DNA of 64,000 nucleotides from an uncultured Lentimicrobiaceae bacterium (GTDB taxonomy: Bacteria > Bacteroidota > Bacteroidia > Bacteroidales > JAGNHN01). The stretch is taken from assembly GCA_964590645.1 (NCBI GenBank), contig CAZPYJ010000018.1, forward strand, positions 9,753-73,752. Reading direction: 5' to 3'. The translations under genes and the position numbers were made by a program. This document shows, piece by piece, positions 1 to 64,000 of the stretch. The notes under the pieces are model-generated. The model saw only the letters and a list, made by a program, of their open reading frames with translations. It did no database searches and was not told the origin of the DNA. Each line of letters starts with the position of its first letter. Position 1 is the first letter of the stretch.

Positions 1-87
1 TCGGGGAGCGGGCAAGCGCTCAGGGCAAGAAAGCGAAAAGAAGCACACAGGAGCAGCCTTTCGTATGAGGGTTAAGCCCCTTGCGGG
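1..87 (+). repeat. Dispersed intergenic GC-rich repeat element, copy A (may extend left of the window)
   Basis: Positions 1..28 match the reverse complement of 38733..38760 at 24 of 28 positions. Block aagccccttgcg (74..85) matches aagcccctttgcg in copy B. Confidence 0.5.
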
Positions 88-111
88 CCCCGGGGCCTGT
101 GCCGGCTCAAG

Positions 112-1767
112 TCAGTGAAACCACCCCACACCCATCGTAGCAGTGGTTTTCTTTCCCCGGTAAAAAGCAGGCAGGTAGTGCGCTGCGCCCTCCCCCCCGG
201 CATCGCTGAATGCAAGGCTGCCAAAAAGCTTCAGGTGGGCCAGGATACGGTAGGAAGCCTGCAGTTTGTATTCTTGCATCCTCAACACCTCTTCCTCCAT
301 AAAAGGCAGTCCGGTCCGGGCTGTCCCCTCTGCCGTATAATCCGGGCCCTTTCGCCATAGGGTATAGGAGGCCTCCAAACGGGCAAAAGGCAGGGGCGCC
401 CAACGCAGAGAAAGATAGAGCTCATCGGCATTGTCGCTGAGATAATGCCCCAGATTATAGCGGTTCGACTCGAAGGTAGTCACAGGCGTATTGTGGCGGT
501 AGGCCATCGGCAGGTTGCGGGTGTACTCGGCCACGCTGCGGAGCCCGGCAACAGGGAGATCATAGACGGCCAGCCCTATCTTCATCCCCAGGTGGTTGGA
601 CTGCTTTTCCCTGTCCCAGAAATTCCCCAGGGAAACCTCATCCACAAAAAGGGAAGTGTAGGCGTGCAGCCATCCGAACTGCCAGGTTTGGATATCGAAA
701 AACATCTGGGCATTCTGTCCAACCCGGTTGCTGCCGGCCCCGCTCAGGGTGTGATCCACGGATTTAAAAAAGAGGAAGGGGATGAAATAGGTGAAGCGGG
801 GCAGGTCATCGCTGTACACGATGCTGTTGCCAAAAGAAAAATGCAGCTGCTTCCAGGGCTTGAGGGTAAAAAGATTGGCGGCGATGTATTTACCAAAATA
901 GTGCTCCCTTCGCTCTTTCCCAAAGGCATTGGTATACCAGGCGGTGCGACTGCTGTCGATCACCTCCGAGATCAGCCATCCGTGGAAGTACTGAAACTCC
1001 AGCCATTTTACCGGGGCGAGGTAGAGGCCCAGCCAGGGGAAGGAAGGCGTACGGCCGGAAAGAATGCTGCTTCCGTGGTATCCGCTTCCCCAGCGGATAT
1101 GGTCTTTGGCCATCATTACATTGCCCCAATCCCAGGCATAGGAGAGGCCTGCCCGGGCCTCGCTGTACTCCCCGCCTTGTCCTGTCCATTTAAAATTGCC
1201 CCCCGGACGCCGGGTGAGGTACTCATCTTCAGCCAGGCGAAGAGATTCAGCATTGTCTTCCAGGCTGCCCCAAAAGCCCCAATGCCTTCCTGCCGTGGCG
1301 GTGAAAGCCAGGCCACTGCGACGCCAGCTCTCTGTCCCGGCTTCATTGCTGTACATCTCATACGACAGCAGGGGCCGGAGCCGGAAGCTGAATAAGGTGT
1401 CGCGGTAGAAGAAGAGGTCTTCATTATACCCTTGCAGCGGCCCTTTTCCAAAGGAGGTGAACAGGGAGCGCGGATAAGTCAAGGATGTTTCGGGATGCGC
1501 ATAGGCCGGGGCCAGGCGATGCTTCAGGGCTTCGATTTCTTTCCTGAGACGGGGCGTCAGGCCGGTGATGCTGTCTGCCGCGCAAAGGGCTTCATACACT
1601 TTCTTCTCGGAAAGGGGTGCAAGGGCCATCTGGATACTGCCTTCAGAAAAGACATTGTATTCCCTCAGCAGCCCATATACATCAGCCTGGCGAATAGGCA
1701 GGGGGACGTCCTGGCTGCGGCCCGGAACAAGGCAAAGCAAAAGCAATATGAAAGGCAGGCTTCTCAT
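112..1767 (-). CDS. Secreted outer-membrane protein, possibly capsule-assembly Wzi family
   Basis: ORF 112..1899. I moved the start to the ATG at 1767, which gives the signal peptide MRSLPFILLLLCLVPGRSQ. The sequence is rich in aromatic and Gly residues, as in a beta-barrel. The segment DHIRWGSGYHGSSILSGRTPSFPWLGL recalls the Wzi family. The family call is from memory only. Confidence 0.45.
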   Translation of the reverse strand: MRSLPFILLLLCLVPGRSQDVPLPIRQADVYGLLREYNVFSEGSIQMALAPLSEKKVYEALCAADSITGLTPRLRKEIEALKHRLAPAYAHPETSLTYPRSLFTSFGKGPLQGYNEDLFFYRDTLFSFRLRPLLSYEMYSNEAGTESWRRSGLAFTATAGRHWGFWGSLEDNAESLRLAEDEYLTRRPGGNFKWTGQGGEYSEARAGLSYAWDWGNVMMAKDHIRWGSGYHGSSILSGRTPSFPWLGLYLAPVKWLEFQYFHGWLISEVIDSSRTAWYTNAFGKERREHYFGKYIAANLFTLKPWKQLHFSFGNSIVYSDDLPRFTYFIPFLFFKSVDHTLSGAGSNRVGQNAQMFFDIQTWQFGWLHAYTSLFVDEVSLGNFWDREKQSNHLGMKIGLAVYDLPVAGLRSVAEYTRNLPMAYRHNTPVTTFESNRYNLGHYLSDNADELYLSLRWAPLPFARLEASYTLWRKGPDYTAEGTARTGLPFMEEEVLRMQEYKLQASYRILAHLKLFGSLAFSDAGGEGAAHYLPAFYRGKKTTATMGVGWFH

Positions 1768-1771
1768 CGGG

Positions 1772-2401
1772 TCATTTCCGGCCAAAATCCGCGGGGATCT
1801 CGCCCCAGACCGCCGTTTCCCATTTGAGCAAGGGATTGGCCCAGGTATGGGTTTGCAACCACTTTTCTGCCCTGTCCACCAGGGAAAAGAGATCCGCATT
1901 GCGCCGGTTGCGCGGCAGCTTTGTATTGACTTTCTTGTCTTTCACCCACTTCATTGCCGTTTTTGAGTCGGTATAAACCGGGATTGTCAGCTTTCGCTCG
2001 GCCAGGAATGCCAGGGCGTGCACGATCGCCAGGAATTCTCCGATATTGACTGTCCCTTCCTGGAATGGCCCCTGGTGAAAGAGTTGCGCTCCCGACATTG
2101 TGTCCACGCCCCTGTACTCCAGTACGCCCGGATTGCCTGCACAGGCGGCATCCACCGACAGGCTGTCCGGGTTGGGTCTTCCAAATTTCTCAAGCTCCGC
2201 CTCCGAGGGCTGTGCCCTTTTACCGATAAAGTGGTGCGGGGGTTTCGAAAAAGCTTCCCAGGCTGCAGATTCGTCGGGGAAACCCTTGTACAAGGCTCCT
2301 TCTGTCCCTTTCACCTGCTCCTCGCACTCCTTCCAGGAAGGGTACACTCCGGGGATTTTTCCACGCCAGACGACATAGTGGGTGTTTCTTTTCTTCGCCA
2401 T
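1772..2401 (-). CDS. rnhA: Ribonuclease HI with N-terminal RNA/DNA hybrid-binding (viroplasmin-like) domain
   Basis: ORF 1772..2827, trimmed to the ATG at 2401 (MAKKRNTHYVVWRGKIPGVYPSWKECEEQV is the hybrid-binding domain). The RNase H fold acidic residues are present (VDAAC, GEFLA, YTDS, PADFG). Confidence 0.8.
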   Translation of the reverse strand: MAKKRNTHYVVWRGKIPGVYPSWKECEEQVKGTEGALYKGFPDESAAWEAFSKPPHHFIGKRAQPSEAELEKFGRPNPDSLSVDAACAGNPGVLEYRGVDTMSGAQLFHQGPFQEGTVNIGEFLAIVHALAFLAERKLTIPVYTDSKTAMKWVKDKKVNTKLPRNRRNADLFSLVDRAEKWLQTHTWANPLLKWETAVWGEIPADFGRK

Positions 2402-2406
2402 CGCTT

Positions 2407-2414
2407 CAAAGGTA
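2407..2414 (-). promoter_or_regulatory. Bacteroidota -7 box (TAccTTTG) for rnhA
   Basis: The reverse complement of caaaggta is TAccTTTG. Only 5 nt separate it from the ATG at 2401. Confidence 0.45.
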
Positions 2415-2451
2415 GCCAATTTGACTTTCGTGCCGGATAGGGCGGAAGTCC

Positions 2452-2459
2452 TATCTTTG
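2452..2459 (+). promoter_or_regulatory. -7 box (TAtcTTTG) for the gldH-like gene
   Basis: Exact TAnnTTTG, 17 nt before the ATG at 2477. Confidence 0.5.
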
Positions 2460-2476
2460 TGACAATTTTGAGTACG

Positions 2477-2953
2477 ATGAAAACACAGACGCTGACCGGC
2501 ATTTTGCTCCTCCTGCTGGGATTGTTCTCCTGCCAGCGCGGCCCCTGGATGGAAGAGGCCCGGCTTTTCCCCGACCAAAACTGGATTCGCTTCGAAACAC
2601 AGTGGTTTGATTTTACCCCCCCAGCACAGCAAAAGTCGGCCGACCTTCGCCTGAGCCTCACCTACAATGAAAACATCAATCTCGACCGCCTTCCGGTGAT
2701 GGCCACCATTCACGCTCCTTCGGGAGAGATGCGTTACCGGGAACTGATGTTCCACCTGAGGGATGAAAGCGGACAATTTCAGGGTGCGGAAATACTGGAG
2801 GAAAGCGGACGGCAATGGAAGCTGCAAATGATGATGCGCCAGGATTTCGAATTCCGGGAGGAGGGATTGTATCGCTTTGAAATTGAGAACCTGAGCAGTA
2901 AATACGACAATCCGGGTCTGGTGAGCCTGGAATTGCGGGTGGAAGCCCCTTAG
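2477..2953 (+). CDS. gldH: Gliding-motility lipoprotein GldH-like
   Basis: ORF 2459..2953 starts with GTG. The ATG at 2477 gives MKTQTLTGILLLLLGLFSC with a lipobox Cys. The protein is about 158 aa, and its size and pattern (W..F..F, PSGE, ending GLVSLELRVE) recall GldH. Not verified by search. Confidence 0.5.
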   Translation: MKTQTLTGILLLLLGLFSCQRGPWMEEARLFPDQNWIRFETQWFDFTPPAQQKSADLRLSLTYNENINLDRLPVMATIHAPSGEMRYRELMFHLRDESGQFQGAEILEESGRQWKLQMMMRQDFEFREEGLYRFEIENLSSKYDNPGLVSLELRVEAP

Positions 2954-3060
2954 GTCTGTATCCTGGCCGGCCTGGCATTTTCGCGGATAAGCGCTTTGTA
3001 ATCACCTGGAAGAAAGCGGGAAGGATGTGGAGAAGTATGCGGGGCCTTTGAAGTGATCAG

Positions 3061-3080
3061 CCTGCCTGCTGGCAGGCAGG
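3061..3080. terminator. Hairpin between convergent gldH-like and TonB-dependent receptor genes
   Basis: cctgcctgc/gcaggcagg form a 9-bp inverted repeat. There is no U-run on either strand. Confidence 0.35.
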
Positions 3081-3125
3081 TGGGCAGTTGAAGCGAGACT
3101 GTGGTTTGGTGAGCGCAGCGTATCC

Positions 3126-5552
3126 TCAGAACAAATCCAGGCTGATCCCGGCATAGAGCATCCTGCCATAAATGGGAGCATAGATGAAGGCGGCATCATC
3201 CAGACGGCGTTCATCCTGAATGGTATCAAAAACATTGTCCACTCCCGCATAGACCTTCCAGTTCTGAATGCCGCGTGAGACTTTCATATTGACCACATTA
3301 TGGGCAGGGGTTTTACGAATAAGCGACAGGTCTGCTTCTCCCTGCTCCGGGCTGTGGTAATAATCGATGTACAAATAGCCTTGCCGCTGCACAAAGGCAG
3401 TGGCCATCCATTTTCCCGGGCTGTATTCCAGGCGCATCACTGAGCTGGTGCGCGGGAAACGGGAAATGTAGCGGCTTTCTTCGGCATACTCTGTTCCATC
3501 CCAGTCTTCCCGGATATGGTCGTAGCGTCCGTCATTAAAGGTGAAGTCAATGCCTGCATCCAGGTCTTTCTGGAGGTTTACCATCAGCGAGAATTCCACG
3601 CCCTGCACCAGGGCATCATCCACATTGACCCACTGGTAATCATATCCTTTGGCGGCCACTTCTTCAGTGGCATCGCTGAAGGCAATCATATCATTGAGCC
3701 GGGTGCGGAAGAGGTTAAGGCTGATTCGGATGCGGTCGCCGTAATAATCTCCGGAGGTATTGATGCTGAAAGAGCGCTCCGGCGATAAGCCGACCGATTT
3801 CCAGACCCTTGGCGAACCGGAGCAGAGGTGCAGGTCTTCAGAGAATCCGAAAGGGGCACGAAAGCCGGTTCCGGCACTGGCCCTCAGGCTGATCTTGTCG
3901 TTGAGCTTGTACTTCACTGCCAAACGGGGATTGAGGCTGTTTTCTTCATACTCCACCACAGGAAAGTCCTCCGCATCTGAAACCTGCTGGTCGGAGAAGT
4001 ACTGATCCGTGCTGCGGTGGAAGTCGAAACGCAAACCCGGAACAACAGTAAGCTTGCGGGTGGGCTGCCATTCACCCTGCACAAAAATACCGGATTCCAG
4101 GGCTGACTTTCTGGAGGTGGAGCGGTAGGAGCTTCCGTAATACGGGCTTTCTTCATCCACCACCACATACATCCCCGATTCTTCCAATACATCGCCGGAT
4201 AGCTGAATTCCGGTGGTAAGGGTATATTTCAGGCTGCGCTTTTCCAGGGTCACACTGCTGTTCCAGCTCTGTTCCTCTGCCAGGTAAGGACGCATTTCCC
4301 GCACATCCGGAGCCGTATCTCCGTGCGTGGCAAGGTAGTCCCCCAGATAGGAATCATTGGTGGCTTCTCTCTGGTGATTCACGTAATTCAGGCGGTAGTC
4401 TATACTCATTCCGTTGCGCAAGGGCAGGGTGTACCCCAGTTCTGTCTGATAACGGTGGGTAATGATATTCTCGGTGCCTTCGGTGAAGGGGTTGCGGAAG
4501 ACATCGTCCACCATTACTCCGCCCTGCCTATGTTCATTGATGAATTTGGCCCTGAGCACCAATTGGTCTTTGTCTTTCAGCACCTCATCAAAATAGAGTC
4601 CGACACCTGCATTCTTCAGGCTTGTCGCAACCCGGTCGCTGATCCCGTCAGGCTGACGTACCTCCTCAACAGTAGCGCCTTCTCCGCTCACATCAATGGC
4701 CGCCTCACGGATATGCTGGGCGTAGAGGCTGACCCCTATGTTTCCCTTTTCATTCCGCATTGAGGAGGTGAATCCGTACCTGGCAGAATGATAACTGCCA
4801 TATTGCATATCCAGTTTGGCGGTAGGTATGGTTGAGGGTTCGCGGCTTACAATATTGATGGCCCCGGCAATGGCTCCACTTCCATAGAGGGAAGAGCCGG
4901 CCCCTTTCACCACTTCAATCCGCCCAATGTCCAGGGTAGAGATTTGCTTTAAGCCGTACACTCCGGCCAGGCCGCTGTACACCGGCTGTCCATCCACCAG
5001 CACCTGGGTGTGCTCTGCACCAAGTCCCTGCATCCTCAGCATCGTAAAATCGCAGGCCTGGCACTGGCTTTCCACCCTGAGGCCGGCTACCCCTTCCAGG
5101 GCTTCATACAGATTGCAGGCATTTTTATTCTCGATGTCCTTCATTGTGATCACTTCCGTACGCACCGGAACATCCTTGATGTGGTGCGAGCTACGGGTTC
5201 CCGTGATGACCACCTGATCCAGGTTGAATACATCCGGTTCCAACACAAAGAAGAAATTCCGGGTCTCATTGCGGCTCAGCCTCACTTCCACTTCTTTGGT
5301 CTTGTATCCCATTGCCTGGATAAGCAGGGTATGCTGCCCTTCAGGCAGGTTGGCGAACTTGAAGTGTCCCGACGCATCGCAGGTGGTACCCAGTCGGCTT
5401 CCCTTGACGCTGATGTTCGCAAAGGGAATATGCTGCTGGTCTCTGGCCGATCTCACATCGCCAAAAAGCATTATGTCTGTCAGATCTGCCTGGCTTCTGC
5501 CCATCAGTATTCCAAGCATCAGGCTGATCAGAATTAGGATTAATCTTCGCAT
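3126..5552 (-). CDS. TonB-dependent receptor with carboxypeptidase-regulatory-like N-terminal domain
   Basis: 808 aa with a signal peptide. It has a CarboxypepD_reg-like start (FGDVRS..ANISVKG..GHFKFANLPEG), a plug region (VVITGTRS, DIGRIEVVKGAGSSLYGSGAIAG) and a barrel ending ..YAGISLDLF. Confidence 0.85.
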   Translation of the reverse strand: MRRLILILISLMLGILMGRSQADLTDIMLFGDVRSARDQQHIPFANISVKGSRLGTTCDASGHFKFANLPEGQHTLLIQAMGYKTKEVEVRLSRNETRNFFFVLEPDVFNLDQVVITGTRSSHHIKDVPVRTEVITMKDIENKNACNLYEALEGVAGLRVESQCQACDFTMLRMQGLGAEHTQVLVDGQPVYSGLAGVYGLKQISTLDIGRIEVVKGAGSSLYGSGAIAGAINIVSREPSTIPTAKLDMQYGSYHSARYGFTSSMRNEKGNIGVSLYAQHIREAAIDVSGEGATVEEVRQPDGISDRVATSLKNAGVGLYFDEVLKDKDQLVLRAKFINEHRQGGVMVDDVFRNPFTEGTENIITHRYQTELGYTLPLRNGMSIDYRLNYVNHQREATNDSYLGDYLATHGDTAPDVREMRPYLAEEQSWNSSVTLEKRSLKYTLTTGIQLSGDVLEESGMYVVVDEESPYYGSSYRSTSRKSALESGIFVQGEWQPTRKLTVVPGLRFDFHRSTDQYFSDQQVSDAEDFPVVEYEENSLNPRLAVKYKLNDKISLRASAGTGFRAPFGFSEDLHLCSGSPRVWKSVGLSPERSFSINTSGDYYGDRIRISLNLFRTRLNDMIAFSDATEEVAAKGYDYQWVNVDDALVQGVEFSLMVNLQKDLDAGIDFTFNDGRYDHIREDWDGTEYAEESRYISRFPRTSSVMRLEYSPGKWMATAFVQRQGYLYIDYYHSPEQGEADLSLIRKTPAHNVVNMKVSRGIQNWKVYAGVDNVFDTIQDERRLDDAAFIYAPIYGRMLYAGISLDLF

Positions 5553-5590
5553 CGTCTGGCAATTTGGTTTTTACGATACAAAGGACCGAA

Positions 5591-5678
5591 TAAGGGTAAA
5601 ATCCTGCCATCCCCATTTATAGGGAAAAACCCTGTTCGTCATCCCCATAAAGGATGAATGAAAGGAGAAGGGAAGCCC
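5591..5678 (+). repeat. Dispersed intergenic repeat element, copy C (interrupted by a 47-nt segment)
   Basis: taagggtaaa (5591..5600) matches copy B at 10 of 10. Positions 5648..5670 match the reverse complement of 38713..38735 at 19 of 23. In copy B the two blocks are contiguous. Confidence 0.5.
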
Positions 5679-5697
5679 GGACGCTTATTGCGGAGGC

Positions 5698-6303
5698 TCA
5701 GGCAGGGGGAAGGTGATCGAGAGAGATGATCTTATGCGTAATGGCATACAGGGTGAGTCCGGAAAGGCTTTTTACCGATGTTTTCCGTGTAATGTTCTTG
5801 CGGTGACTGATCACGGTGTGCAGGCTGATATGGAGTGCATCGGCTATTTCTTTATTGCTGGCACCGTTCACCAGTGCTTTGAGCACTTCCCTTTCTCTCT
5901 CGCTCAGGCTTTCCTGTTCCTCCTTCTCCTCCCCAGACACTTGTTTTTCCAGCACCTGTCCCAACTTTTCTCTGATGCGGTCCGGACTGTCGTTGATGTC
6001 AATAAGCAAGTCAAAATGATCCAGTACGGTTTGATCCACCCAGTGATAATGCAAGGCAGCCCACCTCAGGCCTGGATGGACTGATTTCAGGTTTCTGACT
6101 TGTTTTTCCCGATTGATCAGCAGCAGCGGGTTAAGGATGATCAGGTCGGGAAAGGCGGCCGGGGCAAGGCGATGCAATTCCTCCAGCTCGTCGAGGTGGC
6201 TGATGCGAAAGCTGTATCCGGCTCGGTGCAGGACGAGGTTGAGTCCTTCGCGGATGATCTGTGAGGGTTCGGCCAGGGCGATATGGAAGCGCGGCTTACT
6301 CAT
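5698..6303 (-). CDS. LuxR-family transcriptional regulator with pseudo-receiver N-terminal domain
   Basis: C-terminal LuxR helix-turn-helix (SEREREVLKALVNGASNKEIADALHISLHTVISHRKNI). The N-terminal domain is receiver-like but lacks the acidic pocket: HIALAEPS, and DLIILNP in place of the phospho-Asp. The ATG at 6303 overlaps the upstream stop (ATGAGTAA). Confidence 0.7.
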   Translation of the reverse strand: MSKPRFHIALAEPSQIIREGLNLVLHRAGYSFRISHLDELEELHRLAPAAFPDLIILNPLLLINREKQVRNLKSVHPGLRWAALHYHWVDQTVLDHFDLLIDINDSPDRIREKLGQVLEKQVSGEEKEEQESLSEREREVLKALVNGASNKEIADALHISLHTVISHRKNITRKTSVKSLSGLTLYAITHKIISLDHLPPA

Positions 6304-7009
6304 CCTCTTGCCTGCTTTCAATTCTGGCAATCAGCGGAGCCAGCAGATCTTCCTCAATAGAGGAATGGACTTTCAGGTGGAAATCCAGTTCAAAGAGTGC
6401 GATGATCAGGCTTCTTCGTATGCGATGGGAGGCGCCCAGGCAAAGGTGTTTCACCATCAGTTGCTTCAGTTCCGCCAGTTTGTATTCTATATCGGTGTGA
6501 TGCTCCTGGTATTCCTGCACAGAAAACAGCTGGCGCTGCTTAAGCGGGGAAGATCCGGCCAGTTGGTCAAAATAGGGAAAGGCGACATCATCTTCATAAT
6601 TCAGGTGTTCGAGCACCTCCTCGTAATACTCCTGATAAAACTGTTTCAGCATAATGAACACCCTGTCAGGCACGCTGCCATCCAACTGCAGGATCAGGCC
6701 CTCAATCTGCGGGAACTTCTCTTCCTTATAGTAGCGATGGCTGTTTTTCAGGAATCGGATCAGGCGGATGAGGTCCCCGCCCGAGAGTGCAGGCAGTGGG
6801 TGCAGGCTGAAACCATTATAGAGGTTGCACAATGGGATAAAGAGCTCGGGATTGATCTGGTGCTCGCGGCAGATATCCTCCACGCATTTGTCTTCCAGCC
6901 GATAATCTATGTCAAAATGCTCCAGAACGATCAGCAGGCCCGGATTCTCAAAGATAAGGTCTGCAAGCCTGGATTCTGCCTTGATAAAGGTATGTCGGGT
7001 TTGATACAT
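6296..7009 (-). CDS. Hemerythrin-like / RIC (ScdA)-like di-iron domain protein
   Basis: 237 aa. The N-terminus (RLADLIFENPGLLIVLEHFDIDY) resembles the ScdA_N pattern. His/Glu-rich helices follow (HSHRYYKEE, EHLNYEDD, EYQEHHTDIEYK, HLKVHSSIEED), consistent with a hemerythrin-type cation site. Assigned from pattern only. Confidence 0.45.
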   Translation of the reverse strand: MYQTRHTFIKAESRLADLIFENPGLLIVLEHFDIDYRLEDKCVEDICREHQINPELFIPLCNLYNGFSLHPLPALSGGDLIRLIRFLKNSHRYYKEEKFPQIEGLILQLDGSVPDRVFIMLKQFYQEYYEEVLEHLNYEDDVAFPYFDQLAGSSPLKQRQLFSVQEYQEHHTDIEYKLAELKQLMVKHLCLGASHRIRRSLIIALFELDFHLKVHSSIEEDLLAPLIARIESRQEDE

Positions 7010-7413
7010 CAGAAATGGATCTTATGGTAATCCCAGACCTGGTTATTCCGCAGGGTATGGATCTTCACGGCCAGGCGGATAAAAATATCCAGTTGTTTTT
7101 CCCTGAGCCACCTCCTGGCGTACTCCTTATCGCGGCAGGCATCGGCGAAGATCACCAGCAGGGCTTGCTTATGGGTGGCCAGCCATTGGTAGGCTTTTTC
7201 GCTTCCATCGATGGCGGCATCCAATGCCCCCAGATGAGGATATCCGTGCTTCATCAGCCATTCAAAGGCTTTTTCGCTCCCCCTGATTGCACTGGCCAGG
7301 GCTGCCAGCTCTGCAAAACCGTTCTTCAGCAGCCACTGCAGGATTTTCTCATTCCCGTCGATGGCTTCCCCAAAGGCTATGAGGACTTTGGCAGGATACT
7401 TCTGCAATGACAT
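7009..7413 (-). CDS. Hypothetical protein with four ~25-aa helical repeats
   Basis: 134 aa. The repeat is A-I-x-G-x-E-K-x-x-x-W-L-x-K-x-G-x-x-x-L-x-A-L, present about four times (ILQWLLKNG, AFEWLMKHG, AYQWLATHK, ARRWLREKQ). Its start and stop each overlap a neighbour by 1 nt (TAATG, TGATG). Confidence 0.5.
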   Translation of the reverse strand: MSLQKYPAKVLIAFGEAIDGNEKILQWLLKNGFAELAALASAIRGSEKAFEWLMKHGYPHLGALDAAIDGSEKAYQWLATHKQALLVIFADACRDKEYARRWLREKQLDIFIRLAVKIHTLRNNQVWDYHKIHF

Positions 7414-8189
7414 TATCCATACACTTTGGTGGGAATACCCTGGTATTCAGCTCGCTGACCGATGGATAGCAATTCATCAAAGGATATCTTTTCCAGGCCT
7501 TCTTCCGGAGTATCCCTGTCGATGGCATAAATCATCGCATATTTAGGATTCACCTCCTTCACGCAGCGTATCCAGGCTTCTACTTCAGAGTCATTGGTAT
7601 TGTCAACATATTCCTTTCCGTAATGCCCGCGGAGAAAGATAGACTGAATGATGAGGTTGCCTTTCAGGAGTTTGAGCTGGTCGAGGAGAATATCCAGCGT
7701 GAGCCGGCTTGGGGGCTGGTTGATCTTGCGAAAGCTTTCTTCCGTACCGGCATCCAGTTTGAGCATATTCAGGTCCACCTTCTGCAATGCATCAAGTATA
7801 TCGGCTTTATGCAACATTGAGGCATTGGAAAGAACCCCGATCCTGGTATCCGGAACATAGCGGTCACGCAGGACGAGGGTATCCCCGATGATGGCTGCAA
7901 AATCGGGATGAAGGGTTGGCTCGCCGTTTCCGGCGAAGGTAATGGCATCAGGAACGGGGCCGGTCTTTTTCAGCTCCTTCAAACGGGCTTCCAGTTGATT
8001 GGAAACTTCCTCCCTGGAGGGGAGAGGGGTTCCATCCTTGCGTTTGCTGCCTGCCCATCCGCATTCACAGTAAATGCAGTTGAAGGAACAAAATTTATAG
8101 TCCTTAGGAAGCAAATTGATACCCAGGGATATTCCGAGTCGCCGGCTCTTAATAGGGCCAAAAACGATTTCATTAAACAGGATTGACAT
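7413..8189 (-). CDS. Radical SAM protein
   Basis: CxxxCxxC cluster motif (CSFNCIYCECGW) after GPIKSRRLGISLGINL. I prefer the ATG at 8189 over 8252 because 8190..8252 contains a hairpin with an A8/T8 run. Confidence 0.8.
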   Translation of the reverse strand: MSILFNEIVFGPIKSRRLGISLGINLLPKDYKFCSFNCIYCECGWAGSKRKDGTPLPSREEVSNQLEARLKELKKTGPVPDAITFAGNGEPTLHPDFAAIIGDTLVLRDRYVPDTRIGVLSNASMLHKADILDALQKVDLNMLKLDAGTEESFRKINQPPSRLTLDILLDQLKLLKGNLIIQSIFLRGHYGKEYVDNTNDSEVEAWIRCVKEVNPKYAMIYAIDRDTPEEGLEKISFDELLSIGQRAEYQGIPTKVYG

Positions 8190-8324
8190 CTCGTTCAGCT
8201 TAAGACTTCGAAGATACGGGCTTTTTTTTAACGCCCGTGCTGTCTTCTTCACCTTTGACTTGAACCCGGCTGGCCCGCTCTTGTTTATTTAGCCCTGCCT
8301 CTGAGAGGCTAAACGCAAAAATTG

Positions 8325-8332
8325 TACTTTTG
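8325..8332 (+). promoter_or_regulatory. -7 box (TActTTTG) for the polyprenyl synthase gene
   Basis: Exact TAnnTTTG, 15 nt before the ATG at 8348. Confidence 0.5.
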
Positions 8333-8347
8333 AGCGGTCAGCAACGG

Positions 8348-9322
8348 ATGAGCAACCTTACAGAAATAAGCCGGCCCATTCAGGGTCATCTGCAGGATTT
8401 TGACCGGCATTTCCGGGAATCTATGCGTACCCCTGTGCCTTTGCTCACCAAGATCACCCGCTATATCATCAAGCGAAAGGGAAAGCAAATACGGCCTTTG
8501 TTTGTATTTCTTTCCGCCGGCCTCTGCGGTAACATCAATGAATCCACACACCGGGCCGCAGCTTTGGTAGAACTGCTGCATACCGCCACCCTGGTACACG
8601 ATGATGTGGTGGATGATTCCTTTGAACGCCGGGGCTTTTTTTCCATCAATGCATTGTGGAAAAACAAGATTGCCGTGCTGGTGGGCGACTTCCTGCTTTC
8701 CCGGGGGCTTCTGCTGGCCGTAGATCATAAGGAGTATGATCTGCTTCGCATCGTTTCGGATGCTACCCGTGAGATGAGTGAAGGGGAGTTGCTGCAGATC
8801 GAAAAGGCCCGGAGTCTGGATATTGACGAAGCGACCTATTATGAGATCATCCGAAAAAAGACCGCTTCCCTGATTGCCTCCTGCTGTGCCAGCGGGGCGC
8901 GCTCTGTAAGCAGCGACCCTGTGAAAATATCCAAAATGAAAGCCTTCGGAGAAAAGGTGGGAATGGCATTTCAAATTAAAGATGACCTGCTCGATTTCAG
9001 CGACAGCCGCATTACGGGCAAACCCAATGGGGTGGACATCAAAGAAAAGAAGATGACCCTTCCACTGATCTGGTTCCTGAATCACCAGGCAGAAGGGGAA
9101 AGGAAAAAGATCATCCGCTTTATTCGCAAGCATAGCGAGAAAAGATTGAAAACCAGGAACCTGGTGAAACAGATCAGGAAAAGTGGAGGGATAGAATACA
9201 CCCACACCCAGATGATCCGCTACCGGGATGAGGCCATTGCCATCCTGCAGGATTTTCCCGACGGACCGGAAAAAACAGGATTAATACAACTCTTATATTT
9301 CACCACCGAACGAAAACACTAA
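8348..9322 (+). CDS. Polyprenyl diphosphate synthase (trans-isoprenyl, IspB-like)
   Basis: Two Asp-rich motifs (LVHDDVVDDS and FQIKDDLLD). The ATG at 8348 lies downstream of a -7 box at 8325. Confidence 0.85.
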   Translation: MSNLTEISRPIQGHLQDFDRHFRESMRTPVPLLTKITRYIIKRKGKQIRPLFVFLSAGLCGNINESTHRAAALVELLHTATLVHDDVVDDSFERRGFFSINALWKNKIAVLVGDFLLSRGLLLAVDHKEYDLLRIVSDATREMSEGELLQIEKARSLDIDEATYYEIIRKKTASLIASCCASGARSVSSDPVKISKMKAFGEKVGMAFQIKDDLLDFSDSRITGKPNGVDIKEKKMTLPLIWFLNHQAEGERKKIIRFIRKHSEKRLKTRNLVKQIRKSGGIEYTHTQMIRYRDEAIAILQDFPDGPEKTGLIQLLYFTTERKH

Positions 9323-9331
9323 GTCCGACCT

Positions 9332-10660
9332 ATGCAGAAGCATCCTCTCCTGCCAAACCCGGGCCTCGCTGCCCTTTGGATGATCCTCTTTTTTCTATGC
9401 CCGTCCCTGCAGGCTCAGGAGGTACTGAAATCATACTGGCCCGACAGCACCCTGCAAAGTGAAGGAAAGATGAAGGAAGGCCGTGAAGACGGAATGTGGC
9501 GCTATTATCATCCCAATGGGAAATTATGGTCAGAAGGGAAATATGAGCTGGGAGAGAAATGCGGGCGATGGACTTACTATTACGAGACCGCTACCAGGGA
9601 ACAGGAAGTAGATCTTGATCAGGGCAGTTTCAAAAGATGGCACCCCAATGGGCAGCTCGCTGAAGAGGGAAAGCTGAAGGAGGGCGTCAGGGAAGGACGC
9701 TGGGAATCGTGGTATCCCGACGGAAAATTGAAAGAGGTACTGCATTACCGGGCGGGCAGGAAGAACGGAGCGATTACAGAGTATCACCCGACGGGCGAAA
9801 AAGCACTGGAAGGCTTTTATGTGGACGACAGCCTGGATGGCGAAGCAAAATGGTATTATCCGGACGGCAAGCTTGAAATGGAAGGCTGGCTCAGGCAAGG
9901 ACTGCAAGACAGCAATTGGGTATTTTATCATCCCACTGGCCGCATAGGCAGTACCGGGTCTTTCCGAAAGGGCAAACAGCACGGGCTATGGCAGTTTTTT
10001 TATGAAACCGGTGAACTCTGGCGCGAGGGCCATTACGAAGCGGGTAAGCGCAGCGGTGTATGGGTCACCTGGTATGAGTCTGGAAAAAAAGACCGGGAGG
10101 GGCCTTTTCAGGATGACAAGGAGCACGGCAAATGGATGAGCTGGTTCGAAAATGGTCAGATCAGGGACAGGGGCTTCTTCGCTGAAGGAGAGATGGACCA
10201 GCTCTGGGAAGGATGGTACGAAAGTGGAAAACGGGAATACAGCATCCAATATGAGCAGGGAATCAGGGAAGGCAAAGCGCTCTGGTGGTACGAAAATGGA
10301 AACAAGAAATCGGAAGGCTTTTTCAGCAGTGGCTTAAAGCAGGGGATGTGGACTGAATGGTATGAGAGCGGAATGATGAAGGAGCGCGGAAACTATGCCG
10401 GAGGAGTACAGGATGGAAGGTGGACCTTTTACGACAGCAAGGGCATATTGCTCCGCGAACAGGCTTTCAGGGAAGGAAAACCGGAGGGGTATTGGGCAGA
10501 ATACTATGCCAATGGGAGAAAAAAAGCGGAGGGTGCCTTCAATGAAGGGAGAAAAGAAGGCCGCTGGACATACTGGGACGACAAGGGGAATGTGTTGAAA
10601 AGCGAAGTATTCAAATTTGGACGGCGTGTGCCTGTAGTGGAAAAGCCGAACCGGCAGTGA
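9332..10660 (+). CDS. Secreted MORN-like / YwqK-family repeat protein
   Basis: Signal peptide, then more than 15 tandem ~23-aa repeats of the type G.W..YY.NGK....G.Y..GK..G.W. Confidence 0.65.
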   Translation: MQKHPLLPNPGLAALWMILFFLCPSLQAQEVLKSYWPDSTLQSEGKMKEGREDGMWRYYHPNGKLWSEGKYELGEKCGRWTYYYETATREQEVDLDQGSFKRWHPNGQLAEEGKLKEGVREGRWESWYPDGKLKEVLHYRAGRKNGAITEYHPTGEKALEGFYVDDSLDGEAKWYYPDGKLEMEGWLRQGLQDSNWVFYHPTGRIGSTGSFRKGKQHGLWQFFYETGELWREGHYEAGKRSGVWVTWYESGKKDREGPFQDDKEHGKWMSWFENGQIRDRGFFAEGEMDQLWEGWYESGKREYSIQYEQGIREGKALWWYENGNKKSEGFFSSGLKQGMWTEWYESGMMKERGNYAGGVQDGRWTFYDSKGILLREQAFREGKPEGYWAEYYANGRKKAEGAFNEGRKEGRWTYWDDKGNVLKSEVFKFGRRVPVVEKPNRQ

Positions 10661-11707
10661 TTATTCGGCTTTTTGCAGGGTGAAAGCAAAGGTCGTACCA
10701 ACCCCCAGTGTACTTCTCACATTGATGGTCTGTTTGTGGGCTTCGATGATGTGCTTGACAATAGCCAGGCCCAATCCCGAGCCTCCTTTCTCCGAAGTCC
10801 GGGCCTTGTCGGTACGGTAAAAACGTTCAAAAAGACGCGGCAGATCTTCCCGCGATATCCCGTCTCCGTTGTCGGTCACCTCTACCAGCAAATGATCATC
10901 CATATCGAAAAAGCTGATACTGGTGCTACCCCTTTTGTTTCCATACACAATGGAGTTGTCGAGCAGATTGGTCAGCACCTGACGGATGCGGTTCTTGTCG
11001 GCCCTCACCCAAACGGGACGTTCGTATGGTTTGGCCAGCGAAAGGCTGGTGCGCCGGCTCTTGGCCTTGTCGCTGAGGTAATCGATCACTTCCCTGCTCA
11101 GGCTCACAATATCCACCCGCTCAATATTCAGCTTTAACTGCCCGGACTCAAGCTTGGAGATCATCTCCAGATCCTGGACGATGGCGATCATCCTTTCAAT
11201 GCTCTTCTCCGTCTTCAGCAAATAATCCCGGTTGATGCTCGGGTCTTCCAGTGCCCCGTCAAGCAGGGTGAGTACGTAGCCCTGTATGTTGAAGATGGGC
11301 GTTTTGAGCTCGTGAGAAATATTGCCGATATATTCCCTGCGGTATGCTTCCAGCCGCCGTAAAGCATCAATCTCCTCTTTCTTTTCCTGCTCCCATTCCC
11401 GCACGTGCTCATTCACCCGCTCAATCATATCCTGGCGCCGCTCTTTTTCACTCCGCCCCTTGATCTCAGAACTGCGGATGTTCAGAATGGTTTTGTAGAT
11501 AGGGCGAATCTTCTCGTAGATGTATTTTTCCAGAATGAAACGGGCCAGATAATAGATAAAGAAAAAAAGCAGCACGGCACTGCCAAGCAGGATGTACACA
11601 TTAAAAGCCGTGTGAAACAGGGCCGCCAGCATTGAAATCACCACATAAAAACCGGTGATGTACAAGGCCGACCAAAATGCGAGGTTGCGGGGATCTGAGT
11701 AGTGCAT
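10661..11707 (-). CDS. Sensor histidine kinase
   Basis: Two N-terminal TM helices, a HisKA H-box (ISHELKTPIF) and HATPase boxes (LTNLLDNSIVYG, DNGDGI, GGSGLGLAIV). Confidence 0.85.
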   Translation of the reverse strand: MHYSDPRNLAFWSALYITGFYVVISMLAALFHTAFNVYILLGSAVLLFFFIYYLARFILEKYIYEKIRPIYKTILNIRSSEIKGRSEKERRQDMIERVNEHVREWEQEKKEEIDALRRLEAYRREYIGNISHELKTPIFNIQGYVLTLLDGALEDPSINRDYLLKTEKSIERMIAIVQDLEMISKLESGQLKLNIERVDIVSLSREVIDYLSDKAKSRRTSLSLAKPYERPVWVRADKNRIRQVLTNLLDNSIVYGNKRGSTSISFFDMDDHLLVEVTDNGDGISREDLPRLFERFYRTDKARTSEKGGSGLGLAIVKHIIEAHKQTINVRSTLGVGTTFAFTLQKAE

Positions 11708-11727
11708 ATTGTTTCCTGATGCCGGGC

Positions 11728-12411
11728 TCAGCCTTCAAATTTATAGCCAACCCCTTTGACCGTTTTGATGGTATCTATTTCCAGTTTCTCCCGGATCTTG
11801 CGGATGTGTACATCGATGGTGCGGTCCCCCACGATCACATTGTTGCCCCATACCTGGGCGAAAATCTCATCGCGGCTGAACACCTTGTCGGGGCGCGAAG
11901 TAAGCAGCAAAAGCAATTGAAACTCTTTCTTAGGCAGAATAATCTCTTTGTCTCCTTTGACGATGAGATAACGGTCCTTATCGATGGTAAAATCCTTGAA
12001 TTCCAGTATGCTCTCCTTCTCAACCTCATCTGAATACCTTCTGAGCAAAGCTTTGATGCGACTGACCAGCACTTTGGGTTTGACCGGTTTGGTTACATAA
12101 TCATCGGCTCCGGCATCGAAACCTGCAATCTGGGAATAGTCTTCTCCCCGGGCCGTCAGAAAGAGGATGAGTACATTGGCCAGTTCGGGCATTTGTTTGA
12201 TCTCAGTGCAGGTTTCAATCCCGTCCATCCTGGGCATCATTACATCCAGAATGATGAGATGGGGATTGAATTTCTGGGCTTTCTTTATGCCTTCCTTGCC
12301 GTTGGAGGCCGTAGCAAGCTGAAAGCCTTCCTTTTTGAGGTTGTAGCCGATAAACTCCAACACATCCGGTTCGTCATCCACCAGCAGTATCCTGTAATGC
12401 TCGTTTTCCAT
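11728..12411 (-). CDS. Response regulator, OmpR/PhoB family
   Basis: Receiver domain with LLVDDEPD and LIILDVMMP. Winged-helix C-terminus ends in ..TVKGVGYKFEG. Confidence 0.9.
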   Translation of the reverse strand: MENEHYRILLVDDEPDVLEFIGYNLKKEGFQLATASNGKEGIKKAQKFNPHLIILDVMMPRMDGIETCTEIKQMPELANVLILFLTARGEDYSQIAGFDAGADDYVTKPVKPKVLVSRIKALLRRYSDEVEKESILEFKDFTIDKDRYLIVKGDKEIILPKKEFQLLLLLTSRPDKVFSRDEIFAQVWGNNVIVGDRTIDVHIRKIREKLEIDTIKTVKGVGYKFEG

Positions 12412-12463
12412 TGTTTTTGAATACGAATATAACCGGTGTTCAAACCGGTCTGGTTTATACCTG

Positions 12464-12471
12464 CAAAAGTA
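12464..12471 (-). promoter_or_regulatory. -7 box (TActTTTG) for the response-regulator/kinase operon
   Basis: caaaagta on the plus strand, 52 nt upstream of the ATG at 12411. Confidence 0.4.
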
Positions 12472-12621
12472 GCGCTTAAAGATAGTGTAATGATTTCATA
12501 ATGTTGATTTAAGGATAATTTCACATTGGGATATGCCAAAGCAAAGTTCAGCGTATCCATTTTGCAGGACAGGTTTAAGAAGCCGGAAAAGAAGGTTTGA
12601 CCCGGGGAGCTACCGATGTCC

Positions 12622-13638
12622 TTATAAGGCGGTAAACTGGCGGAGAAATCGCAGGTCGTTCTCAAAGAAAAGCCGGAGGTCGTTCACATTGTACTTCACC
12701 AGGGTAATCCTCTCAATGCCCATTCCGAAGGCATATCCGGAGTAGATTTCAGGATCGATATCACAGGCTTTCAACACATTGGGATCCACCATACCACAAC
12801 CGAGGATTTCGACCCAGCCGGTATATTTACAAATTCGGCAACCTTTTCCTTTGCAGGAGCAGGATATATCCATTTCTGCCGAAGGCTCGGTAAAGGGGAA
12901 ATAGGATGGGCGAAGCCTGATTTGTGTTTCCTCCCCGAACATTTCCCGGGCAAAATAGAGCAGGGTTTGCCGCAGGTCGGCAAAAGATACCCCTCTGTCA
13001 ATGTACAGGCCTTCCACCTGGTGAAAGATTACGTGGGCGCGGGCGCTGATGGCTTCGTTGCGGAAGACCCTGCCCGGACTGATGGTACGGATGGGTGGCG
13101 GCTGTTGCTGCATCACGCGCACCTGAACAGAAGAGGTATGGGTTCGGAGCAGAATATCCGGATTGTTGTGGATAAAAAAAGTATCCTGCATATCGCGGGC
13201 CGGATGCTCGGGCGGAAAATTGAGGGCGGAAAAGTTATGCCAGTCGTCTTCAATCTCAGGTCCTTCCGAAACCACAAACCCCAGGCGGGAGAAGATATCG
13301 TCGATCTGCTTGCGGACAATAGAGAGGGGATGACGGCTTCCGATGGGAGCCTGCACTGCAGGGCGGCTCAGGTCCGTGGTAAGCTCCCCGGCTGGCGTAT
13401 TGCTTTCAGCCAGAAGCTTCAGGCTGTCCATCTTTTCCCGGGCGGCCTCTTTGAGCTGGTTCAGCAGCTGTCCGATTTCACGTCTTTCCTCCGGTTCTAC
13501 CGATTTAAAATCTCCGAAAAGCTGCTGAAGGCGCCCTTTGCGCGACATATAAGTCAACCGAAACTGTTCGAGCGCTTCTGATCCCTTCCCTTCATAAGCC
13601 TGTATCTCATTGAGGCAGGCCGCAATCTTTTCCTTCAT
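12622..13638 (-). CDS. pheS: Phenylalanine--tRNA ligase alpha subunit
   Basis: Class II motifs FPPEHPARDMQDTF, GRVFRNE and FGMGIERI. Confidence 0.95.
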   Translation of the reverse strand: MKEKIAACLNEIQAYEGKGSEALEQFRLTYMSRKGRLQQLFGDFKSVEPEERREIGQLLNQLKEAAREKMDSLKLLAESNTPAGELTTDLSRPAVQAPIGSRHPLSIVRKQIDDIFSRLGFVVSEGPEIEDDWHNFSALNFPPEHPARDMQDTFFIHNNPDILLRTHTSSVQVRVMQQQPPPIRTISPGRVFRNEAISARAHVIFHQVEGLYIDRGVSFADLRQTLLYFAREMFGEETQIRLRPSYFPFTEPSAEMDISCSCKGKGCRICKYTGWVEILGCGMVDPNVLKACDIDPEIYSGYAFGMGIERITLVKYNVNDLRLFFENDLRFLRQFTAL

Positions 13639-13646
13639 CCCCTGGC

Positions 13647-14291
13647 TTATTCCTTGACGATCTTCATCGTCATTTTAATGTCTTTCAGAGGCTTATTGGC
13701 CCCTCCCGTTTGTACCCCGGCGATGTCATCCACCACGTCCATTCCGCTCAGGACCTCACCGAAAATGGTATAATCTCCATCCAGATGGGGTGCTCCGCCT
13801 TCTTCCACATAGGCCTTTTTCTGGGCGTCGTTCCAACTCTTGTTGCTACGGGATGCAAAGGCATCCAGCTCAGCCCCGCTGAACTTTCGTCCGTCCACAA
13901 TATAAAATTGTGATCCCGATGATGCTTTTTTGGGATTGATCTGGTCCGGCATCCGGGCGGCACACAGGCTTCCTCTTTTATGGAAATACTGGGGAAGGAT
14001 TTCTGCGGGTACCGTATAACCGGGGTCTTCCGTTCCGGTGGCACCCCCACCGCCCTGTATCATAAAGTTCTGGATCACCCGGTGAAAGATAGAGCCGTCG
14101 TAGTAGCCTTCTTTAACGAGTTTTACAAAATTGTCGCGGTGCAGCGGAGTCTCATCGTAAAGTGCGATCAGAATATCGCCCTTATCTGTGGAGATCATCA
14201 CCTGTACCCTGTCGTCGGATTGGGTTTGTGCATTCATATACGTGAATGGGATTAGACAGGTAAGCAGTAAAGTTGCAATGGTTTTTTTCAT
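13647..14291 (-). CDS. Peptidyl-prolyl cis-trans isomerase, cyclophilin type (secreted)
   Basis: Signal peptide plus the cyclophilin core FHRVIQNFMIQGGG and ..GSQFYIV. Confidence 0.9.
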   Translation of the reverse strand: MKKTIATLLLTCLIPFTYMNAQTQSDDRVQVMISTDKGDILIALYDETPLHRDNFVKLVKEGYYDGSIFHRVIQNFMIQGGGGATGTEDPGYTVPAEILPQYFHKRGSLCAARMPDQINPKKASSGSQFYIVDGRKFSGAELDAFASRSNKSWNDAQKKAYVEEGGAPHLDGDYTIFGEVLSGMDVVDDIAGVQTGGANKPLKDIKMTMKIVKE

Positions 14292-14310
14292 AACAATAGG
14301 GAAGAATTTC

Positions 14311-14318
14311 TATCTTTG
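14311..14318 (+). promoter_or_regulatory. -7 box (TAtcTTTG) for the lipoprotein gene at 14350
   Basis: Exact match, 31 nt upstream of the start. Confidence 0.45.
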
Positions 14319-14331
14319 AACGCTTAACGGG

Positions 14332-14339
14332 CAAAAGTA
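14332..14339 (-). promoter_or_regulatory. -7 box (TActTTTG) for the PPIase-pheS operon
   Basis: caaaagta on the plus strand, 40 nt upstream of the ATG at 14291. It is divergent from the box at 14311. Confidence 0.4.
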
Positions 14340-14349
14340 CAAAAATTAG

Positions 14350-14715
14350 ATGAGGACAATCCATCGTTTCTGGCACCTGCTGCTCCCAATGGCCTTTTTT
14401 GCCGCTATTTTTATTTTTCCTGCCTGCGAAGAAGAAGGCGGAGATATGGAAGCCGTCATTCGGGTGCGGTATCTTGGAGACACCGCCAGGGCGGTTCCCG
14501 GAGCCCTTGTGGTATTATCGAAGAATGATATCCTCGAGGACGGGCACACGGATGAAAAGGGCGAATTTTCACACGTCTTTCAGCTGGAAGCCATCCTGGA
14601 TGTGATTGCCACCAAAGATACAGGAGACACCACCCCCGTTCACCTGAGCGGTTCCTCCATCATTCGCCTTCAACCGGGCAAAACCGTTTACCGCACCGTC
14701 TACCTGGGCCAATAG
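14350..14715 (+). CDS. Hypothetical small lipoprotein (prealbumin/CarboxypepD_reg-like fold suspected)
   Basis: Signal peptide with lipobox (IFPAC). The pattern GALVVLSKND....GHTDEKGEFS resembles a carboxypeptidase-regulatory fold. A -7 box sits 31 nt upstream. Confidence 0.45.
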   Translation: MRTIHRFWHLLLPMAFFAAIFIFPACEEEGGDMEAVIRVRYLGDTARAVPGALVVLSKNDILEDGHTDEKGEFSHVFQLEAILDVIATKDTGDTTPVHLSGSSIIRLQPGKTVYRTVYLGQ

Positions 14716-14838
14716 TTGCCCATCAATGATCTGCATTGCCGCTTTGATCCCCCTGCGGCCGGAATGTCGCATTTTTCCAATTCCAGGCCCTGCCCTTGCC
14801 GCAATTTTGCCGGGTCAACCAATTAAACCTTTTGAAAA

Positions 14839-15198
14839 ATGAAAAAACTGATTTCCTGGGTAGAGATACCCGCCAACAACTTCGGGCGTGCCACGGCCTT
14901 TTACGAAAACCTGCTGCAACTTAAACTGGAGGTTTTTGAAAGTGAAACCGAGAAGATGGCCTGCTTTCCCGGTGGCGAAGGAGCCATCTCACAAGCACCC
15001 GGATTTGCTCCGGGCCAGGACGGCGTGATGGTCAGCTTCAATGTGAGCGATGAGATCCAAAGCAGCCTGCGAAGAGTGGAAGAACAGGGTGGAAAGGTAT
15101 TGATCCCAAAAACAAAGATCGAAGCAGAAGGCCGGGGGTACTTTGCTGTTTTCATTGACTGTGAAGGGAATAAGGTCGGACTCTACGGAGCGCACTGA
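14839..15198 (+). CDS. VOC (glyoxalase/bleomycin-resistance) family protein
   Basis: 119 aa. The WVEIPANNFGRATAFYENLL start and the GYFAVFIDCEGNKVGLY end are typical of the VOC fold. Confidence 0.7.
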   Translation: MKKLISWVEIPANNFGRATAFYENLLQLKLEVFESETEKMACFPGGEGAISQAPGFAPGQDGVMVSFNVSDEIQSSLRRVEEQGGKVLIPKTKIEAEGRGYFAVFIDCEGNKVGLYGAH

Positions 15199-15215
15199 TT
15201 TGTTCCGGAACAGAG

Positions 15216-15251
15216 GAGGCCGGGGAGGGTTCCCGGCCTCTTTCTTCTTTT
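15216..15251 (+). terminator. Intrinsic terminator after the VOC-family gene
   Basis: A 9-bp GC stem (gaggccggg/cccggcctc), a 7-nt loop, then tttcttctttt. Confidence 0.7.
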
Positions 15252-15260
15252 GCTATTCTG

Positions 15261-15268
15261 TATTTTTG
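15261..15268 (+). promoter_or_regulatory. -7 box (TAttTTTG) for the AraC-family gene
   Basis: Exact match, 17 nt before the ATG at 15286. Confidence 0.5.
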
Positions 15269-15285
15269 CACACCATATCTCCCCT

Positions 15286-16095
15286 ATGGCCTACCTGATT
15301 GCAAAACCTTCTCCCGCGCTGGCTCCTTATGTAAGGCACTACTGGGCTTTGGATCATTGTCATCAGGCAGGACAATGTCATACCCAACGCATTGTCCCCA
15401 GCGGATTGCCTGAGCTGATCTTTTACTTTTCCGGTCCTCCGGCCTGTACCCTGGAAAACCGGCGTATGCCTGCTTCGGCCGTTCTATCCGGGCAGACCGA
15501 ATCGTGGTACGAGCTGGTGATACGGGGAAGACTCTCCCTGTTTTCCATTCTCTTTGAGCCGGCGGGTTTATCGCGTTTTATCGATCTTCCCATCCGCGAG
15601 CTGTTAAACTGCAGCATCCCCCTGCGCTTTGTGCTGGCACAGCAGGCGGATGATCTGGAGGACAGGCTTTATGCTGCAGGTGATTTCGGGAAAAGGGTGG
15701 CGGTGGCAGAGCATTTCCTGATGGAACGCATTAAAAAGCGGGATGCTCCTTATGCCTGGAATCGCATCGGTTCCGGCCTGGCGCAAATCCGTCAGGAAGG
15801 GGGACTGGTTTCTGTGAACAGCCTGGCGGATAGGGCCTGTTACAGCCGGAAGCAATTTGAAAGGAAGTTCAGCGATTTTACCGGAGCCAGCCCCAAGCAA
15901 TTCCTGCGTATCATCCGCTTCCAGCACAGCATCCACACCAAAGCCCGCCATCCGGAGATGAGCCTGACCGCACTAAGCTACGCCTGCGGTTATTATGACC
16001 AGGCCCATATGGTGAATGAGTTTAAGCAGCTGAGTGGAATGACACCGGGGAACTTTTTTGCCAGCGGGGAACTGCTCTCCGACTACTTTGCCTGA
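15286..16095 (+). CDS. AraC-family transcriptional regulator
   Basis: C-terminal AraC helix-turn-helix ([48 protein letters not shown]). The ATG at 15286 is 18 nt after a -7 box. Confidence 0.8.
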
Positions 16096-16679
16096 GCCCC
16101 TGCCTGCATTGCTTTATTGAAACAGCGGCGACATAAGGGTTCATAGCTTTCCTTCTCTCCCAGCATTACCAGCTCTTTTGCGGGCACAATACGGTGTGAG
16201 TAATGCGCCAGCTGCCCGCAACGCATACAAATGGCGTGCACCTTGGTAATATACTCGGCGGCGCTGAGCAATTGGGGCATAGGGCCAAAGGGTTTGCCCC
16301 GGAAGTCCATATCCAGCCCGGCAACGATTACCCGGATGCCTTTGTCGGCCAGGATCCGGCAAACCCCCGGAAGCTCGTCTCCGAAAAACTGTGCTTCATC
16401 AATGGCCACTACATCGGCATCCCCCACCATCAGCAGGATCTGGGAGGCATTCTCTACGGCGGTGGATGGAATGGCATTGGCATCGTGCGATACCACCTGG
16501 TCTTCCGCATAACGCTTATCCAGCAATGGCTTGAATATCTCTACCTTCTGCCGGGCAATGCTGGCCCGCTTCAAACGCCGGATCAGCTCCTCGGTTTTCC
16601 CCGAGAACATTGAGCCGCAAATGACTTCTATCCAGCCACCTCCGGCTGATTCCGTGATCTGTCTTTCCAGGAACTGCAT
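16083..16679 (-). CDS. tdk: Thymidine kinase
   Basis: P-loop [14 protein letters not shown] and a C-terminal zinc ribbon (CMRCG..CRRC). Trimmed to the ATG at 16679. The 3' end overlaps the AraC-family gene by 13 nt (convergent). Confidence 0.9.
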
Positions 16680-16783
16680 TGAAACGGTAAAATTAGGGAA
16701 TTTGAAGCCAGCTTTACAAAGCAAATCTGCCTGGCAATAAAAGCCTGCAAAAGCAGTTTGCCGCATTTATTTTCAAGCCTTCG

Positions 16784-16791
16784 TACCTTTG
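16784..16791 (+). promoter_or_regulatory. -7 box (TAccTTTG) for the porZ-like gene
   Basis: Exact match, only 5 nt before the ATG at 16797. Confidence 0.45.
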
Positions 16792-16796
16792 TCGCT

Positions 16797-19145
16797 ATGA
16801 GTATAATCCGAACCCTGGTTGTTTGCCTGATCTCCCTTTTTGTATATCCCACCCTGGCCCAGGGTGTGGGAATCGGTCACTGGCGCGATCACCTGCCGTA
16901 CAACAATGTGATCTCCCTGGCCGAAGCCGGGACCATCATTTATGCTGCTACACCCTACTCGCTCTATTACTGGGACGATGCTGACGGATCCATCAACCGG
17001 CTCGGAAAAGTGGAGGGATTGAGCGATTTCGGCATCGCTGCCATCGATTACAGCAAGGAAAACAAAACACTCTTCATTGCATACAACAATGCCAACATCG
17101 ACCTGCTGCGCAATGGGCGCATTATCAATATCCCCGACATCAAACGAAAACCCATACTTGGAAACAAGGTCATTCGCAATGTGACCCTGGAAGGACCCTT
17201 CGCCTACCTGAGCTGCGGGTTTGGAATTGTAGTGGTTGATGTCCAACGCAGCGAGATCAAAGACACCTGGTATATAGGGGCAGAAGGGGATTTTGTGGAT
17301 GTGTACGACATCATTTTTAACGAAGAAAGCATTTTTGCTGCCACCACAGAAGGCATATACACGGCATCGCGTACCCATCCTAACCTGGCCAATTTTGAAG
17401 CCTGGACGCGCGACACCCAACTCCCGGATCCCAATGCCGCCTTCAATACCCTGGTTTTTTTCGATGGGAAACTGCACGCCAACAACGCCAACCCGGTGTA
17501 CAATACCGATACGGTATTTGTGCGTGACCCCCTGGATGGAAGCTGGTCGAAAATGCCCGCAGAAGGCAATGCAGGAAAACACAAGCTCAGGGTATTCAAC
17601 GACAAACTCTATGTGGTGAACAATGGGGATGTAACCATATACAATCCCGGCTACCAGGTGGACGGGAGAATATACCAGTACAATCAACCCGATTCCCTCA
17701 TTATCCCTGCCCCTGTGGATGTCCTCAGGGATAAAAACGGATATGACTGGATTGCCGATGCGATGAGCGGCCTGGTGCGTACCGAGAACATCTGGGGCAA
17801 TGCCATCATCCGGCCGGATGGCCCGCGAAGCAATAAGGTGTTCGAAATGTCCATCGTAGATCACAGTCTGTGGGTAGCTCCGGGCGGCCGCAATCTGCAG
17901 TGGAGCAATATATTTACCCCTGGGGCCCTCTACAGTTTTACCGATGAAAACTGGTCCAGCTTCGACAGAAATAACCTGCCCGTCTTTGACGAAGTCAGGG
18001 ATGTCCTGAGTGTGACCGTGGATCCCAATGAGCGGACGCGTGTGTTTGCAGGCAGTTGGGGGTTTGGCTTGTTCGAATTCAGAAACAATCAGCTCTATGC
18101 CCGCTATGATGCCTCCAATACTCCTTTACAGGCTCCCCCGCAATTGCAGGACAAAGAGATCAGGATTGGCGGAATGGCCTGGGACCGGAACCGCAACTTG
18201 TGGATGAGTACCTCCGATGCCACCAACCTGCTCAACGTACTGACAAACAATGGGGAATGGTTTTCCTATTACCTGGGAAACCTGACTTTCGGGGCTTCGC
18301 AGACAGAAGTGGGTAAGGTAGTGATCGATGATTTTGGGCAGAAATGGGTAATGATGCGCGGAAGTAAGATTCTTGTTTTCAACGACAACAATACCCTGAG
18401 CAAACTCACCGATGACCAGGCCCGGATCCTGGGAGCAGGCATCGGGCAGGGAAACATCCCGGGCAGCCGTGTTTTCAGTATGGCCAGAGACAGGGACGGC
18501 GAGATATGGATCGGTACGGATGAGGGCGTAGCGGTATTTTATGCCCCGGGCAATGTCTTTTCAGGATTTGATTTCGATGCCCAGAAGATCCTCGTGGAAG
18601 TGGGTGGGTATGTGCAGTATCTGCTGGAAGAGGAAACCGTGACCGCCATTGCTGTGGATGGTGCCAACCGGAAATGGTTCGGTACCGACCGGGCGGGTGT
18701 CTTCCTGATGTCGCCTGACGGGACGCAGCAAATCCACCATTTTACGGAAGAAAACAGTCCGCTGCTTTCCAACACCATCACCGACATTGCCATCAATCAC
18801 GAAACCGGAGAAGTATTCATCGGAACGGCCCTGGGATTGATCTCATTCAAGTCGTCAGCCACTCAGGGAGGCATCAGCAATAACAAGGTCTATGCCTACC
18901 CCAATCCCGTGCACCCGGGCTATAGCGGTCCCATCGCCATCAAAGGCCTGGTTACCGATGCGGATGTAAAGATTACCAATATCGCCGGAGAACTGGTGTA
19001 TGCGACCCGCGCGGAAGGGGGACAGGCGGTATGGAATGGACGCAACTTCAACGGACAAAGAGCCTCCACAGGAGTGTACCTGGTGTTTATCTCCAACGAT
19101 GACGGATCGGAAACCATCGTTACCAAAGTCCTCTTCATCCAATAA
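16797..19145 (+). CDS. porZ: T9SS component PorZ-like protein (two beta-propellers plus CTD)
   Basis: Signal peptide MSIIRTLVVCLISLFVYPTLAQ. Repeats resemble the two-component-regulator propeller type. The C-terminal domain VYAYPNPVHPGYSGPIAIKGLVTDADVKITNIAGELVY..TGVYLVFIS..TKVLFIQ matches my memory of PorZ orthologues. Confidence 0.6.
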   Translation: MSIIRTLVVCLISLFVYPTLAQGVGIGHWRDHLPYNNVISLAEAGTIIYAATPYSLYYWDDADGSINRLGKVEGLSDFGIAAIDYSKENKTLFIAYNNANIDLLRNGRIINIPDIKRKPILGNKVIRNVTLEGPFAYLSCGFGIVVVDVQRSEIKDTWYIGAEGDFVDVYDIIFNEESIFAATTEGIYTASRTHPNLANFEAWTRDTQLPDPNAAFNTLVFFDGKLHANNANPVYNTDTVFVRDPLDGSWSKMPAEGNAGKHKLRVFNDKLYVVNNGDVTIYNPGYQVDGRIYQYNQPDSLIIPAPVDVLRDKNGYDWIADAMSGLVRTENIWGNAIIRPDGPRSNKVFEMSIVDHSLWVAPGGRNLQWSNIFTPGALYSFTDENWSSFDRNNLPVFDEVRDVLSVTVDPNERTRVFAGSWGFGLFEFRNNQLYARYDASNTPLQAPPQLQDKEIRIGGMAWDRNRNLWMSTSDATNLLNVLTNNGEWFSYYLGNLTFGASQTEVGKVVIDDFGQKWVMMRGSKILVFNDNNTLSKLTDDQARILGAGIGQGNIPGSRVFSMARDRDGEIWIGTDEGVAVFYAPGNVFSGFDFDAQKILVEVGGYVQYLLEEETVTAIAVDGANRKWFGTDRAGVFLMSPDGTQQIHHFTEENSPLLSNTITDIAINHETGEVFIGTALGLISFKSSATQGGISNNKVYAYPNPVHPGYSGPIAIKGLVTDADVKITNIAGELVYATRAEGGQAVWNGRNFNGQRASTGVYLVFISNDDGSETIVTKVLFIQ

Positions 19146-19167
19146 AAAAAAAGGCTTAACCCCTCCA

Positions 19168-19893
19168 ATGCTTCTCAAAACCCGCGGTATCGTCCTTCAT
19201 CGCCTCCGCTATTCGGAAAGCAGCCTGATCGTCAAGGTATATACGGAAGCACTGGGCCTCAGGTCATATATGCTGAAAGGTATTCTGGGCAAAACCCGTG
19301 GAAAGAGTGCCGGGCTGTATAGCGGCTTGTCTCTGCTCGAGCTTGTCGTATATGAGCAAAAACGGGCGGGATTGCAGCGCATCAGGGAGGCCCGCCTGGC
19401 TCATCATCCGCAATTCATCCCCTTTGATCCGGCACGCCAGGCTATACAGCTTTTCCTGAATGAGATATTGTTGAAATGCCTGCGTGAAGAAGCCGCCAAT
19501 CCTTCCCTCTTCACCTTTTTATGGGATCAGCTGCTGTGCCTGGATACAGAAAGCAATCCCGGGGCTTCCTTCCACCTCTATTTTCTCCTCTTGCTGAGCC
19601 GACACCTGGGATTTGGCCCCGACAGCAGGCATCAGGAAGGACTGGTATTCAGTCTTAAGGAAGGCGGATTCAGGCCGTCCGACAGTCAGGATGACAGCCT
19701 GCTGAACCCGCAACTGAGTGAGGCACTGTACCAGCTGATGAGCAGGGGCGCCTCCTGTCCAATGGGCCAGCAAACCCGAAGACAGCTGCTTCAGGCCCTC
19801 CTGGATTATTACCGCCATCACCAGGAAGGCCTGGGCGAATTTCAATCCAATGCTGTGCTGGCTGCCCTTTTTCAACCCACGGAAAAACCCTGA
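19168..19893 (+). CDS. recO: DNA repair protein RecO
   Basis: Trimmed to the ATG at 19168. The N-terminal OB-fold pattern MLLKTRGIVLHRLRYSESSLIVKVYT and the size (~241 aa) fit RecO. Confidence 0.8.
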   Translation: MLLKTRGIVLHRLRYSESSLIVKVYTEALGLRSYMLKGILGKTRGKSAGLYSGLSLLELVVYEQKRAGLQRIREARLAHHPQFIPFDPARQAIQLFLNEILLKCLREEAANPSLFTFLWDQLLCLDTESNPGASFHLYFLLLLSRHLGFGPDSRHQEGLVFSLKEGGFRPSDSQDDSLLNPQLSEALYQLMSRGASCPMGQQTRRQLLQALLDYYRHHQEGLGEFQSNAVLAALFQPTEKP

Positions 19894-19948
19894 GAACACC
19901 CTCTGTTAAGCACTCCGCTTCCGGCTTAAACCAAGCCTGGCCATTTAC

Positions 19949-19956
19949 TATCTTTG
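19949..19956 (+). promoter_or_regulatory. -7 box (TAtcTTTG) for lysS
   Basis: Exact match, 15 nt before the ATG at 19972. Confidence 0.5.
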
Positions 19957-19971
19957 CAAAAATTTGGAACA

Positions 19972-21696
19972 ATGCATCTGGAATTAAGCGAACAGGAACA
20001 GATTCGCCGGGAGGCCCTGCAACAACTCCGGGAATTGGGAATCGACCCGTATCCTCCCCAGGGATGGAAGGTCAGTCATCAGGCCAAAGAAATCCTGCTG
20101 GGGTTTGAAAAGGATGAAAGCACGTTTTCCAGTGTCTCCCTGGCCGGTCGCATAATGGGACGGCGCATTATGGGAGCCGCCTCATTCGTGGAGCTGCAAG
20201 ACAGCAGCGGCCGTATCCAGCTCTACCTGAAACGCGATATTCTATGCCCTGAAGAAGACAAGTCGCTGTATAATACCGTATTCAAAAAGCTGACTGACAT
20301 CGGAGACATCATCGGGGTGAAAGGCCGGGTATTTCGCACCCAGATGGGAGAAATCAGCGTGGAAGTCAGCGAACTGTGCCTGCTGAGTAAATCCCTGCGG
20401 CCCCTGCCGGTGGTGAAAGAAAAAGACGGCAAGACCTGGGACGCCTTTACCGACCCCGACCAGCGCTATCGCCAGCGCTACCTCGACCTGATCGTGAATC
20501 CGGAGGTCAGAAAGACTTTTGTGCAACGCACCCTGATGGTGAATACAATGCGCGCTTTCCTGAATGAGCGCGGATACCTTGAAGTGGAAACGCCTATCCT
20601 GCAGCCCCTATACGGAGGCGCAGCAGCCCGCCCGTTCAAAACCCACCACAACACCCTCGATATGACGCTCTACCTGCGCATTGCCAATGAGCTCTACCTG
20701 AAGAGGCTGATCGTGGGAGGCTTCGATGGAGTCTATGAGTTTTCCAAAGATTTCCGCAATGAGGGGATGAGCCGCTTCCATAATCCGGAATTCACCCAGG
20801 TGGAACTCTACGTGGCCTACAAAGATTATGAATGGATGATGGCCCTGACGGAGGAAATGGTGGAAAAGGTCGCCCTGGCAATGCACGGCAGCACACAGGT
20901 AAAGGTGGGTGAGCACCTCATCGACTTCAAGCGTCCCTGGAAAAGGTTTACGATGTATGAAGCCATCCGGCACTACACCGGGATTGATATTTCAGAGATG
21001 GATGAGGATGCCCTGCGCCAGACTGCGGAAAAACTGAATGTGCCTACCGACCCCTCAATGGGAAAAGGCAAGCTGATCGATGAGATTTTCGGGGAATGCT
21101 GCGAAGCCCACCTGATCCAACCCACTTTCATCACGGATTATCCGGTGGAAATGTCACCCCTGGCAAAGAAACACCGCCACAAGGAAGGTTTGGTGGAGCG
21201 TTTTGAAGCCATCTGCAACGGGAAGGAAATCTGCAATTCCTTTACAGAGCTGAACGACCCCCTGGATCAAAGGAAGCGCTTTGAAGACCAGCTTGAGCTG
21301 GGGAAAAGGGGAGACGACGAGTCGATGGTGCTGGATGAAGATTTTCTGCGCGCCCTGGAATATGGGATGCCCCCCACAGCAGGTTTGGGCATAGGCATCG
21401 ATCGCCTGGCGATGATTATGACCAATGCCCCCTCCATCCAGGATGTGCTGCTTTTCCCACAGATGCGCCCGGAGCATAAACCCCGGTTGGATGCCGACAG
21501 GGTTTTCACGGAAGCAGGGATCCCTGAAGAATGGATACCCCTGATCCGCAAGGCCGGATTCCAAACCCTGGACAATCTGAGAAAAGAAGAACCCGCATCC
21601 CTTATGAACAAACTGAACGGCTTGCGGAAGAAGTTGAAAATGGACTTTCCTGCCCTGCAGCCCGATCAGGTGACAGCCTGGATGCAGATTGCCTAA
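19972..21696 (+). CDS. lysS: Lysine--tRNA ligase (class II) with C-terminal extension
   Basis: OB-fold anticodon domain and class II motifs ([18 protein letters not shown]). The ~80-aa C-terminal extension is common in Bacteroidota LysRS. Confidence 0.95.
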
Positions 21697-21778
21697 AACA
21701 AGAGGTCAGGCGTATTGCCTTTTCATTAAGATTCAGGCACAGTTTTGGATCAATCCGGGACGAATTGCCATCAATGCT

Positions 21779-21786
21779 TATATTTG
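21779..21786 (+). promoter_or_regulatory. -7 box (TAtaTTTG) for the TPR gene
   Basis: Exact match, 36 nt before the ATG at 21823. Confidence 0.45.
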
Positions 21787-21822
21787 TGGCCTTGAGAAAG
21801 AAATCCTTAACCTAAATTTTAA

Positions 21823-22803
21823 ATGATGAAAAAAACGGCCAAGCTGATCACTTTGACCTTAAGCCTTATTGCTTTACTTGCTTTTGGAAGCCTGAATGCC
21901 CAAAGCCTGGACGAAGCCGGGATACTGTTTAACCAGGGGGTGGAACAAATGAAAGCCGAACAATTTGAACAGGCGATCACCACTTTTGAAGCTACCGTAG
22001 CCATTTGCGACCAATTGGGTGCTGAGGGAAGCGAGCTGAAGGAGAGGGCAATACAACAGATCCCTGACCTGCATTACCGCCTCGGACTGGCACTATACAG
22101 AGAAAAGAAAATCCAGGAATCCATTGTTCGCCTGGAGCAGGCCGCCGAAGTATCAAAAGAGCTTGGAGATGAGAGTACCCTGGCCAAAGCCCAAAAACTG
22201 CTTCCTCAACTGATTTATGCCGTGGGAATGGCTGAATATAAAAAGGACAACTTCGAGGCGGCTTTGGATAAAATGGATGCCGCCCTCACTTATGATGAAA
22301 CCTATGCCAAGGCTTACCTCGGCAAGGCATTGATCTTAAACAAACAGGATAATGCGGACGAAATGCAGCTCAGCTTGCAGAAAGCCATTGCCTTTGGGGA
22401 AGAGGACGGAGATTCGAAAACCGTGGCCTCTGCCAGGGAGATCGGGTACAAAGGTTTTCTGGTTCGCGGACAGAAAGCCCTGCAAGGGAATAATTTTGCA
22501 GAGGCAGAATCATACCTTGGCCTGGCTGCTTCTTACAATGACACCGAAGCCAACCTGCATTATCTGCTTGCTGTCACCTACAACAAGCTGCAAAAGTGGG
22601 AGCTGGCCCGGGATGAGGCCGCCAAGGCGGTGGAAATGGAGGAAAGCCCGGATAAGCAGGCTGCTGCCTGGTTTGAGTTGGGTACCGCCTATGAAAAGCT
22701 GGGAGATAACGGCAATGCCTGTGATGCCTACTCAAAAGCACTTACCGGCCCCAATGGTGCTGCTGCCAAGTACCAGCGCGAAGAAGTGTTGAAGTGCCCC
22801 TGA
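21823..22803 (+). CDS. Tetratricopeptide-repeat protein (secreted)
   Basis: Signal peptide plus repeated TPR-like A..Y..A helices (YAKAYLGKALIL, NLHYLLAVTYNKL, AWFELGTAYEKLG). Confidence 0.65.
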   Translation: MMKKTAKLITLTLSLIALLAFGSLNAQSLDEAGILFNQGVEQMKAEQFEQAITTFEATVAICDQLGAEGSELKERAIQQIPDLHYRLGLALYREKKIQESIVRLEQAAEVSKELGDESTLAKAQKLLPQLIYAVGMAEYKKDNFEAALDKMDAALTYDETYAKAYLGKALILNKQDNADEMQLSLQKAIAFGEEDGDSKTVASAREIGYKGFLVRGQKALQGNNFAEAESYLGLAASYNDTEANLHYLLAVTYNKLQKWELARDEAAKAVEMEESPDKQAAAWFELGTAYEKLGDNGNACDAYSKALTGPNGAAAKYQREEVLKCP

Positions 22804-22842
22804 TTGGGGAGAGTGATATTTGATTGGAACAACCTTCCTGTC

Positions 22843-22870
22843 AGCCTCCGGGCCGGGAAGGCTTTTCTTT
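22843..22870 (+). terminator. Intrinsic terminator after the TPR gene
   Basis: Stem agcctcc/ggaaggct with one bulge and a 6-nt loop, followed by ttttcttt. It lies between convergent genes. Confidence 0.5.
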
Positions 22871-22873
22871 TCA

Positions 22874-24301
22874 TTATTCAGACCAGAGAAGGAAGAGGGC
22901 TTTGGCAATGCCCGTATTATTGAGAATGGGCCCGTAAAACGGATCTTCACCTTCAATAAAATCTTTGAAGGAGCCACTGCCGGCCCCTTTGGCATAGAAG
23001 GGGATCAGATGATTGGTATGGCTGTCGCTGTTCCAACGCATCAGAGGCATTTTGCCCTTACCCTGGTTTATCACAGGATTGTGCTCAGGGTGATGCTCTT
23101 CCTCCCTGGGCCCTGTAAGGTAACCGCATTCGTGGTCACCGGTCACGATGAGCAGGCTCTCCTCCCAGCCTCCGTGGGCATTGATCCATTCGATGGCGGC
23201 ATCCACAGCGGCATTAAAATCCATCATTTCTTCTATCATTCGTCCGCTTTCATTATTGTGCGAAGCCCAATCCACGGCTCCACCTTCTACCATCAAAAAG
23301 AAGCCATCTTCATCCTGATTGAGCACATTGACCGCTGCCAGGAACATTTCCTTCAAACTCGGTACATTTTGGTTCAGGACTTCGGCAAAAGGTTCGGCCC
23401 CGGCATCCCCCTTGCGTTCCTGTTGCAATGTTTTCGCTACCTGCGCAGTGCCAAGCACACGTAAAGGAACATCGCTGTGCTGCAATGCAATGAAATCCTC
23501 CCGGCTTTCGATCAGGGTCCAGGGATCCGCAATGCCGTCACCATCCACATCCTGCACTACCCTGTTCCCGGACGGCGAGGGTTCACTAAACTGAAAGTAT
23601 CCCTTTCTAAGAGCCTTCCAGCTATCCTCACCCCCTACATAATCATAATTGGCTTCCTCATTCAGGCGCTCTCCGTTTTCGTCATAATGCGGATGACCTG
23701 CGCCCATAATCACACGCAGACGTGTATCCAGCAACATCTCACGGGCTATTTCCGCATAGTTGCTGCGCAGGGCATTGTGGGCGGCAAAGCCTGCCGGAGT
23801 AGCGTGCGACCATTGCACCGATGTAAGCAATCCGGTTGATTTCCCCAGCTGTTCGGCCTTCTCGGTGATATGAACCAGAGGTCTTCCCGACGGATCCATC
23901 CCGATCATTTTGGAGAGGGTACGCTGTCCGGTAGACATAGCAGTGGCAGCTTCTGCGGATCCGGTGTAGCCCTGGTTGGCATAATCAAAACGGGCCCAGA
24001 TACTATCCGGCTCATACCCGCCCATAAGCCATTGCGGAGCATTTTTCACCCGGTAGGCGGCCGGATAGGTGCTCAGAGCGTAACGGACAGGAAAATGGGC
24101 ATAGGCCTGGGCATCCGCCCTCCCGGCAACATAATAGTCGGTAGCGGCAATGTGCTGGTAGCCCCATCCATCTGCAATAAAGAAAAAAATGTTTTTGGGT
24201 ACAGTACTTTGTGCGTGGATGGCAAGGGCAGAAAAGAACAGTAGCCCGGATACGGCTATGGCCGTTCTCAGTTTATGAAAGGACCTCATTGTGCTATTCA
24301 T
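22874..24301 (-). CDS. Alkaline phosphatase family protein (secreted)
   Basis: FFIADGWG metal-site Asp, a nucleophile region YTGSAEAATAMSTG, then DHECG and SHTN ligand motifs. The ATG at 24301 is preferred over the TTG at 24316. Confidence 0.8.
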   Translation of the reverse strand: MNSTMRSFHKLRTAIAVSGLLFFSALAIHAQSTVPKNIFFFIADGWGYQHIAATDYYVAGRADAQAYAHFPVRYALSTYPAAYRVKNAPQWLMGGYEPDSIWARFDYANQGYTGSAEAATAMSTGQRTLSKMIGMDPSGRPLVHITEKAEQLGKSTGLLTSVQWSHATPAGFAAHNALRSNYAEIAREMLLDTRLRVIMGAGHPHYDENGERLNEEANYDYVGGEDSWKALRKGYFQFSEPSPSGNRVVQDVDGDGIADPWTLIESREDFIALQHSDVPLRVLGTAQVAKTLQQERKGDAGAEPFAEVLNQNVPSLKEMFLAAVNVLNQDEDGFFLMVEGGAVDWASHNNESGRMIEEMMDFNAAVDAAIEWINAHGGWEESLLIVTGDHECGYLTGPREEEHHPEHNPVINQGKGKMPLMRWNSDSHTNHLIPFYAKGAGSGSFKDFIEGEDPFYGPILNNTGIAKALFLLWSE

Positions 24302-24323
24302 TTTGTGGTGATTCAATCCCTGC

Positions 24324-24331
24324 CAAAATTA
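24324..24331 (-). promoter_or_regulatory. -7 box (TAatTTTG) for the alkaline phosphatase gene
   Basis: caaaatta on the plus strand, 22 nt upstream of the ATG at 24301. Confidence 0.45.
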
Positions 24332-24462
24332 GGATGATAATGCGCAACGCAAAGCGGGAGAGCAGTTAATTCTGGGTTAAGTTAAGGCAGACAAAGTGTG
24401 GCGGGCTGAAAAAGCATAATGAAAACCGGGGGTTTGATTGCGTCCTGCAGCATTCTTGCTGC

Positions 24463-25404
24463 TTACATATCAGACAAATTCATTTTTGCCGTCTGGTATT
24501 CCTGCAAGAGTTTCTGCATTATCTGCTTCACGGGAAGAATGTTATCGATCTGGGCAGAGACCTGTCCTATCTCCAGTTCTCCTTCCTCCGTATCCCCTTC
24601 AAACATACCCTGCTTGGCCCTTCCCCGGCCCAGTATGGCGGCCAGTTCATCTGCGCTGGCTCCTTCCGTTTCGCGTGTATGTATCTGCTCGAAGAAGGGG
24701 TTTCGCAGCAGGCGCACCGGCACCACCTTTTTCAGGCTCAGCATTGTATCTCCTTCTCCAGCCTTTACAATGCTTTCCTTGAAGGCTGGGTGTGCGGAAG
24801 ACTCTGCAGAGGCGGCAAACAGGCTCCCAATCTGCACACCGTCGGCACCCAGGGCAAAAGCGGCCAGAATAGCCTGACCGGAACCAATCCCACCGGCAGC
24901 GATCAGCGGAATGCTGATTTTTTTCCTGACCAGGGGTATCAGGGCCATCGTGGTGGTTTCCTCTCTTCCATTGTGCCCACCGGCTTCAAAGCCTTCAGCC
25001 ACCACAGCATCCACCCCTGCCGCTTCGCATTTGACAGCCAGTCGTGCGCTGGGAACGACGTGGGCTACCCTGATCCCATTCTCCTTCAGCAGGCGGGTGT
25101 ACTTCGCCGGATTCCCCGCAGAGGTAAAGACAATGGGGACCTTCTCTTCCAGGATGATCTGCATCAGCTCCTCCGTCTGTGGATAAAGCAGGGGCACGTT
25201 CACCCCAAATGGCTTATCTGTGGCGTCAAAGGTTTTTCGGATGTGTTCCCTGAAAACATCCGGATACATCGACCCGGCCCCAATGAGTCCAAGCCCCCCT
25301 GCCTTGCTCACAGCTGCAGTCAACTTCCAGCCGCTGCACCAGATCATCCCTCCCTGAATAATGGGATAGCGAATACCAAACAGAGAAGCAATGCTTTGGC
25401 TCAT
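24463..25404 (-). CDS. FMN-dependent nitronate monooxygenase / FabK-like oxidoreductase
   Basis: IRYPIIQGGM, AEGFEAGGHNG and IAAGGIGSG motifs. The start overlaps the upstream stop (ATGA). Confidence 0.8.
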   Translation of the reverse strand: MSQSIASLFGIRYPIIQGGMIWCSGWKLTAAVSKAGGLGLIGAGSMYPDVFREHIRKTFDATDKPFGVNVPLLYPQTEELMQIILEEKVPIVFTSAGNPAKYTRLLKENGIRVAHVVPSARLAVKCEAAGVDAVVAEGFEAGGHNGREETTTMALIPLVRKKISIPLIAAGGIGSGQAILAAFALGADGVQIGSLFAASAESSAHPAFKESIVKAGEGDTMLSLKKVVPVRLLRNPFFEQIHTRETEGASADELAAILGRGRAKQGMFEGDTEEGELEIGQVSAQIDNILPVKQIMQKLLQEYQTAKMNLSDM

Positions 25405-26309
25405 AGTTTTATAAAAAAGTCAAGCAGATAGGCTAAAGATAAAACAATGCTGCCGATAGAGGAAAGGGCAATGGCTTTGGTCATCGCCGGCGTATAAAAG
25501 CGGGTATCCGTAAAACGTCTTGACAGTGAAACCACTGCAACAGCCAGGGGGAGGGTGAGCAGCAGAAGCAGACTCCACCAGGTCAGAACGTCCAACAATA
25601 CCCCTGCAGGGACAGCCGCATAGGCAAGGATATTGCCCCACAGTAGGATCTGAACCGTCCTGGGCTGGCCAAAACGCACCGGAATGCACCTTTTTCCTGA
25701 CTTCACATCGTCGTCGTGATCGAAAATATTGGAGACAATGCCCACATTCATTGTGAATATACCTACAGGAACAGAGATAAGGAGAGGCTCCCAGCTGAAT
25801 TGTGCAGTCAGCACATAATACATCCCGAAGACAATCATCGGGCCGAAGGCAAAGAAAAGGGCGCTTTCTCCCAGGCCGCGGTAGTTCAGCCTGACCGGTG
25901 GAGCGGTATAGAAGAATACGATGAACGCTCCGGCGGCCATCAGATAAAGGACAGGGAGGCCCACCTCGATCAAAAGATAGATGCCGGCTCCCACTGCAAT
26001 CGCCAGGCTAAGGCCTGCGGCGATCAACACCTGTCGGGTGGTCACCTTGCCATCTATCAGCGGACTGTCGTGAAACTGCTGCTCTTTATTGCCCAGATTG
26101 CCATTGATGTAATCGTAATAATCATCGATAAAATCCGCTGCGCCGTGGGCCATTACAATCCCGATGGTAGCCACAATAAAGAGAGTCCAGTCGAACATCC
26201 CGTGCTGCCAGGCGATGAGCCCGCCCAGGATGGAAGGCAGCAGACTAACAACCAGGAAAGGAGCCCTGGCAGCTTTAAACCATACGATGAGGGTTTCTTT
26301 GAATGACAT
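25401..26309 (-). CDS. UbiA-superfamily prenyltransferase, MenA-like (both Asp-rich motifs intact)
   Basis: About 9 TM segments. First motif is AADFIDDYYDYINGNLG. Second motif is NIFDHDDDVKSGKRCIPVRFG, the MenA-like D...D..GK...V..G pattern. Confidence 0.75.
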   Translation of the reverse strand: MSFKETLIVWFKAARAPFLVVSLLPSILGGLIAWQHGMFDWTLFIVATIGIVMAHGAADFIDDYYDYINGNLGNKEQQFHDSPLIDGKVTTRQVLIAAGLSLAIAVGAGIYLLIEVGLPVLYLMAAGAFIVFFYTAPPVRLNYRGLGESALFFAFGPMIVFGMYYVLTAQFSWEPLLISVPVGIFTMNVGIVSNIFDHDDDVKSGKRCIPVRFGQPRTVQILLWGNILAYAAVPAGVLLDVLTWWSLLLLLTLPLAVAVVSLSRRFTDTRFYTPAMTKAIALSSIGSIVLSLAYLLDFFIKL

Positions 26310-26324
26310 AGTTAGAAATGAAGG

Positions 26325-27233
26325 TTAAATGAATAATGACAAGCTTAAGAGGATGCCAGCCATCAGGAGGCTTACGATGGATCGCACTACCGCCCAGAGA
26401 TAATCCTGGAGGCGGCTGCTGGCTTTGCGGACCACCCTTACCACACTTGCAGACAAGGGCAGGGCCAGCAGGACCAGCAGGGATGTCAGAGGCAGGTAAT
26501 CCATCAGTATCAGGGCGATCAGGCTTAGGTATGCCAGGGAGCTAAGCCAGATGATCCGGCTGCGGTTAAGCTTCAGCACCACATCCTGACCGCCTTCCTG
26601 CCCTAATTCAAATCGTGCTCCCTTCAGGTAGGCTACCACCGTTACCAGGAAGGCCAGTGGCAGGGAAACCATCACCGGTGTGAGGCTCAGGTTTCCGCTG
26701 AGCACAAAATACATCCCGAGCATACTTAAGGGTCCGAATGTGATAAAGACGACGGGCTCCTTCAGGCCCCGGCGCATCAAGGGAGTGAAAAGGATGGCGA
26801 TGAGGCCGCCGGCCAAAGCCAGCCAGATCACAGCCGGACCCAACACCAGAAAGTAGTGTATGCCGATACCCAAATCGATCAGCAGGCAGACAATACCCGC
26901 AAGGAGGGTACCGTGCTTTCCCGGGAGCAGCGAAGTGAAAAAGGGTTGCCACCCTGCAAATATTTTGGTATGTGCATCCTGCGCATCGGTATGGCGATGC
27001 GTGAAATAATAATACAGGTAATCTCCTCCAGCCTGCCCGATCAGCAGGGCGGCCGCCACGAGCAGAAAATCAGGCCAGGAAAAACTGCCTTCGTACCAGG
27101 CCAGCGCTCCCCCTGCCAGGGATGGCACAATGGTGGCAGAAAAAAGGGCGAACTTAATCACCCGTATGGCTTTCGCTCTTGGGTTTTCCATCTTGAATCC
27201 TTGTTTGAAAAAAGGGAACAATAGAAAGGGCAA
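26325..27233 (-). CDS. UbiA-fold membrane protein with degenerate Asp-rich motifs
   Basis: Same length and TM layout as its neighbour. At the motif positions it reads GQAGGDYLYYYFTHRH and YLKGARFELGQEGGQDVVLKLN. An alternative start is the ATG at 27191 (MENPRAK). Confidence 0.55.
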   Translation of the reverse strand: MPFLLFPFFKQGFKMENPRAKAIRVIKFALFSATIVPSLAGGALAWYEGSFSWPDFLLVAAALLIGQAGGDYLYYYFTHRHTDAQDAHTKIFAGWQPFFTSLLPGKHGTLLAGIVCLLIDLGIGIHYFLVLGPAVIWLALAGGLIAILFTPLMRRGLKEPVVFITFGPLSMLGMYFVLSGNLSLTPVMVSLPLAFLVTVVAYLKGARFELGQEGGQDVVLKLNRSRIIWLSSLAYLSLIALILMDYLPLTSLLVLLALPLSASVVRVVRKASSRLQDYLWAVVRSIVSLLMAGILLSLSLFI

Positions 27234-27255
27234 AGGGGTTTACAGGAATTCAAGC

Positions 27256-28146
27256 CTATTCCACAATCTTTTTGCTTTCCACCTGCAGAATACGGTAATC
27301 GTCAGGATGATATACAAACGCAATGACCCGGCACTGCTCTACCTTCCACGCTCCGGGAAAAGCATAGGCATAAGATCGGATCACCTCATCGCCTTCAAAG
27401 CTGAGGGTATCAGAGGAAGCCAGATCCACGCCCCAGGTGCCCAGGATGCTTCCCCGGAGCATATACATTTGCGTGTAATCCAGGATGTCGGGTGTAGGGC
27501 CAACCTGCGGACTATTGTTCTTCTGTGCGGAGGGAATGCTGTCCTCCGTGATATACAGAACCAGCTTGAGGTCTTCTTTCATATCATCCAGGAATACGGT
27601 ACGGATATGAGAGCACAGCCGCTGTTCCTCCTCATTCCAATCCAGGAGGAGTTGCAAGGCGAGTTGGGGTGTGGCATTCAGGGACAATTCTATCTCCGAT
27701 GCCCAGCTGGCCGGGGCCAGAATATGGGACTGGGAGAAGCCTTTGCGGTTCACCATTCCATTGGGATTGCCTGCCATCCCGATCCCGAAAAACTGGTCCA
27801 GCTCGGTCCCCTCCGCACATCGAAAGTCATTGTCGTAAGGCGGGCTTTTGGGATCGGCAAAAAAGCCTGCGTGAACAGCCATCACAACCAGCCGATCCCC
27901 GTGCAGAGTCATCAGATCCTTTGCCAGTACAGCGGCGGCAGGACAGTTCGGGCAATATTGCCCGGTGTACTCTTCCAAGAGCACCTTTTGCTCAGGGTTC
28001 ACCAAATCAGGGAAATCCGGAACAGGACAGGCTGAGGTATCGATGATGACACTGTCGCGCAGATAAGGAGCCTCTATTTCATCACAGGAAGGCATCAGCC
28101 AGACGCCCGCCAGGAGTATGAGGAGTAGGTTCAGGGTGTTTTTCAT
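27256..28146 (-). CDS. Lipoprotein with thioredoxin-like CxxC (Omp28-related pattern)
   Basis: Lipobox (LMPSC). The segment KVLLEEYTGQYCPNCPAA..VVMAVHAG resembles Omp28-related outer-membrane proteins, from memory. Confidence 0.5.
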   Translation of the reverse strand: MKNTLNLLLILLAGVWLMPSCDEIEAPYLRDSVIIDTSACPVPDFPDLVNPEQKVLLEEYTGQYCPNCPAAAVLAKDLMTLHGDRLVVMAVHAGFFADPKSPPYDNDFRCAEGTELDQFFGIGMAGNPNGMVNRKGFSQSHILAPASWASEIELSLNATPQLALQLLLDWNEEEQRLCSHIRTVFLDDMKEDLKLVLYITEDSIPSAQKNNSPQVGPTPDILDYTQMYMLRGSILGTWGVDLASSDTLSFEGDEVIRSYAYAFPGAWKVEQCRVIAFVYHPDDYRILQVESKKIVE

Positions 28147-28158
28147 CTTCTTTTCACT

Positions 28159-29859
28159 TTAAAAACTGCTGCTCACCGAAAGGGTCAGGCCGCTGGCCGC
28201 TGGTACGTTGCGACAGACACCGCCCACGCAGAGAATGCCTTCGCGCTGCCGTCCGTAAGAGAGCGCAATGCGGCTGCTGCCCCGGATGTAGCCCATAGAC
28301 ACATTATAGTAATGATAGGTGTTGGAAGATTCCGGATTGTCGAAATTATACTGATCCATCACTGAGAAGAACCAACGGGGTGCAATGGTATATTCCAGGG
28401 TGGCCGCCAGCCACTTGCCCGAATCCTGCTGCGTGGAGAGGTATTGCAGCTCCACCCGCAGATTCTTCTTCGGGCTGAACTTATATCCCAGATCCAGTAC
28501 AAATACATCGGCCTGATAGTAATGGTCCCCATCTTCGATCCCTTCTTCCACCACATCAAAATTATAATCCAGGCGGGTATACTGGGCGATCAGTTTCACT
28601 GCAGGACTGATTTTTCTGGTCAGCTCCAGACTGAGGTCTTCGAAATACTTCACCTTCCCCGGGGCAAAGAAATCGGATTCGTAGCCGAAAGTGCCGGGGG
28701 TATTCAGGGCTGTACCCGCATCCACGGGTGTTTTATCCAGTCCGTTCACCAGTCCGTAGTGCAGATTGATATTGGTTCCGTACCTTCCCCCCAGGGTGCT
28801 TTTTTTGGGAATATTGAAGACGAGTTGTCCGGCGAAACCCATCTCCCCATTGGGTTGGGTTGCATAGGGATACATTGCGGGCAGGGCGTAGGCGTGCTGG
28901 CGGGTCACAGGGGGAAGGAAGTTGATATCCAAAGCACTGGCCGTTTCAGTGCGGCGACTCTTGAAATAGAAATTGTCGATGCGCTTGGCAGAAAGGATGA
29001 TACCCAGGCCTTTCTGTGCGTAGGAAGCAGTCAGGAAGGCCGCTTCCCCGTGACGGTAGATATAGTTGTTCAGCTCAGAAGGGTCATTGATCTTTCGGGC
29101 ATACTCACCGGAAAAGCTGAAGCGATGACGACTGAGCTGGAAACGTCCGGCAAAAGCGCCGACATTCTCCGGCAACTGGTATGGGACAAGGGTGGGGTCA
29201 TCCTTCTCGTACTTGCTTACCATACTGGCGCCCAGTAGAATATTGGTTGCACTGCTGCGCAATGAGGGCAGAAGTTGGTTTAATCCGAACTCTGCATCCA
29301 CCCCGCGGACGATCCCCCTTTTCTTCGCCTCTTCGCGGTAGGAAGTCCAGTAATACCGCTGCGTTCCGTACACCCCTTTGATCTGTATTCCGGGCAGGGG
29401 AGTGAATTTCATCCGCACCCCGTCCAGTGAATTATCGTACCCCAGGCTCCAGTCTTCATAGGTTCTGAATACCAATCCATTCCCAAACTGTTCATAGAAA
29501 TTCCCGACGGTGATATCAAAGGCGTCTTTCTTGTATTGCACATAGCGGTTGGCAATCCCCTGGCCTTCCCAGGCATCGTCGTAGCCCACCATCGGTTTGA
29601 GGAAAGCTTCATAACGTATTCCGGCCGTAAAGCCGTCCAAACTGTATTGCACCTGCATAAAGGCATTCATCCCCATTTTCTTGCCAGCCAGGTCACCTTC
29701 GGTGATCCCGATCGTGGAATCGGCACGGTAAGTCTGCACATCCATCTGGAAAGAGCCACTCACATTCTGATTGCCTGTAAACCCCTGATTGTATGCCTGT
29801 AAACAGGGTATTAGAAGTAACAAACTGAATACTGCCCGGACTTGGTTGCGTAGTTTCAA
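28159..29859 (-). CDS. Predicted outer-membrane beta-barrel protein (DUF6029-like?)
   Basis: Signal peptide, alternating aromatic/polar strands throughout, and a C-terminus of ..GLTLSVSSSF (terminal Phe). The family name is from memory only. Confidence 0.45.
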   Translation of the reverse strand: MKLRNQVRAVFSLLLLIPCLQAYNQGFTGNQNVSGSFQMDVQTYRADSTIGITEGDLAGKKMGMNAFMQVQYSLDGFTAGIRYEAFLKPMVGYDDAWEGQGIANRYVQYKKDAFDITVGNFYEQFGNGLVFRTYEDWSLGYDNSLDGVRMKFTPLPGIQIKGVYGTQRYYWTSYREEAKKRGIVRGVDAEFGLNQLLPSLRSSATNILLGASMVSKYEKDDPTLVPYQLPENVGAFAGRFQLSRHRFSFSGEYARKINDPSELNNYIYRHGEAAFLTASYAQKGLGIILSAKRIDNFYFKSRRTETASALDINFLPPVTRQHAYALPAMYPYATQPNGEMGFAGQLVFNIPKKSTLGGRYGTNINLHYGLVNGLDKTPVDAGTALNTPGTFGYESDFFAPGKVKYFEDLSLELTRKISPAVKLIAQYTRLDYNFDVVEEGIEDGDHYYQADVFVLDLGYKFSPKKNLRVELQYLSTQQDSGKWLAATLEYTIAPRWFFSVMDQYNFDNPESSNTYHYYNVSMGYIRGSSRIALSYGRQREGILCVGGVCRNVPAASGLTLSVSSSF

Positions 29860-29885
29860 GGTTTAAGGTTTTGGTGATCAAATGG

Positions 29886-30407
29886 TTAATGTCCTGAAAT
29901 ATCCTCTCCGGCCTTTACTTTCCTGACCAACTCGATCAGTTCCAGCTCACTCCCTTCAGAAAAGGAGGTATGTTGCCACACGATCTCCCCCTGCCCGTTC
30001 ACCAGGAAAGTATGGGGGATCATATTGACATTCATTGCCCGCTTGAAATCTCCATTTGCATCGAGCAACACTTCATAATCCCATCCTTTGCCCATCACAG
30101 TGGGTCCAACGCGGGAGGAGGAACGGGCATCATCGATGGAGACGGCAATCATTTTTACTCCGGTCTCTTCCTGCCATTCGTCGTACACCTCGGCAATGGC
30201 CGAAAGTTCCCGCATACAGGGTTTGCACCAGAGGGCCCAGAAGCTGACAATAAAAGGGTTCCCCTCATTGCTCAGCTTGGCGGTATTGACCACTTTTCCG
30301 TTCAAATCTTTCAATTCGATGGAAGGGAGTTGTTGTGCGGATTTGTCCTGGGCGGCAAGCATCAGCGGCGCAAGCAGGAGTATCCAGGTCAGGGTTTTCT
30401 TCATCAT
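29886..30407 (-). CDS. TlpA-family thiol:disulfide oxidoreductase (periplasmic thioredoxin)
   Basis: Signal peptide plus the thioredoxin active site FWALWCKPC. Confidence 0.8.
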   Translation of the reverse strand: MMKKTLTWILLLAPLMLAAQDKSAQQLPSIELKDLNGKVVNTAKLSNEGNPFIVSFWALWCKPCMRELSAIAEVYDEWQEETGVKMIAVSIDDARSSSRVGPTVMGKGWDYEVLLDANGDFKRAMNVNMIPHTFLVNGQGEIVWQHTSFSEGSELELIELVRKVKAGEDISGH

Positions 30408-30513
30408 ATCATAGATTTAGCTGTGGGTGCTCTGCATTCAAAACGCGGGCCAATTTAGGAAACATTGAGGGATTAGAATATCTCGAAGTAAAAATAAGGT
30501 TGCCAAAGCTGGC

Positions 30514-31488
30514 TCAGGCAGGGTACACCTCCAGCAGTTTCAGTGCTGGCGAAGGATGGATTTGGATGTGCTGCATTGAAGCCGGGATAAGGATGGCTTC
30601 TCCGGCCTGCAGGCTTTCTTCCCCATTCTCCCATCCTATGCGCCCCTGGCCTTCCACGCAGAGGTAAACCACGCAGCGATCGAGGGCTTCAAAATCTTTG
30701 CGCATCACCCGGCCTAATTGTATCAGGTTACAAACAAAATGGGGGCTGTTTACCAGGGGAATGCTTTCATCCTCTTTCTTTTGGAAAGGCAGTAAGGGCA
30801 GGTTTACCGGACTGAAGTCGATGGCATCCAGGGCTTCGGCTGTATGCAGGGCTCGCATTTTACCATCCTGGCCTGGGCGATCCCAGTCGTAGATGCGGTA
30901 GGTAGTATCGGCCGACTGTTGGATTTCGGCGATCAGGATGCCCGGCCCCAGGGCGTGGATGCGGCCTGCAGGCATATAGAGCACATCTCCTGCTTTCACT
31001 TCAACAAAGTGCAGGATTTCCTGCAAACGATTTTCTTCGAGGGCCTGCAGATATTGCTCAGCCTGGATTCCTTTTTCAAAGCCACTGATCAGCCTGGATC
31101 CGGGTTCAGCCTGGAGCACATACCACAGTTCACTTTTGCCGCGAGGCAGGCCGCGTTCCCGTGCCAGGGAATCGTTGGGATGCACCTGGACAGAAAGCCA
31201 GTCGTGGGCATCAATAAATTTGAAGAGCAGGGGGAAATCGGTACCAAAGTGAGCAAACACCTCTTCCCCCAACAATTCATCGAGGTAAACCTCGATCAGT
31301 TCGGGCAGGGTGTTTCCGGCCAGAAAGCCATTGCTGACTACCGTAGCCTCATTTTCCAGCCCCGACAACACCCAGGCCTCACCGCAATTGGACAGGGGTG
31401 CAAAGTCCTTGCCCAGCCAGCTGCGCAACTTTTCGCCCCCCCATACCTTTTCTTTAAAAACATCCTTGAATTTCAGCGGGTACAGCAT
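30514..31488 (-). CDS. manA: Mannose-6-phosphate isomerase, type I
   Basis: MLYPLKFKDVFKEKVWGG, FPLLFKFIDAHDWLSVQVHPND. The ATG at 31488 is preferred over the TTG at 31515. Confidence 0.85.
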   Translation of the reverse strand: MLYPLKFKDVFKEKVWGGEKLRSWLGKDFAPLSNCGEAWVLSGLENEATVVSNGFLAGNTLPELIEVYLDELLGEEVFAHFGTDFPLLFKFIDAHDWLSVQVHPNDSLARERGLPRGKSELWYVLQAEPGSRLISGFEKGIQAEQYLQALEENRLQEILHFVEVKAGDVLYMPAGRIHALGPGILIAEIQQSADTTYRIYDWDRPGQDGKMRALHTAEALDAIDFSPVNLPLLPFQKKEDESIPLVNSPHFVCNLIQLGRVMRKDFEALDRCVVYLCVEGQGRIGWENGEESLQAGEAILIPASMQHIQIHPSPALKLLEVYPA

Positions 31489-31603
31489 TCCTTTGTGCAA
31501 ATTGGTAATGGACAAAGATAGGAGAAAGGGGCAAAGCGTGCAGCAGAATGGAGCTTAGGGTTTGGCAGGTGAACGGAAAAGAACATAAGCAAGGGGGATA
31601 GAA

Positions 31604-34177
31604 TTATAAACTATCCGGATCCCACTCCAGGATAAACTCCCCGGCCTCCTGTTTTTTCAGTCTCTCCTTTTCCGTAGCTTTTTCTGTTTTCTTCACACTA
31701 TCGCGTTTCAGCCATTGAAACTCTTCCCGCAAAATCTTGCCTACCTCCTTCCTGTCCTCCCGGATATCCTGCCCTATCTTTTGCAATACCCCTTTACGGT
31801 CATACCTGAATATCGGTACATCTGCCGTTCCGCTGATCTTAATAAAAAGGCTTGTTCTCCCCAATCCGTCATCTTCAATCCAGCCAAATTCACTGGCCGT
31901 TTGGCGTGCTTCTCCAGCCCTTTTCCCCAGTACCTCTGAAAGTAAAACCCTGAGGGAATAATCGATCTGCTGATCGAAAGAGTGCGAGCCGGAGATCCAT
32001 AGGTTCATTGCATCCGTATTCACGGCCATTTCAGGGATCATCACCTTTTGGTTTGCGATGGTGATCTGATTGCGCAGGGGTTCTATATTGACCTTATCCA
32101 GGTTACCGGCCTTGATGAAGCGCGGCAGTTCTTTCAGGGGAGGGTAGTCCTGGATTACCCCTTGCTGGATGGAGATGTCGCAAACCGCATTGATGCCGGC
32201 AGGGTCAGGGTTAAGCAGATGATCCATCTGCACAGACAACACGATACCGGCATCCAATACTCCCGATAACTGCTTATGTGTCAAATCTTTTTGTCCGAAA
32301 TCCTCCATCTGGCGAAAGAGTTCTGAAATCTGTATGCCCTGCAGGCTTGCCCTGGCTTGCATCCGGTATCCGTCCTGATCCGGAAGCAGGTTTCCATCCA
32401 GCTGAAGCTGTCCTGCCATCGTATTCAGCAGGAGGTTTTCAGCGTAGAGGTTTCCTGCGGCCAGGCTAAGGTGTCCGGACACTTTCTCAGCACGAAAGTG
32501 ACGATAGGCCAGGCTTTGTACCTGCACCTGAATGTCTGCTTCCAGGTCTTCGGGCCAGATGGCTCCCCCATCCCTGCCGGGGCTCTCCATCTCAATCCAA
32601 TGAGCCAGGGGAAGGCTTTCTGCCTTCACATCCGCCCGCATTTTCATCTTTCCCGATGAAAGATCAAGATAAGCCAATAGCCGATCGATGGTCACACTGC
32701 CTTCAAGCGGCCCTTCTTTTGAGTTCCCATTGAATGAGGGAATATGCAGATGCTGCGGATTGAGTTCGAAGGCCGCAGACAGTCCATACAAATCCAGACC
32801 CAGGGCGTCATCCCTGAAGATCCCCTGGCTCAAGACACCGCTAAGGTTCATTTTCCAGCCTTTCGACCAATGATCCGGATGCGACTGGAGTGCATCATAG
32901 CTGAAGCGGCCCTGAAAGGAAATGTCGGCATCGGCATTGAGTTCAAGCAGCGATATCCAGCAATCCGGGAGGGTGCTGTAACGGAATTGTCCTGCTACTT
33001 CTCCTTCCAGCAGGAGATCATCAAATCTTTTCACCTGTAAGCTGCCCCTCACCGGCGTTTGTTGGAACAGGGCCCGCAAGGTATTTATCCTGAGCTCTTG
33101 CCCGGCAAAGTCCTTTTCGGTCCCGCTGTCATAGCTTCCTTCCGCTTCCACTTCATTGAGCATCCCTCTTTCACCGGGGCATATCCGCAGGCTTCCCCGG
33201 CTGATTTGCCAATCGGCCGTGATGCGTGGAAGGTAAACATCGCCGCTTTTCCCCACTATCTGCAATGAAAACTTCAGGTTGCCCAGGGGTGTATAGGGCT
33301 GCAAATCCTGCTGCACCGCAGCCGGGAGCATCGGCATCAGTTCAGCGATCCCGGCTTCCAAAGAATGGAAGGCCATCTCCAGCCAGTGATGGTCTTCTCC
33401 CGGTACAATTCGTCCATTGCCTTCCAGCTTGATTCCCCCTTGTTCCAACTCCGCTTCTTCCCATTCCACACTCCCTTTCCGAATGTCTATCAGAAGCTTG
33501 CTGCGCAGCTTTGTACTGAGCCCCTGCACATAAATCCTTTCGCCCAGGCTGATCTCCTGAACGATCAGACCCGCCCTGAGCTTTGCCGTGAAGAGGTCTC
33601 CTTCAAGTTTGCCCCGGATGATGCCCGACTCAATATGGAATTGGTGGCGCTGATTGTTTTGAAGATCACGATAGAGTACACTGAAATCCTTGATCCTGAT
33701 CTCATCAAAGGACAGGTCTGCTCCCTTTTCGCTGCCTGGGGCTGAGGACTTAGAGAAATCGTAATTGTTGCTCCCATTCCAAAAAACGATGAGGTTGAGT
33801 TCCCCCTGTTTCAGGTCGATGCCGCGAAGACGGTATTGCCCCCTGATCAGATCGATGGGATGAAAAACAAGGGATATTTCTTTGGCCACAATTCCCTGGG
33901 GCTGGCTTTCATATACTTTTTCCTCCCTGCTCTCCACTCCCTTCAGCTGAACGGATATGAGAGGGAAATGGGACCAGATGCTCAGGGCGATTTCTTCCAT
34001 CTCAACGGGTACTGCCAGGTAGGCGTTGATCTCGTGAACCGCTCGTGTTTTTAACTCGGGGCCGTAATGCAGCACAAGGGCATACAGGCTGATTGTGATC
34101 AGCATCAGCAAAGCAGGAAGGGCAATGAAGAGCATCCGCAGGTACTTACGGAGAGACATAAACCACAGCTTCTTCAT
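31604..34177 (-). CDS. AsmA-family envelope protein
   Basis: 857 aa with one N-terminal TM anchor, then a long beta-rich region of AsmA-like layout. Assigned by architecture only. Confidence 0.55.
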   Translation of the reverse strand: MKKLWFMSLRKYLRMLFIALPALLMLITISLYALVLHYGPELKTRAVHEINAYLAVPVEMEEIALSIWSHFPLISVQLKGVESREEKVYESQPQGIVAKEISLVFHPIDLIRGQYRLRGIDLKQGELNLIVFWNGSNNYDFSKSSAPGSEKGADLSFDEIRIKDFSVLYRDLQNNQRHQFHIESGIIRGKLEGDLFTAKLRAGLIVQEISLGERIYVQGLSTKLRSKLLIDIRKGSVEWEEAELEQGGIKLEGNGRIVPGEDHHWLEMAFHSLEAGIAELMPMLPAAVQQDLQPYTPLGNLKFSLQIVGKSGDVYLPRITADWQISRGSLRICPGERGMLNEVEAEGSYDSGTEKDFAGQELRINTLRALFQQTPVRGSLQVKRFDDLLLEGEVAGQFRYSTLPDCWISLLELNADADISFQGRFSYDALQSHPDHWSKGWKMNLSGVLSQGIFRDDALGLDLYGLSAAFELNPQHLHIPSFNGNSKEGPLEGSVTIDRLLAYLDLSSGKMKMRADVKAESLPLAHWIEMESPGRDGGAIWPEDLEADIQVQVQSLAYRHFRAEKVSGHLSLAAGNLYAENLLLNTMAGQLQLDGNLLPDQDGYRMQARASLQGIQISELFRQMEDFGQKDLTHKQLSGVLDAGIVLSVQMDHLLNPDPAGINAVCDISIQQGVIQDYPPLKELPRFIKAGNLDKVNIEPLRNQITIANQKVMIPEMAVNTDAMNLWISGSHSFDQQIDYSLRVLLSEVLGKRAGEARQTASEFGWIEDDGLGRTSLFIKISGTADVPIFRYDRKGVLQKIGQDIREDRKEVGKILREEFQWLKRDSVKKTEKATEKERLKKQEAGEFILEWDPDSL

Positions 34178-34193
34178 TCTCTTTTTGGGGACA

Positions 34194-35369
34194 CTAACGA
34201 ATTCTTTTCAGTATATTGACTTCCGTTTGGGTAAGGTGGCGCCATTTTCCCCTTGGGATGTCTTTTTTGGTGATCCCGGCAAACATCACCCGATCCAGCT
34301 TGATCACATCGTATCCCAGTTGCTCGAAGATGCGTCTTACAATGCGGTTGCGTCCGGAATGCAGCTCCACTCCCACCTGCTTTTTGTCGTCCTGTCCAAC
34401 CACCCAGGCGATGGCATCCACTTTTACGGGGCCATCCTCGAGGGTGATGCCTGCGGCAATTTCTTCCAGGTGTGCCCGGGAGAGGTTTTTATCAAGATAG
34501 ACGTGATACACTTTTTTTACATTGTGCCTGGGATGGGTGAGTTGGGTGGCCAGTTCGCCATCATTGGTGAGCAGCAGCACGCCGGTGGTATTGCGATCAA
34601 GGCGGCCGACCGGATAAATGCGTTCGTTGCAGGCACCTTTTACCAGTTCCATCACGGTCTTCCTTTCCTGCGGGTCGTCCATTGTGGTGAGGTAAGCTTT
34701 GGGTTTGTTCAGCACCACATACTGTTTGGTTTCGGCATTCAGACGCCGGTCTTCCATCGTCACCTTGTCCCCCGGCTTTACCTTATAGCCCATTTCCGTG
34801 ATCACTAGCCCATTCACTTTGAATATGCCTGTGGGGATGAGTTTGTCGGCCTCCCGCCGCGAGCAGATTCCGGCGTGAGCGATGTACTGGTTCAATCGCA
34901 TTTCACCGGGAGAAGCAGAAGGACGTGCTGCGCCGCTTCGCCCTTTTGCTTTATCTTTCCCCGTCTTGTCCTTCTTATCTTCTTGAGCGTGGCGTGCTGT
35001 TTTTTCCCTGGATGGATAGGGTTCTTCCTTCTTCGTATTCCTTTTCTTAAACGGCTCCGCATTCTCCCCATCGCGGGCTGCTGTTTTCCGGCCTTTTCCC
35101 CTTTCCCGATTCTTTTCAGCATCAGGCACAGACGTTCCATCCGGTGTAAACCCTATCTTTTCCCTCCAGCTGCGTGTATCTTCTTCCCCTTTCCAGGCTT
35201 TGCGGGAAGGGCTGTTTCCCTCCCCCTCTTCCCGGGCTGGTCTCTTGCCTTTCCTGTTCTCCCGGGCTGGCTTCTCCCCTTTCCCTCCTGCTCTGGATGG
35301 CCTCTCCCTTTTTGCGTCATTTCCGGATGGCCTTTCTCCTTTTCTGCCTTTTCCTCTCTCCTTTTCCAT
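34194..35369 (-). CDS. Pseudouridine synthase (RsuA/RluB family) with K/R/G/E-rich N-terminal extension
   Basis: S4 domain MRLNQYIAHAGICSRREADKLI and catalytic GRLDRNTTGVLLLTNDGELA. The ATG at 35369 follows a -7 box at 35385..35392. The canonical domain starts at the ATG at 34901. Confidence 0.8.
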   Translation of the reverse strand: MEKERGKGRKGERPSGNDAKRERPSRAGGKGEKPARENRKGKRPAREEGEGNSPSRKAWKGEEDTRSWREKIGFTPDGTSVPDAEKNRERGKGRKTAARDGENAEPFKKRNTKKEEPYPSREKTARHAQEDKKDKTGKDKAKGRSGAARPSASPGEMRLNQYIAHAGICSRREADKLIPTGIFKVNGLVITEMGYKVKPGDKVTMEDRRLNAETKQYVVLNKPKAYLTTMDDPQERKTVMELVKGACNERIYPVGRLDRNTTGVLLLTNDGELATQLTHPRHNVKKVYHVYLDKNLSRAHLEEIAAGITLEDGPVKVDAIAWVVGQDDKKQVGVELHSGRNRIVRRIFEQLGYDVIKLDRVMFAGITKKDIPRGKWRHLTQTEVNILKRIR

Positions 35370-35384
35370 ATTATGTATTTCTGG

Positions 35385-35392
35385 CAAAGGTA
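35385..35392 (-). promoter_or_regulatory. -7 box (TAccTTTG) for the pseudouridine synthase gene
   Basis: caaaggta on the plus strand, 15 nt upstream of the ATG at 35369. Confidence 0.45.
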
Positions 35393-35462
35393 CAAGCTGG
35401 TTGTCAATTATGTATCATTCTTTGAGCATATCCCGCCTGTGCGAACAACAGACAGCGGTGTC

Positions 35463-35481
35463 CCGGCCCCGAACGGGCCGG
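35463..35481 (-). terminator. Hairpin after the BNR/T9SS cargo gene
   Basis: A 7-bp GC stem (ccggccc/gggccgg) with a 5-nt loop, about 40 nt past the stop. No clear U-run. Confidence 0.35.
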
Positions 35482-35520
35482 TAATGATCAAAAGACAGAT
35501 CTTTCCCCTGTGATTCCTTT

Positions 35521-38226
35521 TTATCTGAGAATGAGTTTATGGGTAAACCATTCTCCTTCCTGATTCACCCTCAGTAAGTAGGTTCCCGCATTGCTCCCGC
35601 TCAGGTCCAGTTGGGTCTCAAGCCTTCCCTTTTCAAGAATCTGCCCGCTCAGAAGGAGGAGTTCGTATTCCGCTCCGATCCATTCGGGTGGCAGGTAATA
35701 CAATCCTGTGGAGGGATTAGGATATACCCTTGCTGCGTCCGGGCTTACCCCTGAGCCTGCTTCTCCTGTGTAAGGATCGAGTAGCCAGCTTGTAGTAAAC
35801 AATCCCCGTCCGTGGGTTGCCGCCAGTACGGTCAGGTCGGAATAGCGCAGACGAAGCATATCCACCCTTACATCGGGCATCCCGGTATTGAGGGGTACCC
35901 ACCAGGGATTGCTTTGATTGAGGTTGCTGGTCGACCACACTCCGGTTTCTGTAGCCAGGAGGGCCTGCCAGTTATTATCGGGATGATACAGGGCCCATCG
36001 GACAGGCATATCCGGGAGATTGCCTTCCTTGCTCTCCCAGTTCAGACCTCCATTGGTGGTTTGCCAGACGGATACTACGCCATAGTTGGAAAAAGTGACC
36101 AGCAGGGTATCTTCCGAGGCACCTACGGCAATGCAGCTCACTGCACCGGCAGGGAATTGCGGGCCGGTGATCTCCGTCACGTTTGGCAAGAGCGCCTGGG
36201 CATTGCTGATACGGAAAACACGTCCGGCTGCAGTGCCTGCAAACAAGCTTGGAAAGCCCGGCGCCGAATGCCTTGAATAGGTGAGGTGGGAGAAATAGGT
36301 GCTGGCATTGGCAAAAAGGTGTATCTCATCTTCGGTGGGGAAGTAGGGGATGCCTTCCGAGCGAACCAGCTTATTCAGGTTGGACCCGAAGAAAGAGGTT
36401 TTGTTCATAAAGAGGAAGTTGTCCTTGAAGTCGTAGGCTGAAGGGTTGATGAATACCCCTGTATTGGCACTGATGTTCTGGACGTACTGGCTATCGACAA
36501 AGACGTAATAATTGGAGTATTGTGATGAGGTGAGGAAGATATTGGACTCATCCTCATCGAAGAAGCAATACCCGCCATCGCCTCCGCTCACCATACTGAA
36601 AATGCTCAGGGGGCTTCCGTCGGTGAGGAGGGTGCCGTTATCCTGCAGGCCGCCCATCACGATAGGGCTGCCAGGCACAGGATGAATCGTGCCGGTATAG
36701 AACTGTAGGGTATTCATTCCTTCGCTGCGTTCGGTAAAGGTTGGGGTTGCAGCGGTGCCGTTGTCGCATCGAAAGACGCCGCCATCTGTGGCGAAGAGGA
36801 CTTGGGTGGAACTCCCCGGCTTAAATACCACGGCGTGGAGGTCGGCGTGGACATAGTCGGATCCGCCGCCATAATACATCTGAGCCCAATCACTGTATCG
36901 GTACCAGTTTTGTCCTCCATTCACAGAGCGGTGTACATCCAGGCCTCCCACCCATACCCTTTGGGCGTTGTTGGGATCCACACCGATGGTAAAAGCGTGC
37001 CAGGCCAGATTGGCCCAGTTTCGATTGTTGTAGTCGGGGGGCATATTGCGGGTAGTCCAGCTTTGACCGTGATTGGTGGTACGCACAAGGAATCCGCCGA
37101 TATAATAATTGAAGCCATTGTTATAGCCTTTGGCGATGACGGCATACACAATGCTGTCGGCTGAGGCTGCAGACGAGAGCATTACCCGTCCGGGCAGGGG
37201 GTATTGGGGATCGGCCAGGATTTGGCTTTGATAATTGCTGTTCACGGTCCAGCTTCCTGCAGTACCCAGATCGGAGTAAAGGATACAGGCTCCGCCCTCC
37301 AGGTTGATATTGGGTCCGGTGCCCACAAAGATGCGGCCCGAGGCAGCGATTTCGATATCGGATGGAGCAAAGGGGGTGGTGGTGCCCGGGATATTGGGCA
37401 GCACCTGGGTCCAGCTCTGACCGCCATCGATCGAACGATAGAGCCCGTCGGAAGGAAGGCTTTGGTGATCCTGCCCTTTGTATTTTCCTGAAGCCACGCC
37501 GGCATAGATGATACTTTGACCGTTTTCGAGGCGTAAGACAATATCGGTGATGTAGGCAAAATTGGTGGTCGATGGAATGAGTGCCCAGGTAATTCCTCCG
37601 TCTGTGCTTCTCAGTATGCCTGATCCGCGTCCGGACGATTCGCGGTAGATCACCACTGCGGTTTGGGCTTCACCGGTTCCGGCATAGATGATTTGCGGGT
37701 TGAGGGGATCGAAAGCCAGGGCGCAGACGGAAAGGTTCATCCCTCCGCTGCCGGCAGGATGCCAGAGAGAATCGGGATCGGTAATATCATTGGTGTACCA
37801 AAGGCCTCCTGTGACCCCGGCAGCCCACACCTTCTTATGGGTGGGATCACCCGGATCGTAGGCCAGGGCGCGGGTTCTACCACCCATATTCGACGGCTTT
37901 TCCGTCCATCCGCTGATCACATTTTTAGTCTGCTTAACATTTTGCAACAGATGAGTCTGAAGCCAGGCTTCCACCCTCCTTTCCAGGGGAACCCTGCCCA
38001 GGACCGGATCCATCGTCTGGATAAATTCCTGAAAGGCCGCTTCATCCGGCCGGTCGGGTGTGGGTTTATCCGCAACGGCCATCTTTTCTTCCGAAAGGAA
38101 ATCAGCCGCATAGGCCAGGAGTTGCTGCGCATAATCCTCGCGCGGATCAGGGCGACGGGCATCCAGGATAAGCCAAAGAAGCAAAAGCACGAAAAGGACG
38201 CTGAAGAAAGGGACAAAACGACGCAT
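35521..38226 (-). CDS. BNR/Asp-box (sortilin/VPS10-like) repeat protein with T9SS C-terminal sorting domain
   Basis: Asp-box repeats (STDGGITW, SIDGGQSW, TTNHGQSW, SVNGGQNW, TTNGGLNW). The CTD reads VYPNPSTGLYYL...GTYLLRV..THKLILR. The ATG at 38226 (MRRFVPFFSVLFVLLLL) is preferred over the TTG at 38307. Confidence 0.7.
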   Translation of the reverse strand: MRRFVPFFSVLFVLLLLWLILDARRPDPREDYAQQLLAYAADFLSEEKMAVADKPTPDRPDEAAFQEFIQTMDPVLGRVPLERRVEAWLQTHLLQNVKQTKNVISGWTEKPSNMGGRTRALAYDPGDPTHKKVWAAGVTGGLWYTNDITDPDSLWHPAGSGGMNLSVCALAFDPLNPQIIYAGTGEAQTAVVIYRESSGRGSGILRSTDGGITWALIPSTTNFAYITDIVLRLENGQSIIYAGVASGKYKGQDHQSLPSDGLYRSIDGGQSWTQVLPNIPGTTTPFAPSDIEIAASGRIFVGTGPNINLEGGACILYSDLGTAGSWTVNSNYQSQILADPQYPLPGRVMLSSAASADSIVYAVIAKGYNNGFNYYIGGFLVRTTNHGQSWTTRNMPPDYNNRNWANLAWHAFTIGVDPNNAQRVWVGGLDVHRSVNGGQNWYRYSDWAQMYYGGGSDYVHADLHAVVFKPGSSTQVLFATDGGVFRCDNGTAATPTFTERSEGMNTLQFYTGTIHPVPGSPIVMGGLQDNGTLLTDGSPLSIFSMVSGGDGGYCFFDEDESNIFLTSSQYSNYYVFVDSQYVQNISANTGVFINPSAYDFKDNFLFMNKTSFFGSNLNKLVRSEGIPYFPTEDEIHLFANASTYFSHLTYSRHSAPGFPSLFAGTAAGRVFRISNAQALLPNVTEITGPQFPAGAVSCIAVGASEDTLLVTFSNYGVVSVWQTTNGGLNWESKEGNLPDMPVRWALYHPDNNWQALLATETGVWSTSNLNQSNPWWVPLNTGMPDVRVDMLRLRYSDLTVLAATHGRGLFTTSWLLDPYTGEAGSGVSPDAARVYPNPSTGLYYLPPEWIGAEYELLLLSGQILEKGRLETQLDLSGSNAGTYLLRVNQEGEWFTHKLILR

Positions 38227-38321
38227 AAGGCACTGGGATTGGATCGATAAAAATATGCATTTTGCAGCAGCATTCAGAACCTTATCGTCAATCCGCTTCC
38301 CTGCCAATGCCTGAATAAAGT

Positions 38322-38393
38322 TGACCTGCTGACCTGCTGACCTGCTGACCTGCTGATCTTCTGACCTTCTGACCTTCTGACCTGCTGACCTTC
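38322..38393. repeat. Tandem octanucleotide repeat TGACCTKC, nine copies
   Basis: Read directly: 4x TGACCTGC, 1x TGATCTTC, 2x TGACCTTC, 1x TGACCTGC, 1x TGACCTTC, then a partial TGAATCA. It lies about 95 nt upstream of the ATG at 38226 of the minus-strand BNR/T9SS gene. Confidence 0.95.
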
Positions 38394-38416
38394 TGAATCA
38401 ATAATCAACCAGATCC

Positions 38417-38482
38417 CGCTCCGATGGAGCGCATTAATGGAAACAAACATCTACTGCTAATCAGGTTTCGCCCCGATGGGGC
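38417..38482. other. Two short hairpins sharing a CCGATGG core
   Basis: cgctcc-gat-ggagcg (38417..38431) and gcccc-gat-ggggc (38470..38482). Confidence 0.6.
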
Positions 38483-38515
38483 AAAATGTCAACTTCAGCC
38501 TTCTCCGAATTCGCC

Positions 38516-38535
38516 TGCCTACCGTCAGGTAGGCA
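38516..38535. other. 8-bp stem / 4-nt loop hairpin
   Basis: tgcctacc gtca ggtaggca. Confidence 0.6.
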
Positions 38536-38644
38536 CTCGCTCTCGCTCTCGTACTCGCCCTCGTACGCATCTTCCTCCTCCTTATGACTCCTGAATTCTG
38601 ACTTATTACTTAAACGGGCCACCCCTTCGGGGCCTGCTTTATTC

Positions 38645-38678
38645 GTACTCGCGCTCGCTCTCGCGCTCGTACTTTTTT
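38645..38678 (+). terminator. Terminator-like hairpin plus T6 on the plus strand with no plus-strand gene upstream
   Basis: gtactcgcgc / gcgctcgtac pair 4+4 bp around a 2x2 mismatch, with an 8-nt loop, followed by tttttt at 38673..38678. Confidence 0.3.
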
Positions 38679-38700
38679 AACCGCAGGGATCGCAAAGAAT

Positions 38701-38776
38701 AACGCAAAGGGGCTTCTCCTATTCCTCATCCTTTACCCTTAGCGCTCGCCCGCTGCCCGAGCGCTCGCCCTGAGCG
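38701..38776 (-). repeat. Dispersed intergenic repeat element, copy B
   Basis: The minus strand reads cgctcagggcgagcgc-tcgggcagcgggcgagcgctaagggtaaaggatgaggaataggagaagcccctttgcgtt. It shares blocks with copies A and C. Confidence 0.55.
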
Positions 38777-38778
38777 TA

Positions 38779-38820
38779 GCCGAAGGGCAGCCGAAGGGCA
38801 GTCGAAGTGTGTCGAAGGGT
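38779..38820. repeat. Tandem 10-11-nt repeat (GYCGAAGKGY), four copies
   Basis: gccgaagggca gccgaagggca gtcgaagtgt gtcgaagggt. It starts 19 nt beyond the GT39 stop. Confidence 0.9.
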
Positions 38821-38838
38821 CCGCTTTCCTTCTCCTTC

Positions 38839-40275
38839 TCATAATTCCTTTCGCTCCTTCCGCTCATACACGCGATATTGGGCTCCGAAGCGCTGCCTAA
38901 GCACACACTCATTGTCAATGTATTCGCGGATCAGCCTGGACGGATTCCCTTCAATCACCAGCCAGTCCGGTTTCTGTCCCACCACCGATTGAAACACCAG
39001 ATCACGGTCTATCCCCGCCGCTTCGCGGTGTTCCTTTTTGCTTAGCAGGGTTGGATGGATATACTTGTGCAATACGGGTTCATCGAGGAGAAAATGAATG
39101 ACCATTGCTCCGTTGCAATAAAGCCGATCTGTTTCTTCCATCCTGTCTTTCAGGAAGCTTGCCATTTCTCTGGGATAATCGGGCCGGAGGGTGAACTGCC
39201 GGTATTGAAGCAATGTGTTCCAGGCGATAAAAAGTGCCATCGAGGCCGGAAAGAACATTCTTCGATACTTCTGCAGGAAAGCTTCTATCTGTGGGGCACT
39301 GCCCGGGAAGGCCAGAACGCCCAGGCTGAGCACTGGCAGGAGCTGGAAATAGTAGTGATGAAAATATTTCCCTGGCAGCAAAATCATCAGCCATACCAGT
39401 CCGTACCACAAGGCTGCAAAGTGCGCCAAAGGACGGTCTTTCCCCCTGAATATTGCGGCGAGCAGCATCAGCACCAGGGGGAAATAGATGAGGTGAAATT
39501 CTGAAAAATATTGCAAGGCTTTTCCCGGCCGGGCCTCGGAAACATAATTCCGCGGCAGCACAAAATTGGCGAAAAAGAAATCCTGCCACAGCCCCTGATA
39601 GAAGAACCAGGTAGCATTGAGGAGGAAAGGCAGGCTGAAGCCCAGGCCCATCCACAGGGTGAGTGGAATGATGCGGGTTGACCATTTCCCTTTTTCGCCT
39701 GCCGGAAGAATAAAAAGCAGGGCAATCCAAATGGCCAGTACGTCGGCCAACACGAAGTGCTTGATTAGAAAACCCATTCCAAGCACAAGACCGCCCAGCA
39801 GATACCCCTTGTTTTCGGGCTTGCTTAGTAGTATCCAGAGTCCTGCCACGGTGGTAAGGTTGAAAAAGATTTCCGTATTCGCCGCAAAATTCCACTGGTG
39901 TACACTGCACATCAGGATATATGCCAGGCCTGAAAACATACTCAGGCTGTTTGATTTACCCAGCTTCCGGCCAGTGCGGTAGAGAAACCAGGCTGTCAGT
40001 CCGATGGCCAGCGCGGCAGCCAGGCGCAGCGCTTCCACACTCTGTCCGGCGATTTTGATAATGCCTGCAAAAACGAGAAAAATCCCGATGGGTTTGGTAT
40101 CCCAGACATCTGCAAAAAAATGCTTCCCCTGCAGGAGGTTGTTGGCAATGACGGCATAGGTTGACTCATCGTGATCAATCAAGCTATCGGAGAAAGAAAG
40201 CAGGCGCAGGAGTACTCCCAGCACAAGAAACAGAAGCAGATACAGCCCTGAAGTCTTTTTATCTTCCTGATTCAT
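38839..40275 (-). CDS. Glycosyltransferase family 39 (ArnT/PMT-like) membrane protein
   Basis: Polytopic membrane protein with a DESTYAVIANNLLQGKH motif in the first loop. The ATG at 40275 is 16 nt after a -7 box. Confidence 0.7.
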   Translation of the reverse strand: MNQEDKKTSGLYLLLFLVLGVLLRLLSFSDSLIDHDESTYAVIANNLLQGKHFFADVWDTKPIGIFLVFAGIIKIAGQSVEALRLAAALAIGLTAWFLYRTGRKLGKSNSLSMFSGLAYILMCSVHQWNFAANTEIFFNLTTVAGLWILLSKPENKGYLLGGLVLGMGFLIKHFVLADVLAIWIALLFILPAGEKGKWSTRIIPLTLWMGLGFSLPFLLNATWFFYQGLWQDFFFANFVLPRNYVSEARPGKALQYFSEFHLIYFPLVLMLLAAIFRGKDRPLAHFAALWYGLVWLMILLPGKYFHHYYFQLLPVLSLGVLAFPGSAPQIEAFLQKYRRMFFPASMALFIAWNTLLQYRQFTLRPDYPREMASFLKDRMEETDRLYCNGAMVIHFLLDEPVLHKYIHPTLLSKKEHREAAGIDRDLVFQSVVGQKPDWLVIEGNPSRLIREYIDNECVLRQRFGAQYRVYERKERKEL

Positions 40276-40291
40276 AGGTTTATCAAATGCA

Positions 40292-40299
40292 CAAAGATA
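40292..40299 (-). promoter_or_regulatory. -7 box (TAtcTTTG) for the GT39 gene
   Basis: caaagata on the plus strand, 16 nt upstream of the ATG at 40275. Confidence 0.45.
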
Positions 40300-40419
40300 G
40301 ATTCCATTCCTGTGCAATTGTAGGTAGATTTGCAGTAGAATGAAAGAATTGGCCCATTTACGCAACCCTTTTCCTCTGTCTTACATCTAAGAAAGGAGTG
40401 CCAGGCCAGCAAATCGGCA

Positions 40420-40995
40420 GTGGTTCCCGTGAAAGCATTGGAAGAGATCATCCGGGATTGTCAGGAAGGCCGGCCTTCGGCCCTGCAATACCTGTATGAG
40501 AAATTTTCTCCCGTGATGTTTGCAATATGCCTGAGATACAGCCGCGATCGAACCGAAGCAGAGGACCTGCTGCAAGAAGGTTTTCTGAAAGTCTTTCGCT
40601 CCATTGGTGGTTTCAGGGGGGAAGGATCTCTGGAAGGATGGATGCGGCGCATTATGGTCAATACGGCCCTGGAGCAGTACCGGCGCAAAAATTATATGTA
40701 TCCGGTAGAAAACCTGCCGGAGGAGGAGGCCGGCGAAGCGGAATCTCCGGATATGCAGCTCAGGTCTGAGGACCTGCAGCAGATGATCTGTGACTTGCCC
40801 CCACGCTACCGTATGGTCTTCAACCTGTATGCCCTGGAAGGTTACAGTCATAAGGAGATAGCCATAATGATGGGGATCACGACAGGCACATCCAAGTCCA
40901 ACCTCTCTCGGGCAAGGGAGATACTGCAAAGGAAAGTTGAAGCGCAATACGGTGTATTAAGAAAACTGCCCGGAAATTATGAACAGAGAGGATAG
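40420..40995 (+). CDS. RNA polymerase sigma-70 factor, ECF subfamily
   Basis: Region 2 (AEDLLQEGFLKVF) and a region 4 helix-turn-helix (YSHKEIAIMMGITTGTSKSNLSRAR). GTG start. Confidence 0.85.
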   Translation: MVPVKALEEIIRDCQEGRPSALQYLYEKFSPVMFAICLRYSRDRTEAEDLLQEGFLKVFRSIGGFRGEGSLEGWMRRIMVNTALEQYRRKNYMYPVENLPEEEAGEAESPDMQLRSEDLQQMICDLPPRYRMVFNLYALEGYSHKEIAIMMGITTGTSKSNLSRAREILQRKVEAQYGVLRKLPGNYEQRG

Positions 40996-42406
40996 ACATC
41001 CGGTGGACGCGTTTTTCCGCGATCATCTTTCGGAGGCGCAAACACCTCCGCCTGTTTGGGTATGGGACGGAATTGCCAAAGAAATGGCTGCCGAAAAACG
41101 GCGGCGGGCACTGCTTTGGTGGCGGAGCATTGCTGCGGTACTCCTTCTCGGCGCTGCCTTCACAGCAGGCTACCTGATCTCAGGCGAGGAGAGCCTGCCC
41201 AGTGAGCAGATCGCTTCCTCTTCCTCTTCCTCTTCCTCAAACTCCTCCTCAAACTCATCCTCAAACTCATCCTCAAACTCATCCTCAAACTTTACAACCC
41301 CTCCCCAGCCCTCCTCTGACCCCTCCCCGGCCCTCCCCTTGGAGGGGAGGGAGAATAGGTATCCCTCAAACTCTTCCTCAAACTCATCCTCTCCCTCTCC
41401 CTCTCCCTCTCCCTCATCCTCTCCCCAACTGGCCTCAGCAGAGGCTTTGCAGGATAGGATGGAAAATGAACAGCGTGTTGTATCTGATCAAAGTGTGGAA
41501 GAAGCGTTTGTCTTAATGAAATCCATAAAGGCCCCAATACTTGCTTCAGCGATGCCCCCGCTTCGCCTGGCATCGGGGCGCATCCCCTGGGTGATGCTGG
41601 AAGAGGAGCTACTGGCTTTTGCTTCCTCCCCTGCAGGGAAAGACATACCACGATTAAGCCTCGGTGGAGAAGGAGGTCCCCTGGTAGCCTATCGATCTAC
41701 GCAATCGCTTTCCTTTGCCCAGGCCGACAACGAGCAGCTCACTTCTTACAGCAACAGCCGCATCAGTGGCAGCGGAGAGGAAAAGCCGCTGATGGCCTTT
41801 TCGGCCGGAATGCACGGATCGCTCAAGCTCAACCACAGATTGTCTTTGGCTACCGGCCTGCAATTTTCCCGGCTCGGACAGGAAGTGAGTGGATTAAGCT
41901 TCTACACCGAAGGACAGGGCCCACTCACTGTTACAAATATGGTGGAGCTTAGTACAAGCGCCGGTGTATTATATATTCCACAGCAGGAGGGGTTTCAGCC
42001 GGTATGGACCAGCACCCAGGAATTATCGGAGGCCTATGCATCATATGACCTTGTCCAACAATTTGAATACCTCGAAATACCGCTCTTGCTGCAGATGCAC
42101 CTGTTGGATAAGGGCGTACACTTGATTGCAGATGCCGGCTTAAGTCCCGGTATCCTTCTTGGCAATAAGGCCTATTTGCAAGGGAGCGGTGAACGGGAGC
42201 AACTGGAGGGCACCCGGGATCTGCGTCCCTTGCTTTGGAGTTTACAAGCAGGGATAGGGGTGCAGCTTCCCCTGTCGGATGCCTGGGCCTTGTCGCTTCG
42301 GCCCGGTCTGCGCTACGCCGTCACCAGCATCAATAAAAGCAATGACTATACCTACCGCCCCTGGAGTCTCTCGGTGAGCAGCGGCTTGTATTTTCATCTC
42401 AGATGA
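40979..42406 (+). CDS. Sigma-associated membrane protein: TM anchor, Ser/Asn/Pro low-complexity linker, OM-beta-barrel-like C-terminal domain
   Basis: Overlaps the sigma gene by 17 nt. It has one TM helix (ALLWWRSIAAVLLLGAAFTAGYLI), a ~70-aa SSNSSS/SPSPSP tract, and a beta-strand-rich C-terminus ending ..SLSVSSGLYFHLR. Confidence 0.55.
   Translation: MNREDRHPVDAFFRDHLSEAQTPPPVWVWDGIAKEMAAEKRRRALLWWRSIAAVLLLGAAFTAGYLISGEESLPSEQIASSSSSSSSNSSSNSSSNSSSNSSSNFTTPPQPSSDPSPALPLEGRENRYPSNSSSNSSSPSPSPSPSSSPQLASAEALQDRMENEQRVVSDQSVEEAFVLMKSIKAPILASAMPPLRLASGRIPWVMLEEELLAFASSPAGKDIPRLSLGGEGGPLVAYRSTQSLSFAQADNEQLTSYSNSRISGSGEEKPLMAFSAGMHGSLKLNHRLSLATGLQFSRLGQEVSGLSFYTEGQGPLTVTNMVELSTSAGVLYIPQQEGFQPVWTSTQELSEAYASYDLVQQFEYLEIPLLLQMHLLDKGVHLIADAGLSPGILLGNKAYLQGSGEREQLEGTRDLRPLLWSLQAGIGVQLPLSDAWALSLRPGLRYAVTSINKSNDYTYRPWSLSVSSGLYFHLR
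41212..41425 (+). repeat. In-frame simple-sequence tract inside the sigma-associated membrane protein gene
   Basis: (tcctct)n, four to five 12-nt units of the tcatcctcaaac type, a 9-bp-stem palindrome ccctcccct-tgg-aggggaggg (41331..41351), and (ctccct)n at 41391..41415. It encodes SSSNSSSN...SPSPSPS. Confidence 0.9.
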
Positions 42407-42448
42407 CCGGGAGGGATGTTTGTGGCGTATGAGAAGACTTAAGGCTCT

Positions 42449-43978
42449 TTAGAAGGGAAATTCTTCTATGCTTGCTTCTTCTGCCTCCTCCTTATCTATC
42501 AGGGGCAATGCTGCCCTCTGATGGATTGGATTTCCGTCAACCACAATGGAGCGTGGATCGGTGGGGCAGGCATATTCGCAGGCGCCACAACCCACACAGA
42601 TTTCGGTATCCACTACGGGAATGGTCAGTCCGTCTTTCCAGGGTAGCATATCCACTGCCTTGGTAGGGCAATGCTCTGAACAGGCTCCACAGGCTGTATG
42701 GTCTTTGGTAACCACACACAATTCAGGGATAAAGCGCGCCCGGCCCACCTGCACCCTTTGTTTATCTTCTACCGTCATTGGCAGAATGGCTCCCGTAGGA
42801 CAGACTTCGAGGCAGCGGATGCAGTCGTAGTTGCAATAGCCGCTGATGGGATCCATTAAGGGTTGGAAGACCCCCGAGAGACCGTATTCCGCAAAGGCGG
42901 GTTGCAGCACTCCGGTAGGGCAGGTACTGATGCACAAATGGCAGGCAGTGCATTGAATATGGAGGTTCGCGTGCGAAAGCGATCCCGGTGGGGAAAGGGA
43001 AGCTCGGCGGATGGCCAGGGCTTTGTCCTCTTCCGACACTTCTTTGAGCACAGCGGGCAGGATCAGGGTAGTCCCGGCGCGGAGAAGGGTATCGCGACGA
43101 GAGAAGTCGGTTTCCACGGGTACTGCCTTACCGTAACGAATGCCTCCCAGGTCGCAGGCGGGGATGCAGTTAAAACACAGGACGCAACGACTATTGTCTA
43201 TTTCTTTTTTCTTTACGTCAATACAACCTGCTTTGCAAACCACTGCACAAAGTCCGCAGGAGGTGCAGGCAGTGTGATCCATACGAATGCCGAGCAAGGC
43301 CCGCTTTCCGGGAAGTCCAAGCAGGGTGCCCACCGGGCAGAGGGTATTGCAAAAAACCCGTCCGTTGCGCCATACCATCCATATTATCATCCCGAAAACA
43401 CCTGCAGAGAAGCCCGCGGAAGCCCAGCTGATACCGTGAAATTTGACCGGGCTTAAGGCGTAGGAACCGATACTGGTAAGCCACCAGGCAAGCTGATTGT
43501 TGGCGAATACGAAGGGGGGTTGTATCAGATTCCTTATGATCCTGGAAAAGTGGCTGTAAGGGTCGAGCAGACCGGTGAACAGTCCGCTGCCAATAAACAC
43601 AGAAAGGAGGAAAAGGAATAAAAACCCATATCTCCAGCCTGCATTTGTCTGCTGTTTCCGATAGCGCGACTTCTTTTTCAGCCATCCCCTGATACGGCCG
43701 GCCAGATCCTGCATTACCCCCAGGGGGCAGAGGGTGGAACAATAGATACGTCCAAAGAACCAGCTTAGCAGGAGGAGGGTGGCGAGGGCGATGATCGCTC
43801 CGCCTGCCAGGCCCAGAGAGGCCTGGAGGGCAGGGACAAGCTGCAGGTAGCGCAAGGGATAGAACCAGCTATCCGGGATGCGGTGGTGAATGTCCAGCAG
43901 CAAGGCCGTAATCCAAAGAAAGGCCAGTAAGGCGATGATGCTCCGAATAGTCCGGTAAAGTCTTCCCTTGTGCATCAA
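42449..43978 (-). CDS. Membrane-bound polyferredoxin (NapH/MauN-like 4Fe-4S protein)
   Basis: Several TM helices with CxxxCP motifs (YCSTLCPLG, FCNTLCPVG). Multiple CxxCxxCxxxCP ferredoxin clusters follow (CTSCGLCAVVC, CTACHLCISTCP, CVGCGACEYACP). Confidence 0.75.
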   Translation of the reverse strand: MMHKGRLYRTIRSIIALLAFLWITALLLDIHHRIPDSWFYPLRYLQLVPALQASLGLAGGAIIALATLLLLSWFFGRIYCSTLCPLGVMQDLAGRIRGWLKKKSRYRKQQTNAGWRYGFLFLFLLSVFIGSGLFTGLLDPYSHFSRIIRNLIQPPFVFANNQLAWWLTSIGSYALSPVKFHGISWASAGFSAGVFGMIIWMVWRNGRVFCNTLCPVGTLLGLPGKRALLGIRMDHTACTSCGLCAVVCKAGCIDVKKKEIDNSRCVLCFNCIPACDLGGIRYGKAVPVETDFSRRDTLLRAGTTLILPAVLKEVSEEDKALAIRRASLSPPGSLSHANLHIQCTACHLCISTCPTGVLQPAFAEYGLSGVFQPLMDPISGYCNYDCIRCLEVCPTGAILPMTVEDKQRVQVGRARFIPELCVVTKDHTACGACSEHCPTKAVDMLPWKDGLTIPVVDTEICVGCGACEYACPTDPRSIVVDGNPIHQRAALPLIDKEEAEEASIEEFPF

Positions 43979-44886
43979 ATCGTGATCCGGCGAATATCCA
44001 GTTTGTCGAGATCGATGGCTCCTATACCCATATCGGCGGCTTTACGGATATGGCCCACCCCGGTGGGGTCGGAGCCAAACACCTTGGCCGCCGCTGCATC
44101 GGCCGCGACCAGGTCAGGACTCACAATTTGCATTTTGTAGATTTTGGTATCAGCCACCGAAACACCGCGTGGCCCGTTTTTCATCATCACGCGATAGGCA
44201 TCGATGACATTCAGGTCGGGCTTGCGCCAAAGCGGGAAATCGGCGATGCATTGATGCAGGTCGTTGCGATGCCAATACCTTCTATCCCAGACGATGCCCA
44301 TCAGGTTTTTCATTGCGATGGAGAGATCGGCGCTGCTGTGGTGTTTCAGGACTGGAACATTGATGAAGACATCCGATTCGAGGATGAGTTCGTGCACTTG
44401 CGTTTCTTTCAGCTTCACTCCACCTGGTATGGTGACTTGCTGGTAATAGCCTTCCAGATGGCCGGGAACCATTTTGGCTCCGGCATCTTTCGCTGCCTTT
44501 TCAATACCACTGTTGGCATAACACAGATCCCATTTATCGCAGGTATTATCAAAGACGTATACCTCTCTGGCTCCGGCATCGAGGCAGTGCTTCACTATCC
44601 TTCCCACCAGTCCGGGATGCGTATTGGCAGCCCTTTCCGGGGCTGCATCCCATCCAATATTGGGTTTGACTACCACCGTTTGCCCTTTCTTCACAAATGC
44701 GCTCATTCCACCCAGGGCTGCAATGGCCCGGTCGAACATTGCTTCCGGCTCTCCCCCCCTGATGGCTGCCAGGTGTGGCACAGGTGTAAAAAGTGCACTG
44801 CTTGCCGCCCGTCCCCAGGAGGGAAGCAGCGTACTGCCACCAGCCAGCAAGGCCAATCTGATCATTTCCCTGCGATCCATATTCAA
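43975..44886 (-). CDS. DUF362-family protein with twin-arginine (Tat) signal
   Basis: MNMDRREMIRLALLAGGSTLLP is Tat-like. GQTVVVKPNIGWDAAPERAANTHP matches the DUF362 core pattern. There is a 4-nt ATGA overlap with the polyferredoxin gene. Confidence 0.65.
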   Translation of the reverse strand: MNMDRREMIRLALLAGGSTLLPSWGRAASSALFTPVPHLAAIRGGEPEAMFDRAIAALGGMSAFVKKGQTVVVKPNIGWDAAPERAANTHPGLVGRIVKHCLDAGAREVYVFDNTCDKWDLCYANSGIEKAAKDAGAKMVPGHLEGYYQQVTIPGGVKLKETQVHELILESDVFINVPVLKHHSSADLSIAMKNLMGIVWDRRYWHRNDLHQCIADFPLWRKPDLNVIDAYRVMMKNGPRGVSVADTKIYKMQIVSPDLVAADAAAAKVFGSDPTGVGHIRKAADMGIGAIDLDKLDIRRITI

Positions 44887-44897
44887 GCGAATTTCTT

Positions 44898-44905
44898 CAA
44901 AAATA
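44898..44905 (-). promoter_or_regulatory. -7 box (TAttTTTG) for the DUF362-polyferredoxin operon
   Basis: caaaaata on the plus strand, 11 nt upstream of the ATG at 44886. Confidence 0.45.
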
Positions 44906-44977
44906 ATACTTTCCGCTTACAGAATAAGGAGGGAATGCAAGGAAATGGTATTTTTGGGAGATAAGTCAAAAACGGAT

Positions 44978-45490
44978 ATGAACACACAGGTCAGAAATTT
45001 CCCACTTGCACCCGCCTTCCTATTGAATGCCAGTGCTTTGCTTTTTGTTTACTTTGTCCCCGCCCTCTCGCATCTGATCGGGGTTCCGCTCTACCTCATT
45101 GAGCCTATGCGCCTTGCCGTGGTGCTCGCCCTGGTACATACCCGACCCGGGAACGCCTACCTGCTGGCCCTTACACTTCCTTTATTCAGTTTCGCAGTCA
45201 GTGCGCATCCTCATTTGCTGAAAATGCTGCTGATCACAGGCGAGTTGCTATTGAATGTCTGGCTGTTCTTCTTCCTGATGAAACGCTTCCGTATCCATCA
45301 GGGGGTGTCCCTGGGCCTGTCCATTCTGCTCAGTAAGGCGGTGTACTACCTCGCCAAATTCAGCCTGATCTCCGCCCTGCTGATTGAGGGCAGTGTCATT
45401 TCCACTCCTCTTTGGATCCAGTCACTGACGCTGCTTGCCTTCGTCGTCTATCTGGGTGTGATGCGGAAAGAGTCTGCCGGACAAGCCTAA
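44978..45490 (+). CDS. Hypothetical polytopic membrane protein
   Basis: About 5 hydrophobic helices. Start is the ATG at 44978 or 44945. The longer ORF from 44624 overlaps the DUF362 gene and is rejected. Confidence 0.45.
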   Translation: MNTQVRNFPLAPAFLLNASALLFVYFVPALSHLIGVPLYLIEPMRLAVVLALVHTRPGNAYLLALTLPLFSFAVSAHPHLLKMLLITGELLLNVWLFFFLMKRFRIHQGVSLGLSILLSKAVYYLAKFSLISALLIEGSVISTPLWIQSLTLLAFVVYLGVMRKESAGQA

Positions 45491-45496
45491 AGGCCG

Positions 45497-46642
45497 ATGG
45501 CCGGGATATATGTTCACATCCCTTTCTGCCGGCATAAATGTGGCTATTGCAATTTTTTTTCCGTAGCAAGCCTCAGGAAGAAAGATAGCCTGGTAAGGGC
45601 GATCATTCAGGAGGCCCGGCAAAAAGCGGTACACTTTTCCGGACAAATCATTTCCACCCTTTACCTGGGGGGAGGCACTCCCTCAATGCTGTCAGACGCA
45701 GATCTTTTTCATATCCTGAGAACACTGCAGAGCGAATATTCAATTAGTGCAGATGCAGAGATAAGCCTTGAGGTTAATCCCGATGACATCGGGCCGGAAA
45801 GGCTGTATACGTGGAAGGAAATGGGATGGAACCGCCTGAGCATCGGCATCCAGTCGTGGCATCCGGATGACCTCACTTTTCTGGAAAGGAAGCACAATCA
45901 GGCACAGGCCCGCAAGGCTGTCTGCCAATGCAAAGAGGCAGGCTTTGAGGATCTCAGCGTTGATCTGATCTATGGTATTCCCGGGCAGGACCTGGATCGC
46001 TGGCGCGACAACCTGGCGTTTTTTCTGGAAACAAACGTCCATCATCTCTCTGCCTATGCCCTAACGCTGGAGGAGCGCACAGCTTATGCCCATCAGGTAG
46101 AGAAAGGGAGGCAGCAGCCCCCGGACGATGAAGCGGCCTTTGGGCATTTCTGTCTTTTGCAGGAAATGATGTCTGAGGCCGGATTTCTGCAGTATGAAGT
46201 TTCTAACTTCGCCCGCAAGGAAGCATACAGCCGCCACAACAGGGCGTATTGGGAGGGAGTTCCGTATCTGGGCCTGGGGCCTTCAGCCCATTCCTACGAT
46301 GGGAGTAAACGTGCGTGGAATGTAAGTGGCATTCAGTCTTATCTTGATGGCATCGAAGAAGGGGATGCAACAGAAGGATTTGAGATGCTGCAGCCCGCCG
46401 ACAAGGTGAATGAATATTTAATGACCGCTCTGCGCACGATATGGGGATGCCGATTCAAGGAGTTGATCCGCCTGGGAGGACAAGGTTTACTGGAGGAAAC
46501 CGCCGGAAAAATTGAGCCTTACATCCTTAATGGCTGGGCTTTGCAAAAGGATGATGCCTGGGTTTTGAGCAGGGAAGGGCTTTTTCACGCCGACGGGATT
46601 GCGGCTGAGTTGTTTGTAAGCAGCAGTTGGTCAGAGCAGTAA
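45497..46642 (+). CDS. hemW: Radical SAM heme chaperone HemW
   Basis: MAGIYVHIPFCRHKCGYCNF (CxxxCxxC) and an overall HemN-like layout without the HemN N-terminal extension. Confidence 0.85.
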   Translation: MAGIYVHIPFCRHKCGYCNFFSVASLRKKDSLVRAIIQEARQKAVHFSGQIISTLYLGGGTPSMLSDADLFHILRTLQSEYSISADAEISLEVNPDDIGPERLYTWKEMGWNRLSIGIQSWHPDDLTFLERKHNQAQARKAVCQCKEAGFEDLSVDLIYGIPGQDLDRWRDNLAFFLETNVHHLSAYALTLEERTAYAHQVEKGRQQPPDDEAAFGHFCLLQEMMSEAGFLQYEVSNFARKEAYSRHNRAYWEGVPYLGLGPSAHSYDGSKRAWNVSGIQSYLDGIEEGDATEGFEMLQPADKVNEYLMTALRTIWGCRFKELIRLGGQGLLEETAGKIEPYILNGWALQKDDAWVLSREGLFHADGIAAELFVSSSWSEQ

Positions 46643-46645
46643 AGA

Positions 46646-47779
46646 TCAGAGCAGATGCCGGAAAGGGATGAGCAACCATTCCACCGCCTTCTCAATTCCA
46701 GGCCTTTGCAGCCACTTCTCATAATCAAAAGGAATGCTCTGCTTGATGGTTCCGGCAATATGGTCAGACAGCTGTCGAATGACCTCCGGATGCCTTCCGA
46801 TCACAATCATCTCAAACATATAACGGAAACTGCGGTAGTCAAAATTGGAAGATCCGATGGAAAACAACTCCTGGTCGATCATCATTATCTTGGCGTGCAG
46901 GTTGGAAGGTTCATAGAAAAGATAACGGACGCCGGCCCTGTGCATCATCCCCTGATAATGGTTGCGGAGCAGATCCACCAGGCGCACATCCGAATGCCGC
47001 GGGATCAGCACCAGCACTTCCACTCCCCGCATTGCGGCATTCATCAGGTCCCGCCGGAGAATATGTCCCGGAAGAAAATAGGGGGTCTCAATAATGATTT
47101 GTGTTCTGGCCCTGCGGATCAATTGCTCATAACGACTTTTGATCTGCTGACGATAGATCGAGGGAAGGTCGCGGATAATCTCAAATCCCTGGTGTCGCAA
47201 TATGCGCTTAAAGGCAAATTTCTTAAAGATGTACTTTTTGTATATCTCAAAACTTTCGTGAAAGGTGCGGGCCAATACCGGTGCCAGGCTTCCACAGGCC
47301 CTCAGCATCATTTCACGCCAGTTCAGGCTGTAGGCAGTAAGATTAGCCGAACCCGTCCAGGCAATTTCCTGATCCACAACCAGGAGTTTACGATGGTTTC
47401 GTTTGTGGTTTTTGGTAAAAAAATCCCAGAACAGCTTGATTTTTCTGAAGTAGCGTACCTCCCCACCCCGGCAGGTAAGGGCGGCGAAGAATGCGTCAGC
47501 ACGGCCTGTGCCCCAGGAATCGACCAGTACCTTCACCTTAACCCCCCTCGCAGCCGCCTCCGCCAGGGCATTCCGGAAACGCTCCCCGATGGCATCTTGG
47601 TTAAATCGGTAAAACTCTACCAAAATCTCGCTTTTAGCTAAGGCAATATCGTTGAGCATTGCAGCATAAAAACGGAAAGGATCATCGTATAACTGATATC
47701 GGTCTTCCACAGCTGGTTTGAAAAGGATAAATATAAGAAGGCCGGGGCAATGCAGCAAACCCTGATAGTATAAAAACAA
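46646..47779 (-). CDS. Phospholipase D-family protein (cardiolipin synthase-like)
   Basis: Two HKD motifs (HRKLLVVDQEIAWTGSANL and LHAKIMMIDQELFSIGSSNFD). The start is uncertain (TTG at 47779). Confidence 0.7.
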   Translation of the reverse strand: MFLYYQGLLHCPGLLIFILFKPAVEDRYQLYDDPFRFYAAMLNDIALAKSEILVEFYRFNQDAIGERFRNALAEAAARGVKVKVLVDSWGTGRADAFFAALTCRGGEVRYFRKIKLFWDFFTKNHKRNHRKLLVVDQEIAWTGSANLTAYSLNWREMMLRACGSLAPVLARTFHESFEIYKKYIFKKFAFKRILRHQGFEIIRDLPSIYRQQIKSRYEQLIRRARTQIIIETPYFLPGHILRRDLMNAAMRGVEVLVLIPRHSDVRLVDLLRNHYQGMMHRAGVRYLFYEPSNLHAKIMMIDQELFSIGSSNFDYRSFRYMFEMIVIGRHPEVIRQLSDHIAGTIKQSIPFDYEKWLQRPGIEKAVEWLLIPFRHLL

Positions 47780-47868
47780 GACTGAAAGCCCATCGCCTGA
47801 AAATGAAAAGACTACTCAGGTTGACAAGCGTCAAAGGATTGAATATCTTCACCCTTCATTCCTGCCCT

Positions 47869-48876
47869 ATGAAAGAAGCCCAGTATTATTCCTCGGATGG
47901 TATCCGGACCGAATGCCTGCTTTGTCCGCATCATTGCACTCTGGAACCGGACGATGCCGGACGATGCCGTGTGAGGCGGAATGTAGGGGGAAAAATGGTC
48001 ACGGATGCCTATGGACGCATTTCTGCAGCCCACCTCGATCCGATTGAAAAGAAACCCCTGTATCATTTTTTTCCCGGCCGGGAGATCTATTCTGTGGGAA
48101 GCATAGGGTGCAATTTGCGATGCAAATTCTGTCAGAATTGCCAGATATCCCAATCCTCGGCCGATGATCTCCCCCTCCTCGCCCGCCGTAAGCCGGAGGA
48201 GGTGGTCGGAGAAGCCCGGAACCTGCCCGGTAATATAGGCCTGGCCTATACTTACAATGAACCCGGAGTATGGCTGGAATTCTTGCTGGATATGGCACGG
48301 GGGGGCCGCCTTGCCGGAATGAAGAATGTGGTGATCAGCAATGGATTTTTGTCTTCCGGCCCCCTGGGTGATCTGATGAAGCTTACGGATGCCTTCAACA
48401 TCGACCTGAAAGCCTTCTCCGAAGATTTCTACCGCAGGCTTACTTTTTCTTCTCTTGAACCGGTGAAGGACAGCATCCGCCAAATCCATCAGGCAGGCGT
48501 ACACCTGGAGATTACGCATCTTTTGATCCCCGGACTCAACGACAAGGAGAAGGAGTTTGAAGAGATGGTAAGCTGGCTGGAATCTACCCTGGGAGAAAAC
48601 TGCATCCTGCACCTTTCCAAATACTTCCCCAACTACCGGCTGAATCATCCGCCTACCCCTCTTTCCACCCTCTTGAAGTTCTACCATATTGCGAAGAAGG
48701 CTTTTCCCTTTGTATACCTGGGCAACGTGGGATATCAGCAGGAAGGCAGAGATACACACTGCAGCGACTGCGGACAAACTGTGATCCGGCGCTCGGGATA
48801 CCAGACAGATACCTCCGGCCTGAATTCAGAAGGAAAGTGTGTGCATTGCAACCACCAAATTGCCGTCAGCGCATAA
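47869..48876 (+). CDS. amrS: AmmeMemoRadiSam-system radical SAM enzyme
   Basis: ECLLCPHHCTL..GRCRVRRN, then DPIEKKPLYHFFPG and the cluster CNLRCKFCQN. This matches the family pattern as I remember it. Trimmed to the ATG at 47869. Confidence 0.75.
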   Translation: MKEAQYYSSDGIRTECLLCPHHCTLEPDDAGRCRVRRNVGGKMVTDAYGRISAAHLDPIEKKPLYHFFPGREIYSVGSIGCNLRCKFCQNCQISQSSADDLPLLARRKPEEVVGEARNLPGNIGLAYTYNEPGVWLEFLLDMARGGRLAGMKNVVISNGFLSSGPLGDLMKLTDAFNIDLKAFSEDFYRRLTFSSLEPVKDSIRQIHQAGVHLEITHLLIPGLNDKEKEFEEMVSWLESTLGENCILHLSKYFPNYRLNHPPTPLSTLLKFYHIAKKAFPFVYLGNVGYQQEGRDTHCSDCGQTVIRRSGYQTDTSGLNSEGKCVHCNHQIAVSA

Positions 48877-48908
48877 TTGATCTGTAAAACAGTCCGGCTG
48901 CTAGCCGG

Positions 48909-48916
48909 TATTTTTG
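48909..48916 (+). promoter_or_regulatory. -7 box (TAttTTTG) for the ftsX-uppP-truB operon
   Basis: Exact match, 25 nt before the ATG at 48942. Confidence 0.5.
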
Positions 48917-48941
48917 TAATTTCGTCCCCTGCTCACTTTCA

Positions 48942-49820
48942 ATGGCAAAACAAGAGGAAAAATACAACCGGCGAAGACTCAGAAATGCTTACGCCACTAC
49001 GGTGATGAGCCTCTCCCTGGTTTTGTTTATGCTGGGTTTGCTCAGCCTGATCATCCTTCAGGCCCAACGGCTTTCCGATTATGTGAGGGAGAATATCGGT
49101 TTTTCCATCGTTCTGAAGGAAGACGTGAAAGAGGCGAGCATCCTGACCCTGCAAAAAAAGCTGGAATTGGAGGCATTCGTTAAATCTGCCGAATACATTC
49201 CCCGGGAAAGGGCAGCCCAGGAGTTGATTGAAGACCTGGGAGAAGATTTTATTGATTTTTTAGGGTATAATCCCTTGCTGCCCACCCTGGAGGTGAGGCT
49301 CAGGGCACATTATGCCAATGTGGACAGCCTGGCGGTGATTGAGAAGAATCTTCTCACCAATGACGATATCAAAGAAGTTCATTACGAAAAATCCCTGGTA
49401 CACCTGGTCAATGAGAATCTCCGAAAGGTAGGCGTGGTCTTGCTTGGATTCAGTATTGTCTTGCTGCTTATTGCTATAGCTTTAATTAACAACACCATAC
49501 GACTGTCTGTGTATGCCCGCCGTTTCCTGATTCGCAGTATGCAATTGGTGGGGGCTACCCAGGGTTTTATCCGAAAACCCTTTGTCCTGAGTGGCATAGC
49601 CCAGGGAATCTACGGTGCATTCATTGCCCTGCTCCTGCTCAGTCTGGTATTGTATATTACCCGTATGCAGATGCCTGAAATTATTTTGCTGCAGGATATC
49701 CGCCTCTACCTTTCGGTTTTTGCTTTCGTTTTGCTCTCCGGGATACTGCTCTCCTGGATTTCTACTTATTTTGCAGTCAGAAAATACTTGAAAATCAATA
49801 CAGACAGTCTTTATATTTAG
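48942..49820 (+). CDS. ftsX: Cell division protein FtsX-like permease
   Basis: One N-terminal TM, a periplasmic domain, then three C-terminal TMs. It sits in the Bacteroidota context ftsX, DUF3098, uppP, truB. Confidence 0.8.
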   Translation: MAKQEEKYNRRRLRNAYATTVMSLSLVLFMLGLLSLIILQAQRLSDYVRENIGFSIVLKEDVKEASILTLQKKLELEAFVKSAEYIPRERAAQELIEDLGEDFIDFLGYNPLLPTLEVRLRAHYANVDSLAVIEKNLLTNDDIKEVHYEKSLVHLVNENLRKVGVVLLGFSIVLLLIAIALINNTIRLSVYARRFLIRSMQLVGATQGFIRKPFVLSGIAQGIYGAFIALLLLSLVLYITRMQMPEIILLQDIRLYLSVFAFVLLSGILLSWISTYFAVRKYLKINTDSLYI

Positions 49821-49825
49821 GCTTT

Positions 49826-50146
49826 ATGAACAAGAAGAAAAAGATGCGTCACCTGAAGCAGGGTGCAGGTAATCCTCAAACACCGGCCCGGCCTTCCGGG
49901 AAATTGCCTGACTTTGTTTTTGGACGGGAGAACTATATTATTGTCCTTGCCGGCCTCGCCCTGATTGCTTTGGGATTCATTCTGATGATCGGAGGGGGAT
50001 CCAAGGATCCCAATGTTTTCAGTGAGGATATTTTTAACTTTCAACGCCTGACTTTGGCTCCCATTCTGGTTCTGGCCGGATATGCCCTGGAGATTTATGC
50101 AATTATGCACAGGCCCCGAAAAACAAGCCAGGAAAGCGAGGACTGA
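49826..50146 (+). CDS. Small membrane protein (DUF3098-like)
   Basis: 106 aa with two TM helices (FGRENYIIVLAGLALIALGFILMIGGG). Its position after ftsX matches my memory of DUF3098. Confidence 0.55.
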   Translation: MNKKKKMRHLKQGAGNPQTPARPSGKLPDFVFGRENYIIVLAGLALIALGFILMIGGGSKDPNVFSEDIFNFQRLTLAPILVLAGYALEIYAIMHRPRKTSQESED

Positions 50147-50152
50147 TCAGCA

Positions 50153-50935
50153 ATGAGTTGGCTGGAAGCACTGCTCCTGGGCGTACTGCAGGGCCTGACA
50201 GAATTCCTGCCGGTCAGCAGCAGTGGGCATCTGGAACTGGGAAAGGCCCTATTCGGGGTGGATCCGGAAAACAGTCTCTTGTTCACTGTTGTGGTGCACG
50301 GAGCTACTGTATTGAGCACCATTGTCGTTTTTCGCCGTGATCTTGCCCGGCTGATTGCCGGAAGCCTGAAGTTCAGATGGAATGAGGAAACTCGATACGT
50401 CCTGCTGCTTCTCTGGTCGATGTTGCCGGTCTTAATCGTAGGGCTGTTTTTCAAAGCGGAAGTGGAATCCCTTTTCTCCGGACGGATTGTCTTTGTCGGC
50501 ACAATGTTGATCGTGACGGCATTATTGCTGGGGACAGCCCACTTTATTCCTAAAAAAGAAGGGCCTATACGCACTACTGATGCTCTTATCATCGGCCTTG
50601 CCCAGGCACTGGCCGTGATTCCAGGGATTTCGCGCTCAGGGGCAACCATTGCTACCGCTTTATTACTGGGGAAAGATAAGCGTAAAGTAGCCCGTTTTTC
50701 TTTTCTGATGGTACTGCTTCCCATCATCGGGGCCAATATGCTTGACCTGGGGGAAAGCATTGGAACAGGAAGCCTGAACGGAGAAGCGCTTCCCCTTGTG
50801 ATGGGTTTCATCGCTGCTTTTCTTACCGGATGGCTGGCCTGCCGCTGGATGGTGGCCCTGGTAGAAAAGGGGAAATTACTGATATTCGCTTTATACTGCC
50901 TGCTTATTGGAAGCCTGGCCATCATTTTTGCCTGA
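50153..50935 (+). CDS. uppP: Undecaprenyl-diphosphate phosphatase
   Basis: LLGVLQGLTEFLPVSSSGHL and PGISRSGATI motifs. Confidence 0.9.
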   Translation: MSWLEALLLGVLQGLTEFLPVSSSGHLELGKALFGVDPENSLLFTVVVHGATVLSTIVVFRRDLARLIAGSLKFRWNEETRYVLLLLWSMLPVLIVGLFFKAEVESLFSGRIVFVGTMLIVTALLLGTAHFIPKKEGPIRTTDALIIGLAQALAVIPGISRSGATIATALLLGKDKRKVARFSFLMVLLPIIGANMLDLGESIGTGSLNGEALPLVMGFIAAFLTGWLACRWMVALVEKGKLLIFALYCLLIGSLAIIFA

Positions 50936-51651
50936 TGAAAGAAACAGAGACCAGGAATCTGGATTTTCAGGAAGGGGCTGTGCTATTGATAGACAAGGCC
51001 GTGGATTGGACTTCATTTGATGCTGTGGGGTACCTGCGCAGCGGTTTGAACCGAATTTTAAATATCCGCAGGATCAAGATTGGCCACGCCGGCACACTGG
51101 ATCCCAAGGCTTCCGGTTTGCTCATTATCTGCACCGGCAAGTTTACCAAGCGCATCAACGAGTTTCAGGATATGGAAAAGGAGTATACCGGCACCATAAG
51201 ACTGGGGGCTACTACGCCTTCCTTCGATCTTGAAACGGAGGTAGATCGTGAGTACCCCTATGCCCACATTACTCCGGCCCATCTGGAAGAAATCACCCCT
51301 CGTTTTCTTGGGCCTGTTATGCAGGTTCCTCCTGCTTTCAGCGCGATTCATATTGAAGGCAAAAGGGCTTATGAACTCGCCCGCAACGATGTCAAGTCGG
51401 TAAAAATGGCGGCGCGGGAAGTGTTTGTGCATTCTCTTGCATTCACCCGCCTGGCCCTGCCCGAACTGGACTTTACAATCCGTTGTGGCAAAGGAACGTA
51501 CATCCGATCCCTGGCCCGGGATATCGGACAAGCTCTGGGTAGTGGGGGCCATCTGACCGCCCTCAGACGCACCGGAATCGGTCCTTACCGGGTTGAAGAT
51601 GCCGTTCAGGTGCAGGACTTTCTGAAAGACTTGCGGCAGATCAATTCCTGA
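50935..51651 (+). CDS. truB: tRNA pseudouridine(55) synthase
   Basis: The ATG at 50935 overlaps the uppP stop (TGATG). Contains LLIDKAVDWTSFDAV and the catalytic HAGTLDPKASGLL. Confidence 0.9.
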   Translation: MKETETRNLDFQEGAVLLIDKAVDWTSFDAVGYLRSGLNRILNIRRIKIGHAGTLDPKASGLLIICTGKFTKRINEFQDMEKEYTGTIRLGATTPSFDLETEVDREYPYAHITPAHLEEITPRFLGPVMQVPPAFSAIHIEGKRAYELARNDVKSVKMAAREVFVHSLAFTRLALPELDFTIRCGKGTYIRSLARDIGQALGSGGHLTALRRTGIGPYRVEDAVQVQDFLKDLRQINS

Positions 51652-51869
51652 GAAATAAGAGTCTAAGCAACAACATTTCAATCCTTTCACAGTATCTGCC
51701 TCACGCATTCACTTACATATTGATATACAGCCTGATAGTAAAAAAACAGCGCGGATTGTTTCTGAAAACGGATTTGCAGCCATAAATGGATTGGGTTCAT
51801 TGAAAAGCTAATTCTCGTAATCTCAACATTTTATATAGATAAATACTTGACATAGAGTGAGAGAATCAT

Positions 51870-51877
51870 TACCTTTG
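51870..51877 (+). promoter_or_regulatory. -7 box (TAccTTTG) for queA, with TTG about 20 nt upstream
   Basis: Exact match, 50 nt before the ATG at 51928. A cTTGa at 51846..51850 is spaced like a -33 element. Confidence 0.5.
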
Positions 51878-51927
51878 CACATCTTTTTGAGAGGGATTAC
51901 TGTATCGGGTTTTAGAAGACGAGGAAG

Positions 51928-52977
51928 ATGAAGCTATCACAATTCAGGTTTGATTTACCTGCCGGATTGATTGCGGATCAGCCAACGCAAAACAGGGAAG
52001 ATTCCCGTTTGATGGTGGTAAATCGCGCCAACGGAGAAATATCACATCATATGTTTGCCGACATTGTCCGCTTTTTTGATGACGGCGACGTGATGGTGTT
52101 GAACAACACTAAGGTATTTCCGGCAAGATTGTTCGGGGAGAAGGAAAAGACAGGAGCCAAAATTGAGGTCTTTTTGTTAAGAGAGCTCAACAGGGAAACC
52201 CGTTTATGGGACGTACTGGTAGATCCTGCAAGGAAAATCCGGATTGGCAACAAGCTGTATTTCGGTGAAGATGAAACCCTGGTGGCAGAGGTGATCGACA
52301 ATACCACTTCCCGTGGGCGTACCTTGCGTTTTCTCTTTGATGGACCTTATGAAGAGTTCAAAAAGACCATTCAGCGCCTGGGGCATACCCCGCTCCCTAA
52401 ACTGCACAATCGTCCTGTAACCGAGGACGACAAAGAGCGCTATCAGACCATTTATGCCAAGCACGAAGGTGCGGTTGCCGCGCCCACTGCAGGCCTGCAT
52501 TTCAGCCGTGAACTGATGAAACGGCTTGAGCTGCAGGGGGTCGGTTTTCCGGAGGTCACCCTGCACGCCGGCCTCGGCAATTTCCGTACCATCGATGTGG
52601 AAGACCTGACCAAGCATAAAATGGATTCTGAAGAGGTGATTATCCCTGAACTCAGCTCCCTGATGGTAAACCAGGCCAAGGATGCAGGCAAACGCATCTG
52701 TGCGGTAGGAACTACCACAATGAAGGCCATCGAGACTTCGGTGTCCATCTCCGGCCACCTGAAGCCCTACAAGGGATGGACCAATAAATTCATTTTCCCT
52801 CCCTACGAATTCAGCATCGCCAATGCGATGATATCCAATTTTCACCTCCCCCTCTCGCCTATGCTGATGATGACGGCTGCTTTTGCCGGCTACGACTTGC
52901 TGATGAAGGCTTATGACGAGGCCATCAAGGAGGAATACAAGTTCTTTACCTATGGGTCGGCAATGCTGATCCTGTAA
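51928..52977 (+). CDS. queA: tRNA preQ1(34) S-adenosylmethionine ribosyltransferase-isomerase
   Basis: [29 protein letters not shown] and GTTTMKAIE are all typical of QueA. Confidence 0.95.
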
Positions 52978-52995
52978 GCCCGTGCATCAATCCTG

Positions 52996-53685
52996 ATGTC
53001 AGATTACGCCATTATCGTGGCCGGTGGCCTGGGAAGGAGAATGGGGATGGAAGCCCCCAAGCAATTTCTGAACCTGGCTGGAAAACCGGTATTGCAATAT
53101 GCCCTGGATGCATTTAAAACAGCATTACCAGGCATCCGTTTCGTGCTGGTGATCCCTCAGGCTTATGAAAAAGAAGCTACAGACATCCTTGGTGCCTGCG
53201 GAGTGACGGAGCGTACCCACCTGGCCTTAGCCGGCAGAGAACGCTACTTTTCGGTGCAAAACGGATTAAGTTTTATCCCGGCCGGTGAGGGCCGCATTGC
53301 CGTACACGATGCTGCACGCCCTTTGGCCTCCCCCTCACTCATACAGCGGTGTTTTGATGCCCTCAAACTGGCAGAGGCAGTGGTCCCGCTGATTCCGGTT
53401 CACGATTCAGTCAGGATGATCAGGGAAGGAGGAGGCAGCCAGGTCCTTGACAGAAATACACTTCGTGCCGTACAAACCCCACAGTGCTTCCGAAACGATA
53501 CGCTCAGAAAAGCCTACACCCTCCCTTTCGACCCGCTCTTCACCGATGATGCATCCCTGGCAGAAAAAGCAGGGGTCCGGATTCATTGGATAGAAGGAGA
53601 AACAGCCAACCTGAAGCTGACCACTCCTGAGGATATGATCATTGCAGAAGCCTTACTTGCAGCAAGAGGCATCAACGCACCCTGA
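52996..53685 (+). CDS. ispD: 2-C-methyl-D-erythritol 4-phosphate cytidylyltransferase
   Basis: AIIVAGGLGRRMG, VHDAARP and VQTPQCF motifs. Confidence 0.85.
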   Translation: MSDYAIIVAGGLGRRMGMEAPKQFLNLAGKPVLQYALDAFKTALPGIRFVLVIPQAYEKEATDILGACGVTERTHLALAGRERYFSVQNGLSFIPAGEGRIAVHDAARPLASPSLIQRCFDALKLAEAVVPLIPVHDSVRMIREGGGSQVLDRNTLRAVQTPQCFRNDTLRKAYTLPFDPLFTDDASLAEKAGVRIHWIEGETANLKLTTPEDMIIAEALLAARGINAP

Positions 53686-54799
53686 TCTTTCTTCCCTTCC
53701 AGGAAGCTCCCCCCCCTAAGGTCCCCATCCACAAGAATATCAGGAAAACCGGATATAGGAATACCATCCGGGGGAAAGCGCGTAAGGCCTTGCGCTGCCC
53801 TGACCAGCCTGTCCAGGCAACAGCTAGCATCCACTCAGGGATGGCTTTGAGTAAAAGGCAGATTATGGGAACAGCTACACCTGTTTTGCCAAAGCCCAGC
53901 AAGCCTATCGATAGCAGAAAAGCCAGATTCGCCAATACCACAGCCAGCCCGGTCAGCCTGGCTTTCAGGTTGGTTTTGGCGCTTTTGCCGGCCCAGCGCA
54001 GTCGCTGTTTGTACACATCGCCCCATCGCATCAAGCCCGGAGTTTCACACAAGGCTTCCCGGCTTTTGACAAAACGGATGCTCTCCCTACCAAACTGCTT
54101 CCATATTTTTTCCACCAGAAATACATCGTCCCCGGAGGCGAGCTCCTGATGCCAGGGGTCTTTTCCAAGGGCTTCCAGCGAGGGCTTCCGGAGGATCAGG
54201 TTGGCTCCGGTGCTGAGCAGGGGGAAGCCCAGTGCGAGGCTGGATGCTCCGGACAGCATCAGGATCCCATACTCGAGTTGCTGCAAGAAAATGATCTGCC
54301 TTTCCTTTCCGATGATCCGGATGCCGCCCCAGCATAAATGGGTCTGGGTGCTTTCTGTCAGGGCCTCCCGCATCGTCCGGATCCAGCTCGGGGGATGGAA
54401 TACATCGGCATCGGTGAAAAGCAGAAAATCTCCGGAGGAAATGGCCACCCCTTTTTGAAGTGCAGCCTTCTTTCCCCTCTCATCCTTGTTCAGCTGAGTA
54501 ATGTTAACTGCAATCGAAACCTCATTTTCAGTCTCTTTCCTGATGATTTCCAATCCTCCGTCTTCACTATGATCATCTACAAAGATCAGTTCCACCGGGC
54601 CGGTGTTATCCTGTGCCTGCAATCGTTTCCATACCTGGGGTAAGTGTTTCGCTTCATTGCGGAATGGAACGATGACACTGATCAGGGATATATCCCCTTT
54701 TGTTTGCTTCTTTTCAGAAGGCAGTTTCTTCCAGGCACGCAGGAAGGCCCACAGCAGGAGGGCGTACAAAAGAAGCATTACAACAATCAAATAGTGCAT
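53672..54799 (-). CDS. Glycosyltransferase family 2 (membrane-associated)
   Basis: SVIVPFRNEAKHL, ELIFVDDHSEDG, FTDADV. The C-terminal part contains TM helices. Confidence 0.75.
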   Translation of the reverse strand: MHYLIVVMLLLYALLLWAFLRAWKKLPSEKKQTKGDISLISVIVPFRNEAKHLPQVWKRLQAQDNTGPVELIFVDDHSEDGGLEIIRKETENEVSIAVNITQLNKDERGKKAALQKGVAISSGDFLLFTDADVFHPPSWIRTMREALTESTQTHLCWGGIRIIGKERQIIFLQQLEYGILMLSGASSLALGFPLLSTGANLILRKPSLEALGKDPWHQELASGDDVFLVEKIWKQFGRESIRFVKSREALCETPGLMRWGDVYKQRLRWAGKSAKTNLKARLTGLAVVLANLAFLLSIGLLGFGKTGVAVPIICLLLKAIPEWMLAVAWTGWSGQRKALRAFPRMVFLYPVFLIFLWMGTLGGGASWKGRKIRVR

Positions 54800-54837
54800 C
54801 GCATATATTCAGGTTAAGGCATCGCCTGGCTTTTCTT

Positions 54838-54845
54838 TACCTTTG
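54838..54845 (+). promoter_or_regulatory. -7 box (TAccTTTG) for ruvC
   Basis: Exact match, 17 nt before the ATG at 54863. Confidence 0.5.
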
Positions 54846-54862
54846 TGCTGATACTACACATT

Positions 54863-55414
54863 ATGCCCTCCGAACGCATCATCCTTGGCATTGATCCCGG
54901 CACCAATATAATGGGCTATGGCATTATTGCCTGCCAGGGAAGGCGTTACCGGGTGCTGGCCCTGGGTGTGCTTAAGCTGGGCCGGATTGAAGCACAGGGT
55001 GGGAAATTAAAGAAAATATTTGATCGCACGCTGGGCTTGATCGATGAATATCATCCTGACGAACTGGCCATCGAAGCACAGTTTTTCGGAAAGAATGTGC
55101 AGTCGATGCTCAAACTGGGCCGGGCTCAGGGTGTTGCCATTGCCGCGGCACTGCATCGATCGGTTGAATACTATGAGTATTCACCCCGGAAGATCAAGCA
55201 GAGCATTACGGGCAAAGGCAGTGCTTCGAAGGAACAGGTTGCCGCAATGTTGGGGCATTTGTTAAAGATGCCGCTGGAGGGCGAGTCACTGGATGCCACA
55301 GATGGATTAGCGGCTGCGGTATGCCACGCAATGCAGGGTTTTGAGCATAGCGAGCAGAAGCACGGGAACTGGGAAAGCTATCTGAAGGCCCATCCGGGCA
55401 GAATCAAAGGCTGA
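54863..55414 (+). CDS. ruvC: Crossover junction endodeoxyribonuclease RuvC
   Basis: IILGIDPGTNIMGYGII, ELAIEAQFFGKN and DATDGLAAAVCH. The ATG at 54863 is 17 nt after a -7 box. Confidence 0.9.
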   Translation: MPSERIILGIDPGTNIMGYGIIACQGRRYRVLALGVLKLGRIEAQGGKLKKIFDRTLGLIDEYHPDELAIEAQFFGKNVQSMLKLGRAQGVAIAAALHRSVEYYEYSPRKIKQSITGKGSASKEQVAAMLGHLLKMPLEGESLDATDGLAAAVCHAMQGFEHSEQKHGNWESYLKAHPGRIKG

Positions 55415-55805
55415 GGTAAGCCTCGCGGATTTCGGAAGCAATCTTTTCAAACTCTTCCGCGCTGAAGCTCAGTTTTGGCTTGCTGAAGTCAATATCATAG
55501 ATCCCATTGATCGGGACAAGGTGAATATGTGCGTGGGGGACTTCCAGTCCGATCACAGCCATTCCTATTCTTTTGGCCTCGCTCATCTTATCCAGGGCCA
55601 AAGCCAGCTTACGGGTGAACTCGAGCAGTTCATCATAGATCTGGGGTTCAAGATGATAAAGCACATCCACCTCCTTTTTGGGAATGGCAAGCAGATGACC
55701 TTTGGCAAGGGGATGAATGTCGAGAAAGGCAAGGCAGTTTTCTGTCTCGGCCACTTTCCAGGCCGGTATTTCTCCCTGGACGATTCGTGTGAAAATGCTG
55801 GCCAT
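55404..55805 (-). CDS. HIT-family (histidine triad) protein
   Basis: CIF-type start MASIFTRIVQGEIPA and the triad HAHIHLVP. Confidence 0.85.
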   Translation of the reverse strand: MASIFTRIVQGEIPAWKVAETENCLAFLDIHPLAKGHLLAIPKKEVDVLYHLEPQIYDELLEFTRKLALALDKMSEAKRIGMAVIGLEVPHAHIHLVPINGIYDIDFSKPKLSFSAEEFEKIASEIREAYLSL

Positions 55806-55817
55806 ATCTGTCTTTTT

Positions 55818-56294
55818 TCAGCTGCGGGTAATATCTACTATTTCAAATTGTACTGTTCCGGCGGGCACCTGAATATCCACCGCATCGCCCACCTTCTTCC
55901 CTAATAGTCCCTGGGCGATGGGGCTATTGATTGAAATCTTTCCGGATTTCAGGTCTGCCTCATTCTCAGGTACCAGGGTATAAGCCATTTCTTTTTTTGT
56001 TTTCATATTTCTGATTTTGACCGTACACAGGATCAAAACCTTGGAGGCATCCAGATTGCTTGCGTCGAGGACGCGGGCATTGCGGATGGCTTCTCCGAGC
56101 TTGGCGATTTTCAGTTCAAGCATTCCCTGTGCTTCTTTGGCTGCATCGTACTCGGCATTTTCCGAGAGGTCTCCTTTTTCCCGGGCTTCGGCAATCTGGC
56201 GTGAGATTTCCGGTCTTCTGACACTGGTAAGATATTCCAGTTCATCTTTCATTTTCTGAAGCCCTTCTTCGGTAACATATCTGCTCTCGCTCAT
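55818..56294 (-). CDS. greA: Transcription elongation factor GreA
   Basis: Trimmed to the ATG at 56294. Contains YVTEEGLQKMKDELEYL, GDLSENAEYDAAKE and ISINSPIAQGLLGKKVGD. Confidence 0.9.
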   Translation of the reverse strand: MSESRYVTEEGLQKMKDELEYLTSVRRPEISRQIAEAREKGDLSENAEYDAAKEAQGMLELKIAKLGEAIRNARVLDASNLDASKVLILCTVKIRNMKTKKEMAYTLVPENEADLKSGKISINSPIAQGLLGKKVGDAVDIQVPAGTVQFEIVDITRS

Positions 56295-56399
56295 AACTTT
56301 GGCTTTATCAGGTCTTGGTATTAAAAAAGCTTGAAGACCCTTATCCAACATAAGGGCCCTCAAGAAAATATTTGTTATTCAGACTATATGGTTCGCAAC

Positions 56400-57458
56400 T
56401 TAGAAGCTGATATGCGCTCCTATGGTATGCGTTCCATCAAAGGGATTGGTTGCTCTGTATGCATAATCCACGCCAAACACTGAACCTGTTTCTTTGTTCA
56501 TCGGAATCTGTATCGTCAGTCCGGCACTGGGTCCGGTATAGACGGAGGTCCGCTCTGCATCATCGAAAAGGCCGTCTTCGTATGTATAACCGGCCCTCAG
56601 CATCAGCACTTCTTTATAGGAATACTCTGCGCCCAGCATAAACTGGTCTTTGGTAAATGAGTTTGACTGGAAGTTTCCGGCAAGGGTCAGGCGGGAGATC
56701 TCATTGAAGTTAAAGTCATAAGCCACTCCGATGGCCAGGGCTGAGGGCAGCTCAAAATCTTCCGATCGTTGCTCCACGGTAAACTGGTTGGCTTGTCCGG
56801 GAATAAACCCACGGAAAGAGAGTCCGTCGCCGTTGAACTGCATCGTAGGCCCGATATTCTTCAGTGTAATCCCGAAAAGGATATTGTCGGTAGGCCCGGT
56901 CACATAATGAATACCGGCATCGATTCCGATTCCCTGAGCACTGATATCGGCGATGGATTCGGAAATGATTTTCACGTTGATACCGCCATAAATGCTGTTG
57001 CTAAAGGCTTTGGCATAGGCCATATTAATATTAAGCAAATTGGGTGTGAATGTACCGATTCCGCCTTCGGGCTGATTTACGGTGGTGATATCAATTTCCC
57101 CAAACTGCATAGACATCACAGCCATAGAGAATGCACCTGCATCGCCCACTTTCTGGCTGAAGCCAAAGGCGTTGATATTTACGTCGGAGCCACTGAGCCA
57201 GTTGGTGTAGGCAAAGTTGAGCTCGGTGGCTTTGGTAAATGCCGTTCCTGCCACATTGGTCCATATCCCTTCCAGGCCACGCACATTGGCCACATTGGCA
57301 TTGGCCCATCCATTTCCACGGACCCAGGGATTGATCAGCAATTCAGAGGCACCAGCCTGTCCTGAGCGGTCCTTATTTCCAGCCTGCAACTGTACCAGAG
57401 GTAAGATCATCAGGCTTGCCAGGGTGAATACGATCAGATATGTTTTAATCTTCTTCAT
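56400..57458 (-). CDS. PorV/PorQ-family outer-membrane beta-barrel protein
   Basis: Signal peptide. The N-terminal segment GQAGASELLINPWVRGNGWANANVANVRGLEGIWTNVAG fits the PorV/PorQ family pattern (aG..eLl..p.aRg.g.g.A....G.e....N.AG). The barrel ends ..TIGAHISF. At ~352 aa it is closer in size to PorQ than to PorV. Confidence 0.55.
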   Translation of the reverse strand: MKKIKTYLIVFTLASLMILPLVQLQAGNKDRSGQAGASELLINPWVRGNGWANANVANVRGLEGIWTNVAGTAFTKATELNFAYTNWLSGSDVNINAFGFSQKVGDAGAFSMAVMSMQFGEIDITTVNQPEGGIGTFTPNLLNINMAYAKAFSNSIYGGINVKIISESIADISAQGIGIDAGIHYVTGPTDNILFGITLKNIGPTMQFNGDGLSFRGFIPGQANQFTVEQRSEDFELPSALAIGVAYDFNFNEISRLTLAGNFQSNSFTKDQFMLGAEYSYKEVLMLRAGYTYEDGLFDDAERTSVYTGPSAGLTIQIPMNKETGSVFGVDYAYRATNPFDGTHTIGAHISF

Positions 57459-57488
57459 TGTTCCTTCTTTTTTTAGATCCACCATTGC

Positions 57489-60400
57489 TTAGAACGAGTT
57501 GAGGTCAACAGGTCTGAGGGTACCAAACCATTTCACTACTTTTTCCCCTACTCCGGGTACATCCACGTGGATAAGATAAATCCCGCCCGCAATGGGTATT
57601 CCGGCCTGGTTCTTCAGATCCCAGTCGAGGAAGGTACTTGCATCGTCTTTGGAAAACTGACGAATGCGTGTTCCGCTGATGTTGTAGATGGTGATGGTAC
57701 AACGCTCGGGCAGGTTTGTAAACTTGACCCGATTATCGAGCTGGTTGGTTTCGTAGTGAGAATAGCCGTAATAAGGATTGGGTACCACATTGATGATGTC
57801 CAGGGCCTCGATGGCGGCGGTGGTATTATTTTTCGAGGTGGCAATATCATCGGTGGTGAAGGTGTACATCGGCCAGTTGTCGTTCTGGGCCGGATCTGCT
57901 CCGTAGGTGGACCAGTTCCTGGCGTAAGGCCTTGCCACCCGGATTTTCACGTGGGCTTCGGTGGAAAGGAATTCCACATCAAAATTATGTACAGGGATAT
58001 TCACCCACATTACGTTGGCATAAACATAACGCCTCTCGAAATCCTGTCCGCCGAGTAATCCCCGTGCCCAGGCTCCGGCATCATAAGCAGGTGCATCGTA
58101 CTCTGGATATCCCGGCTCGATTCCCGATCCGTGTCCCAGGACGTAGGTATAATGCATTCCACCGAAGGGCATATCATAGATGCTGGCAATCACAGGCGAG
58201 GGATTCCAAAGCATATCCCGTCCGTTATACTGCCCGTACCAGGAGTTCTCTCCATAGAATACATTGAGCCTTTCTCCTGTTTCCAGATTGATGGCGTAGC
58301 CCGGGAACCATCCCATTCCTTTGTCGGAAATATAGTTGGGATCTTCCGGATTATCACTGGGGCCGCTGCCTGGCACGGCAGGATTCCCGTCTTTATCAAT
58401 GGATGGCGATTCGCGCAAGGCAAAACGGCGCGCACCTCCCTGAGCCAGGTTGCGGTCGGGCGACATTTCCACCACCGGACAGCGTGTCCATTTCGAGCGA
58501 TCAGGGGTATAGACGATGTCAACGCTATGCAAATTTTGCAGCTTGGCCAGGGTTCTTGAGGGGCCATCCAGGGCCGGACCATAAGGATCATCGCTGTTCT
58601 GGGCACAAAGGGAGTAGGGCCCCCAGGTGCCATTTACCACCTTTTCGTAGTCCTCGTTGGGGTCGAAGGGCGAGCCGGTTTTCCAGTCGTTGTTCGCAGC
58701 ATTGTCCGGATCCTCCAGTACTCCGGCACGGATCCAGTTGAAAGGACCCGGATCGTCGCGGTCGGCGATGCCACCCAACCAGGGTTTGGTGCTGTCGGCA
58801 AAGCTGAGTGATGAGTTAATATACCCATTGTTTCTACCCAGGGTATCTCCCGGGAAGCGAATCTGGTTGATTCCGACAGACAGCCCCAATTCAGGGAACA
58901 GCTGTTCATTCACCCTGCTGATATCGCTTTCACTTTCCCAGGTCTGACCATTGTCGTTGTTGGTCAGAATCCAGGTGGCGGTATTGATGCTTCCTTCCAC
59001 ATTAAAGCGGAGAGTATAGTTGCCGGGTTTTACATTCAGCGGATCGATCACTTTGATGTTGACAGGCCCGAAACCATTTTCGTAAGTAGGATTCTCGATA
59101 ATATAAGGGGGCGCTGTTTTAGCCATCAGCTCATCGATGGATTCCTGGGTAAGGTTCAACTCCAATCCGCCATTTCCTTTTCCTTCGATGCGGGTAATCT
59201 TTGGTCCGTCACCATAGGATGAGTTTAAAACTGTTCCACCGGCTTCCGGTGAGGGAAGATGGGGAATCGCAGTGATCGACTGGATACGGCCTACTGCACT
59301 TTTACGTCCGGCAAGGTAAGGCTTCTTCTGACCGTCAAAATACTGCGGATCATCCTGGATATAGGTCTTATAATTATTGTAGGCGTAAGCAATGGCGATA
59401 TAGTAATACTGCTTATGGTTCACCAGGCGGCGGTCACCTGAAGCAAACTGATCTTCCAGGATGCGGAAGGAGTGGCGAATGCCTTTATCTTCCCCATTGA
59501 CTTCCAATACCGGCACACTGGATTCAAGGGCTTCATTATAGTAGTAGTTGGTCAATCGTGCCACACCATTCTCTATGTCGCACTGGGCAACCAGACGGGA
59601 TACATTGACATCCCCAATCTCTGACACGTCCACATCGCTGTTGGCTACCTGGAAAATCTGATATCCCTCAAAGCGGTAGTAACGATCATACACAATGGTA
59701 TCTGTAACAATCTCCTGGGTATATTGCCCGGTAAGGGTATCATAGATGTAATTGGTTTGTGTTTCGATCGCCGATTCCGGGATATTGGGTTCCAGCTCCT
59801 GGTATGCTTCCAGATAGTTGTTGGAAGTCTTGCGGTTGGAAATATACAGTATGATTTCCCTGTCGAGCTCCTGGGCTACGAGGTCCGGAGCGTCGGGTCC
59901 GTCCACCACTTTAAAGCAGTTGTCAAAAAGAGACTGTGCTTTATCATCAACCAGACGCAGGAGTTCAACAGAGGCAAAGGGGCCTCCGCTGGCGGCGCGT
60001 GCCCAGGGAATACCAACGGTGATATAGTTTACGGCGCCTGGCTCAAGGGTAAAGGGTCCGGCAGACTGCATAAAGCGGCGGTCGTAGGGTTCGTTGCCGG
60101 CCGTTTCTTCTGTCCACACCACACCGCTACCTCCGGCACCGGTAATATAGCCTGCAGGCTGGATGCCTCCGGTACCCCAGTTACAAGGATCCGTATCGGC
60201 CGGGAACATAAAGTCACAGTCGGGACCGGTAGCTCCTGAATTGGGGTGGGCATTCCCACCATAGCGCATTTTGATCCCGTCCTTCCAGATGCCACGGAGC
60301 AGGTTGTAGTACTCAGGAGCATCGCTTGGATCGGTCATAGCCCAATACCCTCCAAGGTTGTTATGATATACAAAGCGGCGCATCCCGAAACGTTCATTGT

Positions 60401-61637
60401 CTACAATGGAGTCACCAAAATTCACCCCATTGATGCTGACATCGCAGAGCGGCTTGCCATCCGGACCGATCCGGGGATTATCAAGGCCGTCCGGATCCAT
60501 ATAGGGACCCTGGAAAAAGTCGACGCCAATAGCCGGAGGCTGCGCACCATAATGGTCATCCTTCCCTGTCCCGTCTATGGCATTGCCATTGTAGCAGTAA
60601 CCCAGTCCGCGCTGAACATCGCATCCCACATAATCATCATAAGCATAGCCTACATCGGTATCCACCCACTGGCTGAAATAGGTTTCAGTAAGGCGGAAGG
60701 TAGAGCGGTTAATGATTTCATAGGAATAGAAAGTCATATTGTTGATCTCATCATTGGTGGCGAAGGCAAAGGCCTGGGCGCGGATCTCCATTCCAATGGG
60801 AGCTCCCTGTGTTTCGCTGTGGATGTTTCCTTTGTCATTGAAAACCCACCACAGGGTCTGGTCGCCTTTGATCACCTGGTCGGCAAGAATACCTCCTTTT
60901 ACAATGCCCAGCATATCTTCCATCGTGGGGGCAGGTGGTTTGAAAAGGTTCTCTTCGTTGCGCGGGCAAAGAGAGTTGTCGAGGTCATAGTAGGGATAGT
61001 CTCCCTGGTAAGGATCATAGTTTCCGTCTCCGTCCTCATCCCAGAAGGGAGCCAGGTAGTAGCTCTGATTTCTCGAAATATCACCGTGGGCAGGCCAATC
61101 AAGGATGGACTTTGGGATAGTATAATCCGGATAACTTTCTTTATCGTTAAACCAGGCGATAAACTGGTCGATCTCGGCCCGGGTAATCACAAAGTGCTTG
61201 TCATACTGCGTGCAGACGTCCGGATCGATGGAAGCCTTTCCATCAATAGTCAGCGGGCCGGGCCAGTAATCGTTTCCATTCCCACGATATCGTTGGGCAG
61301 CCAGCTTCAGCTGTCCGTTCACATCCAGTCCTCCAATCCAGAGTGAGGCCGAAAACATCGAGGTTTTGAGGCTGTTCTTGGGAATGAAGTAGCGGGCCAC
61401 ATCCAGAAGATCCCACCACATATCGCCCCCGGTATTGATACGCGCACGGACGTTGTTGATATTCAAGTCGGTGAAAGCGGACGCAGCAGCACAGCCTGCT
61501 GCTTTGGTAGACCGGTTTGCCTGATTCTTGGCTGTTCCGGGGTTCTTGTAGGCATAAGCCCCTGTAGCCATAGAAATGGCCAGGAAACTTAGCAAGAATA
61601 TCCGAAGCATATTTTTCATAGCTGATATATTTTTCAT
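57489..61637 (-). CDS. Giant secreted protein of unknown function with T9SS-like C-terminal domain
   Basis: 1382 aa with signal peptide (..SMATGAYA). I recognise no catalytic motif. The last ~90 aa read VVPNPYYGYSHYE..CTITIYNISGTRIRQF..WDLKNQAGIPIAGGIYLIHVDVPGVGEKVVKWFG, which is a Por-secretion-tail-like pattern. Confidence 0.6.
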   Translation of the reverse strand: MKNISAMKNMLRIFLLSFLAISMATGAYAYKNPGTAKNQANRSTKAAGCAAASAFTDLNINNVRARINTGGDMWWDLLDVARYFIPKNSLKTSMFSASLWIGGLDVNGQLKLAAQRYRGNGNDYWPGPLTIDGKASIDPDVCTQYDKHFVITRAEIDQFIAWFNDKESYPDYTIPKSILDWPAHGDISRNQSYYLAPFWDEDGDGNYDPYQGDYPYYDLDNSLCPRNEENLFKPPAPTMEDMLGIVKGGILADQVIKGDQTLWWVFNDKGNIHSETQGAPIGMEIRAQAFAFATNDEINNMTFYSYEIINRSTFRLTETYFSQWVDTDVGYAYDDYVGCDVQRGLGYCYNGNAIDGTGKDDHYGAQPPAIGVDFFQGPYMDPDGLDNPRIGPDGKPLCDVSINGVNFGDSIVDNERFGMRRFVYHNNLGGYWAMTDPSDAPEYYNLLRGIWKDGIKMRYGGNAHPNSGATGPDCDFMFPADTDPCNWGTGGIQPAGYITGAGGSGVVWTEETAGNEPYDRRFMQSAGPFTLEPGAVNYITVGIPWARAASGGPFASVELLRLVDDKAQSLFDNCFKVVDGPDAPDLVAQELDREIILYISNRKTSNNYLEAYQELEPNIPESAIETQTNYIYDTLTGQYTQEIVTDTIVYDRYYRFEGYQIFQVANSDVDVSEIGDVNVSRLVAQCDIENGVARLTNYYYNEALESSVPVLEVNGEDKGIRHSFRILEDQFASGDRRLVNHKQYYYIAIAYAYNNYKTYIQDDPQYFDGQKKPYLAGRKSAVGRIQSITAIPHLPSPEAGGTVLNSSYGDGPKITRIEGKGNGGLELNLTQESIDELMAKTAPPYIIENPTYENGFGPVNIKVIDPLNVKPGNYTLRFNVEGSINTATWILTNNDNGQTWESESDISRVNEQLFPELGLSVGINQIRFPGDTLGRNNGYINSSLSFADSTKPWLGGIADRDDPGPFNWIRAGVLEDPDNAANNDWKTGSPFDPNEDYEKVVNGTWGPYSLCAQNSDDPYGPALDGPSRTLAKLQNLHSVDIVYTPDRSKWTRCPVVEMSPDRNLAQGGARRFALRESPSIDKDGNPAVPGSGPSDNPEDPNYISDKGMGWFPGYAINLETGERLNVFYGENSWYGQYNGRDMLWNPSPVIASIYDMPFGGMHYTYVLGHGSGIEPGYPEYDAPAYDAGAWARGLLGGQDFERRYVYANVMWVNIPVHNFDVEFLSTEAHVKIRVARPYARNWSTYGADPAQNDNWPMYTFTTDDIATSKNNTTAAIEALDIINVVPNPYYGYSHYETNQLDNRVKFTNLPERCTITIYNISGTRIRQFSKDDASTFLDWDLKNQAGIPIAGGIYLIHVDVPGVGEKVVKWFGTLRPVDLNSF

Positions 61638-61652
61638 TGCAGATTAATCTCT

Positions 61653-64000
61653 TTAGAAGTTCAGGCTGACGCCCAGGCGAATCTGGCGGGGAGCGCTGTA
61701 ATTTGAAGGGTTATTCACTTTCAGTGCATACAGGTCGCGGAAAGCCTGCTCATAGGTTTGTGCCTGTATCCCTGCCTGGAATTCAGCAGCGGCGAGGTAT
61801 CCGTCGTCATCGGGATTACCGGTTGCCCTGTAAACGCTTAGGATATTCTTGGTATTCAGGATGTTCAACACATCCAGGAAGATGTTCATAAAGATCTTCT
61901 TTCCATCTTCTCCGCTGCCGGCCGTCAGCACCACATCTTTGTCGAAGCGGGCATCCATCCTGAACTGCCAGGGAAGGCGGGAGCCATTGATAGAACCTTG
62001 CAGCAGTGAGCCGCCTCCACCCAGCTGGGTAGCGACAACGCGGCTTGACCGGCTGTAAGGTGTTCCACTCCCTCCGTTAAAGGTGAGGGTGAAACCGGAA
62101 TTCTTAAGCCACTGTACGGTTTGCACCTTATCCGTTCCCTTGATCTTTCGCGTGGACACCGGACCATTGTAGTCCTTGCCCTCTGCAAAGCGATAGTCGA
62201 GCAAGACATTGATTCCGTGGCGACGGTCATAATCCAGGGGAGACAAGGTACGCAGGTTGGGCTGGTTTGAGGAAACAAGGGCCCTGGCTGATTCGGCATC
62301 CGATCCGGTTCCTTCAGCAAACTGCAAGGTGTAGCTGGCCCGGATACGGGTGTTGTTGGTCCTGCGCAAGTCATAGGTAATTGTAAGTCCTTTGACCGTA
62401 CCGAAGTCGATATTATTATAAGAGTAATAGGACTGGGGATAAGCTCCGCTGAAGCGGAAGGCCTGGATCTGATCGCGCATTTCACGATAGAAGGTGGAGA
62501 GGTTCAGAGACGAGGAATTGGATATCTTCTGCATAAAACCAAGCTCGTAGTCGATGGTACGCGAGGGCTTCAGGTTGGGATTATTGATGTATCCCGACCG
62601 GGCCTCCATAAACAGATAATCGGTGGGATCCATCCGGGAGAAGCCGGTGGGCCGCTGAGTGAGTACATCGTAATGGGCAAAGAACAAAGCCTCATCCGAG
62701 ATGGGGAAAGAGAAAGAGATACGCGGCATCAGGCTTGTCTGGGGGTCGTAATCTTTGAATGCTGAGGCATCGAGGGAGGCAGAAGGATCTACCAGATAGG
62801 GAGAAACACCTTGTCCTGCATCCAGTATGCTTGGATCCGTCACTTCTTTACCTTCACTGTTAAACCATACGCTTCCGGAGCGATATCCTGTAATATTGGT
62901 GGGATTGTTTACATCATTGACGTAAACCACATAATCCTGGCCCATATTCTCCGGATGGGAACCCAGGTTATCCACCTCACCTACCGTCTTGGCTTCGTAT
63001 AAAAGGTAAGGATCCTTCAGTACCATCTGGTTGGCATCATAGCGGTCGAGGCGCAGGCCAACGTTAAATATCAGGTCTCTGAAAGCAAATTTATCCTGAA
63101 TATAGCCGGCCAGATAGATGGGTTCAAAAGCCCCGATGGTGCGCATCCGGTTACCGAAATCATCGGTAGCATTGAAGAAATCTTCGAAGGCCGGACGATT
63201 GCTCAATTTCTTTCCGGTATAATCATATCCTGAATAAGAGATCAATGAATTGACCCCTCCGCGGTAAAGTTCATCCGGACTGAACATATCGATGGAAAAG
63301 ACCTCAGGGTCATAGTTGTCCACGTCTATCCAGTCGAGGCCATCGGTTGGTAAGCCCAGGCGTTCACGTACGCTGTAGTCAAAATAGAACTGGGCATTCC
63401 CGTCAAACAGGCGTTCATAATATACGGTGTCCTGAAACACCCCGAATTCGTCATAAATGGCGATGGGATTGTCCTTATCAAGCTGGGCGATATGGGCATT
63501 GGTCAGAGAACGCGCCAGTGTCCACAAACCTACCGGAGCATAGCCGTAGAAGGAGTTGGAGCGTTGTTCATACTGTATCCCGAACTGAATTTCGTGGTTC
63601 CCGATGTCTGCTGATCCGTGTGCCGCGATCCCGATCTGGGAGTTGTCGGTGATGGAATAACCATTGTATTGCTGTCCCACATTCTGCCATAATCCGTAAA
63701 CACTTTCCGGTTGATCGCCGTTCAGCAGTCCTCCGCCAAGCTGTACCTGGGTGAAGTTCTGGTAATGAAAGAAAGGATTGTCATAGAGGTCGTAATACAT
63801 TGATGTATAGCGAGCCACTTCAGGATTGATGGAGGAGGGATCGAAGCTGAAAAGTGTATCGGCAAAACCATTGTGGATGTTCACATCATTGAATCCCAGA
63901 ATGGAGTCTGATCCGATTTCATAGGAGCGGATCTTATGTGTTTTGAACTTCCCTACATACCCGTAGTTAAAGAGATTGTCTTTGTGATCCCTGTCCTGGG
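61653..64000 (-). CDS. TonB-dependent-receptor-type outer-membrane barrel (5' end beyond the window)
   Basis: By my translation the frame stays open from 63884 to the window edge. It is a long beta-barrel sequence with a terminal ..RQIRLGVSLNF. The plug and N-terminus are not visible. Confidence 0.7.
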   Translation of the reverse strand, partial: QDRDHKDNLFNYGYVGKFKTHKIRSYEIGSDSILGFNDVNIHNGFADTLFSFDPSSINPEVARYTSMYYDLYDNPFFHYQNFTQVQLGGGLLNGDQPESVYGLWQNVGQQYNGYSITDNSQIGIAAHGSADIGNHEIQFGIQYEQRSNSFYGYAPVGLWTLARSLTNAHIAQLDKDNPIAIYDEFGVFQDTVYYERLFDGNAQFYFDYSVRERLGLPTDGLDWIDVDNYDPEVFSIDMFSPDELYRGGVNSLISYSGYDYTGKKLSNRPAFEDFFNATDDFGNRMRTIGAFEPIYLAGYIQDKFAFRDLIFNVGLRLDRYDANQMVLKDPYLLYEAKTVGEVDNLGSHPENMGQDYVVYVNDVNNPTNITGYRSGSVWFNSEGKEVTDPSILDAGQGVSPYLVDPSASLDASAFKDYDPQTSLMPRISFSFPISDEALFFAHYDVLTQRPTGFSRMDPTDYLFMEARSGYINNPNLKPSRTIDYELGFMQKISNSSSLNLSTFYREMRDQIQAFRFSGAYPQSYYSYNNIDFGTVKGLTITYDLRRTNNTRIRASYTLQFAEGTGSDAESARALVSSNQPNLRTLSPLDYDRRHGINVLLDYRFAEGKDYNGPVSTRKIKGTDKVQTVQWLKNSGFTLTFNGGSGTPYSRSSRVVATQLGGGGSLLQGSINGSRLPWQFRMDARFDKDVVLTAGSGEDGKKIFMNIFLDVLNILNTKNILSVYRATGNPDDDGYLAAAEFQAGIQAQTYEQAFRDLYALKVNNPSNYSAPRQIRLGVSLNF

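Follow-up and report, generated by a model that had tools for sequence, protein, structure and literature searches.

Three minus-strand genes lie end to end at the edge of a 64,000-nucleotide stretch of DNA from an uncultured Lentimicrobiaceae bacterium (the window), in the order TonB-dependent transporter, giant secreted protein and small outer-membrane barrel, with a terminator-like hairpin closing the set. A sequence-only reading of this DNA had suggested that the barrel may be a dedicated anchor for the giant, and that the two may join the transporter in a surface complex. The question raised by the locus is whether the three genes do specify one outer-membrane unit, a proposition on which we find the case evenly poised, and if so how the giant would be delivered, held and used. 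The relevant features are as follows.

16758..19145, plus strand: canonical PorZ (NF052228 equivalog, 663.6 bits against a cut-off of 260)
55404..55805, minus strand: HIT-family gene, a conserved neighbour
55818..56294, minus strand: greA, a conserved neighbour (start taken from the gene call on contig L089)
56320..56364, minus strand: terminator-like hairpin with a 15-bp stem and T-run, ending the unit ahead of greA
56400..57485, minus strand: PorV/PorQ-family outer-membrane barrel, 361 aa from the first ATG
57489..61637, minus strand: giant secreted protein of 1382 aa, from an uncharacterised family
57492..57521, minus strand: C-terminal extension of the giant past its C-terminal domain (CTD), TLRPVDLNSF, recognised by family conservation
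57522..57800, minus strand: type IX secretion system (T9SS) type-A-like CTD of the giant, residues ~1280-1372, placed by Foldseek, HMM and hhalign
61551..61637, minus strand: predicted Sec signal peptide of the giant, residues 1-29, from sequence inspection (other possible starts at M7 or M10)
61638..61652, minus strand: 15-nt spacer from the transporter stop to the giant's first ATG, from ORF coordinates
61653..64000, minus strand: TonB-dependent transporter, C-terminal 782 codons of 1216 aa, its N-terminal part lying past the window end

The spacing of the genes is as the sequence-only reading gave it, exactly 15 nt between transporter and giant, and either 3 nt (57486..57488) or 30 nt (57459..57488) between giant and barrel, the longer gap applying if the barrel starts at M10 (position 57458), the likely start, which gives a protein of 352 aa. 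Across 78 loci the median spacers are 36 nt and 35 nt, respectively. Terminator-like sites were sought in both intergenic spacers of the trio and none was found there, while a strong one stands past the barrel, and a comparable hairpin with T-run is present at 53 of 84 loci. Membership of greA in the operon was considered and rejected, because the terminator stands between it and the barrel, and greA and the HIT-family gene probably belong to a separate transcript. Nonetheless greA is a persistent neighbour, found 3' of the barrel in 62/62 loci approached from the barrel side and in about 76 of 80 genome loci.

A neighbourhood survey of giant homologues found the order transporter-giant-barrel at all 80 genome loci. 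The same order occurs in Halocola ammonii, in Salibacter halophilus and in Flavobacteriales or Crocinitomicaceae MAGs, including all three Flavobacteriales genomes examined, and is thus conserved across Bacteroidales and Flavobacteriales. In an independent collection of metagenome loci, approached from the barrel side, the giant lay upstream of the barrel in 70 of 71 cases and the transporter ahead of the giant in 41 of 41. Because the arrangement recurs in every related locus examined, it is not due to chance. The outer flanks vary (ruvC at 8 of 80 loci, AdoHcyase at 32 of 80). Across orders greA and the HIT-family gene, joined at some loci by ruvC and a glycosyltransferase, keep their place as well, so that some of the conservation of gene order is historical. 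The trio locus is single-copy, lies amid housekeeping genes and evolves slowly, hardly faster than greA.

The transporter frame is open from 61653 to the window end, and the GTG listed as a start at 63884 is only a product of the truncation. Contig L089, which is 100% identical to window positions 47489..64000 over 16512 nt, completes the protein to 1216 aa and bears out the earlier assignment to a TonB-dependent-type barrel, since the full-length product carries CarboxypepD_reg (60 bits) and Plug (PF07715, 36.6 bits, cut-off 23.9) domains. A TonB-box-like EVVDY precedes the plug, the canonical plug motifs align, and the C-terminus reads LGVSLNF. The TonB_dep_Rec_b-barrel domain PF00593 gave no Pfam match for either the window fragment or the full L089 transporter; it is matched by the 60% identical L008 orthologue (44.1 bits, cut-off 27) and appears in the precomputed annotation of the L085 and L088 transporters. 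The transporter is unusually large, its orthologues being about 1216-1296 aa long, and PDB matches cover the N-terminal CarboxypepD_reg domain only. A SusCD-type pair was rejected, as the transporter has no match to SusC/RagA TIGR04056 at E<=0.1 and no SusD-like gene lies beside it, the next gene being the giant. At six loci the region ahead of the transporter was searched with Rfam, and no riboswitch turned up that would point to a substrate.

The barrel scores 145.8 bits against the PorV/PorQ family model NF033709 (cut-off 90), as the sequence-only reading would have it, and 11 orthologues score 134-156 bits. Scores against the specific models are far lower: 73.5 bits for PorV NF033710 (cut-off 250; orthologues 58-80), 68.5 bits for PorQ NF033711 (cut-off 220; orthologues 55-74) and 43.3 bits for PorV2 NF052325 (cut-off 325; orthologues 40-56). 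The match to PorP/SprF TIGR03519 is 20.6 bits against a cut-off of 90.55, that to Pfam PF11751 is marginal (25.9 bits, cut-off 22.3), and that to PorV in the PDB (6h3i_F) has an E-value of 2.9e-6. Judged by these model scores, with all 12 sampled proteins (the window barrel and its 11 orthologues) below both the PorV and PorQ cut-offs, the barrel is a distinct PorV/PorQ subfamily. That it might be the genome's core PorV or PorQ is rejected on the same grounds, 12 of 12 scoring 55-80 bits against cut-offs of 220-250, and it is tied to the giant almost without exception, whichever of the two genes the survey starts from. Two barrels of the Bacteroidota BAM complex, BamG and BamP, were considered as well and are unrelated.

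The giant belongs to a family of 7457 clusters at 50% identity (E<=1e-3) and keeps 50-60% identity across an order. Its N-terminus, MKNISAMKNMLRIFLLSFLAISMATGAYA followed by YK, reads on inspection as a Sec-type signal, in agreement with the earlier reading; the P0001 gene call begins at M10. No binding or catalytic domain could be recognised in the passenger: the giant matched no Pfam family, leaving ~1250 residues with no Pfam domain, nothing outside the CTD matched in Pfam and NCBIfam together, Pfam detected no repeats, and among 16 relatives searched at E<=1 only CTD-type domains were found. Single-sequence and profile searches of the PDB likewise gave no match. An AF2 model of residues 641-1382 reached a pLDDT of 79.8, and Foldseek with this C-terminal half matched the CTD alone, finding no fold match for residues ~800-1280; for residues 1-700, AF2 with a 50-sequence alignment gave a pLDDT of 47.6, and Foldseek of that model was empty.

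The lack of a catalytic motif held up on comparison of 108 diverse relatives, which have no Cys or Ser nucleophile in common. Invariance among His and Cys residues is confined to H1162, C49 and C142, while many Asp, Asn, Gly and aromatic residues are invariant. The GHGSG motif that had been noted with no nearby Cys places its His at H1169, with the next Cys, C1313, 144 residues on. Neither Pfam nor NCBIfam, searched up to E 0.1-1, gave a match to PorU or the peptidase C25 sortase, and the match to PorZ NF052228 is 18 bits in the CTD region only (cut-off 260). On these family scores, and with a separate PorZ in the window, we rejected the giant as a divergent PorU or PorZ; with no His/Cys dyad and no Pfam or NCBIfam match outside the CTD, it falls in no characterised family.

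The T9SS-like tail that the sequence-only reading saw in the giant stands as a fold and falls short as a family match. The C-terminal Ig-like beta-sandwich matches the PorZ CTD 5m11 (Foldseek E 2.7e-5) and the CTD of NucA as bound in the T9SS translocon (8glk_D, target TM 0.57), and hhalign aligns it with the CTD of the window's own PorZ at E 1.3e-3, but the TIGR04183 score of 20.4 bits lies under the cut-off of 23 (17.7 bits for the L008 giant). PF18962 Por_Secre_tail is matched weakly in 9 of 16 relatives, at best with E 1.9e-4. The motifs usual for type A are present in the CTD, which is the most conserved region of the giant (mean identity 0.59, against 0.35-0.48 elsewhere, across 108 representatives). 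The CTDs of Porphyromonas gingivalis cargo share a mutual identity of only 7-30% (PMC11285876). Past the CTD lies an extra conserved tail with the consensus KWFGxxRPxDLxxF, present in 461 of 481 full-length relatives (the terminal F in 435 of 481), conserved in both Bacteroidales and Flavobacteriales, and modelled by AF2 as disordered (pLDDT <50). The high conservation of the CTD argues for its retention; a domain so conserved, with a family-specific extension, is not what would be expected of a disposable signal, and together with its closeness to the PorZ CTD this conservation fits a CTD that would be retained and bound by a partner. Giant paralogues bearing the C-terminal tail occur with no adjacent barrel or transporter, so the giant-barrel pairing is not obligatory at the gene level.

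Since the window encodes a canonical PorZ, the source organism has a T9SS, and ordinary CTD cargo is also encoded in the window. Upstream of the unit the source organism carries a LytTR response regulator, which is common in this position and often comes with a propeller-type (propeller/Y_Y_Y) sensor kinase; the kinase and regulator lie directly upstream at about 39 of 88 loci, and also adjoin giant genes that have no transporter. A small membrane protein, for which no family matched, is likewise found upstream of the unit.

From gene linkage and by analogy we infer that the giant may be anchored at the surface, physically associated with the transporter and engaged in uptake. PorQ holds PorZ at the surface, and SprF-type barrels hold type B substrates. 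By the same logic, the giant would leave the cell through Sec followed by the T9SS of the organism and would keep its CTD. The CTD with its extra tail would serve as a handle, used by the dedicated barrel encoded just downstream to take over the giant from the translocon and keep it on the surface. So tethered, the giant may act as the extracellular capture or processing partner of the co-transcribed 1216-aa transporter, which would import the product with TonB power. Expression is probably controlled by the upstream LytTR response regulator, with the propeller/Y_Y_Y sensor kinase in many genomes. Taken as a whole, this model of tethered giant, dedicated barrel and TonB import acting as one unit has in our judgement an even chance of being right. 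As for the dedicated anchor and surface complex first proposed, the idea is supported in part. The conditions named as refuting it do not hold, the giant being no PorU, the barrel by its scores no core PorV or PorQ, and the trio conserved in related genomes with near-absolute linkage; the picture has to be widened to take in the upstream companions and the giant paralogues that stand alone.

Nutrient-uptake loci are usually variable and multi-copy. The slow evolution and housekeeping setting of the trio suit a core role in the envelope no less than they suit uptake. One alternative, which we consider unlikely, is that the trio imports no nutrient and belongs with the T9SS as a housekeeping module for building the cell surface, with a further attachment-complex-like pair and the TonB-type barrel as a PorF-like accessory, which might act on a glycan or lipid of the surface that serves to modify cargo or to anchor it. 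The giant's CTD is nearest that of PorZ, the barrel is PorQ-sized and matches the PorQ model over its full length in several orthologues, conservation is very high, the place by greA, HIT and ruvC is fixed in two orders, and PorF (PG0534), a TonB-receptor-like barrel, is needed for normal T9SS output in P. gingivalis (PMC5445135, PMC12704123). Such a module sits poorly with a genome that already has a canonical PorZ, with a giant bearing no similarity to PorU or PorZ passengers, with a transporter about 400 residues longer than PorF, and with an adjoining signal-responsive two-component system, a feature more usual for inducible loci of uptake or degradation.

A different role for the giant, as a surface adhesin, coat or motility-related protein on its own barrel, with the transporter co-regulated and functionally separate, seems to us quite improbable. 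SprB-SprF-type pairs, in which a large T9SS protein has a cognate downstream barrel, are adhesins (PMC12618676), the invariant Asp, Asn, Gly and aromatic residues of a protein with no catalytic motif could be structural or calcium-binding, and extra giant copies occur with no transporter; yet adhesins are usually fast-evolving and repetitive, whereas the giant is repeat-free in Pfam and well conserved across an order, and the transporter stands ahead of it, about 36 nt away, at every locus of both surveys (41/41 and 80/80). There is only a slim chance that the giant is ordinary type A cargo whose CTD is cut by PorU, with the barrel a general PorV-like shuttle and the gene order inherited synteny. 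The usual type A motifs in the CTD and the synteny of greA, HIT and sometimes ruvC and a glycosyltransferase across orders would agree with this, but the trio is constant where its outer flanks vary, the barrel scores far under the PorV cut-off, and no part of the protein is more conserved than the CTD, which carries a family-specific extension.

To return to the tethered giant with its own barrel and transporter, a search of the literature on PorV/PorQ-family barrels, PorF, and T9SS with TonB transporters found no description of the trio, and we know of no earlier example in which the T9SS delivers the surface partner of a TonB-dependent transporter, in place of a lipoprotein. If the model is true, this would be the first such partner known to us. 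The giant and barrel would also join PorU-PorV and PorZ-PorQ as a third cognate pair of a type A-like CTD and a PorV-family barrel, and would offer a natural system in which to ask what lets a CTD escape cleavage and pick its barrel. A very large family is put on the map in a testable context, with Salibacter halophilus and Halocola ammonii as cultured carriers. The broadest version, a widespread and undescribed TonB uptake machine of Bacteroidota with a new-fold T9SS giant as its extracellular working part, its own PorQ-like barrel, an uncleaved extended CTD and two-component control, we put forward tentatively and with some doubt; it would tie type IX secretion directly, in mechanism, to TonB-powered import.

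Several known systems share parts of this design. PorF is a TonB-type barrel tied functionally to T9SS output, as the trio transporter may be, and is set apart by size (about 92 kDa against about 135 kDa); its gene is not known to lie with genes for a CTD protein and a barrel of PorV type. In SusC-SusD, RagA-RagB and BtuB-BtuG, as in the trio, a transporter with an N-terminal CarboxypepD_reg domain and plug is encoded with a large extracellular partner, often with a sensor or regulator. Unlike those partners, the giant is neither a lipoprotein nor SusD-like and would use the T9SS and the hold of a third protein, while its transporter differs from SusC/RagA in lacking a TIGR04056 match, in its length and in its single-copy, slowly evolving locus.

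Closer to the giant and barrel are T9SS substrate genes followed by genes for their own shuttles, an arrangement documented for type B SprB-SprF and Fjoh_3952-Fjoh_3951, where specific stoichiometric pairing with PorP/SprF shuttles is expected (PMC12618676), as it would be for the trio. The trio differs in its type A-like CTD, in a barrel of the PorV/PorQ family and in the inclusion of a transporter in the unit. The PorZ-PorQ and PorU-PorV pairs of the P. gingivalis attachment complex likewise join a large CTD protein to a PorV/PorQ-family barrel; the retained CTD of PorZ binds PorQ, and handling by cognate barrels has been proposed (PMC10202324). PorZ provides the nearest structural match to the giant's CTD, and the large-then-barrel gene order resembles porU-porV. 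However, the giant's passenger is unrelated to the PorZ propellers or the PorU C25 peptidase, its CTD is followed by about 10 further conserved residues, its barrel fails both equivalog cut-offs, and the trio always co-encodes a TonB-dependent transporter in a genome where a canonical PorZ coexists.

An ORF scan of the window resolves a three-gene locus on the minus strand, encoding in 5' to 3' order a TonB-dependent transporter, a secreted protein of 1382 residues (the giant) and a PorV/PorQ-type barrel, and the coordinates bear out the spacers of 15 nt and of 3 or 30 nt proposed in the sequence-only reading:

56400..64000, minus strand: three-gene locus
61653 to the window end, minus strand: transporter reading frame, open throughout
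57489..61637, minus strand: giant, 1382 aa
56400..57485, minus strand: barrel, 361 aa, or 352 aa from M10 (57458)
56364..56320: terminator-like 15-bp hairpin and T-run, downstream of the barrel, between the unit and greA

The transporter gene is completed by a public contig, L089, which is 100% identical to window positions 47489..64000 across 16512 nt and extends 6.5 kb further. The complete protein has 1216 residues with CarboxypepD_reg and Plug domains, each above the Pfam cut-off, and an orthologue 60% identical to it (L008) also matches the TonB-dependent receptor barrel model. In an alignment of transporter N-termini, canonical plug motifs come after an EVVDY motif that resembles a TonB box; the protein matches no SusC/RagA model and is remote in sequence from all solved transporters. 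A similar hairpin and T-run is found in 53 of 84 related loci, as a raw count without chance control, and the transcription unit is taken to be transporter-giant-barrel, with greA and a HIT gene as fixed neighbours that are not members.

Relatives of the giant are encoded on at least 596 genome stretches, and in all 80 of the best loci among these, which belong to Bacteroidales and Lentimicrobiaceae-type MAGs with giants of 47-59% identity, the order transporter-giant-barrel recurs on one strand, with median spacers of 36 and 35 nt. Outlying genes are not conserved (ruvC in 8 and AdoHcyase in 32 of the 80 loci). A branch of giants at 39-40% identity reaches the Flavobacteriales, and the same trio, with greA and the HIT gene after it, is present in Halocola ammonii, Salibacter halophilus, a 3.5-Mb Flavobacteriales MAG, a Crocinitomicaceae MAG and a KSB1-labelled MAG. 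In a reciprocal test, with the barrel as query against a separate collection of metagenome contigs, the C-terminus of a giant lies directly upstream of the barrel in 70 of 71 evaluable loci; in the lone exception the upstream giant match stops short of the C-terminus, and this is probably a split alignment. The transporter precedes the giant in 41 of 41 metagenome loci, and greA follows the barrel in 62 of 62.

Two unit-bearing contigs, L027 and L088, are labelled Omnitrophica and KSB1, and their proteins are 54-59% identical to Bacteroidales ones with the same synteny, a pattern that points to mis-binning and not to true occurrence in those phyla. A wider synteny common to Bacteroidales and Flavobacteriales comprises greA, the HIT gene, an opposite-strand ruvC and a family-2 glycosyltransferase (window 53672..55805; contigs L084, L085 and L088), and in these three contigs ruvC and the glycosyltransferase are separated by the gene for a lysylphosphatidylglycerol-synthase-type membrane protein. 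A related contig also carries a SAM riboswitch (L043 107..214, minus strand), far away from the unit and with no connection to it.

Membership of the small barrel in the PorV/PorQ family, already read from its N-terminal motif, is upheld by a score of 145.8 bits against NF033709 (cut-off 90), whereas the PorV (73.5 bits, cut-off 250), PorQ (68.5 bits, cut-off 220) and PorV2 (43.3 bits, cut-off 325) models score far below their cut-offs, and the same pattern is seen in 11 barrel orthologues with both orders represented. On these profile scores the barrel is thus classed as a distinct subfamily. The possibility that it is the core PorV or PorQ is rejected on the equivalog scores, for the window barrel and the 11 orthologues alike.

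The source organism possesses a T9SS, and the window encodes a canonical PorZ and an ordinary T9SS cargo among its other large ORFs:

16758..19145, plus strand: canonical PorZ, NCBIfam PorZ equivalog 663.6 bits (cut-off 260), with Pfam PorZ_N_b_propeller
35521..38307, minus strand: ordinary T9SS cargo, 928 aa, BNR/Asp-box repeats, type A CTD (TIGR04183, 29.2 bits, cut-off 23)
3126..5552, minus strand: ordinary TonB-dependent receptor, 808 aa
28159..29859, minus strand: DUF6029 protein, 604 bits
31604..34177, minus strand: AsmA-like protein, large ORF
112..1899, minus strand: 595-aa ORF with no family match

The PorZ gene has thymidine kinase and recO as its neighbours and no PorQ-type barrel beside it. 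Because this canonical PorZ is separately encoded, the giant is ruled out as a PorZ orthologue.

Inspection of the giant agrees with the sequence-only reading: there is a Sec-type N-terminus, the tail shows type A CTD-like motifs (VVPNPYY, TITIYNISGTRI, GGIYLIHV and KVVKWFG), and the first cysteine past the GHGSG motif lies 144 residues on. The protein matches no Pfam domain, and sequence searches of the PDB found no relative. More than 7000 relatives are present in a large sequence database, and the giant without its CTD retrieves 7457 clusters at 50% identity, of which 2287 reach E<=1e-30; no relative carries in any source a name beyond 'T9SS sorting domain-containing protein'. Residues 1-700 gave no usable AF2 model; for residues 641-1382 (pLDDT 79.8, pTM 0.69), the C-terminal sandwich is the sole match in a Foldseek search of the PDB, closest to PorZ (5m11, E 2.7e-5) and next to the translocon-bound NucA CTD, and residues ~800-1280 match no PDB fold. 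Among 108 representatives of at most 50% pairwise identity, conservation reaches 95% or more at 118 positions, where Asp, Asn, Gly, Pro and aromatic residues are abundant. The invariant acidic residues include D326, D328, D335, D340, E1057 and E1130. A single His is invariant, no nucleophile pair is, and no protease-type site could be discerned from this conservation.

The most conserved region of the 108-sequence alignment is the CTD (residues 1280-1372), with a mean identity to the window residue of 0.59, compared to 0.35-0.48 for the passenger regions; the CTDs of P. gingivalis cargo share only 7-30% mutual identity (PMC11285876). Past the usual last CTD strand, an extension, KWFGxxRPxDLxxF, is found in 461 of 481 full-length relatives (435 of the 481 end in Phe), in Bacteroidales and Flavobacteriales alike. 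The AF2 model leaves the extension disordered, a state that would fit folding upon contact with a partner. With the 928-residue BNR-repeat cargo serving as contrast, the giant CTD aligns by hhalign with the CTD of the window's PorZ (E 1.3e-3, 114 columns) and finds no match in that of the cargo. The giants P0234, P0389 and P0390 belong to a small clade that stops just past the usual CTD and lacks the RPxDLxxF tail; of two tail-less giants checked, at L086 130..4338 and L092 9001..13215, neither is followed by a barrel.

Upstream of the unit, a Reg_prop/Y_Y_Y and His_kinase sensor kinase of ~1000 aa and a LytTR regulator are encoded directly before it on the same strand in ~39 of 88 loci, including Salibacter, as at L084 2198..5783. 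The pair also adjoins giant genes with no neighbouring transporter or barrel (L087 and L092), so the association of the two-component system seems to be with the giant. In the source organism a LytTR response regulator is present without the kinase, and L089, beyond the right end of the window, carries upstream of the transporter:

L089 3627..5080: LytTR regulator and a 186-aa single-pass membrane protein

The membrane protein could be assigned to no known family; it evolves fast, and weak relatives of it occupy the same position, ~120-150 nt ahead of the transporter, in at least 42 of 91 loci. Additional giants follow greA or the HIT gene (L019 10001..14179; L085 10001..14485) or lie elsewhere in the genome (L083 10001..14176), and tandem pairs also occur among the extra copies (a further second-copy site is L092 4537..13215). 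Most extra copies keep the tail, and in the one genome compared the CTDs of a distant and an in-operon giant (P0276 and P0281) are nearly identical.

PorV holds PorU, and PorQ holds PorZ, whose CTD is retained; a published proposal is that a cognate PorV-like barrel shields a CTD against cleavage (PMC10202324). Genes for type B substrates are followed by that of their own PorP/SprF shuttle, on which the substrate depends (PMC12618676). Judged by these precedents, and from conservation, linkage and analogy, the giant would most economically have its private shuttle and anchor in the downstream barrel, with the conserved CTD and tail as the putative interface between the two. On similar grounds, the presumed strict co-transcription with a transporter that bears a plug, and the presence of a signal-sensing regulator, suggest that transporter, giant and barrel may form a regulated machine for capture and import. 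The main rival to such a machine is a housekeeping role in surface biogenesis allied to the T9SS, for which the slow evolution of the unit, its fixed housekeeping neighbourhood and the precedent of PorF (PG0534, Fjoh_0118; PMC5445135, PMC12704123) all speak, but the coexistence of a canonical PorZ and the adjoining two-component system argue against it.

No description of the transporter-giant-barrel unit was found in the literature searched. The types of component are already known; what is new is their combination, the barrel subfamily, the extended CTD and the passenger family, and cultured carriers of the unit make experiments feasible. In function, the proposed capture and import unit would resemble SusCD-type pairs, though with a different architecture.
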